Assembly: GCA_034722435.1 (NCBI GenBank)
Contig: JAYENX010000028.1
Coordinates: 1-40,433, forward strand
Source: Nanobdellota archaeon
GTDB taxonomy: Archaea; Nanobdellota; Nanobdellia; Woesearchaeales; JAHWHD01
DNA: 40,433 nt
Reading direction: 5' to 3'
Shown: piece after piece, positions 1 to 40,433 of the stretch
Numbering within the stretch: the first letter of the stretch is position 1
Layout of the letters: every line of letters starts with the position of its first letter
The notes under the pieces: generated by a model
What the model saw: only the letters and a program-made list of their open reading frames with translations
Told to the model about the DNA's origin: nothing
The model's database searches: none
Position numbers and translations under genes: made by a program

Positions 1-136
1 GAAAAAAAAGTTTAAAAAATTAAAGATTTTGATTATATGTTGGAAAGTACATTTTGAAGAATACGTTTTTAGAATATGAAATTAATAATATTTAATTTTT
101 TTTTCTAATTGAACAACACGTTAAAGATTTTTGAGA

Positions 137-157
137 GTTCCACAGGAAACTTAGGGG
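137..157 (+). promoter_or_regulatory. Origin recognition box (ORB), candidate oriC upstream of cdc6/orc1
   Basis: GTTCCACAGGAAACTTAGGGG fits the archaeal ORB pattern (TTCCA-nnn-GAAAC dyad followed by a G-string). It lies about 80 bp upstream of cdc6, next to a very AT-rich tract (about 60-120). Confidence 0.8.
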
Positions 158-186
158 TAGGAGTTATTGAAAGCAAATGTTTATAT

Positions 187-207
187 ACCTTCACTTCTCT
201 TGGAAAT
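187..207 (-). promoter_or_regulatory. Degenerate inverted ORB-like element
   Basis: Minus strand reads ATTTCCAAGAGAAGTGAAGGT. It keeps the TTCCAnnnGAA spacing and a short G-run and is inverted relative to the 137-157 box. Confidence 0.45.
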
Positions 208-238
208 TTGTTAAATTTTAATTTGAGGGGTGGTTTTA

Positions 239-1444
239 ATGGTAAAAGCAGGATTGAATGATTTCTTTGAGTCTTATTTGAAAAAAGAACCTTTATTTAA
301 AAATAAAAAAGTATTACAATCTAATTATACTCCTGAAGCATTGGCTCATAGAGATGAACAAGTTCAACAAATTGCCGATATAATGGCTCCATCTCTTAGA
401 CTTGATAAACCTTCTAATCTTTTTATTTATGGTAAAACTGGTACTGGTAAAACTGTTACAGTGAAATTCACAACAAGTCAAATAATGGAAGTTGCAGAAA
501 GAAGAAATATTCCGATAAAAGTTTTATACATTAATTGTAAATTAAAAAGAGTGGCGGATACCGAATATAGGTTAATAGCTGAATTAACAAGACATTTTGG
601 AAAAGATATTCCTGCAACAGGTCTTCCAACTGATGAAGTTTATAAATATTTTTTTAATGCGGTTGATGAAAAAGAACAATTATTGATACTTATTTTAGAT
701 GAAATTGACCAATTAGTAAAAAAAGCAGGAGATGAAATTCTTTATACTATAACTAGAATGAATTCAGAATTGACTCAAAGTCAGGTAGCTATTATAGGAA
801 TTTCGAATGATTTGGTGTTTGTTGATCATTTAGATCCTAGAGTGAAAAGTTCTCTTTCAGAAGAAGAGATTGTTTTTCCACCTTATAATGCATTACAAAT
901 TCAAGATATTCTTAGAGAAAGGGCAACAAAAGCTTTCAAAGAAACTATACTTGAATCTGGTGTGATAGAAAAGTGTGCAGCTTATGCTGCTAGAGAACAT
1001 GGAGATGCAAGAAGAGCTTTAGAATTGTTAAGAGTTGCAGGGGAAATTGCTGAACGAAAATGTTGTAATACGGTTCAAATTTCACATATTGATGATGCAG
1101 AAGAAAAAATAGAGAGAGATAGGTTGGTAGATATTGTTACAACACAGCCCAGACAACATCAAGCAACACTTTTTTCTATACTTTCATTATCGAATAAAGG
1201 TTCTAATATGATTTTTACAGGTGAAGTTTATGAAATTTATAAAAATATTTGTAGTGATACTAATTTAAGGCCTTTGACTCAGAGAAGGGTTTCTGATGTA
1301 ATTGGTGAACTTGATATGCTTGGTATAATAAATGCTAAAGTAATATCTAAAGGTAGATATGGTCGAACGCGAGAGATTTCGTTAGCAATACCTCATTCTA
1401 CAATTCCAAAAGTACAAAAAATTTTGCAGGATGCTTTATTTTAA
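239..1444 (+). CDS. cdc6: Orc1/Cdc6 replication initiator (AAA+ and winged helix)
   Basis: Walker A GKTGTGKT, Walker B ILILDEID, HGDARRAL, C-terminal wH GRYGRTREI. ATG at 239 is preferred over GTG at 230 because GAGGGGTG (SD-like) sits at 225-232. Confidence 0.97.
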   Translation: MVKAGLNDFFESYLKKEPLFKNKKVLQSNYTPEALAHRDEQVQQIADIMAPSLRLDKPSNLFIYGKTGTGKTVTVKFTTSQIMEVAERRNIPIKVLYINCKLKRVADTEYRLIAELTRHFGKDIPATGLPTDEVYKYFFNAVDEKEQLLILILDEIDQLVKKAGDEILYTITRMNSELTQSQVAIIGISNDLVFVDHLDPRVKSSLSEEEIVFPPYNALQIQDILRERATKAFKETILESGVIEKCAAYAAREHGDARRALELLRVAGEIAERKCCNTVQISHIDDAEEKIERDRLVDIVTTQPRQHQATLFSILSLSNKGSNMIFTGEVYEIYKNICSDTNLRPLTQRRVSDVIGELDMLGIINAKVISKGRYGRTREISLAIPHSTIPKVQKILQDALF

Positions 1445-1450
1445 ATAAAA

Positions 1451-3043
1451 ATGGATGTGTTATCAAAAAAGAAACAAATAATTGATTTTTTTTTAAAGCA
1501 AAATATTTTGGTGAGTAATGATTTTCTAAATAAATTAGATTTTTCAAAAGATTTAGGCGAGGTTGGAGATATTTTGAAGACTTCTCCCGATATTTTAATT
1601 TTGAATCCTGATATTGATAAATTAGATTTTAAGGAGAAAAAAGATATTAATTGGAAAGAATTTGAAAAGTCAAAAGCATTTTTAGAGAAAGGAAAAAATT
1701 CTTCTTCTTATGATAAATTTTTAGATTATATACATACTGAAAAACCATTAGTTAAGACTGAAGAGGAGGGTGTTAAAGATGAAAGTGTTAAAGTTATTTA
1801 TTCTTATGATAAACCCCCTAAAAAAAGACAGATTCAAGACTTTGTTAAATATTTCGGTTTAAGATGTAAGGCTCTTGAAGGTATTCTTAAGAATAGACGA
1901 GATTTACAGAGTGTAAGTTCTATAAAACGTATTCTTGCTAAAAAAGAAAAAGAAACTATAGCTTTAATAGCCATTATTTCTGAAAAACGTATATCTAAAA
2001 ATAATAATATTATATTGACAGTTGAAGATTCTACAGGAACTATTAAAGTTGTTGTTAATAAAAATAAACCTGAATGGTTTGATATTGCAAAAGATTTAGT
2101 ATTGGATGAAGTTATAGGTGTTGTAGGTGTAAATAATGGTACTGTGGTATTTGCAAATAAACTTTTTTTACCAGATGTTCCTATACATCATGAATTAAAA
2201 AAGTCTCCAGATGAATGTTATGCTATGTTTATTGCAGATTTTCATTTCGGTAGTAATCTTTTTTTACATAAAGAATTTGATAGATTGATTAAATGGATAA
2301 ATGGTGAAGTAGGAAATGCTGAACAAAGAAAAGTAGCTTCTAAATTAAAATATATATTTGTTGCAGGGGATTTAGTGGAAGGGGTGGGTATTTATCCTGG
2401 TCAGGAAAATGATTTGGAGATTGAAGATATTTATTTACAATATGAAACTTTGGCGAAAATTCTTAAAAGGATACCTACACATATAAAAATAATAGTTTGT
2501 CCCGGAAATCACGACGCTATGAGGATTGCTGAACCTCAACCTCCACTTTATAAAGATTTTGCGAAATCTATTTGGGAACTTCCTAATGTAACATTAGTGA
2601 GTAATCCTTCAACAGTTAATATTCATTCTTCAGAAGACTTTTCTGGATTTGATGTCTTATTATATCATGGATTTAGTTTTCCTCATCTTGCAGATAATGT
2701 AGTTAGTATAAGACAATCCGGTGGTATGGAGAGGGCAGATCTTATAATGAAGTTTCTTCTTCAAAGACGACATTTAGCTCCTCCACATACTTCAAATCTT
2801 TCAATTCCTGATACAGAAGAAGATCCGTTAGTGATTTCAAAAATCCCTGATTTTTTTGTAACTGGACATATACATAGAACTACTGTTGCAAATTATAGAA
2901 ATATTACAATGCTTAATTGTTCTTGTTGGGTCTCTCAATCATCATTTCAAGCAAAAATGGGGATGATTCCTGAACCTGCAAGGGCTTTATTGGTGAATTT
3001 ACAAACAAGGCAAGTGAAAGTTTTGAAATTTGAAGGCAAATGA
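1451..3043 (+). CDS. polB: DNA polymerase D small subunit DP1 (proofreading exonuclease, calcineurin-like phosphoesterase with OB fold)
   Basis: Motifs DFHFGS, GDLVEGVGIYPGQ, PGNHD, YHG, GHIH; lies between cdc6 and DP2. Confidence 0.96.
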   Translation: MDVLSKKKQIIDFFLKQNILVSNDFLNKLDFSKDLGEVGDILKTSPDILILNPDIDKLDFKEKKDINWKEFEKSKAFLEKGKNSSSYDKFLDYIHTEKPLVKTEEEGVKDESVKVIYSYDKPPKKRQIQDFVKYFGLRCKALEGILKNRRDLQSVSSIKRILAKKEKETIALIAIISEKRISKNNNIILTVEDSTGTIKVVVNKNKPEWFDIAKDLVLDEVIGVVGVNNGTVVFANKLFLPDVPIHHELKKSPDECYAMFIADFHFGSNLFLHKEFDRLIKWINGEVGNAEQRKVASKLKYIFVAGDLVEGVGIYPGQENDLEIEDIYLQYETLAKILKRIPTHIKIIVCPGNHDAMRIAEPQPPLYKDFAKSIWELPNVTLVSNPSTVNIHSSEDFSGFDVLLYHGFSFPHLADNVVSIRQSGGMERADLIMKFLLQRRHLAPPHTSNLSIPDTEEDPLVISKIPDFFVTGHIHRTTVANYRNITMLNCSCWVSQSSFQAKMGMIPEPARALLVNLQTRQVKVLKFEGK

Positions 3044-6000
3044 TAGCAAGTAAAGACATGGAAAAGTATTTTGAAAGTTTAAATACTGGTATGAAAATTG
3101 CTTTTGATATAGCTACAGAAGCAAGAAAAAAAGGTCATGATCCTGACGATAAAGTGGAAGTAACCCTTGCTAAAAATATGGCGGAAAGAGTTGTAGGACT
3201 TATATCTGTAGTAGCTCCTCAAATTGTGGGGTCTGGTGTTGTAGAGAGAATTATTGAACTTGAAAAAGAACATGGTGTTCTTGATTGGAGAGTTGCTTTA
3301 CAAATTGCTTTAGAAGTTGCACAAGAAAAATTTTGTAAATTTAAAGAAAAAAAAGAGGCAATGGAAGTAGGAATAAGAACGGGCTTTGCATATGGAACTG
3401 TAGGGGTAGTGAGTTCTCCTCTTGAAGGATTTGTTAATCTCGATATAAGGCCGAGAAGAGATGGTAAGGGCGAATATTTTTGTATGAATTTTTCTGGTCC
3501 TATTAGAAATGCGGGCGGTACTGCTGCATCTTGGTCAGTTATTATTGCTGATTATGTTAGGGTACATATGGGTTATGCACCTTATGACCCTGATGAAAAA
3601 GAAGTTAAAAGAATATATACTGAAATTAGCGATTATCATAATAGAGTAACCAATCTTCAATATTTTCCATCAGAAGGAGAAACTGAGTTTTTAGGTTTGA
3701 ATCTTCCTATTGAAATTAGTGGAGATCCTTCTGAAAAGTTTGAAGTTTCAAATTATAAAGATCTTCCAAGAATCTCAACTAATCTTATTAGGAGTGGTTA
3801 TTGTCTTATACATTCAAGTTGTATACCTTTAAAAGCTCGTAAACTTTGGAAATTTTTAAGTAGATGGGGTGAAGATTTTGGTTTAGGTCATTGGAAATTT
3901 CTTGAAGAATTTATTAAGATTCAAAAGAAAGCAAAAGCTGCAGGTAATTCTAAGAAGAAAGATGATTCTGATGAAAGTAAACTTAAAGTTCCTCCAGATT
4001 ATACATTTATTAAAGATTTAGTTGCGGGTAGGCCTGTTTTTGCTCACCCTCTTGAAAAAGGCGGGTTCAGGTTAAGATATGGTAGGTCGCGAACTTCAGG
4101 ATATTCTGCACAATCTCTTCATCCCTCTACAATGTTCGTACTTAATGATTTTATAGCGATTGGAACGCAATTGAAAGTTGAGAGGCCTGGTAAAGGGGCT
4201 GCATTTACACCGTGTGATTTAATAGAAGGTCCGATTGTCAAATTAAAAGATGGTTCTGTTGTTTTTCTTGAAAATGAAGCATTGGCAAAGCAGTATAATA
4301 AACAAATAAAAGAAATTTTGTTTTTAGGCGATGCTTTAATTAATTATGGTGATTTTTTGAATAGAGCACATTCTCTTGTTCCTCCTGGTTATTGTGAAGA
4401 GTGGTGGGAACAGGAATTAGAGAAAGCTGCAGTTGATTTATTTGGCAATTTAGATGTTGAAAAGCTTCACGAATTTACAGGTGTTGATTTAGAAATTTTA
4501 TCTCAATTGTTAGAAAATCCTTATCGGAAAATATTGTCTAAAGATGCAATTATATTATCTAAAAAATTGAATATACCTTTACATCCGAGATATACTTATC
4601 ATTGGAAAGATATTTCTTTGGAACAGTTTAAAATTTTATGTAAATGGATTAAAACTGCAGATATAAAAAAAAATGGTGAGTTTATTGAAAAAATAATTCT
4701 TAAATTTGACGAAATACCTAAAAGAGTTATTGAGTTTTTAGGCATTCCTCATTTGGCTGTTAATAATGAATTTGTTGTTATAAAAAGTGATGTCGCACAG
4801 GGTTTTATGGCTAATTTAAATGATTTTAAGATTACTGATTCTATAATTGATACGTTTAAAGGGGATTCTGTTTTAGACTTGGTCAATGTACTTTCAAATA
4901 TTAAGATTCGTGATAAGTCTGGCATTTATATTGGTGGAAGGATGGGTCGTCCTGAGAAAGCAAAGATTAGAAGAATGACGGGAAATCCTCATGTTTTATT
5001 TCCTGTAGCTGAAGAAGGGGGAAGAATGAAAAGTTTTCAGGCTGCATTGGAGGTTGGGAAAGTACGTTCTGATTTTCCTATAAATAAATGTGAAGGTTGT
5101 GGTATTGAAACCGTCTATAAAATTTGTGATATCTGTGGCGGGAAGACAAAAAAAATGTTTTTTTGTAAAATTTGCGGAGTAATCGAATCGGAAGAATGCG
5201 AACATGGAAAAGCCTTTTCTTATAAAAGGCAAGATATTGATATTAAACGTTATTTTAATCATGCTCTTAAAATTTTAGATACTAAAACTTATCCTGATTT
5301 AATAAAAGGGGTGAAGGGTACGCGTAATAGGGAACATATTCCTGAACAACTTGTTAAAGGAATTCTTCGTGCTAAGCACGATATTTTTGTAAATAAAGAT
5401 GGAACTATAAGATATGATGCTAGTGAAATTCCTGTAACTCATTTTAAACCTAAAGAAGTTAGAACTTCAATAGAAAAACTTAAAGAGTTAGGTTATATTA
5501 AAGATATTAAAGGAAAACCTTTGGAAAACGATTGTCAAATATTGGAGATTAAACCTCAAGATGTAATTTTACCTTGTTGTCCTGATTCGCCCGATGAACC
5601 CGCGGATAATATTTTTTATCGTACAACTAAATATATTGATGAATTATTAGTTAAGTTATATGGTCTTGATCCATTTTATAATTTAAAATCAAAAGATGAT
5701 CTTGTAGGACACCTTATCATTGGTTTGGCTCCGCATACTAGTGCAGGCACGCTTGGAAGAATAATAGGTTTTTCGAAAACTCAAGGATTTTTTTCACATC
5801 CTTTGTTTCATGCTGCAATGAGGAGAGATTGCGATGGTGATGAATCTTGCTTTTTATTGTTGTTAGATACTTTTCTTAATTTTTCAAAATTATATCTTCC
5901 GCAGAGTAGGGGTTCAACAATGGATGCTCCGTTAGTATTGACTTCGATTTTAGCACCTGGTGAAGTTGATGATATGGCTTTTGATGTCGATATTGTTTGG

Positions 6001-6579
6001 AAATATCCTTTAGAATTTTATGAAGCGTGTATGGAGTATAAAATGCCTTGGGATATTGAAATAAAACAAATAAAAAATGTTCTTAACACGCCTCAACAAT
6101 ATGAAGGGATGGGATTTACACATGATACTGCAGATTTTAATGCAGGTGTACTCTGTTCAAGTTATAAAACCTTGCCGTCTATGCAAGATAAATTGGTTGG
6201 TCAGATGGATGTAGCAGTTAAAATCCGGGCAGTGGACGAATCCGATGTTGCTAGGTTAGTGATTGAAAAACATTTTATACGTGATACTAAAGGGAATTTA
6301 AGAAAGTTTTCAATGCAACAATTTAGGTGTGTTGGTTGTAACGCTAAATTTAGAAGACCCCCTTTGATAGGTAAATGTACAACTTGTGGAGGTAAAATAA
6401 TATTTACAATTGCAGAAGGTTCAGTAGTAAAATATCTTGAACCGTCTATAAGTTTAGCAAATAAGTATAATGTAACTACGTATCTTAAACAAACTTTGGA
6501 GTTAACAAAAAGAAGAGTTGAAGGGGTTTTTGGAAAAGAAAAAGAAATTCAATCAGGTTTAGGGCAGTGGTTTGGTTAA
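3040..6579 (+). CDS. polC: DNA polymerase D large subunit DP2 (no intein)
   Basis: AGGTAA, GRSRTSG, GRMGRPEKAK, catalytic RRDCDGDE, Zn fingers (CEGC/CDIC/CKIC and CVGC/CTTC). ATGA overlap with DP1. Confidence 0.98.
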   Translation: MIASKDMEKYFESLNTGMKIAFDIATEARKKGHDPDDKVEVTLAKNMAERVVGLISVVAPQIVGSGVVERIIELEKEHGVLDWRVALQIALEVAQEKFCKFKEKKEAMEVGIRTGFAYGTVGVVSSPLEGFVNLDIRPRRDGKGEYFCMNFSGPIRNAGGTAASWSVIIADYVRVHMGYAPYDPDEKEVKRIYTEISDYHNRVTNLQYFPSEGETEFLGLNLPIEISGDPSEKFEVSNYKDLPRISTNLIRSGYCLIHSSCIPLKARKLWKFLSRWGEDFGLGHWKFLEEFIKIQKKAKAAGNSKKKDDSDESKLKVPPDYTFIKDLVAGRPVFAHPLEKGGFRLRYGRSRTSGYSAQSLHPSTMFVLNDFIAIGTQLKVERPGKGAAFTPCDLIEGPIVKLKDGSVVFLENEALAKQYNKQIKEILFLGDALINYGDFLNRAHSLVPPGYCEEWWEQELEKAAVDLFGNLDVEKLHEFTGVDLEILSQLLENPYRKILSKDAIILSKKLNIPLHPRYTYHWKDISLEQFKILCKWIKTADIKKNGEFIEKIILKFDEIPKRVIEFLGIPHLAVNNEFVVIKSDVAQGFMANLNDFKITDSIIDTFKGDSVLDLVNVLSNIKIRDKSGIYIGGRMGRPEKAKIRRMTGNPHVLFPVAEEGGRMKSFQAALEVGKVRSDFPINKCEGCGIETVYKICDICGGKTKKMFFCKICGVIESEECEHGKAFSYKRQDIDIKRYFNHALKILDTKTYPDLIKGVKGTRNREHIPEQLVKGILRAKHDIFVNKDGTIRYDASEIPVTHFKPKEVRTSIEKLKELGYIKDIKGKPLENDCQILEIKPQDVILPCCPDSPDEPADNIFYRTTKYIDELLVKLYGLDPFYNLKSKDDLVGHLIIGLAPHTSAGTLGRIIGFSKTQGFFSHPLFHAAMRRDCDGDESCFLLLLDTFLNFSKLYLPQSRGSTMDAPLVLTSILAPGEVDDMAFDVDIVWKYPLEFYEACMEYKMPWDIEIKQIKNVLNTPQQYEGMGFTHDTADFNAGVLCSSYKTLPSMQDKLVGQMDVAVKIRAVDESDVARLVIEKHFIRDTKGNLRKFSMQQFRCVGCNAKFRRPPLIGKCTTCGGKIIFTIAEGSVVKYLEPSISLANKYNVTTYLKQTLELTKRRVEGVFGKEKEIQSGLGQWFG

Positions 6580-6875
6580 TCATCGCTTAAATATGGTTGT
6601 GCAATAGGAATTCCTGCTATTTTCATAATATTTTCTTTTGTTATTAAATTATTTTTTAGTGCAAATTCGATACTTTTTTCTCCAACAATGTTTAAAATAT
6701 TTGCACATTTTATAATTTCAAGACATTCATTTTCATCTTTTTCTTCTCCTTGATAAAAATTAGAAGTGAGATCTAGTTGTTTATTATCTTTCTCGAACTT
6801 TTTTCCTATTAAATCAGAGTCACAAATAGCAATTAATGTTTTTCCTTCTTGAGATTTATGTATTTTTATAATCAT
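6576..6875 (-). CDS. DUF424-family protein
   Basis: LIAICDSDLIGKKF, FYQGE, NIVGEKSI and IAGIPIAQ match my recollection of archaeal DUF424. Confidence 0.85.
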   Translation of the reverse strand: MIIKIHKSQEGKTLIAICDSDLIGKKFEKDNKQLDLTSNFYQGEEKDENECLEIIKCANILNIVGEKSIEFALKNNLITKENIMKIAGIPIAQPYLSDD

Positions 6876-6890
6876 TTTATTTCCTCTTGT

Positions 6891-7355
6891 TTAGCCAGTA
6901 TAAGATAATTTTATATTTTCTTGTTTTTGTTCTTTAATCCAACTTTTAGTTATTATATCCATACATATTTTCATATCTTTTTTTATATTTTGCCATTGAT
7001 TCCAAATTTCGTTTATGAATTTAGTAATATCTTTTTCTTTGGCAAAAGTTTCAAGAGTATATCCTTTATGAGCCAAATATAATAATTTTTTATAAAGTTG
7101 TAGAATTGTTTCTTTATCATTTTTTTCAATGTTGTTTGTTTCAACCATTGAATGAATTGTAGGTATTGGCGGATTTATGGCTGGTTCTAATAATCCTGCA
7201 AAATATCCTATTTTGTTGTTTATAGCTCTTGCAATATCTTTAAAATAAAAACCTTGTTTTGTATCTATCTTACCAATTTCGAATTCATCATTAAGATTTT
7301 TAAATTCGGGAAGATTGTATTTTTTTATATATTTAGAGAGTTCTTCTTTTTTCAT
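6891..7355 (-). CDS. Hypothetical helical protein
   Basis: Uninterrupted ORF. ATG at 7355 follows the aIF-2beta stop (7360) and avoids the 32-bp overlap implied by the 7391 start. Confidence 0.7.
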   Translation of the reverse strand: MKKEELSKYIKKYNLPEFKNLNDEFEIGKIDTKQGFYFKDIARAINNKIGYFAGLLEPAINPPIPTIHSMVETNNIEKNDKETILQLYKKLLYLAHKGYTLETFAKEKDITKFINEIWNQWQNIKKDMKICMDIITKSWIKEQKQENIKLSYTG

Positions 7356-7359
7356 ATTT

Positions 7360-7764
7360 CTAAAGTTTTTTAATAGGATATTTAGCTCCACATGCTAAAC
7401 ATCTAAGGAATGTGGCGTTGTTTTCAATAATTATTTTTGTATCAGGTTTGCCGCAGTCAAAACAAAGTACAAATTCTTTAGCATATTTTGATATTTTTTC
7501 ATTGATAGTAGATGCTGCAAATTTACTTCCTAAAATCATTAAGTTTCCTTTTCTAGTTATCGGTGTTGCTAATTCTTTAGAAAGAAACTTAATTATATGT
7601 TCAGGTTTTCGTCTAAAAAGATCTGCAATTTGGAAGAAATTACTAATTACTGTTTTGTTACCTTGTAAATGCCCTCTTACTTTAGGAATTTCAAAACGTT
7701 CTTTTACAAGAACGGATTCAGGTAGCTCTTTTCGAGCTTTTTCTAACATCTTTTTGTAATCCAT
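7360..7764 (-). CDS. eif2b: Translation initiation factor aIF-2 beta subunit
   Basis: ERFEIP, GNKTVISNF, KFLSKELAT, Zn ribbon CFDCGKPDT...CLACGA. Confidence 0.96.
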   Translation of the reverse strand: MDYKKMLEKARKELPESVLVKERFEIPKVRGHLQGNKTVISNFFQIADLFRRKPEHIIKFLSKELATPITRKGNLMILGSKFAASTINEKISKYAKEFVLCFDCGKPDTKIIIENNATFLRCLACGAKYPIKKL

Positions 7765-7880
7765 TGCAAATTTTAAGAAAAGTACTTCATATATAAACTT
7801 AATGTATTCTCCATTAATGTATTTTTATAATTGTTAAATTAGTAAAGTTTTTAAATAGAAAAACCTATTTTTAAGTTGAT

Positions 7881-8708
7881 ATGGTTATAGAGTCGTTGAT
7901 AAATCCTTTTAAGGCACAGAGAAAACCTTGGATTATGATGGTAGTGGGTTTTTTTTATTCAACAATTGCAATTTTTCTTTCATTATGGATTTTTAAAGAT
8001 CATGCAGATTTAGTGATGGTTTTTTTTACAGTTATGGCGTGTATGCCTTTTTTTTATTTTACTGTAAAGAACGAAGAGAAAAATTCTGGAAAATATACCT
8101 CTGAAAAAAAGTTACTCAAGTCACATTCAACTGCGTTATTTTCTTTAATTTATCTTTTTATTGGTACAGTTTTTGCTTTTAGTTTTTGGTATGTTGCATT
8201 TCCTGTAAGTTTAACTAATTCGTTATTTGCTATACAAACGAAAACTATTTTATCAATAAATAATCAGATTGCAGGAAGTTATGTTCAACCTTTTAGTTCT
8301 TTTACGAGAATATTTTTTAATAATGTTAAAGTTTTAACTTTTTGTATTTTGTTTGCATTTATATATGGTTTAGGCGCTGTTTTTATTCTTACATGGAATG
8401 CTTCAGTAATTGCTGTAGCTATAGGCAATTTTATTAAATCTCATTTAAGTACTAATTCTGGTGCGTATTTTCAGGCAGTTTCTTTAGGTTTAACTCGTTA
8501 TATGATACATGGCATTCCTGAAATTGCCGCATATTTTATAGGGGGTTTAGCAGGCGGTGTAGTTTCTGTGGCTGTGATTAAACATTCTATAGGTACTAGA
8601 AGATTTGAGAAAACTTTGTTAGATTCTTCAAGTTTAATTATTTTATCTATATTAATACTTTTAGTTGCTGCTTTAATTGAAGTTTATATAACTCCTGCAT
8701 TATTCTAG
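7881..8708 (+). CDS. Stage II sporulation protein M (SpoIIM)-like integral membrane protein
   Basis: Multiple TM segments; IFFNN, LTWNASVI and HGIPEI motifs typical of the SpoIIM/DUF95 family. Confidence 0.8.
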   Translation: MVIESLINPFKAQRKPWIMMVVGFFYSTIAIFLSLWIFKDHADLVMVFFTVMACMPFFYFTVKNEEKNSGKYTSEKKLLKSHSTALFSLIYLFIGTVFAFSFWYVAFPVSLTNSLFAIQTKTILSINNQIAGSYVQPFSSFTRIFFNNVKVLTFCILFAFIYGLGAVFILTWNASVIAVAIGNFIKSHLSTNSGAYFQAVSLGLTRYMIHGIPEIAAYFIGGLAGGVVSVAVIKHSIGTRRFEKTLLDSSSLIILSILILLVAALIEVYITPALF

Positions 8709-9338
8709 AACTTTGAGTTTTCCTGGTTTTAATTCAAATATTTCTCCATTCATAAGAAGGTTGTTAATGGTTTGTTCATTACTAAGTTTAACTATTTCTT
8801 GGAAATCTGCACCGTCGCCATTATCGAGTTCTTTAATTTTTTCAAGAATTGGGTCTATTTCATTATTTGATTTTTTTTCTGGGGTTTCAGTATCTTTTTT
8901 AATTAATTCAGGGTTTATTTTTTCTTCTTGAATTTTAGTTTCAATTTCGCCTAGTTCTAATTTTCTGACTATTAACCATTTAGTATTATTTATTTTTTTA
9001 ATAATTTCAGGAACTATGTATTTTTCATCATTATACGTACGCACTTTTCCAATTATTTGTATGATATCTCCAACTTTTAAACCTTTAAAATAATTTATTT
9101 CGTTAAAACTTCTTATAGCGATTTCTGCACTCCCATCATCAACATATATAAATTGTTGGATGTCGTCTTCTTTAGAAATGTTGATTATTGTTGAAATTAT
9201 GTTTAATCTTGATATTTTTTTATTTTTTTGAGTTAAAATATAGTTAGGAGTCCAACCTTCTTCAACAAAATATTTTCCTCTAATAATATCTATTATCCAA
9301 GTTTTAAATGCTGTTTGTCTTTGTTGTTGTTCTGCCAT
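8700..9338 (-). CDS. OB-fold nucleic-acid-binding protein with C-terminal winged helix (RPA2/RPA32-like)
   Basis: VDDGSAEI...VGDIIQIIGKVRTY...YIVPEII OB pattern, acidic linker, LLMNGEIFELKPGKLK wH tail. Its ATG directly abuts the MCM stop (TAAATG). Confidence 0.75.
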   Translation of the reverse strand: MAEQQQRQTAFKTWIIDIIRGKYFVEEGWTPNYILTQKNKKISRLNIISTIINISKEDDIQQFIYVDDGSAEIAIRSFNEINYFKGLKVGDIIQIIGKVRTYNDEKYIVPEIIKKINNTKWLIVRKLELGEIETKIQEEKINPELIKKDTETPEKKSNNEIDPILEKIKELDNGDGADFQEIVKLSNEQTINNLLMNGEIFELKPGKLKVLE

Positions 9339-11357
9339 TTAAATCCTGCTCACAAAACCTCGTCTAGGTTCAAATAAATCTCCTGAACGTTTGAGTTTTT
9401 CAATTACTTCATCAACATCTGAATCTGAAATTCCTTTTTCGCCACATTCTTTAGCGATATCTTCTATAGGGATAGTTTTTCCTATTTTATTTTCTAGTTC
9501 GAGAATTATTTCTTTAATAGTAAATATTTTATTTCTTTGAGATGACGTAATTCCTGAAGATATTCTGTCTATGTCGATTTTTCCAGTTTCTGGATCTATA
9601 CCTACTTGAGATAGGCAGTAATTGAGAATATTAATGGATCTTTTTGCGTCTTTTTTAGTGACTTTTTCAGATAAACGAATTTTTGCATTTGCTTCTGCCA
9701 TTCTTACAAGTGCTTCAAGTTGTCTAGGGGTGATAGGTACAGATTTAGCACCTGCCTCGTCGCTGACGGCATTACGCATTTCTACATAAAAATTTTTAAT
9801 TTCTTCAATTGCGCTATCTGTTAGTGCAGGCGAACACCTTTGACGGGCATAAGCAATGAATTTTCTTAATAGTTGAGTTTCAATTTCTGGTTCTTGACCT
9901 TCAGGTTTTTGGTGAAGACCTAGAATATGTTTAGCTAGTTTTTCATCTTTTGTTCGATCAGGAAGATCTTTGATAGGGAATATTAAATCAAATCTGCTGA
10001 TAAGTGCAGGAGGAAGATCTATCTGTTTAGCAATTATATCGTAAGGATCGAACCTGCCAAATTTAGGGTTTGCTGCAGCAAGTACTGTTGTTTCGGCCCT
10101 TAGTGTAGCTTGAATATTGGCTTTAGAAATTGTGATGGTTTGTTGTTCTAATGCTTCGTGCATAGCACTTCTATCTTCAACTGACATTTTATCCATCTCG
10201 TCAATACAACAAAGTCCTTTATTTGCTAAAACAAGGGCTCCTGCTTCAAGAGACCATCCCTTTAAGAATTCATCTTTCACAACTGCAGCAGTAAGACCTG
10301 CACCAGAAGCACCTTTCCCAGAGACGTATCTTGCTTTCGGAGAGACTATAACTGCTCTTTTGAGAATTTGAGATTTACCTGCACCAGGATCACCTATCAA
10401 TAGAACGTGCATGTCTCCTCTAGTTATTACTCCATCCCCTCTTATTTTTCTTACTCCTCCTACTAATTGTAATATTACGGCCTCTTTTACTTTGTTATGG
10501 CCATATATTGAAGGCGCGACTGCGTTTATCATTTTTTCATAAACTTTTTTGTCAGATGCGAGACTAAGAATTTGTGCTTTTTCTTCTTCTGAAATAACTA
10601 TGTCTGAAAAATCTTCATTAACAGCTTCTACATAGTTTGCTTCAATTAGAAGATCGTATCTGACGGATTGGATTCCTGAATGTAATGTGATAGGTATTTC
10701 TTTTACTTTACCAACTATGATTATTTTTGAACCGGGGTTTGTTCTTTTTTCAGTAATTGGTGAAACTAAATCGTCTTTTAGGAATACGTTCATTCTTTTT
10801 GGTTGTTCACCACCTTCAAGGTTTTCTGGAGCTTCTTCAAGAACTATTCCTTGTGCATCAATTAATTCTTTACTGAGCAAAATAAATTTACCCTTTCTAC
10901 CGCAACCACATCTACTTGGTTCTTTGAATTTCTGGTCTAATTGGAGAACGGAAATAACGTTACCGCAGCTCGGACATTCAAATTTTGCAGCCGTGACTTG
11001 AGGTCTTACATCTGATTTTTGTCTTACAATCCCTTCAATAGTTAAAAGTTTTCCAATATGTTTACTCCTTATATTTCTTATAAGGATATGTTGACTATCT
11101 GGAAGATTTTTTATTCTTATTTTTAAACCTTTAACTTCAGAGGGAAGATCAAATTGTTCAATTCCTAGTTCAAAAGCCTTTATTAATTCGTCAGGATTTT
11201 CAAGAAGTTCTTCTGCGAGGTCAGGATCGTGTTTTGAGATGTCTGTAAAATCTATAATGAGAAAGCTTTTACCCTTTCTTACTGTTTCAAGAAGTGTATC
11301 GTGATAGTTAGTTTCAATTACTTCATTAAATTTTTTAATTTGTTCTTCTACATCCAT
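9339..11357 (-). CDS. mcm: MCM replicative helicase
   Basis: Zn finger CPSC...CGC, Walker A GDPGAGKSQ, IDEMDKM, HEALEQQ, arginine finger SRFD, ITPRQLE, C-terminal wH. Confidence 0.98.
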   Translation of the reverse strand: MDVEEQIKKFNEVIETNYHDTLLETVRKGKSFLIIDFTDISKHDPDLAEELLENPDELIKAFELGIEQFDLPSEVKGLKIRIKNLPDSQHILIRNIRSKHIGKLLTIEGIVRQKSDVRPQVTAAKFECPSCGNVISVLQLDQKFKEPSRCGCGRKGKFILLSKELIDAQGIVLEEAPENLEGGEQPKRMNVFLKDDLVSPITEKRTNPGSKIIIVGKVKEIPITLHSGIQSVRYDLLIEANYVEAVNEDFSDIVISEEEKAQILSLASDKKVYEKMINAVAPSIYGHNKVKEAVILQLVGGVRKIRGDGVITRGDMHVLLIGDPGAGKSQILKRAVIVSPKARYVSGKGASGAGLTAAVVKDEFLKGWSLEAGALVLANKGLCCIDEMDKMSVEDRSAMHEALEQQTITISKANIQATLRAETTVLAAANPKFGRFDPYDIIAKQIDLPPALISRFDLIFPIKDLPDRTKDEKLAKHILGLHQKPEGQEPEIETQLLRKFIAYARQRCSPALTDSAIEEIKNFYVEMRNAVSDEAGAKSVPITPRQLEALVRMAEANAKIRLSEKVTKKDAKRSINILNYCLSQVGIDPETGKIDIDRISSGITSSQRNKIFTIKEIILELENKIGKTIPIEDIAKECGEKGISDSDVDEVIEKLKRSGDLFEPRRGFVSRI

Positions 11358-11439
11358 TATTTGAATCCTCTTAGAATTTAAGATAATCTCTATTATATTA
11401 ATATTTTTGTTATTTATAAACTAAGAATCTTGAATATAT

Positions 11440-11465
11440 AAAAATAAAGAAAAAATTTAAAAAAA
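11440..11465 (-). terminator. Oligo-T intrinsic terminator downstream of tbp
   Basis: On the minus strand a T7 run follows the TGA stop directly, then further T-runs. Archaeal intrinsic terminators are oligo-T tracts. Confidence 0.5.
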
Positions 11466-12017
11466 TCACATGACTTTTTTAAGGTTAATAAGAAGTTTTT
11501 CAAGTGCATCATGAACATCAGCTTCTGATTTTGTTCCTGTACATACAATTTTCCCATTACTGAAAAGTAAGAATGTTGCCCTATCGCCACCTTCTTTGCC
11601 GCCTAATTTATAAACTAAGCCAGGAAATTGTTCTGGTTCGTATTCAGTGTTTGGTAGTTTCATAGCTAACGAATTTAAGTTTAAATCCATTCCTATACTA
11701 CCTGATGCTACAATGTTTTGTACCTTAATTTTAGGTTCAATTTTAATTTTAATGTTGATTTTTTCCAGGCTCTTAATTATTTTTTTCATGGATTCTGTTA
11801 CCTGGTCAAGTGTTCTAGCTCCTGTACAAACTACTTTTCCTGAACTAAATATCAAAGCTGATGTCTTAGGATCTTTAATCCTTATAACTAAGCCAGGAAA
11901 TTGTTCTGGATTGTATTCTGTATTAGAAAGCGTAGCTGCCATTTTTTCTAAAGGTATATCGTGCTCTAATGAGGTAGAAACTACGATATTTACAACCTTT
12001 ATGTCTTTTTTTGTCAT
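11466..12017 (-). CDS. tbp: TATA-box binding protein
   Basis: Two internal repeats NIVVS/NIVAS, EYNPEQFPGL/EYEPEQFPGL, LIFSSGKVVCTGA/LLFSNGKIVCTGT. Confidence 0.98.
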   Translation of the reverse strand: MTKKDIKVVNIVVSTSLEHDIPLEKMAATLSNTEYNPEQFPGLVIRIKDPKTSALIFSSGKVVCTGARTLDQVTESMKKIIKSLEKINIKIKIEPKIKVQNIVASGSIGMDLNLNSLAMKLPNTEYEPEQFPGLVYKLGGKEGGDRATFLLFSNGKIVCTGTKSEADVHDALEKLLINLKKVM

Positions 12018-12164
12018 ATTTATCCCCCCGAACTAATTTTACGTTATTAAAGCCTCTCTTTTAAATATAAAAGCTCTTTTAAAGCTTTTAAATGTATAAT
12101 TCCTAATAAGACCTAGACCTTTATAAAGTCTTTTATAAATAATGAGATTTAGCTTAAATATAAG

Positions 12165-12184
12165 CCCCTTGGTTTCCTATGGAG
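12165..12184 (-). promoter_or_regulatory. ORB-like element upstream of tbp
   Basis: Minus strand CTCCATAGGAAACCAAGGGG, a close match to the 137-157 ORB. Confidence 0.7.
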
Positions 12185-12247
12185 ATTTGTAGTTTAAAAC
12201 TTTATATTGCTTGAATTCTTAAGAATTAGCGTTTTTAGAGGTGTTTT

Positions 12248-12269
12248 ACCCCTTCATTTCCTTTGGAAC
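12248..12269 (-). promoter_or_regulatory. ORB-like element upstream of tbp (second copy)
   Basis: Minus strand GTTCCAAAGGAAATGAAGGGGT, near-canonical ORB with G-string, same orientation as 12165-12184. Confidence 0.75.
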
Positions 12270-15200
12270 TATTGGTCACATGAAACCCAATTAATTGGCC
12301 AAACTCCGTGTTCTACACAAGTTTCATCAAAGTAGTTTCCGTTTAAATCAGGAAGCCAATCAATTTCGCATTTGGAATCTATATTTGTGCCATCACAACG
12401 ATTATTAAGTTCATTAATGTCTGGGAGGTTATTCCCGTTTATATCAACCATTTCATTATCGTATAAGTATAGGTTACCTGTTATTCCATTATAATCGTCA
12501 TAGCACCAACCATTACCATTAGATATTTGGTTCCTGTTTATATTGTCGCAATCGTTTGGTCCTGAACAACTCGTTCCGATTGTTTTGTAGGTGGTTGTGA
12601 CTGATTCTGGTTCACATGTATCTGTACAACGATCAGGGAAAAAGTTTGTTACACTGCAACTTGGGAGAATAGTGAATGGTGTAATTCCATGACAGGTGGG
12701 TGATGCTGTACAGCCTTTTAAAGTGTCTGCATTACAGATGTTGTTTTTGTCAATTGCTGTTGCTGCGTTGTTACATTTATCTATGAAATATGTTTTTCCA
12801 TCTAAGTCAAGGTCACATCTGTTTAGGTCTGTATCACTGGTTAGGCCATCACATTGGTTCGTTGTGCAAGAACATCCTGGTAAAAAGCATTGGAAAATTC
12901 CGTTAGTACTATCGGAATATTGACATTCTCCAGTACAGATATCTTCGAAGTATGGAGTTCCTGCAGAACATTGGCCTGAAAGTTGTCCAGGAGTTAAACC
13001 GTTACAAGCGTCACCTGTACCTGGGCAAGTACCACAAACACAGTTAACAGGTTTGGAACATGAACCGAAATAGCAAGTTGCTTGACATTCTATATATCCT
13101 CCGTCATCATAAGAACTTTCTGAATCAAGAGGGCTTGAACAGCGCATGGCGGTGTTACAAATTCCTGTTGCGCTAGGTATATTAAAATTTTTTTCGTATG
13201 TTGTTGCGTGAAAATTAAAACAATTTGTTGTAGGGATATCCGTGCAAAGAGAGGTATCTTGTACAGGACCTTGGCATCTTTCTGTTTCTGAGCCTGTAAG
13301 GTCTGCACATTCGGTTATTCTAATCCAATTATCAGTTATTTCGCCTGAACAAATATTTCCTCTATTTCCGCATTTTTGTGTGTAAGTTCTTTCATAAATA
13401 TCGTTTTCAGAATTAAAATTGTCAGGGATTATTTGCATGATTGTTGGATCTGTAACGTCAATGTCTATAACTACGTTGCCAGAGTCTTGTACAGCTTTTT
13501 GAGCAACCCCTATTTCTACACGTTCAGGTTTACAAGAAAGATAATTTTCTTCGTAACAAATAGTGCCTGTGTTTAAAGTATAGTCGTCAGCGCAACATGT
13601 GTGGTTTGCTTCGAAATCATCGTATGAATTGTAGGGGTAGATTGGGTCTACGAGACTTCTATGTGGAACGCAGACTTTAACGTCAATGTCTAAGTATTGT
13701 TTAATAGTTCCTGCGTGGTCTGAAGATGTAGTTAGTTCAAATTGATGAGGTTGAGGGGGTAATGTAAATTCTGCAGTTTTAATTTCTTTAATGTCTATAG
13801 GTGTTTCTGATTCGGGAATTATTTGAGTTAAATTTGTGTATGTTTTATCTACAGTAAGATCTTTCCATATTGCGTTAAGGATAGTTGTGAATGCAGCATA
13901 AACTTGGCCGTTTAGTTGGAAGTAGTCTTCAATTGATGCAATATTAGGGGGTATGTCGTCGTATACTTTGAAAGCTTCGGCTTTTACAACAGGCAAATCT
14001 GCAATTAGTATGGTTAAGTCTTGCCAATCTTTTAATCCCGATTCATCTCTGACTTGGATAGTTAAATTGTGTGGTCCGACGTCGGATCTTGTTGTGATAA
14101 TGCTTGAGTTAGGGAATTCTTCAGGGTAGTTGGCGTTGTTGTTCCAATGTAAAGGTTGAGGGCTGTTAATTTTAGTAATATATTTTTCAGGTAGTTGAAT
14201 TATATTATTTTCTTGGTCTAATTCGAATTGTGCATAGTCAAAAATCTCGTTAAAATCTTGTTTCCAACCAATATATTTATACGTTAAAAGATCTAGGTCG
14301 TCAGGGTCGTATCCTTTTATTTTAAAATTTAAATTTTCTCCTTCAAGGATAATTATGTTTTCGTTACCAGTAATGGGAAATCTACCTATCCATTCTAGTA
14401 TAGGGTAACGGTTTTCTATCATAAATTGCATTACGTAGGGAGTGTGATTGAGAATTGATTTTGTGTCTTGAATTTGTAAAAGTGTATCATATGTTTGGTT
14501 ATTACAATCAGTACATAGACGTTCAAAAAGGCCTATATTGATAAATCTGTCAAAGCCTTGGATGTCTGTTTCGACTTCTTTAACTTTGAAAAGTATCTCT
14601 CCGTTATCTTTGTTGATTATATCTTGAGCAATTTGAAATATTTTTATAAGTCTAATCGGTATTTTTGTGTTGAAGTTCATCAGTTCTACAATTGGTTGTT
14701 TACCTGCAATTTTTATTTCAAGAGGGTATGCCATGTTAATTATAATATTATCTCTTCCAAAGGTTACAGTTACATTAGGGGTTCCTTCTTTGATATTATT
14801 TGCGATATTTGGAATTGCTGAAAAATTTAGACATTGTTTTGTTTTGTTTGCAATATATATTTGTAATTGTTCTTGAACAGATGATTCATCTAGAGGTAGG
14901 GTTGTGTCGTAAGTTGGACAAGGGAAAACAAATCTTTCACCTGGTTTATTAGTACCGTATTGATCACAAAGTCCGGGGAATGGGCTTTCTCCAAGATATC
15001 CGAAGTAATTAGTTATTGAAAGTGGGCCTAGTAAAGGATATCTCCAGGGTGGAGGGAAAATTGAGTCCACTTCAAGTAGTGGTTTTGTAATGGCGTATGA
15101 AACAAAATTGTTATTGATATTTAGTGTTTTTTTAGGTAATATGTTACCCCCTTGAAATTTGTAGAGATTTCCACCTTGTCTTCCAAGAGTGATCAGAGCT

Positions 15201-15403
15201 TCTTCAGAACTTATATCAAGACATTTTTCAATATATCCTTTAAGTCCCGCTACTTGGATTGTTTCAGTAAGGACTTTTTGACCTTCTTGTTCAATTTTAG
15301 AAACATTGGTGACTTTCATTACGTACCACATAACGCCAAAAATCATTATTATAATCATGCCGAGTATTATGAACATAGTTATTTGAGATTTTTTAGGTTT
15401 CAT
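12269..15403 (-). CDS. Large Cys-rich surface protein with class III (pilin-like) signal peptide
   Basis: N-terminus MKPKKS|QITMFIILGMIIIMIFGVMW (basic stretch, small residue, Q, hydrophobic helix); Ig/cadherin-like middle (GYDPD, IQVRDESG); Cys-dense C-terminal half with DxDxDG-like loops (DLDLDG, DLNGN). Confidence 0.75.
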   Translation of the reverse strand: MKPKKSQITMFIILGMIIIMIFGVMWYVMKVTNVSKIEQEGQKVLTETIQVAGLKGYIEKCLDISSEEALITLGRQGGNLYKFQGGNILPKKTLNINNNFVSYAITKPLLEVDSIFPPPWRYPLLGPLSITNYFGYLGESPFPGLCDQYGTNKPGERFVFPCPTYDTTLPLDESSVQEQLQIYIANKTKQCLNFSAIPNIANNIKEGTPNVTVTFGRDNIIINMAYPLEIKIAGKQPIVELMNFNTKIPIRLIKIFQIAQDIINKDNGEILFKVKEVETDIQGFDRFINIGLFERLCTDCNNQTYDTLLQIQDTKSILNHTPYVMQFMIENRYPILEWIGRFPITGNENIIILEGENLNFKIKGYDPDDLDLLTYKYIGWKQDFNEIFDYAQFELDQENNIIQLPEKYITKINSPQPLHWNNNANYPEEFPNSSIITTRSDVGPHNLTIQVRDESGLKDWQDLTILIADLPVVKAEAFKVYDDIPPNIASIEDYFQLNGQVYAAFTTILNAIWKDLTVDKTYTNLTQIIPESETPIDIKEIKTAEFTLPPQPHQFELTTSSDHAGTIKQYLDIDVKVCVPHRSLVDPIYPYNSYDDFEANHTCCADDYTLNTGTICYEENYLSCKPERVEIGVAQKAVQDSGNVVIDIDVTDPTIMQIIPDNFNSENDIYERTYTQKCGNRGNICSGEITDNWIRITECADLTGSETERCQGPVQDTSLCTDIPTTNCFNFHATTYEKNFNIPSATGICNTAMRCSSPLDSESSYDDGGYIECQATCYFGSCSKPVNCVCGTCPGTGDACNGLTPGQLSGQCSAGTPYFEDICTGECQYSDSTNGIFQCFLPGCSCTTNQCDGLTSDTDLNRCDLDLDGKTYFIDKCNNAATAIDKNNICNADTLKGCTASPTCHGITPFTILPSCSVTNFFPDRCTDTCEPESVTTTYKTIGTSCSGPNDCDNINRNQISNGNGWCYDDYNGITGNLYLYDNEMVDINGNNLPDINELNNRCDGTNIDSKCEIDWLPDLNGNYFDETCVEHGVWPINWVSCDQ

Positions 15404-15410
15404 CCTAGAA

Positions 15411-17654
15411 TTACTCTTTAAGTCTTATTTTTGAAGATAAACCGCGCCAGACATTTAATCTTTGAGATGTTCTATCTAGGTCAGGGTCATATTCACTAAC
15501 AATGTGGTAGATGTTTATTCCGTTCTCTGTTGTCATGTCACAACCAAGAGTTTCGTCAGGGTCGTTTAAGAATACCTGGTGAGCTTTTTCACAAAGGTTT
15601 GCTTTTGTTCCGTTGTATGCAACGTAATAAAATGCGCGGTTGTTATCTATTTTTTCTCTTATACCTATAACTTCAAGAGAACCTTGTTTAGCAGCATATA
15701 TGTTTTTGAAATCTTTAGAAAGGTTAGCAAATGATATATTTGCATTAGTAATTTCATAACTGAATGAAGGTTTTTCTAATTTTTCAGGGTTAAGTAAATT
15801 ACTTAGCGTTTGTATAGGGTGTAATATTATGTTTACAAATTTTTCTGTTCCTGTCATATCTTGTCTGAATTCGAAACTTTCATCATCTTTTGAATATATG
15901 ATTGATTGAGTTTTATTGTTGAACCAAGTATTTTGTTTGAGGGCTGAACAGTAGTGGTAACCACCATCGTTATTTTCGATTGCGTTATCGCAATTTTCAA
16001 TATCTAGTAAATTTAAGAATTGTGTATTTTCTAGAGGTGTGTTTAGAGAGGTTCCTACATATACGTTTCCTTCATCTTCATTTATTTCTAAAACGCAATA
16101 GTTGTTTGAAATTTTTGGGCTACTAGAACCTTTTATGATTGAGTATGCGTTAATGTCGTTAGCTTCGTCAGCTATGTAATTATATCTGTTAAGGCTGAAG
16201 TCGATATCATCACAGAATAAGTCGTAATTTGTGTTTTCAGGAACTAGTTCTAACATTTTTGAGGCTAAGAATTTAGTTCTAGATGTCCATGCGCCGTCAT
16301 CGCAGTAATGATCTTGGTAGAATTCTTGGTGGTCAATACAATGTTCAAGTTCTTTGGCGTAACAATGCGAGTTATTGTTACAGATTCCGTAATATTTACT
16401 TATATCATTAGAGGGTGCACCTTCATAATCGTAGCTGAATTTGATATAGCCTTCGGCCCAGGTACCTTTTCCCGTGATGTCTTTACATACCCATGCATCT
16501 GCTCCTGGAACATCATAGGCAGGGATTTCTAACCAATCGATAGTTCCTAAGCTAAATGAATCAGGGTTGGTGATTCGTGTATTGTAGTTAATATATGGTA
16601 CTGAGTCTACGCATCTTAATCCTGTCCAACAAAATGATTCAGGACAACACCCTTTTAGGTCTGCTTGTTCAGCTTCTTGTTCTGGAAGGGGGAATTCTAC
16701 TTCTCCTTTGAAGAATTTTACATTGTCAATATAACATTCTGCAGTTTCGTCTTCAATTGTTGCAATTTCTACATTTGCTATTTGTCCAGTTTCAATAATA
16801 TAACTTGTTTTTAGTGTTTCCCAATCATCAGTTGTGGTTTGGACAGGAACTACTTTTATATCGTTTACATTAAGAGAGAGTTCCGCAGTTCCTTCAATAC
16901 ATTTTATTTCGGCTGTTGCAGTGTATAGTCCGGGTTGCTCTATTGTAATTGGATCGCTTTGGAAACCATGTTGGGGATTAGTGTTGTCAAGTATTTTTAT
17001 TATATTAGTTCTTCCTTCAAATGTTTCAAGAAATTCAATATTTGTTGCCAAGAAATTAGGTTTTGTAATATAACTATAACCTCTTATGATTTTAATAGGG
17101 CAAGGACCGCCGGAATCCATTTCTTCTTCACCTTGGTTAAGAATTCCGTCGTTACATTTTGGAATAAGTTCTGAACAGCAAATTTTTTGAGTATAAATAT
17201 CATTATTACAATCTCCTACATGGGCGTTGTAGTTTCTGGAAAATGAGAATATGCAAGTGTCATAGTTTAAACAGTCTGTTTGAATTGCGCAAACTATCCT
17301 AGAGGTTGCAGGGATTGTGACTGAATGTTCGTATGCTGTTTTGAATGGGTTGATTGTTAAAGGTATGTTGACGTGTGAGTTTTCTTCTTCATATAATTTT
17401 AATATTTCAAAAGGATTGGATGGATTTATAGAATCTAGGTAATCTCCGGAGCAACACACTTGATACGCGTAAGTTCCGACATTTGGTAAAGATGCATGTG
17501 AGTCTGTTAATTCTTGCATTTGAAAAATGGATATTTCGTTTTCAGTACAAAGGGGTTTTACCTCGCAAGATAATGTTGCAGAAGTTAATGAAACAAAGGT
17601 TAATGTAAATAATAAAAATAAAATACAAAGTCCTAATTTTTTAGTTCTGTTCAT
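15411..17654 (-). CDS. Secreted Cys-rich surface protein with carbohydrate-binding-module-like domain
   Basis: Sec signal peptide, repeated S..SH/NAH Cys modules, CNDGILNQGEEEMDSGGPC motif, jelly-roll-like segment ending CYIDNVKFF. Confidence 0.7.
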   Translation of the reverse strand: MNRTKKLGLCILFLLFTLTFVSLTSATLSCEVKPLCTENEISIFQMQELTDSHASLPNVGTYAYQVCCSGDYLDSINPSNPFEILKLYEEENSHVNIPLTINPFKTAYEHSVTIPATSRIVCAIQTDCLNYDTCIFSFSRNYNAHVGDCNNDIYTQKICCSELIPKCNDGILNQGEEEMDSGGPCPIKIIRGYSYITKPNFLATNIEFLETFEGRTNIIKILDNTNPQHGFQSDPITIEQPGLYTATAEIKCIEGTAELSLNVNDIKVVPVQTTTDDWETLKTSYIIETGQIANVEIATIEDETAECYIDNVKFFKGEVEFPLPEQEAEQADLKGCCPESFCWTGLRCVDSVPYINYNTRITNPDSFSLGTIDWLEIPAYDVPGADAWVCKDITGKGTWAEGYIKFSYDYEGAPSNDISKYYGICNNNSHCYAKELEHCIDHQEFYQDHYCDDGAWTSRTKFLASKMLELVPENTNYDLFCDDIDFSLNRYNYIADEANDINAYSIIKGSSSPKISNNYCVLEINEDEGNVYVGTSLNTPLENTQFLNLLDIENCDNAIENNDGGYHYCSALKQNTWFNNKTQSIIYSKDDESFEFRQDMTGTEKFVNIILHPIQTLSNLLNPEKLEKPSFSYEITNANISFANLSKDFKNIYAAKQGSLEVIGIREKIDNNRAFYYVAYNGTKANLCEKAHQVFLNDPDETLGCDMTTENGINIYHIVSEYDPDLDRTSQRLNVWRGLSSKIRLKE

Positions 17655-18119
17655 TTAACCTTTGCAAACTAGTGTTTTTACTGCTGTACAGGTTACAGAT
17701 CTTTTATAATACTGTATACCTATTCCTGTTCCGTAGTATGCATCAATACATTCCGGTGCTGTTTTATCTACAGGACAGGTGTATTCGTTTGTTGCGTCAG
17801 TATCGCAAGTATCTGTTGCAAATGTTCTTACGGGGGTACCATAAATATCATAAAGGCCGCTCTTGTCCCATTCAAAAAATGCATTTAGTCCGGCTGGACA
17901 TGCAATAAATGTTGAGAGTTCTGTGTTTAATGTGTTGGTAAGTTCTGTTCTTATTTCAGAAATTCGTGCATCAAGTCCTTCGATTTCTGTTATTGTGTGG
18001 CCATTAAGTCTTGGGTCGTTACTTGTGTAAGCGACAACACTTATTATACCTATAAATACAACAATTACTGTGATGAGTGCGTATAGATGTGTTTTTTTAA
18101 TGTTTAGTTCGATTTTCAT
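17655..18119 (-). CDS. Small membrane-anchored protein (single TM, short coiled coil, Cys-rich tip)
   Basis: TM LYALITVIVVFIGIISVVAY, then PRLNGH..EI; GGTGA SD overlaps the upstream stop; abuts the next gene. Confidence 0.75.
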   Translation of the reverse strand: MKIELNIKKTHLYALITVIVVFIGIISVVAYTSNDPRLNGHTITEIEGLDARISEIRTELTNTLNTELSTFIACPAGLNAFFEWDKSGLYDIYGTPVRTFATDTCDTDATNEYTCPVDKTAPECIDAYYGTGIGIQYYKRSVTCTAVKTLVCKG

Positions 18120-18129
18120 TTTATCACCT

Positions 18130-20202
18130 TTATTCGTTTGGTTCGAATCCTATCAATAAATTAATTCCTGGCGCTATATTTCTTGATGCGTTTCTTGTAT
18201 TTGCAGGAATTCCTGTTTTAACGTCTTCGTTACTCCATATATTTTGATATGAACAAAAATAATCTCCTATAATTTCGCAGTTTTTAGCAGTATTACTGAA
18301 TATTTCTGGTCTTGTATTGATTACAACGCCAGTGTAACTACTATCACTTGCGTTACATATTTTAAATTTTTCTTCATTAGTAAATATTATATCTTGGTAT
18401 TGTTCAGTTTCTTCTGAAAGAAGATCTAATCCGACTGTATGGTTTATATCGATAGGGATTGAGTCCCAACAACCTTTTTCGGAGCCTACCAAGAATTCTC
18501 CTGCATTTTGTGCAGGGTTTGGATCGTCGCCGCAACATGCGGAACCTGTCCATGCTTTACCTTCTAGTTGGTTACAGGTTAGTTTAAGTGCTTCGGGATT
18601 GCCAGAGTCAAGGTCTTCAATCCAGGTATGGAACTGACCTGAGCAATATCTTGTATGGTCATTTTTTACCATGAAATTATCAATTTCTATCATGCTAGTT
18701 CTTGATGGTTCTGTGGATATTTGTATACTTGAGATTTTCTCTTTATCGGATATTAAGTTGAGTGGTATGATAATATGGTTCCATTTATCAGGACGCCAGT
18801 AGTTTGGTACTGTATATTCATTTAAATTGAAACTTTTTACATTGTAGCCATTATTGTAGTAAATGAATAATTTAGATGGCGGTACGTAAATACCTGCTTC
18901 AAATTTGATGTCAAATTCAAAAGTATCAAACGCTTCCCAGTTTTTTATTCTTAAACTTGGTACAGAGTATCTTCCTTCAGAACTACTAGTTACTATGATT
19001 GGACCTTGCGTGTTTTCGTTAATTACACCTTGAACTTGCCAGATTGAGTCGGATCCGTCATTAATGTATGTATTACTTGTTCCAATTGCTGCAATTTTAT
19101 CTCGGTGTTCAACAGCGTTTAAACATTTTCCTTGTGAACAACATTCAGTGATTCGAGTTCCATCTCCCAATTCAGTACATAGATATGCTGGTCCGTATTC
19201 AACAGGATATTCAAATCCTCCGCCTACAGGAAGGGTTTCATCAATTGTAAAACTTCTTGCTTCGGGACCTATGCTTGAAAGTTCATTTTCTGAATTGTCA
19301 ATACATGCATAAAATACTCCTTTTACACCTGTTAAGAGATCTTCGTCGGTCGCTATAATATCGTGTTCATTATAAGGAAATATTCTTAGTTGGTTTCCAG
19401 ATGTGAATGCAAAGTGCCATTTAGCTTCGTTAGGTACATCGTGACCTATTCCGCAAAGGTATTGATCAGCAACTCTTCCGTTGTTTTGTTCAGTAAGATC
19501 ATCACCACAACATTTAGGTCCTGCTGAATCTATGGAGACTCCATCGATTGAGTCTAACCAACTTTCTTCGATAAAGTTAATACTTTTGTGATTTTCAATA
19601 TAACATTCACATGCATCTTTATCTTGGTCCCAGTTTACGAAGTGTGCGTTGGTGATGTCTGTATTGGGACTAATTTGTGAGCTAAGTTGTTGATCAACCC
19701 ATGCTTCATAAGCTGTTCTACAAGAACCTATGCAGACTCCACCTGGTGTTTGTTCAGATATTACCCCATCATTGAAGTTCCAATCACAGTCGCAGTCAAG
19801 GTCTTGATTTTCACATTCAGGATCGTCTACAGGACATTCATTATCTGGTGTACATGTTAAATCTTCTTCTTTTGGACATTGTGTTGGATGTTCTACTGCC
19901 CAACCTGTAGGGCATCCTCCATCAACATAAGTGTAACAGGCTCCAACCTCAACATCTTGCATGTTTGTGACACCAAAAGCTATTGACCATTGTCCTTCAG
20001 TAGAAGACCACATATTATTTGTTTCATCTTTAATGTTCGTTGTTATTTCAGTTTCTTCCCCTGACGTTAAGTCTAATTTTTGCTTTGTATAAGCAATGGT
20101 TCCATCTCTATTAATTAAGTTAAGATATGCATTTTCAGCTAAGCATAGAGTAGAAAATAGAATAAAACCTAAAATTAACAATAGGACTAACTTGTTTCGC
20201 AT
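18130..20202 (-). CDS. Secreted Cys-rich surface protein with CCGDD repeats and CBM-like domain
   Basis: Signal peptide MRNKLVLLLILGFILFSTLCLA, two CCGDD motifs, WEAFDTFEFDI...WNHIIIPL...IEIDNF galactose-binding-like pattern; AGGGG SD. Confidence 0.72.
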   Translation of the reverse strand: MRNKLVLLLILGFILFSTLCLAENAYLNLINRDGTIAYTKQKLDLTSGEETEITTNIKDETNNMWSSTEGQWSIAFGVTNMQDVEVGACYTYVDGGCPTGWAVEHPTQCPKEEDLTCTPDNECPVDDPECENQDLDCDCDWNFNDGVISEQTPGGVCIGSCRTAYEAWVDQQLSSQISPNTDITNAHFVNWDQDKDACECYIENHKSINFIEESWLDSIDGVSIDSAGPKCCGDDLTEQNNGRVADQYLCGIGHDVPNEAKWHFAFTSGNQLRIFPYNEHDIIATDEDLLTGVKGVFYACIDNSENELSSIGPEARSFTIDETLPVGGGFEYPVEYGPAYLCTELGDGTRITECCSQGKCLNAVEHRDKIAAIGTSNTYINDGSDSIWQVQGVINENTQGPIIVTSSSEGRYSVPSLRIKNWEAFDTFEFDIKFEAGIYVPPSKLFIYYNNGYNVKSFNLNEYTVPNYWRPDKWNHIIIPLNLISDKEKISSIQISTEPSRTSMIEIDNFMVKNDHTRYCSGQFHTWIEDLDSGNPEALKLTCNQLEGKAWTGSACCGDDPNPAQNAGEFLVGSEKGCWDSIPIDINHTVGLDLLSEETEQYQDIIFTNEEKFKICNASDSSYTGVVINTRPEIFSNTAKNCEIIGDYFCSYQNIWSNEDVKTGIPANTRNASRNIAPGINLLIGFEPNE

Positions 20203-20277
20203 AATAACCCCTTTTTATATATTTTATTTATAAATATTAGAAAACTTATATATATAAATGTTACGATAAATATTGAG
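20203..20277. promoter_or_regulatory. Divergent promoter region shared by the surface-protein operon and the A24 peptidase/HxsD operon
   Basis: 75-bp AT-rich gap containing TTTATAAA (20227-20234) and TTATATATATAAA (20246-20258). Confidence 0.5.
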
Positions 20278-21423
20278 ATGTTAGATTTAATCTGGTATTT
20301 CTTGCCAATGATTTTGTTTTTAGGAATTATTACTAGTTATCAAGATATTAAAATTGGTAAGATTAAGAATAAATGGGTTTTGTTAGGTTTAGTTTATGCG
20401 TTAGTTGTTAATTTAATTTTGATTTTTTATTTGAATTATACTTCAGGTATAAGGATACATTATGTTTATGAACTTTTTACTAATTTTATTTTTTCAGTTG
20501 TAGTTGGTTTTGGTTTATGGTATTTTGGTGTTTGGAGTGCCGCAGACGGGAAATTGTTTATTGCGTTTTCAGCTTTAGTTCCATTATCGGTGTATGCGCT
20601 TGGTTATCATGAATGGATTCCTTGTTTTACGTTGTTGTTAAACATCTTTTTGTTAAGCTTATTATTTTTGGTTTTGTTGATGTTTAGAAAAACTCAATTA
20701 CATAATTTAAAAAGGGTTGTTCGTTATTTTAAGACTGAATTTTTCAATTTTTACAATCTTTTTGTTTCGATTCTTAGTATTTTCACAATTTCTTGGTTTG
20801 TCCAGATATTGTTTAGATTTGCAGATATTGATGATTACTTGCTTAATTTTTTTTTAGTTATAGTCTTAATGTCTGTACTTAATAAAAAAGGAAGAAAGTT
20901 TCTTTATGTTTCAATACCTGTATTGATAATTAGACTTTTTGTAGATAGGTCAGTATTTAGTTATGAATTTTTGTTACAGTTTATTATTATCATTTTTTTA
21001 TGGAGAATCTTGCAAAGTTTTCTTTCTGGAAGCATCTCTAGGCTTGGGAAAGAGATATTTTCAAATGAGATTAAGCTTAAAGAGTTAAAGCCCGGTATGG
21101 TATTAAGCGATTCCATAATAAAAACTCGTAAATTAACACGGGTGGAGAGGTCTTTGATTGAAAAACAAATGTTAGTTACTGTTAAAAAAAATGATTATCA
21201 TTATATTTTAGGTGGAAAAGGTTCGGATAATGCTTCTAAATTTATTGATCCTGAAGCTGAAGGACTTAGTGAAAAAGAAGTTGAAGAAATAAATGGTCTT
21301 GAATTTGATAAGATTAGAGTTAGTCAAACAATTCCTTTTGCACCTTTGATCTTTTTAGGTGTTTTATTAACTATTTTGCTGAATGGAAATGTTTTAATAT
21401 CAGTAATTCTTGCTTTTTTTTGA
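20278..21423 (+). CDS. A24-family (prepilin/preflagellin type, FlaK/EppA-like) aspartic peptidase with extra TM helices
   Basis: First Asp in TSYQDIKIGKI, second in WSAADGKLF (GxGD variant), C-terminal archaeal peptidase domain ELKPGMVL...EGLS...IPFAPLIFLG; polytopic membrane protein. Confidence 0.8.
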   Translation: MLDLIWYFLPMILFLGIITSYQDIKIGKIKNKWVLLGLVYALVVNLILIFYLNYTSGIRIHYVYELFTNFIFSVVVGFGLWYFGVWSAADGKLFIAFSALVPLSVYALGYHEWIPCFTLLLNIFLLSLLFLVLLMFRKTQLHNLKRVVRYFKTEFFNFYNLFVSILSIFTISWFVQILFRFADIDDYLLNFFLVIVLMSVLNKKGRKFLYVSIPVLIIRLFVDRSVFSYEFLLQFIIIIFLWRILQSFLSGSISRLGKEIFSNEIKLKELKPGMVLSDSIIKTRKLTRVERSLIEKQMLVTVKKNDYHYILGGKGSDNASKFIDPEAEGLSEKEVEEINGLEFDKIRVSQTIPFAPLIFLGVLLTILLNGNVLISVILAFF

Positions 21424-21833
21424 TGGTAGAATTAAGCAATTTAGATATTGACGAGAAAGAAGGCGTTTGTTATATTTCTATAAATCCTAAGATATATCCT
21501 TTGGATGTAATATCTTCAGCAGCTTATGTTTTTTTAGATAGGGCTTATTTAATTTTAGACGGAGATCCTGATAATGAGGTTGTTGTAGAGATGAGATCAA
21601 AATTTGGTGCCGATCTAAAGCAATTAGGTCTTGAATTTAATAATGAACTCTTAAATTATCTAGAATATTCAAAAAGGGCTGAGAAGTCTTTGCCTATAAG
21701 GACTGCCATTATGCAAAGAGCTTTATTAACCAATGATGTTGATAAAGTTGAATCTGAAAATGTCAGTTATCTTGAAGATCCGGAAAATATTGCAGTACTT
21801 TGGGAAGAGAAGCATGAGAAAGATGAATCTTGA
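21423..21833 (+). CDS. hxsD: HxsD-like protein (His-Xaa-Ser system)
   Basis: INPKIYPLDVISSAAYVFLDRAY and EFNNELLNY...IRTAIMQRAL resemble HxsD. ATG overlaps the peptidase stop (TGATG). Confidence 0.8.
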   Translation: MVELSNLDIDEKEGVCYISINPKIYPLDVISSAAYVFLDRAYLILDGDPDNEVVVEMRSKFGADLKQLGLEFNNELLNYLEYSKRAEKSLPIRTAIMQRALLTNDVDKVESENVSYLEDPENIAVLWEEKHEKDES

Positions 21834-22065
21834 AATAAAAAATAGTTCTGTTGTTATTAAATTAAATAAAGTTTTTTATAATTTTGATACTGTGAAGTCT
21901 TCATTAGAAGATTATTCTGAATTAATGGTTGCTGAAGTTAATTATGATGATGTCGATAATATAATACTTGAACTCATACCAAAAAATTTATCCCTTTTAC
22001 CTCAAATTGGTCAAGAGTTCTGTAATTATGTTTTTGCTAAGATGAAGAATCAGCAGTTAATATAA
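21823..22065 (+). CDS. Second, short HxsD-like protein
   Basis: LNKVFYNFDTVKSSLEDY...IGQEFCNYVF parallels the preceding protein. Likely start is 21823 (or 21814) rather than 21733. Confidence 0.65.
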   Translation: MNLEIKNSSVVIKLNKVFYNFDTVKSSLEDYSELMVAEVNYDDVDNIILELIPKNLSLLPQIGQEFCNYVFAKMKNQQLI

Positions 22066-22070
22066 AAATA

Positions 22071-22085
22071 GAAAAGATTATATAT
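22071..22085 (+). promoter_or_regulatory. BRE/TATA-like internal promoter for the 22107-26383 unit
   Basis: GAAAAG followed by TTATATAT; the TATA begins 29 bp before the ATG at 22107, which has no SD. This fits a leaderless transcript. Confidence 0.45.
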
Positions 22086-22106
22086 GAATTTTAGTTTGGT
22101 TCTATT

Positions 22107-22919
22107 ATGGACGAAAATAATAAACCAGTACATTCAATATCTTTGTATAAAATTGCTTTAATCATTATTTTTATTATATTTATATTATTGGCAATTTACA
22201 TTTTTTTACCTAAAGAAGTGGTCGAATCAGGAATTGAATCAGAACTAGAGGTTACTACATCTCCTGAATTTGTTGATTCTTTGGCTCAAGATATTAAAAA
22301 ATTGGATGCTGAGTTAAATGTTTGTAAGTCTGATGATTTCATGAATAGGTGTAATGTTTTTAAGAATAAAGATGTAAGTATGTGTAATTCTATAAATAAT
22401 CCTGCTAGGGCTTTAGGTTGTAAAGTGGATTATTTTATTACGATTGGTGCAATGAACAACAATTTGGAAGAATGTGATTTTATTGCAGATGTTGAATTCG
22501 GTACTTATTGTAGAGCTTTGATATCAGAAAATCTTGAATTATGTAATGATTTGCAAGATCAAAGCAATAAGGATATTTGTATTTCTATAATTTCTTTGAT
22601 GAGCAATCTTGAAGCTGAACATACAGATTATTCTATAAATTATTATTATTATCTTAAAGCATTAAAAAGAAAGAGTGTTATAGAGTGTGATATGATTAGA
22701 GGATTTAATTCTGATGATTTTGAACTTATTAACCAGTGTAAATTAATTCTTGGTCAGAGTGTTGAGTGTACATCAAAAATAAAAGAGAGTTGTGAAGATG
22801 CTTATTATTATAAACTTGCATTATTGAAATCTAATGTTGATGATTGTGATTCTATAATTGATTCCAATTTAAAAGAAGATTGCAAGTTAGATGTAGAAGC
22901 AGGTATTACTTTTATTTAA
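22107..22919 (+). CDS. Membrane-anchored protein with tandem Cys-pair helical repeats
   Basis: N-terminal TM IALIIIFIIFILLAIYIFL; about seven C-x(7-16)-C modules, e.g. CDFIADVEFGTYC and CDSIIDSNLKEDC. Confidence 0.75.
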   Translation: MDENNKPVHSISLYKIALIIIFIIFILLAIYIFLPKEVVESGIESELEVTTSPEFVDSLAQDIKKLDAELNVCKSDDFMNRCNVFKNKDVSMCNSINNPARALGCKVDYFITIGAMNNNLEECDFIADVEFGTYCRALISENLELCNDLQDQSNKDICISIISLMSNLEAEHTDYSINYYYYLKALKRKSVIECDMIRGFNSDDFELINQCKLILGQSVECTSKIKESCEDAYYYKLALLKSNVDDCDSIIDSNLKEDCKLDVEAGITFI

Positions 22920-22920
22920 G

Positions 22921-24300
22921 ATGGATTTAGTAAAAAATTTTTTTAGAACTAGGAGAATTGATGATAATTATTTTCTTACTAATGATTATGGCGGTTATTG
23001 TATACTCAATGAAAAAGAGTATGGTGAGTTAAGATCAGGTAGTATTAGTGATGAGCTTAAACAGAGATTAAGAAATTCTCATATTCTTATAGATGAAAAA
23101 GATTTAGATAGATTGATTTCACTTACAAAAAAAAGATATTCATTTCTTATGCAAGGGACTTCTTTACATATCATCATTCCGACTTTACGGTGTAATATGA
23201 AATGTATTTATTGTCATGCTAGTTCTAGACCTGTTGATGATTTAAGTTGTAATATGGATGAAGAGATTGCGAAGAAGACCGTAGATTTTATTTTTCAATC
23301 TCCTGCAAAAGGGCTGTGTATTGAATTTCAGGGAGGTGAGCCTTTGCTTAATTGGCCTATCTTGAAATTTGTTGTTTCTTATGCTAAAGAGTTGAATAAA
23401 TCACATAATAAAAATCTTTTATTTACTGTTGTGACTAATCTTTCTTTGATGGATGAAGATAAAATGAATTTTTTTATAGATGAAGGTGTGGATATTTGTA
23501 CATCTCTTGATGGTCATAAAGAGTTACATGATAAGAACAGGCTTTTAGTTGGAGGCAGTAATTATGATCAAGTGTTATTTTGGCTGAAAAAAATAAATGA
23601 AGAATATTTAAAGAGAGGCATAAAAGAAAAACGTGTTCATGCACTCCCTACAATAACAAAAGAAAGTTTGAAATATTCTAGGCAGATAATTGATGAATAT
23701 ATTAAACTTGGATTGAAAGAGATACATATCAGATTTCTTAATAATTTAGGTGTTGCAAAGGATTCGTGGTTTAATATTAATTATAGTGTATATGATTTTA
23801 TGAAATTTTGGATTGATTCTGTTGAATATATTAAAGAGTTGCAAAAGCAAGGAATTGAGATCAATGAGCGCATGGTTAAGATAATGTTTTCAAAGATTGA
23901 AACTGGTGAAGACCCTAATTATCTTGATTTAAGAAGTCCTTGTGGTGCTGCGATTGGGCAGTTAGCTTATAGTTATAATGGTGATATATTTACTTGCGAT
24001 GAAGCACGTATGATTGGAAATAATGATCTGTTTCTTTTAGGGAATGTTAAATTTAGCAAGTATTCGGATATTGTAACTTGTGATAAAGCTTGCGCAACTG
24101 TAAACTCTTCAATAAATGATCAGTATATATGTGATACTTGTGCTTATAAGCCATACTGTGGACTTTGTCCTGTTTGTGCTTATGCTGAGCAAGGAACAAT
24201 AATAACTAAAGTTTCTGATTCAAGTAGATGTAAGATATTTAAGCAACAGTTTGATTGGGTTATCAAAGAAAAGTTTATAAACCTAAAAATCTCTAAATAG
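22921..24300 (+). CDS. hxsB: Radical SAM/SPASM maturase, HxsB-like
   Basis: TSLHIIIPTLRCNMKCIYCH (CxxxCxxC), IEFQGGEPLLN, LRSPCGAAIGQLAY..GDIFTCDE, CDTCAYKPYCGLCPVC SPASM. Confidence 0.9.
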   Translation: MDLVKNFFRTRRIDDNYFLTNDYGGYCILNEKEYGELRSGSISDELKQRLRNSHILIDEKDLDRLISLTKKRYSFLMQGTSLHIIIPTLRCNMKCIYCHASSRPVDDLSCNMDEEIAKKTVDFIFQSPAKGLCIEFQGGEPLLNWPILKFVVSYAKELNKSHNKNLLFTVVTNLSLMDEDKMNFFIDEGVDICTSLDGHKELHDKNRLLVGGSNYDQVLFWLKKINEEYLKRGIKEKRVHALPTITKESLKYSRQIIDEYIKLGLKEIHIRFLNNLGVAKDSWFNINYSVYDFMKFWIDSVEYIKELQKQGIEINERMVKIMFSKIETGEDPNYLDLRSPCGAAIGQLAYSYNGDIFTCDEARMIGNNDLFLLGNVKFSKYSDIVTCDKACATVNSSINDQYICDTCAYKPYCGLCPVCAYAEQGTIITKVSDSSRCKIFKQQFDWVIKEKFINLKISK

Positions 24301-24304
24301 TTAA

Positions 24305-24619
24305 ATGGCAGTTTTTCCTAAAATAAAGAGAAAAGTGAATTCTTTTTTACGTAATGAGGAAGGTAAAATTAGTAAAGAAAAGATTATCAAAGCTGGTGTT
24401 TTATTAAGTATTGTTGCAATTGGAACAGCGAAATCTGCTAAAGCAGATTGTGTCAGTTCACTTAATGCCAATACTGGAGGAACACATACAAATCATTGTA
24501 ACAGTCCTGTTGATGTTGTATACGATTCTGCTGCTATTACTGCTACAGGCACTCATGGTCATGCGACACATAGTAATCATGCTAGTCATGGAAGTCATGG
24601 TCACGGTGGTGCTTCTTGA
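24305..24619 (+). CDS. His-Xaa-Ser/Asn/Thr repeat precursor peptide (HxsA-like)
   Basis: 104 aa with 9 His; HAT-HSN-HAS-HGS-H puts His at exact 3-residue spacing (H86, 89, 92, 95, 98), plus HTN-HCN; sits between two rSAM genes with 4-6 bp gaps. Confidence 0.85.
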   Translation: MAVFPKIKRKVNSFLRNEEGKISKEKIIKAGVLLSIVAIGTAKSAKADCVSSLNANTGGTHTNHCNSPVDVVYDSAAITATGTHGHATHSNHASHGSHGHGGAS

Positions 24620-24625
24620 AGTAAA

Positions 24626-26383
24626 ATGAGTCAAAATAAAATAGAATTTAATTTTTTTGATGAATCTTTTCTCTTGTATCTTAAAACTTCAATTGATTTT
24701 GATAATATTGTTAAACTAAATTCGCAAACTTTTTTGGTATTAAAAGATTTTAAAAAATATATTGCTAAATTTATATATGGAAATCAATTGAAAATTGATG
24801 TTGATTCTGTAGTTAATTTTATTGACGCTTATAATGAACTGAATGTTAATACTCCAAAGATTGTTGAATTTAAAGAAGAAAATAATTTTTATTTTTTTTT
24901 AGTTGAATTTATTGAAGGCGTTTCTATGAAATCTAATGAGAAATATGATTTTATTAATCTTTCCAGGGTTAAGTTACTTGCAAAATCATTAGCTGATTTT
25001 CATGAACCTTGTTTGATGATGGGGGAATATGGATTACAGACAATAATACATGGGGATTTGAATATTGGTAATATTTTAAGATCTAATTCCAGATATTATT
25101 TTATAGATAATGTGATTAATTTAATGAAATTTTCAGAAAAACTTTATCAAGACCCTGCTTTAGATGTTGCAAAGATTATTTTGAGTTTAAGAGAATCTTG
25201 TTTCTGGAAACCTTCCTTTGAAAATAAATTTATCTTAGAATATATTAATCATTTGAGTGTTGGAGTAATTTATGATGCTTTTTTCAGAAAAGTTATTTCT
25301 TTAATAAAAGAATCAGAAATGCAATTGAAAAATCCTAAACTACTTTTGTCTCATGCATCTTTTCAGTTAACTTCTGATTGTAATCTTAATTGTAAATATT
25401 GTTATCAACATGAAAAATCTGGAAAAAGTATGAGTTTTGATGAATTTACTAATGCATTTTCTAAATTATTGGGCTTTTTGAATAAAAATGTTGAGTTTGT
25501 ATTTACTGGTGGAGAACCGCTTTTGAACTTTGACCTTTTAAAAGAGGCAGTGAATAGTATTAAAACAGTTAAAGAGTTAAATCCGCAGTTTAAGATATTG
25601 ACTAATGGTCTTTTGTTGAATTCTGAAATAATTTCTTTTTTAAAAGAGAATGAATTTTTAGTTGCGATAAGTATTGATGGTGATAAGAGTAATGTTTTTA
25701 GAATATGTGATGAGCTAAAGTTACAATTAGAGTTAGAAAATAGTGTAAAATTGCTTGTTAGTAGTGGTTGTAATTATTATGCTCGTATGACTATTCATCC
25801 TACGAGTGCGAAATTTTTATATGATGATTTTAAGTATTTGAAGTCTTTAGGTGTTAAGAAGTTTGCGATTGAACCTTGTTTGAATTCAGGTATTTTTTGG
25901 GGTGAACATTCTGAAGACTTTTTGAGTAATTATAGAAAGATAGTGGAAAATTTAGCTCTTGATTTTAATACTGATTCTGAATTGTTTTTTAGAGATTTAA
26001 ATTTTTTTGATACTAAAATTTTAGAATCTACGAATCCTGCAGAAGAATTTTATTGTGCAAATTGTTCGGATACTGTGTTTGTATCTGCTGAAGGGGGAAT
26101 ATATTTTGCTGAGTGCGGTATGGGTGCTTATTTTAAGAAAAAAAAATATTTTATTGGCGATTTATTAGGTGGTCTTGACTATGATCTAATTAATAAATCT
26201 AGATCGGAGCTAATTCAGAAATTTCAGATAAATGATCAAGAGATATATTGTGGTAAACCTTGTCTAAGTTGTAATGTAGTAACTGGAGAAAAATTAGGTG
26301 ATCAAGAATTTTTAGATCTTTATAAATTAAATCAAAAAAGATATGCTGTTGCTAGGGATGTTTATGAGAAAATTAAGGTCTAA
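24626..26383 (+). CDS. Fusion of an APH/choline-kinase-like phosphotransferase and a radical SAM (SPASM/Twitch-type) domain
   Basis: Kinase half: TPKIV, LVEFIEG, LADFH, IHGDLNIGNIL, FIDN, DPALDVA. rSAM half: CNLNCKYC at aa 252, FTGGEPLLN, TNG, ISIDG, C-terminal Cys clusters. No stop between the halves. Confidence 0.85.
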   Translation: MSQNKIEFNFFDESFLLYLKTSIDFDNIVKLNSQTFLVLKDFKKYIAKFIYGNQLKIDVDSVVNFIDAYNELNVNTPKIVEFKEENNFYFFLVEFIEGVSMKSNEKYDFINLSRVKLLAKSLADFHEPCLMMGEYGLQTIIHGDLNIGNILRSNSRYYFIDNVINLMKFSEKLYQDPALDVAKIILSLRESCFWKPSFENKFILEYINHLSVGVIYDAFFRKVISLIKESEMQLKNPKLLLSHASFQLTSDCNLNCKYCYQHEKSGKSMSFDEFTNAFSKLLGFLNKNVEFVFTGGEPLLNFDLLKEAVNSIKTVKELNPQFKILTNGLLLNSEIISFLKENEFLVAISIDGDKSNVFRICDELKLQLELENSVKLLVSSGCNYYARMTIHPTSAKFLYDDFKYLKSLGVKKFAIEPCLNSGIFWGEHSEDFLSNYRKIVENLALDFNTDSELFFRDLNFFDTKILESTNPAEEFYCANCSDTVFVSAEGGIYFAECGMGAYFKKKKYFIGDLLGGLDYDLINKSRSELIQKFQINDQEIYCGKPCLSCNVVTGEKLGDQEFLDLYKLNQKRYAVARDVYEKIKV

Positions 26384-34534: not shown

Positions 34535-35160
34535 AAAATTTGAAAGGTTTATTGCTTTTGTCTGGTGGTATAGATAGTCCTGTTGCTGGACATTTAATTA
34601 GGAAGAAAGGTGTTGATGTTATTGGACTTCATTTTGATAATCGGCCATTTACAGAGGGTAAAGCGTTAGAACTTGCAAAACGATTGGCAATTAAGATTGG
34701 GATAAATAAACTTTATATTGTTAATTATGGGGAATTAAAATCAGATATTGTTAAGAATTGTAAAAGAAGGTATACTTGTGTTTTATGTAGAAGGTTGATG
34801 TTTAGGATTGCGGGGAAAATTGCAGAAAAAGAGAATTGTGATTTTTTAATAACCGGAGAAAATCTTGGACAAGTAGCTTCACAAACTTTATCTAATATGA
34901 TTTCTGAACATTCTTCAATTTCAATTCCTGTTTTAAGACCTTTATTGTGTAATGATAAACAAGAAATAATTGAGGTTGCAAGACAAATTGATACTTATGA
35001 TATTTCTATAGAGCCTAGTATTTGTTGTACGCTAGTTCCCAAGAGTCCTGCTACTTCATCAACTGTTCGGGCAATTGAAAATGAAGAAAATAATTTAAAT
35101 TTTGAAGAACTTCTTAAAAATGCGGTAGAAACAGTTCAAATAGAGTTATTTGACCGTTAA
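34531..35160 (+). CDS. thiI: ThiI-type tRNA 4-thiouridine synthase catalytic (PP-loop) domain lacking THUMP
   Basis: LLLSGGIDSPVA, TCVLCRRLM (CxxC), TGENLGQVASQT, LRPL..DKQEI, ICC. Only 209 aa. Confidence 0.85.
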   Translation: MKNLKGLLLLSGGIDSPVAGHLIRKKGVDVIGLHFDNRPFTEGKALELAKRLAIKIGINKLYIVNYGELKSDIVKNCKRRYTCVLCRRLMFRIAGKIAEKENCDFLITGENLGQVASQTLSNMISEHSSISIPVLRPLLCNDKQEIIEVARQIDTYDISIEPSICCTLVPKSPATSSTVRAIENEENNLNFEELLKNAVETVQIELFDR

Positions 35161-35223
35161 GTTTATAAACTTAATATTATATTTCTTTATAAATATTCCG
35201 TATAATAATATATAGGTATATTC

Positions 35224-38200
35224 ATGAAAAAAAGAGGGATTTTGGGTTTAGTATTAGTTATTTCTATAATTGCAGTTATCTTTTTTGTAAAGGCTCAAGC
35301 TCCTACTGGAATATGTTATACAACATTACCTGGTGATGCTTGTGCTTTTGTAGTTGATAGTTGTGCTGAATTTGGGTCACAGGGTGCAATATATGAAGCA
35401 GGGGGAAATGAGGTTTATGCTGAGTGTGTTGAAAGTTTAGGTTGTTGTTGTTACGGGGAGATTGAAGGTGCAATTTTATCTTCCGAGGTTTGTATTCCTG
35501 AATATATTGATAATAGGACTTTTGATGCAACAATTACTAATTCTCAAACTTGTGCTTTTGTATGTCGTGGAGAAGTTCCTCTTTGTGAATCTAATCAATG
35601 TGGGCAACCTAATACTGCGTTTCCTTGTATGTGTGGTACGACCGAAATTGCAGAAACAAATCCTTTTTGTTGTGCGGCGGGTGATACTGGTTATTTGACT
35701 AAAGATAGTTGTTTATTTCAAGATGATAGCGCGTGTAAGCAAGAGACTTTTAAGATTTCAGGAATTATTTCTGATGAAACAGGTCAAGCTCTAGAGGGCG
35801 TTAGGGTTACAACAGGTACTGTAGATTTTATAACTGCTGCGGATGGTGTTTATGTTTTAACTCTTCTTCCTCCTGGAGGTTATACGGTTGCTGCGACTAA
35901 AACAGGTCATATTACAAATCAGTCTATTGTTGTAATAACTAATGATAATATAACTGTGAATTTAGCTCTTGAGACTGTGTTGGAAGAGTTAGATTCTGAT
36001 GGTGATGGTTTGAATGATGCTGAAGATGTTTGTCCTTTTGAGGCGGCAATTAAACTTAATACTGATCCTTTGTATACTGATTTTGAAAATTTAGCTTCTG
36101 GTTTTTGTGGTGATTCTATAGATAATGATTGTGATGGTGAAATAGATTGTCAAGATTCGGGGTGTATTGCAACAGATCCTGCTTGTGCGCAAGAGTTTTG
36201 CGGTGATGCTTTTGTTTCTGGAGTTGAAGAGTGTGATATTGTATATGGTTTAGATGGAGTTATGAGAGGGGATGATTCTGCTTGTCCTGGAAGATGTAAT
36301 ATGACTGGTACAAAGTCTTGTAGGTGTGAGCCAATTTGTGGTGATAATTTATGGATGGATCTTGAGATTTGTGAAGTTGTTGATGAAGAGGTTTGGGGAT
36401 GTCCTGATTCTAGTTTAGGCTGTTGGAGGCCTGGCGAGGGAAGTACAGATTGTACATGTAAACCTGCAAGTATTTGTGGTGATCATATAATCTCTGGAAA
36501 TGAAGAATGCGATTTTGATATATTCACAGATTTCGGGTTTAATGCTTCGGGAGATGCAGTTGAATGTATTAGGCCTGGCGAGTCTCGAGAGTGTCATGTG
36601 AAATCATGGTCTTGTGGTGATGGTGTGATACATCCTTATTTTGAGCAGTGTGAAGATGGCGTTGTAGGCAGTCAATGTAGTGATGCTGAATGTAATGATA
36701 TTACTTGTAAATGTCCGCCTGGTTGTACTGCTGAGCAATATACTGCTGATTTAGATATTTTATTAATGCCTGCTAGTTATAATGTATCTCTTAATTGGGA
36801 TTCTGTTTGTTTACCATCTTCTTATACAGTATATAGAAATGGTGAAGTAATTTTACAATCTTCGCAAGTGAAAGAGTTTATTGATGATTCGCCAAAAGAT
36901 TCGGGAACTCTTTATTGTTATCAGGTTAAATCTTATTATACCATTGATGGAATTCCTGGATCGCGAGTTTCTTCACCTCTTGAATGTATAACGACTGGAG
37001 ATGATATTTGTTCTCAAGAAACTTCTGATCAATTTTGTAATGGTAATACACGAGTAAGGTGCGGAGATGATAATAGGTTAGAAGATATTGAGAATTGTGA
37101 TACTAAAGAGAAGATTACAGATGAAACTTATGTTTGTACTGGTCCCGATAATGATGATCTTACTGAGTGTCAATTTCAGAGTAAGTGTGATGAGTGTAAT
37201 GATGTTTTAGGTTTATTTTGGAGGCAGGGTCGGACAAAGATTTTTGATATTTTATTTCCTTGTGAAAATATTGTGACTTGTTATACTGATTTTAGTGATA
37301 CTTCTGTTGATAAATATTATTCGTGTACTGATGTGAATACTTGTTATGATTATAGATCGAAAGATGCTTGCCAACAAAATAGGTGTACTACTGAAATGGA
37401 TGCTAATCCTTTTGGTTGTGAGTGGTTAGAGTCGAGTTATAATGAAACGGGGCATGGAGTTTGTAGACCTATTGATTCTACTAAACATGATTGTTCAAGA
37501 TGTAATGAACCTTATAATGCTATTTTTGGAGATTGTAATAGAGAAATTTGTGGTTTATATGGTAATTGTTATTATGATTATATACCTTTAAATCAAGAGT
37601 ATGCTTGTAGAAGTATGTCGGAGATTGATTGCGAGGATTATGATACTTCTGAGGATTGTTCAGGTGGAACTAATGTAGTTGTTGATGTAGATTATGATTA
37701 TATGTTTTATGACCCTAATATTCCACCTCCTCCTGCTGAGTGTATGTCTGAGATAAGTTATCTTTTTCCTTCGCCTTGTGTAAATCAAAAAATATATGGA
37801 ACTAATGAAATTTTACAGAGAAGTGATGATTTTTTTGGTTTTGGTTTGTGTGAATGGGAAAATGGTGGATGTTTTAAAGATGCGGATAATAAAACAAATA
37901 TAGGTAGGACAAGTGAAGGTGTTGATTTAGGTGATTGTTTTGTTGATCATGTTTGTAGGCACGATTTTGAACCTCCTATGACTTTATTTGATATTCCTCC
38001 TGTTGCAGGAAAGAATTTTGTTTTGGATTATTTTGTATCTGATAATATTTTCGAGTCGCAGGATATTGTGACTTATTATACAATTGTTCCAAAGAATGTT
38101 GTTGAGTATCCTATGACTCGGGCTTCGGCAGGACAAATTAGTTTGAATGATGGGAATGTTACTGTATCTAATGATTATACTATTTATTATTTTTCTGAAG

Positions 38201-40433
38201 ATAAGTCTCATAATTTAGAACAGGTGAAATCGTTTGATCTTTTTATTGATACGCAACCTCCTGAAATTTCTATTGAGACAATTGAAGAACCTTTTGTAGT
38301 TGGTGGTGTATATTATACTAATCTTACTATAGTATTAAATGCAAATGATGATACTTTTCCTAACTCTACGTGTATGGCGAATTTAACTTCGGGAGGTCAA
38401 GTGATTCCTAATGGTTTTTGGCTTGACCGTGATGTGGGGGAAGTTTTTTCTAATAAGTTTTTAGCTCTTCCTGATGGTGATTATATTTTGGAATATTGGT
38501 GTAGTGATGCGGTTGGTAATTCGATACAAGGTACTAATTTAACCACTATTGATGCAGATATAAGTATAACAGACCCTTTACCTTTTGGTCCTATTAATAT
38601 TAAAACAGGAATTGAGATTTCAGTAAAGACTGAAGAAGATGCAGAGTGTAGATATTCTTCAACACCTGTGCCTTTAGGCTTTACATTAACTGCTGATCAG
38701 TTTGCAGAAATGACCACTTTTACAGAAAAAGCACCAGATGGTAAATTTCATAGAACTCCTGGAATTGAAATATTAGGTCCTGATAATATTAGTGTGATGT
38801 ATTATGTAAGATGTAAGTTTCCTGATGGAACTTTTAGAGGGACTGCTTCAGATAATATTAAGTTTGCAGTTGATCTTCAACCTCCTGTAGTTTCTTTAAA
38901 AGTTAATAATGATGATTTACAGCAATGGTATGTTACTACTCCAATTAATGTTGAAATAAAATGTAAAGATCCAGAGATTAAAGTTGATGGAATACCTGTG
39001 CAATTTGATAATTGTAATGTATTTTATTGTGAACAGAGTGAAACTTGTACGCCTTTGAATAGAGGAGTATCCACTTATTCTTTTGACTTTGCTGCTGAGA
39101 ATCAAATGGTTGAAAAACCTATTAGGTATTTTGCAATGGATGATGGTAATAATGCTGGAGAAATTATATCTGAAACTTTAAGGATTGATAGGATAAGGCC
39201 TGAGTATACTGTTGAAATAAGAACTATATTTGGTGAAATTGTTGATTTATTAACCTTTGGTGATTATTTTGTGGCTATTTATCCTTCTGAAAATATGTCT
39301 CAAGTTGATACTTTGAGATTTGATACTCTTACTTCTGGTAAATCTTCTTCATTGGTGCCAGGACAATTTACTTCTGAAGTGTGGGGCGGATGGATAAATC
39401 TCAGACCTGATAATTTTTCGAATGTTGAAGATAATGCTAGTTTTAGTATCTTTGGATTAGATGAACACGGATTAGGTGGTAGCTTTATTATAGATGGAAA
39501 GGATTTTTATATTGATACTAAAGTTCCTGATAAACCTGTTTTGGAACCTGGCGTTGAGACTTATGCTCATTTAGTGAATGGTGTATATTATACTAATCAA
39601 GATTCATTATTTGTTTCAGGTTATACTGGGGAGAGTTCTTTGAATATTTCATTTTATAAGGATAATGAATATGGAGAAAATAAACCGAGACATGTTTATA
39701 CTCAAATTTTGAATCCTGTTGTTGATGTTCTTACTGTCTCTTCAGGTTCAAAAGGTCAGGCAATTATAACTTTTATTGGTGATGTATCTGATAATGTTTC
39801 AGTTGGGGATTATTTGGAGTTTAATCATTATAGAAAAAATTATCCTAATTGGAAAAATTATTATGAAGTTGTTAATGTACAATTAGAAGCTCCTAATACT
39901 GCAGTTACATTAGAAGTTTCTCTTGAAGAGAATGTAGATACTGGTAGTTTAGCGAATGTCTATAAGAGTGCGTATCCTTCAAACTGGTTTAAGCAACAGA
40001 CTGTATTAACCGACTCTGTAGATATCCCTGGATTAGGGGTTGTTAATATTGCAACAGGACTTATTAATATTTCAATTGATGCGAAAGATAAAGCTTTGAA
40101 TCCTTCAGAGTCTGTTTCATTTTCTTTACTTTGGGATAAGATTGCGCCCGAGTTTTTTGAGACAGGGCCTAGAGATGGTTGGGTAATTAATGATAATCGA
40201 ACTTCAGTGTTTGTTAAAGTTCGTGAACTTTTAGAAGGGTCAGGTATTGATAATTCGTCATTAGATTTTAGGTTATCAAATGATAGGGTTGGACCAGTTG
40301 CATTTTCAGAAGAATGTTTAGAGTATGAATGTATTAATTTCGTTTATAATTCTGATGGTAGATTGGTTTTGTCAGAGGATGTCCATCAAGTTAATGTAAG
40401 TATTAAGGATGTAGCAGGAAATAAGATTGATGT
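35224..40433 (+). CDS. Giant multidomain Cys-rich surface protein/adhesin (3'-partial, >1,736 aa)
   Basis: ATG at 35224; I read frame +1 to the window end without finding a stop. Signal peptide MKKRGILGLVLVISIIAVIFFVKA, carboxypeptidase-regulatory-like domain, DSDGDGLND Ca loop, CGDSIDNDCDGEIDC, four CGD..E.C repeats, FN3-like domain, multiple Ig-like repeats (D..PP / D..GN). Confidence 0.9.
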   Translation, partial: MKKRGILGLVLVISIIAVIFFVKAQAPTGICYTTLPGDACAFVVDSCAEFGSQGAIYEAGGNEVYAECVESLGCCCYGEIEGAILSSEVCIPEYIDNRTFDATITNSQTCAFVCRGEVPLCESNQCGQPNTAFPCMCGTTEIAETNPFCCAAGDTGYLTKDSCLFQDDSACKQETFKISGIISDETGQALEGVRVTTGTVDFITAADGVYVLTLLPPGGYTVAATKTGHITNQSIVVITNDNITVNLALETVLEELDSDGDGLNDAEDVCPFEAAIKLNTDPLYTDFENLASGFCGDSIDNDCDGEIDCQDSGCIATDPACAQEFCGDAFVSGVEECDIVYGLDGVMRGDDSACPGRCNMTGTKSCRCEPICGDNLWMDLEICEVVDEEVWGCPDSSLGCWRPGEGSTDCTCKPASICGDHIISGNEECDFDIFTDFGFNASGDAVECIRPGESRECHVKSWSCGDGVIHPYFEQCEDGVVGSQCSDAECNDITCKCPPGCTAEQYTADLDILLMPASYNVSLNWDSVCLPSSYTVYRNGEVILQSSQVKEFIDDSPKDSGTLYCYQVKSYYTIDGIPGSRVSSPLECITTGDDICSQETSDQFCNGNTRVRCGDDNRLEDIENCDTKEKITDETYVCTGPDNDDLTECQFQSKCDECNDVLGLFWRQGRTKIFDILFPCENIVTCYTDFSDTSVDKYYSCTDVNTCYDYRSKDACQQNRCTTEMDANPFGCEWLESSYNETGHGVCRPIDSTKHDCSRCNEPYNAIFGDCNREICGLYGNCYYDYIPLNQEYACRSMSEIDCEDYDTSEDCSGGTNVVVDVDYDYMFYDPNIPPPPAECMSEISYLFPSPCVNQKIYGTNEILQRSDDFFGFGLCEWENGGCFKDADNKTNIGRTSEGVDLGDCFVDHVCRHDFEPPMTLFDIPPVAGKNFVLDYFVSDNIFESQDIVTYYTIVPKNVVEYPMTRASAGQISLNDGNVTVSNDYTIYYFSEDKSHNLEQVKSFDLFIDTQPPEISIETIEEPFVVGGVYYTNLTIVLNANDDTFPNSTCMANLTSGGQVIPNGFWLDRDVGEVFSNKFLALPDGDYILEYWCSDAVGNSIQGTNLTTIDADISITDPLPFGPINIKTGIEISVKTEEDAECRYSSTPVPLGFTLTADQFAEMTTFTEKAPDGKFHRTPGIEILGPDNISVMYYVRCKFPDGTFRGTASDNIKFAVDLQPPVVSLKVNNDDLQQWYVTTPINVEIKCKDPEIKVDGIPVQFDNCNVFYCEQSETCTPLNRGVSTYSFDFAAENQMVEKPIRYFAMDDGNNAGEIISETLRIDRIRPEYTVEIRTIFGEIVDLLTFGDYFVAIYPSENMSQVDTLRFDTLTSGKSSSLVPGQFTSEVWGGWINLRPDNFSNVEDNASFSIFGLDEHGLGGSFIIDGKDFYIDTKVPDKPVLEPGVETYAHLVNGVYYTNQDSLFVSGYTGESSLNISFYKDNEYGENKPRHVYTQILNPVVDVLTVSSGSKGQAIITFIGDVSDNVSVGDYLEFNHYRKNYPNWKNYYEVVNVQLEAPNTAVTLEVSLEENVDTGSLANVYKSAYPSNWFKQQTVLTDSVDIPGLGVVNIATGLINISIDAKDKALNPSESVSFSLLWDKIAPEFFETGPRDGWVINDNRTSVFVKVRELLEGSGIDNSSLDFRLSNDRVGPVAFSEECLEYECINFVYNSDGRLVLSEDVHQVNVSIKDVAGNKID

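What the first reader, a model, noticed from the sequence alone, without database searches (positions are those of the whole stretch)
12030..12269. Second ORB cluster 12 kb from cdc6, upstream of TBP-MCM-RPA
Seen: two same-orientation boxes (CTCCATAGGAAACCAAGGGG and GTTCCAAAGGAAATGAAGGGGT, minus strand) that match the cdc6-proximal GTTCCACAGGAAACTTAGGGG. A perfect 14-bp palindrome AATTCTTAAGAATT (12214-12227) lies between them, and their G-strings point to an AT-rich tract with repeated TTTATAAA and TTAAATATAA. ORBs therefore bracket the whole replication gene block, G-strings facing inward. Known: ORBs bind Orc1/Cdc6 and usually sit beside the initiator gene. Inference: a second or split origin, a rearrangement relic, or Orc1-mediated control of tbp/mcm, which would couple replication initiation to basal transcription.
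Basis: partly seen in the sequence, partly recalled or inferred. Interest (0 to 1): 0.72.

Follow-up and report, generated by a model that had tools for sequence, protein, structure and literature searches.

The report
Initiator boxes upstream of tbp-mcm promoter
Two genuine binding boxes for the archaeal replication initiator Orc1/Cdc6 lie in fixed orientation and register upstream of the promoter of the TATA-binding-protein/MCM-helicase genes, a layout kept across the order Woesearchaeales; they most likely let the initiator tune these genes and do not look like a second replication origin.

Summary
The pattern TCCANAGGAAANNNAGGGG occurs exactly three times in this 1.3-Mb Woesearchaeota MAG: once before cdc6 (139-157, +) and twice before tbp (12165-12183 and 12249-12267, both -). 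The 14-bp palindrome is real.

The boxes are not a relic. In 80 public Woesearchaeota tbp loci, 54 carry at least one ORB within 450 bp upstream of tbp. All 64 boxes point their G-string at tbp. Paired boxes lie 83-86 bp apart. The proximal box sits 50-54 or 66 bp before a conserved BRE/TATA.

They do not look like an origin:
- no inverted partner box;
- no unwinding element (75.5% AT is ordinary for this genome);
- no copy of the palindrome found in the middle of this order's origins;
- no switch of strand composition at 12.1 kb.

The "bracket" around the replication genes breaks in three rearranged relatives, yet the box stays with tbp. Where it is missing before tbp (two loci), a box lies before mcm.

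Best reading (about 0.6): an Orc1-read promoter element for tbp(-mcm-rpa). Binding and its effect on transcription are untested.

This scan reached the same conclusion in at least five other Woesearchaeota genomes. I found no paper describing it.

The parts
12164..12185 (-). ORB-a, the tbp-proximal origin recognition box (core TCCATAGGAAACCAAGGGG, 12165-12183). Its G-string points toward tbp. The first T of the TCCA motif is 166 bp upstream of the tbp ATG.
   Evidence: It is the best position weight matrix hit in the genome at 29.7 bits.
12248..12269 (-). ORB-b, the distal box (core TCCAAAGGAAATGAAGGGG, 12249-12267). It has the same orientation as ORB-a and lies 84 bp from it (about 8 helical turns). 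It abuts the stop codon of the 1044-aa ORF.
   Evidence: 29.0 bits. A spacing of 83-86 bp recurs in 14 of 18 box pairs in relatives.
12214..12227 (.). Perfect 14-bp palindrome AATTCTTAAGAATT in the spacer between the two boxes. Its sequence is not conserved in relatives. Only a few loci have another short palindrome in the middle of the spacer.
12120..12139 (-). Tandem TATA-like boxes with a BRE-like element, reading TTTATAAAAGACTTTATAAA on the minus strand. This is the window's version of the conserved module cTATTTAAAAAcAAAAGTATTTATAAA. It starts 50 bp from the first T of the TCCA motif of ORB-a.
   Evidence: The ORB-to-module offset takes discrete values: 66 bp in 17 loci and 50-54 bp in 15 loci.
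12059..12072 (-). A second, ATG-proximal TATA-like element (TTTTATATTTAAAA), about 45-55 nt before the tbp ATG. It is a possible second promoter. The Shine-Dalgarno-like GGGGGGAT lies at 12022-12029.
   Evidence: Read directly from the sequence. This is inference only.
11466..12017 (-). tbp (TATA-binding protein, 183 aa).
   Evidence: Pfam PF00352, E = 1.4e-59.
9339..11357 (-). mcm (replicative helicase, 672 aa). It lies 108 bp downstream of tbp. The gap holds T-runs and its own TATA-like box, so co-transcription with tbp is uncertain in this genome.
   Evidence: tbp-mcm synteny holds in 75 of 75 relatives' loci with enough DNA.
8700..9338 (-). OB-fold (RPA-like) gene directly after mcm.
137..157 (+). 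cdc6-proximal ORB of the canonical origin. Its G-string points toward cdc6. The contig starts inside the origin's unwinding region, so the rest of the origin is missing from this contig.
   Evidence: The canonical geometry is seen in relatives.
180..207 (.). cdc6 TATA box (TTTATATA, 180-187) abutted by an inverted, degenerate mini-ORB (187-207, minus strand: TTCCAAGAGAAGTGAAGGT). This is a likely Orc1 autoregulation site and serves as context.
   Evidence: The element is conserved in 9 of 10 loci, including G034, where cdc6 is detached from the origin.

Best explanation
The two boxes are non-origin binding sites for the genome's single Orc1/Cdc6. They belong to the upstream control region of tbp, the first gene of the conserved tbp-mcm-rpa cluster.

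Proposed mechanism: one Orc1 monomer binds each box with fixed polarity, its AAA+/G-string side facing the promoter. The two monomers sit on the same face of the helix, 84 bp apart. The proximal monomer lies about 50 bp upstream of a BRE/TATA module. From there Orc1 modulates assembly of the transcription pre-initiation complex. This would couple the supply of TBP, and by read-through or in other lineages directly MCM and RPA, to initiator level or nucleotide state. The logic resembles DnaA boxes in bacterial promoters.

Shown here: the boxes are canonical ORBs, they are rare in the genome, and their orientation, spacing and register to the promoter are conserved across an order. The locus also lacks the features of an origin.

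Inferred, not shown: that Orc1 binds here, and that binding changes transcription. Whether it would activate or repress is unknown.
For: (1) Sequence. The boxes are exact matches to the ORB consensus and are the only such matches in 1.3 Mb besides the cdc6 origin. The genome has one Orc1/Cdc6 gene.

(2) Conservation. In 80 public Woesearchaeota tbp loci, 54 have at least one ORB of 12 bits or more within 450 bp upstream (53 of the 75 loci with at least 300 bp of upstream DNA). All 64 of 64 boxes are on the tbp strand. The exact pattern occurs 40 times upstream against 0 times in the other 555 kb. The same is seen in one genome each of 18 GTDB families.

(3) Promoter register. The distance from the proximal ORB to the CAAAAGT/ATTTATAAA-type BRE/TATA takes discrete values: 66 bp in 17 loci and 50-54 bp in 15 loci (the window is at 50). 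The distance from that module to the ATG varies from 54 to 240 bp.

(4) The box follows the genes, not the origin. The upstream neighbour gene is not conserved. In the rearranged genomes G033, G034 and G037 the 'bracket' is lost but the ORB stays before tbp. In L108 and L134, which lack a box before tbp, an ORB lies about 80 bp before mcm, merged with a TATA-like box.

(5) Precedent in the same lineage. The cdc6 core promoter carries a conserved inverted mini-ORB abutting its TATA, even where cdc6 has left the origin in G034.

(6) Literature. Non-origin Orc1 binding sites and altered transcriptomes in orc1 mutants are reported for Sulfolobus (PMC3607249). Orc1-2 is a transcription regulator (PMC6061795, PMC9738581).
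Against: There are no binding, expression or 5'-end data. No RNA run holds this DNA.

About 30% of Woesearchaeota tbp loci lack the box, so it is dispensable in those lineages.

The box lies 30-50 bp upstream of the BRE. That is further than typical archaeal activator or repressor sites. The two register classes differ by about 14 bp, which is not a whole number of helical turns.

In this window tbp and mcm are separated by 108 bp with T-runs and a separate TATA. Control of mcm from this site is therefore doubtful here.

In six relatives an origin-core-like palindrome lies on the TCCA side of the tbp ORB, against about 0.6 expected by chance. That hints at some kinship with origins.

In Pyrococcus, Cdc6 ChIP-chip found strong binding at the oriC region only (PMC1904270).
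Confidence: 0.6

Rival explanations
1. Initiator sink or switch, or chromosome-organising site. On this reading the phased ORB array near the origin titrates Orc1 or changes its nucleotide state after the region is duplicated (like datA or DARS for DnaA), or it anchors a loop with the origin. Its position before tbp would be incidental.
For: These are high-affinity-looking full ORBs, 1 to 4 per locus, helically phased at 83-86 bp. They always lie within 7.6-14 kb of the origin in genomes that are contiguous there. They are the best matches to the ORB consensus in the genome.
Against: A sink would not need strict orientation toward tbp (64 of 64 boxes) or a discrete 50-54 or 66 bp register to a BRE/TATA. 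Most loci have only one box (44 of 54). The site's position relative to the origin changes in G033, G034 and G037.
Confidence: 0.15
2. Second, dormant or unconventional origin. A same-orientation ORB array could load MCM on one side only and serve as a backup or unidirectional start site.
For: The boxes are canonical ORBs. The mcm gene is adjacent. In six relatives an origin-core-like palindrome (TTCTATATAGAA, at most 1 mismatch) lies on the TCCA side of the tbp ORB. The skew test cannot exclude rare firing, or firing only away from tbp, which is co-directional with forks from the cdc6 origin.
Against: No inverted partner box exists in any locus. In Sulfolobus oriC1 each of the two inverted ORBs is individually required for firing (PMC12141716). 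There is no DUE: AT content is ordinary, and there is no (TA)n tract or mid-DUE palindrome in the window, unlike 9 of 10 true origins of the order. By the canonical geometry in relatives, the unwinding side is the TCCA side, which here is a 65-bp spacer and then a coding region. The + strand GC3 skew is positive for all 30 genes of the contig: +0.47 left and +0.57 right of the boxes.
Confidence: 0.1
3. The boxes are bound by a different factor, or are an inert remnant of an ancestral origin that once lay between divergent tbp and cdc6 genes.
For: Binding has not been tested. In G034, tbp and cdc6 are divergent neighbours 1.1 kb apart. An earlier scan note (e1-977567) describes dyad boxes before mcm in another genome as a general promoter module.
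Against: The full 19-nt ORB, including the G-string, is conserved across at least 18 families, while the flanking and spacer sequence is not. An inert relic would decay. Dyad-only boxes are not enriched in this window, and none lies between tbp and mcm here. In G034 a gene separates tbp from cdc6, and the true origin lies elsewhere.
Confidence: 0.1

Closest known systems
Canonical Orc1/Cdc6-dependent archaeal origin (Sulfolobus oriC1 ORB3-DUE-ORB2; Pyrococcus oriC next to cdc6-dp1-dp2)
   Same: Same ORB consensus (dyad TCCANNNGGAAA plus G-string). It is presumably bound by the same single Orc1/Cdc6 with fixed polarity. It lies in the replication-gene neighbourhood.
   Different: All boxes have one orientation. 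There is no AT-rich DUE and no mid-DUE palindrome. The site is 12 kb from cdc6. There is no skew switch. It is locked in register to a BRE/TATA instead. In Sulfolobus both inverted ORBs are required for firing (PMC12141716).
Second cluster of (mini-)ORB repeats in dp1 of Pyrococcus (Matsunaga et al. 2007, PMC1904270)
   Same: A second group of initiator boxes a short distance from oriC, within the replication-gene island.
   Different: The Pyrococcus repeats are 13-bp mini-ORBs inside a coding region, within the same ~5-kb Cdc6-bound region as oriC. Here the boxes are full ORBs, intergenic, 7.6-14 kb away, and tied to a promoter in orientation and register.
DnaA boxes in bacterial promoters (dnaA autoregulation and other genes) and the datA/DARS loci (established knowledge; the contrast with DnaA is drawn in PMC1904270)
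   Same: The replication initiator's own recognition sequence is reused outside the origin, next to core promoters of replication-related genes. A cluster lies close to the origin.
   Different: A different, non-homologous DNA-binding mode (winged helix plus AAA+ ISM, versus DnaA domain IV) and the archaeal TBP/TFB promoter machinery. No functional data exist here.
Non-origin roles of archaeal Orc1 paralogs: the Orc1-2 DNA-damage regulon and non-origin ChIP-seq sites of Orc1-1/Orc1-3 in Sulfolobus (PMC6061795, PMC9738581, PMC3607249)
   Same: An Orc1/Cdc6-family protein acting, or proposed to act, at promoters.
   Different: Orc1-2 is a specialised non-initiator paralog with its own motif. Here the genome has a single Orc1/Cdc6, and the sites are canonical origin-type ORBs in front of tbp/mcm.

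Membership tests
Archaeal Orc1/Cdc6-dependent replication origin (ORB-DUE-ORB) | Consensus ORB elements | tested here: met
   Two exact ORBs at 12165-12183 and 12249-12267.
Archaeal Orc1/Cdc6-dependent replication origin (ORB-DUE-ORB) | At least two ORBs in inverted orientation flanking the unwinding region | tested here: not met
   Both boxes are on the minus strand. 64 of 64 boxes in 80 relatives' loci share one orientation. The cdc6 origins of relatives always have an inverted pair.
Archaeal Orc1/Cdc6-dependent replication origin (ORB-DUE-ORB) | Exceptionally AT-rich duplex unwinding element between the ORBs | tested here: not met
   The spacer and the tract toward tbp are about 75% AT, within the ordinary intergenic range. 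True origins of the order have 0.72-0.90 AT with (TA)n runs.
Archaeal Orc1/Cdc6-dependent replication origin (ORB-DUE-ORB) | Lineage-specific mid-DUE palindrome (TTCTATATAGAA-like) seen in Woesearchaeales origins | tested here: not met
   No match with at most 1 mismatch in the window. It is present in 9 of 10 cdc6 origins and in 3 of 80 tbp upstream regions.
Archaeal Orc1/Cdc6-dependent replication origin (ORB-DUE-ORB) | Switch of strand compositional bias at the site | tested here: not met
   GC3 skew of the + strand is positive in all 30 genes: +0.47 left and +0.57 right of the boxes. Caveat: the skew pattern of this genome is unusual overall (see Noticed in passing).
Archaeal Orc1/Cdc6-dependent replication origin (ORB-DUE-ORB) | Replication initiates there (marker frequency, 2D gels, RIP mapping) | not testable with these tools
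   The organism is uncultured. Only one DNA run holds the sequence, and it is available as contigs only.
Initiator boxes used as promoter control elements (DnaA-box-type or Orc1-type regulation) | Initiator recognition sequence outside the origin, next to a core promoter | tested here: met
   The boxes are 12 kb from the cdc6 origin. ORB-a is 50 bp upstream of a BRE/TATA module.
Initiator boxes used as promoter control elements (DnaA-box-type or Orc1-type regulation) | Fixed orientation and register relative to the promoter, conserved across lineages and independent of neighbouring genes | tested here: met
   64 of 64 boxes share the orientation. Offsets are 66 bp or 50-54 bp in 32 of 42 loci. 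The upstream neighbour is not conserved. The box stays with tbp after rearrangements.
Initiator boxes used as promoter control elements (DnaA-box-type or Orc1-type regulation) | The initiator binds the site | not testable with these tools
   Needs EMSA or footprinting with the encoded Orc1/Cdc6.
Initiator boxes used as promoter control elements (DnaA-box-type or Orc1-type regulation) | Binding changes transcription of the downstream gene(s) | not testable with these tools
   No RNA run holds this DNA. Needs in vitro transcription or a reporter assay.
datA/DARS-like initiator titration or reactivation locus | A cluster of initiator boxes whose copy number or occupancy controls initiator availability | not testable with these tools
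   Only the anatomy can be judged: 1-4 phased boxes near the origin. The strict link to the promoter argues against a pure sink.

The most novel reading that the evidence does not exclude
In Woesearchaeales the sole Orc1/Cdc6 doubles as a sequence-specific transcription factor. On this reading it forms a small 'initiator regulon': its own promoter via a TATA-abutting mini-ORB, and the TBP/MCM/RPA genes via phased upstream ORBs. That would be an archaeal counterpart of the DnaA regulon, wiring replication licensing directly to the basal transcription factor and the helicase. A still bolder variant that is not excluded: the same-orientation, 84-bp-phased array is a one-sided MCM loading pad or a datA-like initiator sink.
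Probability: 0.3. Interest if true: 0.8.

Novelty: new variant of a known kind. Interest (0 to 1): 0.6.

Why it matters
How archaea coordinate replication initiation with gene expression is largely unknown. Non-origin roles of initiator-type Orc1 have only been hinted at (PMC3607249).

This is a clear and simple case:
- canonical ORBs;
- a single Orc1;
- a fixed register to a recognisable BRE/TATA;
- a target consisting of the basal transcription factor and the replicative helicase;
- conservation across an entire order of reduced-genome DPANN archaea.

That makes the question directly testable with recombinant proteins, using EMSA, footprinting and in vitro transcription. It needs no culture of the organism.

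There is also a practical warning. Origin-prediction tools that count ORB clusters will call a false second origin in these genomes.

Tried and rejected
- **Skew test in a near-complete relative.** I fetched 400 kb of G027 around both ORB sites. That genome has no GC3 skew at all, so it is uninformative.
- **Contig-end overlap.** The start of C28 shares no k-mer of 20 or more with any contig end. The C58/C28 junction rests on synteny only.
- **Sequencing runs.** One DNA holder was found (a brine metagenome, probably the source). No RNA holder is listed. Laying its contigs showed contiguity across 995-13000 and a fragmented first kilobase, nothing more.
- **Rfam on 11300-12700.** Only a sub-threshold SAM-III match (18.9 bits against a 45-bit gathering score, E = 0.37). 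I treated it as chance.
- **A wider 'Orc1 regulon' in G000.** The other position weight matrix hits are inside a viral scaffold-like CDS on C21, and a weak, wrongly oriented intergenic site on C22. Neither is near a replication gene.
- **Lone ORBs in other orders of the class.** They lie next to small unknown or wHTH-like genes, a MetRS gene or a proteasome subunit gene. None lies next to tbp or mcm.
- **The palindrome as a conserved element.** Its sequence is not conserved in the spacers of relatives.
- **Literature on which ORB end faces the DUE.** I found no explicit statement in the papers read. I used the empirical geometry of about 25 cdc6 origins instead.
- **Bin chimerism.** Symmetrised tetranucleotide PCA, run to decide whether the MAG mixes two populations, was inconclusive.

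No claim in this report rests on the unpublished genomes G001 or G002. G002 also shows an ORB 235 bp upstream of tbp, but it is not counted.

Full report
**What is in the window.** The window is a whole contig (C28, 40,433 bp) of a 60-contig, 1.30-Mb MAG that is 94.5% complete. Record titles of close relatives name it Candidatus Woesearchaeota, class Nanoarchaeia. The gene order is:
- cdc6/orc1 at 230-1444 (+)
- PolD DP1 at 1451-3043 (+) and DP2 at 3040-6579 (+)
- DUF424 and aIF2-beta (-)
- a SpoIIM-like gene (+)
- an OB-fold/RPA-like gene at 8700-9338 (-)
- mcm at 9339-11357 (-)
- tbp at 11466-12017 (-)
- an unrelated 1044-aa ORF at 12269-15403 (-)

The finding lies in the 251-bp gap between that ORF's stop codon and the tbp start codon.

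**Observation.** Both minus-strand boxes, the plus-strand cdc6 box and the 14-bp palindrome are exactly as described. The pattern TCCANAGGAAANNNAGGGG matches three times, against 0.02 expected from shuffles. These are the only exact matches in the genome. A 27-nt position weight matrix separates 7 hits of 15 bits or more from a background that tops out at 11.7 bits. The two tbp boxes are the best hits, at 29.7 and 29.0 bits. The tract that the G-strings point to is 75.5% AT, which is ordinary for this genome's intergenic DNA. A Logan contig of the source run covers 995-13000 without any difference at the boxes.

**The cdc6 origin is cut by the contig end.** In relatives the cdc6 origin always has three parts:
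- a proximal ORB whose G-string points to cdc6;
- a region of 100-780 bp at 72-90% AT, with (TA)n runs and a palindrome TTCTATATAGAA;
- one or more inverted distal ORBs.

So the TCCA ends face the unwinding region and the G-strings point outward. C28 starts 136 bp before its proximal box.

By synteny, the missing half of the origin is at the end of contig C58. The TrmB-family gene that follows the distal ORB in G024, G027, G028, G029 and G034 is the last gene of C58. A 21.8-bit ORB of the right orientation lies 55 bp from that contig's end. The junction is not proven. The contig ends share no k-mers, and C58 belongs to a different skew class (see below).

**Is the tbp cluster conserved?** Yes, strongly. 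In eight genomes that are contiguous across both sites, an ORB lies 110-205 bp before the tbp ATG with its G-string toward tbp, 7.6-14 kb from the cdc6 origin.

In 80 public tbp loci (L066-L145):
- 54 have at least one ORB of 12 bits or more within 450 bp upstream. That is 53 of the 75 loci with at least 300 bp of upstream DNA.
- All 64 boxes are on the tbp strand.
- The exact 12-position pattern occurs 40 times upstream and never in the remaining 555 kb.
- A reversed-sequence control gives 5 hits.

With one genome per GTDB family, 18 families show the feature. In about 65 genomes from other orders of the class, no exact ORB lies next to tbp. There the ORB arrays are at cdc6 origins. The feature is therefore typical of Woesearchaeales and was not found outside that order in the genomes searched.

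**Anatomy.**
- Where two or more boxes occur, their spacing is 83-86 bp in 14 of 18 pairs (84 bp in the window). That is about 8 helical turns. G028 has four boxes at 85, 83 and 85 bp. The spacer sequence, including the window's palindrome, is not conserved.
- A conserved module follows the proximal box: cTATTTAAAAAcAAAAGTATTTATAAA. It reads as a tandem TATA with a consensus-like BRE (CAAAAGT).
- The distance from the box to this module is 66 bp in 17 loci and 50-54 bp in 15 loci (50 bp in the window, module at 12120-12139). The distance from the module to the ATG ranges from 54 to 240 bp. So the box is locked to the promoter, not to the coding region.
- The same BRE/TATA module is present in many loci that lack a box, so it is the tbp promoter in its own right.

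**The box follows the genes.**
- The upstream neighbour gene is not conserved.
- In G033, G034 and G037 the island is rearranged, so the boxes no longer 'bracket' the block, but they remain before tbp.
- tbp-mcm synteny holds in 75 of 75 loci with enough DNA.
- In L108 and L134 there is no box before tbp, but an ORB lies about 80 bp before mcm, fused to a TATA-like box. L137 has an extra ORB 228 bp before mcm.
- In this window the tbp-mcm gap is 108 bp, with T-runs and its own TATA. Direct control of mcm from the tbp boxes is therefore uncertain here.

**Origin tests.**
1. No box in any locus has an inverted partner. In Sulfolobus oriC1 each of the two inverted ORBs is individually required for firing (PMC12141716).
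2. There is no DUE, no (TA)n tract and no mid-DUE palindrome in the window.
3. By the canonical geometry the unwinding side is the TCCA side. Here that is a 65-bp spacer followed by a coding region.
4. C28 has an extremely strong strand bias. The + strand GC3 skew is positive in all 30 ORFs, whatever their orientation. Pooled values are +0.47 for 230-12017 and +0.57 for the genes beyond 12269.

A principal or equally used bidirectional origin at 12.1 kb is therefore excluded. Rare firing, or firing only away from tbp, is not excluded.

**Supporting context.**
- The cdc6 core promoter in this order carries an inverted mini-ORB (TTCCANNNGAARNNNAGGT) abutting the TATA box, at window 187-207. It is conserved in 9 of 10 loci. 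One of them is G034, where cdc6 has moved away from the origin. This points to Orc1 acting at promoters in this lineage.
- The genome has a single Orc1/Cdc6 gene.
- Sulfolobus Orc1 proteins have non-origin ChIP-seq sites and their mutants have altered transcriptomes (PMC3607249). Orc1-2 is a regulator (PMC6061795, PMC9738581).
- In Pyrococcus, Cdc6 ChIP-chip bound with very high specificity only the oriC/dp1 region, apart from weak signals elsewhere (PMC1904270).
- No paper in the searchable library combines DPANN with 'origin recognition box'.

**Verdict.** The boxes are best read as an Orc1-read upstream element of the tbp(-mcm-rpa) promoter (about 0.6). The rivals are:
- an initiator sink or architectural site (about 0.15);
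- a dormant or one-sided origin (about 0.1);
- a different binding factor or an inert relic (about 0.1).

Binding and its transcriptional effect are inferences. Whether Orc1 would activate or repress is unknown.

**Relation to earlier scan notes.** After my own analysis, I looked up this scan's notes. At least five follow-up reports on other Woesearchaeota genomes describe the same layout and reach the same conclusion. These are not independent evidence. This report adds:
- the within-contig skew test;
- the restriction to one order;
- the loci with an ORB before mcm;
- the behaviour in rearranged genomes;
- the cdc6 mini-ORB retained after cdc6 detached from the origin.

**Unexplained.**
- Contigs of this MAG fall into two sharp GC3-skew classes, |0.46-0.68| (about 554 kb) and |0-0.3| (about 745 kb). 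One transition occurs inside contig C15 near 30.2 kb. C58, the presumed left flank of the origin, shows weak positive skew instead of mirror-image strong negative skew. A mixed bin could not be confirmed or excluded.
- An origin-core-like palindrome lies on the TCCA side of the tbp ORB in six relatives, against about 0.6 expected by chance.

Noticed in passing
Whole genome G000: C28 and C58, and C15 near 30.2 kb: Third-codon-position GC skew is bimodal among contigs. It is extreme in about 554 kb (|0.46-0.68|, independent of gene strand), including C28, and weak in about 745 kb (|0-0.3|). A sharp strong-to-weak transition lies inside C15, between divergent genes at about 30.2 kb. C58, which by synteny is the left flank of the cdc6 origin, has weak positive skew instead of the mirror-image strong negative skew expected for bidirectional replication. 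The cause could be a mixed bin, a one-sided replication regime or something else. A symmetrised tetranucleotide PCA was inconclusive.
   Followed up: partly
window 180-207, plus L035-L043: The cdc6 TATA box is directly abutted by an inverted degenerate mini-ORB (consensus TTCCANNNGAARNNNAGGT, read on the strand opposite to cdc6). It is conserved in 9 of 10 Woesearchaeales loci. It is kept in G034, where cdc6 is no longer next to the origin. This is a likely Orc1 autorepression site.
   Followed up: partly
L035-L044 (inter-ORB regions of the cdc6 origins); missing from window 1-136: Origins of this order share (TA)n-like runs followed by a palindrome TT(T)CTATATAGAA(A) in the middle of the unwinding region (9 of 10 loci). 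Its position recalls the ucm motif of Sulfolobus. In G000 this part falls in the assembly gap before C28. The same palindrome (at most 1 mismatch) also lies 19-190 bp to the TCCA side of the tbp ORB in L036, L038, L041, L095 and L131. It also lies upstream of tbp in L140, where no ORB was detected.
   Followed up: partly
window 12183/12267; L035, L037, L039, L066, L073, L086, L098, L111, L115, L121, L129, L133: Tandem ORBs before tbp keep a spacing of 83-86 bp (about 8 helical turns) although the spacer sequence is free to vary. Arrays at the cdc6 origins of other orders are spaced 43-74 bp. The proximal tbp box also has its own 3' extension (GGRGGYATA), whereas distal and origin boxes end in GGGGTGT or GGGGTC.
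   Followed up: partly
G000 contig C21 (about 30-36 kb): This looks like a provirus or virus contig. All 36 ORFs are on one strand, and portal-, scaffold- and major-capsid-like proteins lie in a row. A 23.6-bit ORB-like match lies inside the scaffold-like CDS (33822, -), probably by chance.
   Followed up: no
G000 C10:16017-16541 (-): A second TBP paralog, 67% identical to the one in the window, with no ORB near it. Most relatives searched have a single tbp.
   Followed up: no
L146 (3661, +) and L147 (4873, -), cdc6 genes of another order of the class: An ORB-like sequence (15-19 bits) lies about 165-175 nt inside the cdc6 coding region, in the orientation opposite to the gene, in two genomes of one family.
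   Followed up: no
L153 (G093) 4189 and 4272; L156/L157 (G041); L158 (G094); L159 (G107); L160 (G060); L161 (G043): Other orders of the class also have lone or paired ORBs away from the cdc6 origin. One pair is spaced 83 bp. They lie next to small unknown or wHTH-like genes, not next to tbp or mcm.
   Followed up: partly
window 12050-12099 (-): The presumed tbp leader or proximal promoter holds a direct repeat, TTTAAAAGAG(A)G, twice (in CTTTAAAAGAGC... and ATTTAAAAGAGAGGC). Its role is unknown.
   Followed up: no

What the first reader, a model, noticed from the sequence alone, without database searches (positions are those of the whole stretch)
24485..24619. Two separate His-triplet cores with non-canonical third residues (HxN, HxT as well as HxS)
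Seen: HTN-HCN (aa 61-66), a spacer SPVDVVYDSAAITATG, then HG-HAT-HSN-HAS-HGS-HG-H; only two triplets are true His-Xaa-Ser, and there are two Cys (C49, C65). Known: some rSAM/SPASM maturases crosslink an aromatic residue to the beta-carbon of residue +2 (three-residue cyclophanes), and Cys can form rSAM thioether links. Inference: tandem His cyclophanes or a rigid poly-imidazole metal-binding strand. Different third residues and two cores could explain why several rSAM paralogs are needed.
Basis: partly seen in the sequence, partly recalled or inferred. Interest (0 to 1): 0.75.

Follow-up and report, generated by a model that had tools for sequence, protein, structure and literature searches.

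The report
Archaeal His-Xaa-Ser (HxsA-like) precursor peptide core
The histidine triplets are real and form the business end of a small exported peptide that a tiny (DPANN) archaeon modifies with radical-SAM enzymes; it belongs to a large, unstudied relative of the bacterial HXS anti-phage system, and its odd triplets and "two cores" are normal for that family.

Summary
Observation confirmed. ORF 24305-24619 (+, 104 aa) reads exactly as described: H61-T-N-H64-C-N, a 17-residue spacer, then H84, H86, H89, H92, H95, H98, H100, with C49 and C65. The period-3 spacing beats shuffles (P about 1e-4) and is not a DNA tandem repeat.

It is an HxsA-class precursor, matching NCBIfam HxsA3 at E=2e-8 but below cut-off. 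It sits directly after a bona fide HxsB, with two HxsD-like proteins, two HxsC-like radical-SAM proteins, a kinase-rSAM fusion and an A24 peptidase.

A profile of eight relatives finds 683 protein clusters, in DPANN archaea, CPR bacteria, Elusimicrobia and Omnitrophota. Homologues keep the period-3 His spacing.
- Third residue: Ser 61%, Asn 12%, Thr 1%.
- "HAT" lies in a two-residue insertion, so it is not a family triplet.
- The "two cores" are a family-wide bipartite motif, H-x-N and [ST]-H-x-H, usually 17 residues apart across a predicted beta-hairpin. A tail of 0-11 HxS/N repeats follows.
- C49/C65 covary (14/14), so they act as a pair.
- The number of rSAM paralogs does not track third-residue diversity.

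The chemistry is unknown. The only experimental precedent is E. coli HxsA, with +8 Da on one repeat, not -2 Da per triplet. This scan has met the family many times on other DNA. Moderate interest.

The parts
24305..24619 (+). HxsA-class precursor peptide gene (104 aa plus TGA stop)
   Evidence: ORF. NCBIfam HxsA3 E=1.9e-8, 34 bits (cut-off 65), covering model positions 2-79 of 81. It is the only copy in its own genome. The profile of eight relatives finds 683 related clusters.
24305..24397 (+). Conserved leader, aa 1-31 (P5, K8-K10, F14-L15, E18, G20-K-I-S-K24, G31)
   Evidence: Column conservation of 84-99% in 126 members. AF2 predicts a short helix at 11-16. Presumed recognition element for HxsB/HxsD; G31 is a candidate A24 cleavage point (inference).
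24398..24445 (+). Hydrophobic export segment ending in an A-x-A-like site (aa 32-47)
   Evidence: AF2 helix 24-44. Hydrophobic columns 32-43 and small residues at 45-47 across the family.
24449..24499 (+). Covarying Cys pair C49 ... C65
   Evidence: All 14 of 14 members with H-C-N also have an upstream Cys, against 37 of 104 of the others. Fisher p=2.5e-6, not corrected for relatedness (examples).
24485..24502 (+). Upstream His motif, duplicated here: H61-T-N and H64-C-N
   Evidence: Family H-x-N motif: His 94%, Asn 84%. The second copy (aligned as an insertion found in 10 or fewer of 126) is the one at family-typical distance from H84.
24503..24553 (+). Fixed-length spacer, predicted beta-hairpin (aa 67-83)
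   Evidence: AF2 strands 70-74 and 79-83, block pLDDT about 81. The spacing between the two His motifs is 17 in 53 of 116 members and 15-20 in 82%.
24551..24604 (+). [ST]-H-x-H anchor (T83-H84-G-H86) plus period-3 His tail (H89, H92, H95, H98, H100)
   Evidence: H84 98%, H86 76%, H89 87%, H92 91%, H95 70%, H98 51%. Tail length varies from 0 to 11 triplets.
22921..24300 (+). HxsB radical SAM/SPASM maturase
   Evidence: TIGR03978 452 bits, above the cut-off of 370. Closest solved structure is CteB, 5WGG, E=3e-33.
21420..22065 (+). Two HxsD-like genes (21423-21833, and about 21814-22065)
   Evidence: TIGR03976 38 bits (cut-off 50) and NF038315 36 bits (cut-off 41). Conserved upstream of HxsB in relatives.
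20278..21423 (+). A24 (prepilin-type) aspartyl peptidase with archaeal C-terminal domain
   Evidence: Pfam Arc_PepC 4e-6 and Peptidase_A24 weak. Asp residues in YQD and AADGK motifs are present. Homologue next to the system in 11 of 17 and 33 of 78 loci.
24626..26383 (+). APH-like kinase domain fused to a radical SAM/SPASM domain
   Evidence: Pfam APH (weak) plus Radical_SAM. The kinase part has no homologue in the 95 related loci, so it is a lineage-specific accessory.
27187..28898 (-). Two HxsC-like radical SAM genes (27187-28011 and 28008-28898)
   Evidence: TIGR03977 171 bits (cut-off 268) and NF038332 HxsC4 172 bits (cut-off 500).
26373..27221 (-). DUF483 protein
   Evidence: Pfam PF04467 E=2e-7. 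Found in only 3 of 78 related loci.
22107..22919 (+). Cys-rich 270-aa membrane-anchored protein of unknown family
   Evidence: No Pfam or NCBIfam hit. Homologue in 2 of 78 loci.

Best explanation
The ORF encodes the precursor of an archaeal HXS-type (His-Xaa-Ser) radical-SAM maturation system. It is a diverged, leader-bearing small form of HxsA, nearest to NCBIfam HxsA3/HxsA4, in a Woesearchaeota-like DPANN genome.

Anatomy:
- aa 1-31: a strongly conserved leader, presumed docking site for HxsB/HxsD.
- G31 plus a 13-residue hydrophobic stretch and an A-x-A-like site: export and cleavage.
- aa 48-104: the exported core.

The core is a bipartite His centre with a tail, not two repeat arrays. A nearly invariant H-x-N motif (here duplicated, HTN-HCN) and a nearly invariant [ST]-H-x-H lie at the open end of a fixed-length predicted beta-hairpin. 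A variable-length tail of H-x-(S/N) triplets follows. C49 and C65 form a pair, most simply a disulfide closing the loop in front of the H-x-N motif.

Inferred mechanism: HxsB (SPASM, CteB-like), the two HxsC-like enzymes and the extra rSAM domain act on the leader-bound peptide in the cytoplasm and install one or a few site-specific covalent changes on His/Ser/Asn positions. This is by analogy with the +8 Da change on one S-H-x-S-S repeat of E. coli HxsA. The leader is then removed and the His-rich product works outside the membrane.

Shown: sequence, family membership at superfamily level, conservation pattern, synteny. Inferred: the hairpin juxtaposition, the disulfide, the site and kind of modification, and the extracellular role.
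For: Sequence and periodicity.

HxsB lies directly upstream and scores above the curated cut-off; HxsC-, HxsD- and HxsA3-like matches are sub-threshold but best-in-library.

57 of 78 loci found with an HxsB alignment carry an HxsA-like ORF beside HxsB. They come from Woesearchaeota, Nanoarchaeota, Aenigmatarchaeota, Iainarchaeum, Parcubacteria, Saccharibacteria, Elusimicrobia and Omnitrophota. 13 of 61 genomes of the same order have an HxsB above cut-off.

The profile finds 683 clusters. 125 of 126 members match HxsA3 at E<=1e-3.

Conservation columns, spacing and variable tail. AF2 hairpin 70-74/79-83 at pLDDT about 81. Cys covariation.

Experimental precedent for rSAM-dependent processing, one-site +8 Da modification and export of HxsA: PMC13128918.
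Against: The peptide fails the curated cut-offs of all HxsA models (34 vs 65; 19.8 vs 121.65; 18.7 vs 55). The HxsC- and HxsD-like proteins also fall below theirs.

It lacks the peptidoglycan-binding domain of E. coli HxsA. Its mature region has no Lys or Arg, and family-wide K+R is 2.6% against D+E 8%, so the electrostatic DNA-binding model does not transfer simply.

The window peptide also lacks the C-terminal aromatic residue that 60% of members have.

The AF2 model is only moderately confident (mean pLDDT 68, pTM 0.29). I could not read the coordinates, so contact between the two His motifs is inferred from topology alone. No modification has been measured for any member of this small-peptide family.
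Confidence: 0.72

Rival explanations
1. Tandem three-residue His cyclophanes (triceptide-like): each H-x-(S/N/T) triplet is closed by a His C2 to C-beta bond on residue +2, giving -2 Da per triplet. Different rSAM paralogs would serve different third residues.
For: The motif shape fits the aromatic-X-X rule of triceptides. His cyclophanes on HAA, HTK and HNR motifs are proven for HaaB, HtkB and YhhB (PMC11499958). Ser or Asn at position 3 is strongly conserved (73% together). Several SPASM-type rSAM enzymes are present.
Against: The best scores against cyclophane-synthase models are 45-65 bits against cut-offs of 310-445 (AmcB, GrrM/OscB, YhhB). HxsB is much closer to thioether formers (PapB 136, SCIFF 134 bits; CteB structure E=3e-33). 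rSAM gene number does not follow third-residue diversity (rho 0.09, p 0.55), and all-Ser cores still have up to 5 nearby rSAM genes. 15 of 126 members have no triplet tail at all yet keep the two invariant His motifs. E. coli HxsA shows +8 Da at one repeat only.
Confidence: 0.2
2. Envelope antiviral effector, functionally equivalent to E. coli HxsA: the matured, exported His array blocks entry of viral DNA at the cell surface.
For: The maturase set is homologous (HxsB above cut-off, HxsC/HxsD-like). The peptide has an export-type hydrophobic segment. The HXS system of E. coli is a proven anti-phage system in which every HxS repeat is needed (PMC13128918).
Against: There is no peptidoglycan-binding domain, and DPANN archaea have no peptidoglycan periplasm. 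The core is acidic to neutral with no Lys or Arg. The locus lies among housekeeping and surface genes (RNase P p30, A24 peptidase), not in a recognisable defence island. PADLOC gives only generic rSAM hits, though that library predates the HXS paper.
Confidence: 0.3
3. Metal-binding His strand or centre: the exported peptide chelates Ni, Zn, Cu or Fe through the H-x-N ... T-H-x-H centre and the tail. The rSAM changes would only rigidify or protect it.
For: There are nine His in 44 residues. His makes up 14% of family mature regions, alongside Ser, Asn, Asp and Gly and almost no Lys or Arg. Invariant His residues flank a hairpin, a plausible preorganised site.
Against: No metal transporter, chaperone or metalloenzyme is conserved in the neighbourhood. 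His-rich tails bind metals unspecifically, so the composition alone proves little. A need for up to five or more rSAM enzymes is not explained.
Confidence: 0.25
4. Chance open reading frame or low-complexity artefact with no product.
For: The ORF is short and has no Pfam hit.
Against: Hundreds of homologues share a conserved leader and core and a fixed position next to HxsB in archaea and bacteria. The shuffle test gives P about 1e-4.
Confidence: 0.01

Closest known systems
Canonical HXS anti-phage system of Pseudomonadota (HxsD-HxsB-HxsC-HxsA; TIGR03976-03979; Li et al., Nat Commun 2026, PMC13128918)
   Same: An HxsB orthologue by curated score. HxsC- and HxsD-like partners. A substrate with an N-terminal export signal and His-x-Ser triplets at period 3. 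Maturation presumably comes before export.
   Different: HxsA there is about 214 aa with a peptidoglycan-binding domain, five basic HxS repeats and a 22-residue signal peptide. Here the peptide is 104 aa with a 31-residue conserved leader, no further domain, an acidic core, a bipartite H-x-N / T-H-x-H motif, Asn as a frequent third residue, duplicated HxsD and HxsC, an extra kinase-rSAM fusion and an A24 peptidase. Gene order is D-D'-x-B-A rather than D-B-C-A. That paper reports 99.7% of systems in Pseudomonadota; this type is in DPANN archaea and CPR-like bacteria.
NCBIfam HxsA3 (NF038309) and HxsA4 (NF038313) small His-Xaa-Ser repeat proteins
   Same: The same leader and overall layout. The window peptide aligns to HxsA3 model positions 2-79 of 81. 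125 of 126 family members match HxsA3 and 43 match HxsA4 at E<=1e-3. One relative (P0060) passes the HxsA4 cut-off.
   Different: The window peptide scores 34 bits (cut-off 65) and 18.7 bits (cut-off 55). All 10 clusters looked up, where a source gives any name, are called 'hypothetical protein'. No experimental work on these forms was found.
Triceptides / three-residue cyclophane RiPPs with His (HaaA/HaaB, HtkA/HtkB, YhhA/YhhB; PMC11499958)
   Same: His-X-X motifs in a leader-bearing peptide next to rSAM/SPASM enzymes, with a possible His C2 to C-beta link.
   Different: The maturases are not members of the cyclophane-synthase families by score. There are many more repeats. The peptide carries an export signal and a membrane peptidase. 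The modification is untested.
SCIFF/ranthipeptide thioether maturases (CteB, PapB)
   Same: These are the closest characterised and solved relatives of the HxsB domain (5WGG E=3e-33; PapB and SCIFF models 134-136 bits).
   Different: Their substrates are Cys-rich. 60 of 182 family peptides examined have no Cys after the leader, so Cys thioethers cannot be the family's common chemistry.

Membership tests
HXS system (Haft and Basu models TIGR03976-03979) | HxsB radical SAM/SPASM maturase scoring above the TIGR03978 cut-off | tested here: met
   452 bits against a cut-off of 370 for window 22921-24297.
HXS system (Haft and Basu models TIGR03976-03979) | HxsC radical SAM partner above the TIGR03977 cut-off | tested here: not met
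   171 bits and 117 bits against a cut-off of 267.9. HxsC or HxsC4 is nevertheless the best family for both paralogs.
HXS system (Haft and Basu models TIGR03976-03979) | HxsD small protein above the TIGR03976 cut-off | tested here: not met
   38.4 bits against 50 for 21423-21830. The second copy scores 36 bits against 41 for the HxsD-like model NF038315.
HXS system (Haft and Basu models TIGR03976-03979) | HxsA above the TIGR03979 cut-off, with a peptidoglycan-binding domain | tested here: not met
   19.8 bits against 121.65. No Pfam domain in the 104-aa peptide.
HXS system (Haft and Basu models TIGR03976-03979) | His-Xaa-Ser triplets at period 3 in the substrate | tested here: met
   Five His at period 3, with two strict HxS, one HxN and one HxT. 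The spacing is conserved in homologues.
HXS system (Haft and Basu models TIGR03976-03979) | rSAM-dependent +8 Da modification, N-terminal processing and anti-phage activity | not testable with these tools
   Known only for E. coli HxsA (PMC13128918). Testing here needs expression and mass spectrometry.
NCBIfam HxsA3 / HxsA4 | Score above the curated cut-off (65 / 55 bits) | tested here: not met
   34 and 18.7 bits, although the HxsA3 alignment covers nearly the full model length.
Triceptides (three-residue cyclophane RiPPs) | Maturase belongs to a cyclophane-synthase family (for example GrrM/OscB, AmcB, YhhB models) | tested here: not met
   Best scores are 45-65 bits against cut-offs of 310-445 for all rSAM proteins of the locus.
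Triceptides (three-residue cyclophane RiPPs) | Aromatic-X-X motif in the core | tested here: met
   H-x-(S/N) motifs, with His as the aromatic residue.
Triceptides (three-residue cyclophane RiPPs) | C-C cross-link from the aromatic ring to C-beta of residue +2 (-2 Da) | not testable with these tools
   Needs MS/MS and NMR of the product.
Type IV pilin-like (class III signal peptide) proteins | Short charged leader, cleavage after Gly, then a hydrophobic helix of about 20 residues that stays in the mature protein | tested here: inconclusive
   G31 is 94% conserved and an A24 peptidase is syntenic. However, the leader is 31 residues, the hydrophobic stretch is only about 13 residues and it ends in an A-x-A-like site typical of Sec signals.

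The most novel reading that the evidence does not exclude
The real radical-SAM target is the invariant bipartite centre rather than the repeat tail. In this reading the H-x-N motif and the [ST]-H-x-H motif are held together by the fixed 17-residue hairpin. The enzymes would weld them into a new cross-linked, possibly metal-binding, His-containing structure (a peptide-derived cofactor-like centre). The H-x-S/N tail would only be a variable multivalent array. This would be a new kind of His cross-link, shared by hundreds of DPANN and CPR lineages.
Probability: 0.2. Interest if true: 0.75.

Novelty: new variant of a known kind. Interest (0 to 1): 0.4.

Why it matters
The HXS system has only just been given a function, blocking phage DNA entry in E. 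coli, and its chemistry (+8 Da on one His-x-Ser repeat) is unsolved. The published survey puts 99.7% of systems in Pseudomonadota.

This peptide belongs to a much larger, unnamed branch: 683 clusters at 50% identity, in DPANN archaea, CPR bacteria, Elusimicrobia and Omnitrophota. That branch has a simpler, leader-bearing substrate.

Its conservation pattern separates what is invariant (H-x-N, a fixed spacer, T-H-x-H) from what is variable (the number and third residue of the triplets). This gives concrete residues to mutate and a small, expressible substrate for working out the Hxs radical chemistry.

The unusual triplets and the 'two cores' are normal family features and do not explain the enzyme paralogs.

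Tried and rejected
(1) The search for related loci with the eight-peptide alignment failed because no stretch was conserved enough to build a pattern. I used an HxsB alignment instead.

(2) UGA read-through. The precursor and the next gene are in the same frame, separated by TGA plus two codons, and many relatives end in Trp. I rejected recoding because TGA ends 12 of 33 ORFs here, several in ATGA overlaps.

(3) DNA tandem duplication as the source of the periodicity: none found.

(4) A regex-anchored Cys table classified only 62 sequences and was dropped. It was replaced by a column-based count.

(5) PADLOC (2023) gave only generic viperin-type rSAM hits, so it is uninformative.

(6) P0008, a 2131-aa hit with 12 matched stretches, is low-complexity noise.

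(7) The kinase domain as a family-wide Ser-activating step (phosphorylation/elimination of the HxS serines): rejected as a general mechanism, because no homologue of the kinase part exists in the 95 related loci. It may still matter in this one lineage.

(8) Thioether chemistry suggested by the CteB/PapB similarity of HxsB: rejected as the common chemistry, because many family peptides lack Cys.

(9) Literature searches for characterised small HxsA forms or DPANN rSAM peptides found nothing beyond Li et al. 2026.

Full report
**1. What is in the sequence.**
ORF 24305-24619 on the + strand encodes a 104-aa peptide. Residues 84-100 carry His at 84, 86, 89, 92, 95, 98 and 100. Cys occurs only at 49 and 65. 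The finding's coordinates (24485-24619) run exactly from codon 61 to the stop.

Five HxxH steps, or a chain of five His at period 3, occur in about 1e-4 of 200,000 shuffles of the whole peptide. The figure is about 4e-3 when only the last 44 residues are shuffled. There is no DNA tandem repeat and the triplets use different codons. The window is 31% G+C. TGA is a normal stop codon here (12 of 33 ORFs), so the C-terminus GGAS is real.

**2. What it is.**
- The gene directly upstream (22921-24300) is an HxsB radical SAM/SPASM maturase. It scores 452 bits against a curated cut-off of 370.
- The peptide's best family is NCBIfam HxsA3 (E=1.9e-8, 34 bits, cut-off 65, model positions 2-79 of 81). Weaker matches go to canonical HxsA and to HxsA4.
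- Two HxsD-like genes lie upstream (21423-21833 and about 21814-22065).
- Two HxsC-like rSAM genes lie on the opposite strand (27187-28011 and 28008-28898).
- The locus also holds an APH-like kinase fused to an rSAM/SPASM domain (24626-26383), a DUF483 protein, a Cys-rich 270-aa protein and an A24 prepilin-type peptidase (20278-21423).
- RNase P p30 and the archaeal A24 C-terminal domain mark the genome as archaeal.
- The closest HxsB relatives are in Woesearchaeota and Nanoarchaeota MAGs.
- The genome (1.3 Mb, 94.5% complete) has a single precursor gene.

**3. The family.**
A direct search found only two close relatives. HxsB-anchored loci in genomes of the same order gave more. A profile of eight peptides then found 683 clusters at E<=1e-3 and 200 at E<=1e-10, among 1.84 billion representatives.

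Of 126 aligned members, 125 match HxsA3 and 43 match HxsA4 at E<=1e-3. The ones I scanned individually mostly stay below the cut-offs. Where a source names the 10 clusters I looked up, the name is "hypothetical protein", for example in Altiarchaeota and Anstonellales MAGs.

An HxsB alignment recovered 593 related places in species-representative genomes. The best 78 come from Woesearchaeota, Nanoarchaeota, Aenigmatarchaeota, Iainarchaeum, Parcubacteria, Saccharibacteria, Microgenomates, Elusimicrobia, Omnitrophota and a few others. An HxsA-like ORF sits beside HxsB in 57 of the 78. In the window's own order, 13 of 61 genomes searched have an HxsB above cut-off. That tally includes two unpublished genomes, G001 and G002, which had only weak matches. 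No other claim rests on them.

**4. Anatomy of the core against the family**.
- *Leader.* P5, K8-K10, F14, L15, E18, G20, I22, S23, K24 and G31 are 83-99% conserved.
- *Export segment.* A hydrophobic stretch of about 13 residues follows, ending in small residues.
- *Upstream His motif.* A single H-x-N motif is nearly invariant (His 94%, Asn 84%). The window has it twice in tandem. The HCN copy lies 20 residues before H84. The family distance is 17 in 46% of members and 15-20 in 82%, and the window also has a two-residue insertion in the spacer. HCN is therefore probably the homologous copy and HTN the extra one.
- *Downstream His motif.* H84 is 98% conserved, H86 76%, H89 87%, H92 91%, H95 70% and H98 51%.
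- *The "HAT" triplet.* A87-T88 lie in an insertion that only 48 of 126 members have; most read T-H-x-H-H-x-S. "HAT" is therefore not a homologous triplet.
- *Third residues.* Over 488 HxxH steps in 143 representatives the third residue is Ser 61.5%, His 12.5%, Asn 11.9% and Thr 1.4%. At the first repeat position Asn reaches 21%.
- *Tail length.* The number of triplets after the anchor ranges from 0 (15 members) to 11. In the bacterial loci it reaches dozens.

The picture is an invariant bipartite His centre plus a variable tail, not two repeat cores.

**5. Structure prediction.**
AF2 with the 126-sequence alignment gives a mean pLDDT of 68. It predicts a short helix at 11-16, a long helix at 24-44, and a beta-hairpin at 70-74/79-83 in the best-scoring part of the core (block pLDDT 81). 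The His tail is disordered.

The H-x-N motif lies just before strand 1 and T-H-x-H just after strand 2. A hairpin would therefore put them side by side. I could not read the coordinates, so this is a topological inference.

**6. The cysteines.**
All 14 members whose H-x-N motif is H-C-N also have a Cys between the export segment and the motif, usually exactly one. Among the others, 37 of 104 do (Fisher p=2.5e-6, not corrected for relatedness). Of the 182 leader-bearing family peptides examined (representatives plus locus hits), 60 have no Cys after the leader.

C49 and C65 therefore behave as a pair, most simply a disulfide in an exported peptide. Cys chemistry is not a family requirement. This holds even though HxsB's nearest characterised relatives are the thioether formers CteB and PapB.

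**7. Do the odd triplets explain the paralogs?**
I used 43 loci with at least 4 kb on both sides of the precursor. The number of rSAM genes within 6.5 kb does not correlate with the number of distinct third residues (Spearman rho 0.09, p 0.55). Four loci with only Ser at the third position have five rSAM genes.

There is a weak positive trend with the number of triplets (rho 0.32) and of distinct triplets (rho 0.45). The loci are related, so I give that little weight.

The kinase domain of the fusion protein has no homologue in any of the 95 related loci. DUF483 and the Cys-rich protein are also rare. The conserved archaeal core is A24 peptidase, HxsD, HxsD-like, HxsB, HxsA, followed by variable HxsC-like rSAM genes.

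**8. Comparison with what is known.**
Li et al. (Nat Commun 2026, PMC13128918) showed that E. coli HxsD-HxsB-HxsC-HxsA is an anti-phage system.
- HxsA there is about 214 aa, with a signal peptide, five basic HxS repeats and a peptidoglycan-binding domain.
- It is processed at the N-terminus and exported.
- It carries one +8 Da (+C -4H) change on the last repeat (S-H-R-S-S).
- Every repeat is needed for function.
- The chemistry is unsolved, and 99.7% of systems were found in Pseudomonadota.

The peptide here shares the maturase family, the export logic and the triplets. It differs in size, leader, lack of further domains and charge. It has no Lys or Arg in the mature part, and family-wide K+R is 2.6% against D+E 8%.

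His three-residue cyclophanes are established for HaaB, HtkB and YhhB (PMC11499958). None of the four rSAM proteins here comes near the cut-off of a cyclophane-synthase model. I found no paper on the small HxsA3/HxsA4-type peptides or on such systems in DPANN or CPR organisms.

**9. Most likely working.**
The leader docks the peptide on HxsB/HxsD. HxsB and the HxsC-like enzymes install one or a few site-specific covalent changes on His/Ser/Asn positions. The leader is cut off, by the syntenic A24 peptidase after G31, by signal peptidase after the A-x-A-like site at 45-47, or by both. The His-rich core then acts outside the membrane.

I put 0.72 on this overall identity and outline. Within it, the readings are not mutually exclusive:
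- tandem cyclophanes on every triplet: about 0.2;
- an antiviral surface role like E. coli HxsA: about 0.3;
- a metal-binding role: about 0.25.

The most novel reading not excluded is that the invariant bipartite centre, not the tail, is the radical-SAM target (about 0.2).

**10. Earlier notes of this scan.**
After my own synteny work I looked at earlier notes. The leader and A24 peptidase of this same gene were already followed up (e1-5776149), with a conclusion that matches my. The scan has met expanded HxsA-type loci on other DNA many times (227 notes in at least 169 genomes). These include an archaeal His-Xaa-Asn variant (e1-5228251), which fits my count of Asn as the second commonest true third residue. 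I did not use these notes as evidence.

**11. Verdict.**
The feature is real and conserved. It is a diverged small-peptide variant of the HxsA substrate class. The particular points raised, non-canonical third residues and two cores, are normal family traits. The proposed link to enzyme paralogs is not supported, and the chemistry remains open. Interest is moderate (0.4). Its value lies mainly in giving a compact substrate and a short list of invariant residues for solving Hxs chemistry.

Noticed in passing
P0021, P0046, P0047, P0067, P0149, P0150 (family members of 249-277 aa): Six longer relatives carry a Hint/intein-like domain of about 145 residues, running from C-F-P-A-G-T to L-V-H-N. It is inserted between the His repeats and the usual C-terminal tail (GGWC, GPCSW and similar). 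Pfam Intein_splicing, PT-HINT and Hint_2 score above threshold in P0149, and PT-HINT also in P0067 and P0150. Only P0021 has Cys at the +1 position, so most could cleave but not splice. This hints at autoprocessing or attachment at the C-terminus.
   Followed up: partly
window 24617-24628: The precursor and the kinase-rSAM fusion gene are in the same reading frame, separated only by TGA and two codons. Many relatives end in Trp just where the TGA stands. TGA is a normal stop in this window, so I treat this as coincidence.
   Followed up: yes
window 24626-25330 (aa 1-235 of the fusion protein): The APH-like kinase domain, with an HGDLNIGN catalytic loop, is fused to an rSAM/SPASM domain. It has no homologue in any of the 95 related Hxs-type loci fetched, so it is a lineage-specific addition. 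It could phosphorylate Ser or Thr of the core.
   Followed up: partly
L055:7345-8298:+ (Woesearchaeota chromosome OY970338.1): An open frame of about 318 codons, matched by the HxsA profile, contains 64 HxxH steps, almost pure H-(S/G)-S repeats. It lies in a genome that also has a second HxsB locus with a short, repeat-poor precursor (L041).
   Followed up: no
family C-termini: 86 of 143 family representatives end in an aromatic residue (Tyr 46, Trp 37, Phe 3), typically H-x-S-Y or H-G-S/Q-W, and 15 end in Cys. The window peptide ends in G-G-A-S and lacks this feature. The conserved terminal aromatic may be a cross-link partner or a recognition mark.
   Followed up: no
loci L038-L115: HxsB proteins 40-60% identical to the window's occur both in DPANN archaea and in CPR bacteria, Elusimicrobia and Omnitrophota, always with the same peptide leader. 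This suggests exchange of the system between ultra-small archaea and bacteria sharing habitats.
   Followed up: no
L075, L099, L110, L087, L057 (bacterial loci): Homologues of the A24-type peptidase also lie near HxsB in some bacterial loci (Omnitrophota, Elusimicrobia, Sulfurovum, Spirochaetes). The peptidase link is therefore not confined to archaea.
   Followed up: no

Follow-up and report, generated by a model that had tools for sequence, protein, structure and literature searches.

The window, the whole stretch of 40,433 nucleotides analyzed here, comes from a tiny archaeon, reportedly of the DPANN group. On the forward strand, positions 22921–24300 encode the radical SAM/SPASM maturase HxsB, which scores 452 bits with the TIGR03978 model (cut-off 370). 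The HxsA3, HxsC, HxsC4, and HxsD models each have their best match at this locus, in every case below the cut-off. With HxsB above its threshold and the other models below theirs, the locus therefore represents a divergent archaeal form of the Hxs cluster. The families HxsA to HxsD (TIGR03976–03979) reportedly go back to Haft and Basu in 2011.

An A24-type peptidase and two HxsD-like genes (20278–22065, forward strand; Pfam and NCBIfam assignments) make up the conserved core of the cluster, and the gene order peptidase, HxsD1, HxsD2, HxsB, HxsA is the same in the related loci L199–L204 as in the window. The histidine-rich, HxsA-like precursor, the presumed substrate, is 104 aa long (24305–24619, forward strand) and matches the NCBIfam HxsA3 model below its cut-off (E 1.9e-8), and its leader includes a hydrophobic stretch; homologous precursors occupy the equivalent position in six related loci. 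Positions 22107–22919 encode a cluster-specific, Cys-rich, membrane-anchored protein of 270 aa. A convergent accessory module on the reverse strand (26373–28898) contains genes for a DUF483 protein and for HxsC-like and HxsC4-like radical SAM proteins, and the number of such genes varies among related loci.

Starting 6 nt past the stop codon of the precursor gene, a single open reading frame (24626–26383, forward strand), open throughout from ATG to TAA, encodes a 585-aa protein, P0001, in which an APH-type kinase fold is followed by a radical SAM enzyme whose SPASM region is reduced. Position and one-frame architecture thus agree with the original prediction, which had placed such a fusion directly after the precursor. 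Its motifs YIAK, HGDLNIGN, FID, CNLNCKYC, GGEP, and the C-terminal cysteines were all recovered, and the codons for H142, M232, and C252 begin at 25049, 25319, and 25379, as had been claimed. When the window was compared with seven related loci, the Cys-rich gene and the kinase–radical SAM fusion were found in the window's cluster only. This archaeal version of the HXS system combines a conserved core with variable sets of radical SAM genes, and the fused gene is a rare addition to it; the link between fusion and Hxs cluster is suggested by this one locus and by the sequence affinity of the radical SAM half.

Rarity and age of the fusion

When the kinase domain was searched exhaustively against 1.84 billion representative proteins (E ≤ 0.001), three were returned, P0001, P0002 (615 aa), and P0121 (567 aa), all of them the same fusion. 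The two further members, encoded on Logan contigs of 15.2 kb (P0002) and 6.4 kb (P0121), are full-length homologs with identical domain order, and the three proteins share 34–36% identity. P0121 was reached at E 6.9e-5 in a single-sequence search, and members more distant than P0121 may exist; a profile search yielded no further fusion members. At the same threshold, no free-standing relative of the kinase half, whatever its length, appeared among the 1.84 billion representatives, and the domain is therefore known in fused form only.

Because the fusion is common to three proteins of such low identity, it must be regarded as genuine and old. The suggestion that it arose recently, with Met232 as its trace, was consequently abandoned: the linker region (25319–25366, forward strand) includes this residue, which is not conserved, and the alignment of the three fusions has neither a conserved methionine nor a gap there. 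Nor do homologous loci encode the two halves separately, as had been considered; the related Hxs clusters compared contain a stand-alone relative of the radical SAM half and no kinase. An assembly or sequencing artefact that merged two adjacent genes has a negligible probability. Met232 does lie 20 residues ahead of the cysteine motif, and P0001 forms a singleton cluster, but two independent assemblies encode this fusion with linkers that can be aligned, GC content is even across the junction (25–30%), and the junction DNA has no homopolymer or frame problem. The three-fusion alignment, the even composition, and the clean junction led us to reject both the recent-fusion and the artefact readings.

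Pattern searches for the fusion in metagenome and viral contigs returned ordinary radical SAM relatives only, which match from about residue 205 onward, and ordinary radical SAM relatives were likewise the only ones among the matches listed for genome contigs. One candidate, L114, seemed to reach residue 138 and turned out to be a SCIFF-type maturase with a RiPP recognition element (RRE). Among the phylum-wide matches, three reading frames encoding 607–626 aa with weak matches to the N-terminal domain (G339, G379, and G057) proved unrelated to the fusion: one has a weak, sub-threshold nucleotidyltransferase match, one is a PIN-ATPase-KH protein, and one is a Hanks-type kinase. Neither the fusion nor HxsB was found in an order-level search of close relatives or in two unpublished genomes, G438 of the same genus (89% complete) and G475 of the same family (76% complete). 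Across 400 other genomes sampled phylum-wide (tallies that include the unpublished G243, G333, and G396), HxsB is carried by 50, and no relative of the N-terminal domain was detected except Bud32-like kinases of ~200 aa. The Hxs system therefore works without the kinase domain, and with three sequences known in all, the fusion is a curiosity and no core component of this system.

The N-terminal kinase-fold domain

Residues 1–231 (24626–25318, forward strand) were assigned to a kinase fold from the Pfam APH score, an AF2 model, and fold matches. P0001 scores 22.7 bits with Pfam APH (PF01636), 0.5 bit short of the cut-off of 23.2; with the EcKL model, P0121 reaches 34.8 bits, above the cut-off of 22, and P0002 19.8 bits. 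Sequence searches against the PDB gave sub-significant APH-family matches (E 0.26–0.78). The AF2 model (pLDDT 76.3, pTM 0.76) is of low confidence in the N-lobe (pLDDT 33–62 for residues 1–40), and the models built here cover the N-terminal domain. VIA-align gave Z 14.8 to the amicoumacin kinase AmiN, with an rmsd of 3.3 across 214 residues, and Z 13.3 to both Bud32 and corramycin phosphotransferase, 12.4 to APH(3'), and 11.8 to Cph001. Foldseek had APH(3') on top (E 7.6e-7 to APH(3')-Ia), and the nearest clusters of the ESM Atlas' own model are APH (TM 0.72–0.74). APH-type kinases thus rank first in fold searches of two models of this domain. A first model, built from three sequences (pLDDT 57.5), provided fold matches that serve as support only; the alignment behind the second was enriched with Bud32-like kinases and might bias it toward a kinase fold, and the three-sequence and ESM models agree with it.

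The catalytic residues are intact. K48 in YIAK (24767–24769, forward strand) is the predicted ATP-binding lysine; in the model it lies on the strand that precedes the first long helix. The catalytic loop HGDLNIGN (residues 142–149; 25049–25072, forward strand) contains D144 as predicted base and N149 as predicted Mg ligand, and D161 of FID (residues 159–161) is the probable counterpart of the metal-binding DFG aspartate; the segment from FID to DPALD (D176, D180) spans 25100–25165 on the forward strand. The roles of K48 and D161 are read from their positions in the model. K48, H142, G143, D144, L145, N149, F159, I160, D161, D176, P177, and D180 are invariant in the three fusions. The loop aligns with those of glucosamine kinase and macrolide 2'-phosphotransferase, and the FID-to-DPALD segment with its equivalent in Mph(2'). 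Together, the modeled fold and these residues show a minimal APH-type (protein-kinase-like) domain of ~230 residues with every residue predicted to be needed for phosphotransfer, as the original prediction had proposed for this half. It shares with the APH/protein-kinase-like superfamily (clan PKinase) the bilobal fold and the Brenner motif HxDxxxxN.

Bud32/PRPK, the KEOPS kinase, is the sole relative of the domain detectable by sequence in related genomes (~200-aa proteins, E 1e-7 to 1e-2). It is likewise small and a close structural match, and the H, G, D, L, and N of HGDLNIGN are also invariant across 27 Bud32-like kinases. The fusion family, however, lacks the Bud32 signatures HGDLTTSN and RGR(Y/K), the source genome has a separate weak Bud32-type match on contig C34, and APH clusters are closer to the domain than Bud32 by both language-model features and structure.

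The highest structural matches include self-resistance enzymes (AmiN, corramycin phosphotransferase, and Cph001). A kinase with a comparable role, phosphorylating the finished, radical SAM-modified peptide and keeping it inactive in the cell until export, as do the AmiN, corramycin, and capreomycin phosphotransferases, would fit the hydrophobic leader segment and the dedicated A24-type peptidase, which suggest that the precursor is exported. We consider such a pro-form kinase unlikely; likeness of fold is no proof of function, no phosphatase was seen nearby, and resistance kinases are not usually fused to biosynthetic enzymes.

The radical SAM half

The Pfam Radical_SAM model matches P0001 with E 1.6e-13, and CteB (5wgg) matches the family profile with E 1.6e-27, the radical SAM half aligning to CteB residues 84–389. 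Among NCBIfam models, PapB gives 113 bits over its full length (cut-off 340) and HxsB 65.7 bits (cut-off 370); all matches to P0001 lie far below their cut-offs, and no equivalog is reached. With three members among 1.84 billion representatives, this supports the earlier view that the architecture belongs to no named family. The radical SAM cluster motif C252-x3-C256-x2-C259 (CNLNCKYC, residues 252–259; 25379–25402, forward strand) and the SAM-binding "GGE" motif GGEP (residues 295–298; 25508–25519, forward strand), which aligns with the GGEP of CteB, are invariant across P0001, P0002, and P0121.

The C-terminal cysteines C477, C480, C497, C542, C546, and C549 (26054–26272, forward strand) form a reduced SPASM/twitch-like region. 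Auxiliary cysteines invariant in the family are C382, C480, C497, C542, and C546 only, and C549 is present in P0001 alone among the three fusions. The seven-cysteine SPASM motif (CX9-15GX4C ... CX2CX5CX3C ... C) is incomplete: C477/C480...C497 aligns with the CX9-15GX4C part of CteB, and of the second part only C542-x3-C546 is left in the family. The designation "SPASM-like" therefore holds for the first half of the cysteine pattern, but it overstates the likeness, as only five auxiliary cysteines are conserved and the Pfam SPASM model has no match on P0001. No PqqD/RRE family was detected in P0001, and residues 1–231 form the kinase fold instead. By sequence comparison, the C-terminal ~350 residues are thus shown to be a CteB/PapB-like radical SAM enzyme that lacks an RRE and whose auxiliary-cluster region is reduced, and the kinase domain occupies the position of the leader-binding domain of CteB-type maturases.

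This position raises the possibility, which we rate as rather improbable, that the kinase fold serves mainly in substrate docking or nucleotide sensing and replaces the RRE; it would hold the precursor, or gate the radical SAM domain by binding ATP, and leave the product without phosphate. The alignment to CteB described above is consistent with it, as is the best stand-alone relative of the radical SAM half (L201:6727–7902; 108 bits over the full length), an accessory radical SAM protein that is encoded beside hxsA in a related archaeal Hxs cluster and has no N-terminal domain at all. The structural closeness of Bud32 points the same way; minimal kinases such as Bud32 act mainly as ATPase switches. 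Pure scaffolds, however, usually lose catalytic residues, whereas K48, D144, N149, and D161 are all invariant at 34–36% identity.

The substrate could also be other than HxsA, namely the Cys-rich 270-aa protein or a small molecule, for example a 5'-deoxyadenosine-derived sugar originating from the four radical SAM domains. The Cys-rich gene co-occurs with the fusion, the radical SAM half resembles thioether-forming enzymes, and an archaeal SPASM enzyme is reported to cross-link a protein (PMC13692751); a very weak methylthioribose kinase match (E 0.78) would suit the small molecule. This alternative appears improbable: the fused gene abuts the precursor and not the Cys-rich gene, the methylthioribose kinase match is non-significant, and a salvage kinase is hardly expected in just three sequences worldwide.

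A putative bifunctional tailoring enzyme compared with known systems

We favor, as moderately probable, a two-domain tailoring enzyme, the product of a genuine and ancient fusion, that belongs to an archaeal Hxs-type cluster and would combine ATP-dependent phosphorylation of the precursor with its radical modification. An RRE-less radical SAM enzyme of the Hxs accessory module would have gained a kinase domain, and the adjacent HxsA-like precursor would be its substrate. With ATP as donor, the kinase domain may O-phosphorylate Ser/Thr in the H-x-S/T-rich core, and the radical SAM domain may abstract a hydrogen atom from, or introduce a cross-link into, the same precursor. Conservation of catalytic residues in both halves implies that two chemistries act on one substrate, and since both domains presumably share it, phosphorylation and radical steps would be coupled on one polypeptide. 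Judged from sequence, coupling of core Ser/Thr phosphorylation to radical chemistry is a reasonable proposal.

In a more specific version, to which we assign little probability, the phosphate on Ser/Thr of H-x-S/T would prime the radical SAM step: a neighboring hydrogen would be abstracted and the phosphate would leave by radical-assisted beta-elimination or substitution, so that either a dehydro residue or a cross-link to His would form with no lyase involved. In line with the earlier observation that no lyase is visible, the HopA1-type lyase model (PF17914) has no match in the 94.5%-complete genome, and control genomes respond to it; neither a lyase nor a phosphatase partner is present. If correct, such a phosphate-primed radical step would be a maturation logic undescribed for any RiPP or protein, and it would operate in an archaeal cluster related to an anti-phage system.

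Peptide tailoring is an established role of both kinases and radical SAM enzymes, and here the two reside on one polypeptide. To our knowledge, no described enzyme joins the two in this way, and a literature search retrieved none. Archaeal Hxs clusters are far more elaborate than bacterial HXS and are unstudied, and a bifunctional enzyme beside its presumed substrate offers a tractable entry point to them.

RiPP tailoring by APH-type kinases is established for the class V lanthipeptide and thioamitide pathways, where kinases of this family (LxmK, thioamitide/kintamdin) partner a HopA1-like lyase. These and the self-resistance kinases (AmiN, corramycin phosphotransferase, Cph) have fold and catalytic residues in common with the N-terminal domain of P0001 and act on peptides or peptide-like molecules. 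They are, however, stand-alone proteins of 260–350 aa, whereas the domain described here, of ~230 aa, is part of the same polypeptide as a radical SAM enzyme; moreover, the HopA1-like partner of the class V lanthipeptide and thioamitide pairs was not found in the 94.5%-complete genome.

In the bacterial HXS (His-Xaa-Ser) system, shown in 2026 to be an anti-phage defense, HxsB, HxsC, and HxsD covalently mature HxsA (Li et al., Nat Commun 2026, PMC13128918). Two radical SAM enzymes together with HxsD act on a His-x-Ser repeat protein, which is processed at its N-terminus and shifts in mass by +8 Da, through radical SAM chemistry that is still unsolved; the words "kinase" and "phosphoryl-" are absent from that paper (PMC13128918). 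The window's locus likewise encodes HxsB above its cut-off along with HxsA-, HxsC-, and HxsD-like proteins. Unlike the bacterial system, archaeal clusters also have the A24-type peptidase, a pair of HxsD-like genes, and extra radical SAM genes in varying sets, and the fused protein is neither HxsB nor HxsC. By sequence, the best relatives of its C-terminal half are the thioether-forming radical SAM-SPASM maturases of the CteB, PapB, and SCIFF type, with which it shares CxxxCxxC, GGEP, and the CX9-15GX4C segment; in contrast to them, P0001 carries a kinase domain in place of the RRE and retains only CxxxC of the second SPASM half.

A kinase–radical SAM fusion shared by three divergent proteins

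One uninterrupted reading frame of 585 codons at 24626–26383 (+) encodes P0001, a protein with a kinase-like N-terminal and a radical SAM (rSAM) C-terminal half, and the ATG of this frame lies 6 nt behind the stop of a 104-aa precursor ORF (24305–24619). All motif residues were located in the translation at the positions originally predicted: K48 in YIAK, H142-G-D-L-N-I-G-N149 (H142 at 25049), F159-I-D161, M232 (25319), C252-x3-C256-x2-C259 (C252 at 25379), and GGEP at residues 295–298 (all + strand). The C-terminal cysteines are residues 477, 480, 497, 542, 546, and 549. GC content is even over the gene and its neighbors (25–30%), and neither homopolymers nor frame irregularities were seen in the junction DNA.

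A HMMER search with residues 1–235 of P0001 against all 1.84 billion representative proteins (E ≤ 0.001) yielded three proteins, P0001 itself, P0002 (615 aa, E 2e-16), and P0121 (567 aa, E 6.9e-5), each a kinase-rSAM fusion and each a singleton cluster, with P0002 and P0121 known from Logan assemblies only. A separately encoded kinase half did not turn up in this set. As the three share 34–36% identity and their alignment continues through the linker, the fusion is real and older than their divergence. An artefactual fusion was rejected on the same grounds, together with the regular junction DNA. The original prediction had read Met232 as a possible trace of recent fusion, which is contradicted by the same fusion in proteins this divergent, among which Met232 is not kept; its architecture, its placement directly after the precursor and the absence of a lyase stand. 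In a profile search of a 5.8-billion-protein set, a score gap separates P0002 (1022 bits) from tandem-rSAM proteins (193 bits), leaving no further fusion members in that search. The fusion was also absent from two partly overlapping samples of 400 other genomes each, one drawn evenly from the phylum and one from the order. We regard P0001, P0002, and P0121 as bifunctional tailoring enzymes in archaeal Hxs-type clusters that make up a family of three, so far unnamed, the Hxs setting being read at one locus, that of the window. The architecture is unusual, very rare and open to direct test.

The archaeal His-Xaa-Ser locus and its relatives

In bacteria, the His-Xaa-Ser (HXS) system serves anti-phage defense, with HxsB, HxsC, and HxsD processing the precursor HxsA and putting a +8 Da change into its SHRSS motif; the words “kinase” and “phosphoryl-” are absent from the text of that study (PMC13128918). 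Model matches place the P0001 locus within this system, as a divergent form from archaea. An A24-type peptidase (20278–21423) is the first gene of the operon, and the gene upstream of the precursor encodes HxsB (TIGR03978, 452 bits vs cut-off 370). For the precursor, which has a His-rich tail and many H-x-S and H-x-T motifs in its core, the best model is HxsA3; HxsD and HxsD-like models pick up two small ORFs, and two convergent genes (27187–28898, −) match HxsC and HxsC4, all under the respective cut-offs. The gene between HxsD2 and HxsB (22107–22919, +) encodes a 270-aa protein that has a hydrophobic segment in its N-terminal part and numerous spaced cysteines, and for which neither a Pfam or NCBIfam match nor a counterpart in seven related archaeal Hxs loci (L199–L205) was found; among these loci and the window, the window's cluster alone has both this gene and the fusion. 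Such a cluster-specific Cys-rich protein could be an alternative substrate for P0001; our preferred reading assigns this role to the precursor.

The core of peptidase, HxsD1, HxsD2, HxsB, and HxsA recurs in the related loci, L205 containing HxsD1, HxsD2, and HxsB only. Two cysteines (A-D-C and (N/D)-H-C-N motifs) are common to the window precursor and five related ones; the HxsA-like precursor at L204:9589–9873 lacks both and carries a long pure H-S-S-H-S-S repeat instead. Varying sets of HxsC-like rSAM genes follow the core in five of the seven loci, among them fusions of two or three rSAM domains and of HxsC with DUF483, and the gene number of this accessory module varies by locus. Tandem-rSAM proteins with two or three rSAM domains (560–955 aa) are present in related archaeal Hxs clusters and metagenomes (L199:10773–12626, L199:13618–16308, L201:5000–6736, L204:10609–12297; global-search matches P0003–P0006 and P0008–P0010). 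DUF483-like and HxsC matches fall within single ~610–620-aa ORFs at L200:3889–5718 and L204:17997–19862, suggesting DUF483-rSAM fusions outside the window, where the DUF483 protein is a separate gene (26373–27221, −). HxsB was found in 50 of 400 other genomes of the phylum sample; HxsB and the fusion were both absent from same-genus and same-family genomes G438 and G475, provisionally so because both are unpublished and incomplete (89% and 76% complete). This patchy distribution would fit a mobile or defense-type island.

A predicted APH-type kinase fold

P0001 scores 22.7 bits against Pfam APH (cut-off 23.2), and its homolog P0121 exceeds the cut-off of the related EcKL model (34.8 bits vs 22). 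Sequence matches of the N-domain in the PDB are sub-significant and fall on catalytic segments of glucosamine kinase and macrolide 2'-phosphotransferase. A first AlphaFold model, built from the three family members only, was poor (pLDDT 57.5), and Foldseek returned kinases only, APH(3') being the top match (E 1.4e-6). A second model, with 27 Bud32-like kinases added to the alignment, the sole sequence relatives of the N-domain detectable in related genomes, reached pLDDT 76.3 and pTM 0.76, again with APH(3') first (E 7.6e-7). VIA-align placed amicoumacin kinase AmiN (Z 14.8, rmsd 3.3 over 214 residues) before Bud32 (Z 13.3), corramycin phosphotransferase (Z 13.3), and APH(3') (Z 12.4), followed by choline, homoserine, and capreomycin kinases, Z-values that give no clean split of APH-type from Bud32-type. 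Bud32 signature motifs are missing from the family, and an independent check via the ESM Atlas (own model and language-model features) identified small APH-family clusters as nearest neighbors (score 0.96, TM 0.72–0.74). The N-terminal half is thus predicted to fold as a small kinase of the APH type. One rival reading likens this domain to AmiN, as a self-protection or pro-form kinase; we favor a kinase acting on the precursor. Elsewhere in the window's genome, a separate weak, putatively Bud32-like match (contig C34:11842–12279, −) contains one in-frame TAA, where the match could overrun the gene's end or the gene could be broken.

Radical SAM half and proposed chemistry

The kinase half would transfer phosphate from ATP to hydroxyl groups of the precursor core, and the rSAM half would introduce a radical modification into the same substrate. 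APH-type kinases phosphorylate hydroxyls, making Ser/Thr a likelier target than His. No HopA1-type lyase was found in the window's genome (1.30 Mb, 60 contigs, 94.5% complete), and a lanthipeptide-style phosphorylate-then-eliminate route is therefore not supported as such.

The C-terminal half is a CteB/PapB-like rSAM enzyme with a reduced SPASM region. In searches with the family profile, CteB is the best solved relative (5wgg, E 1.6e-27) and anSME and SkfB come next. The alignment to the PapB model spans the whole model and scores 113 bits, well short of the cut-off of 340, and the Pfam SPASM model gave no match. Only C382, C480, C497, C542, and C546 are invariant auxiliary cysteines in the family, with C418, C477, and C549 variable, suggesting one complete auxiliary cluster, or a second that is partly liganded. 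The best single-domain match to this half (108 bits, full length) is a 391-aa stand-alone rSAM without N-terminal domain at L201 (genome G332), ending ~1 kb from the 3' end of hxsA; the best stand-alone match of the global search scores 94 bits. We infer that an accessory rSAM of archaeal Hxs clusters, lacking a RiPP recognition element (RRE), gained a kinase domain. This domain could alternatively be a docking or ATP-gating module in place of an RRE; we prefer a catalytic kinase, and both halves keep every residue needed for their own chemistry across deep divergence. The alignment with CteB takes in the core and the CX9-15GX4C segment and starts only at CteB residue 84, so that the kinase domain stands where CteB carries its N-terminal leader-binding domain.
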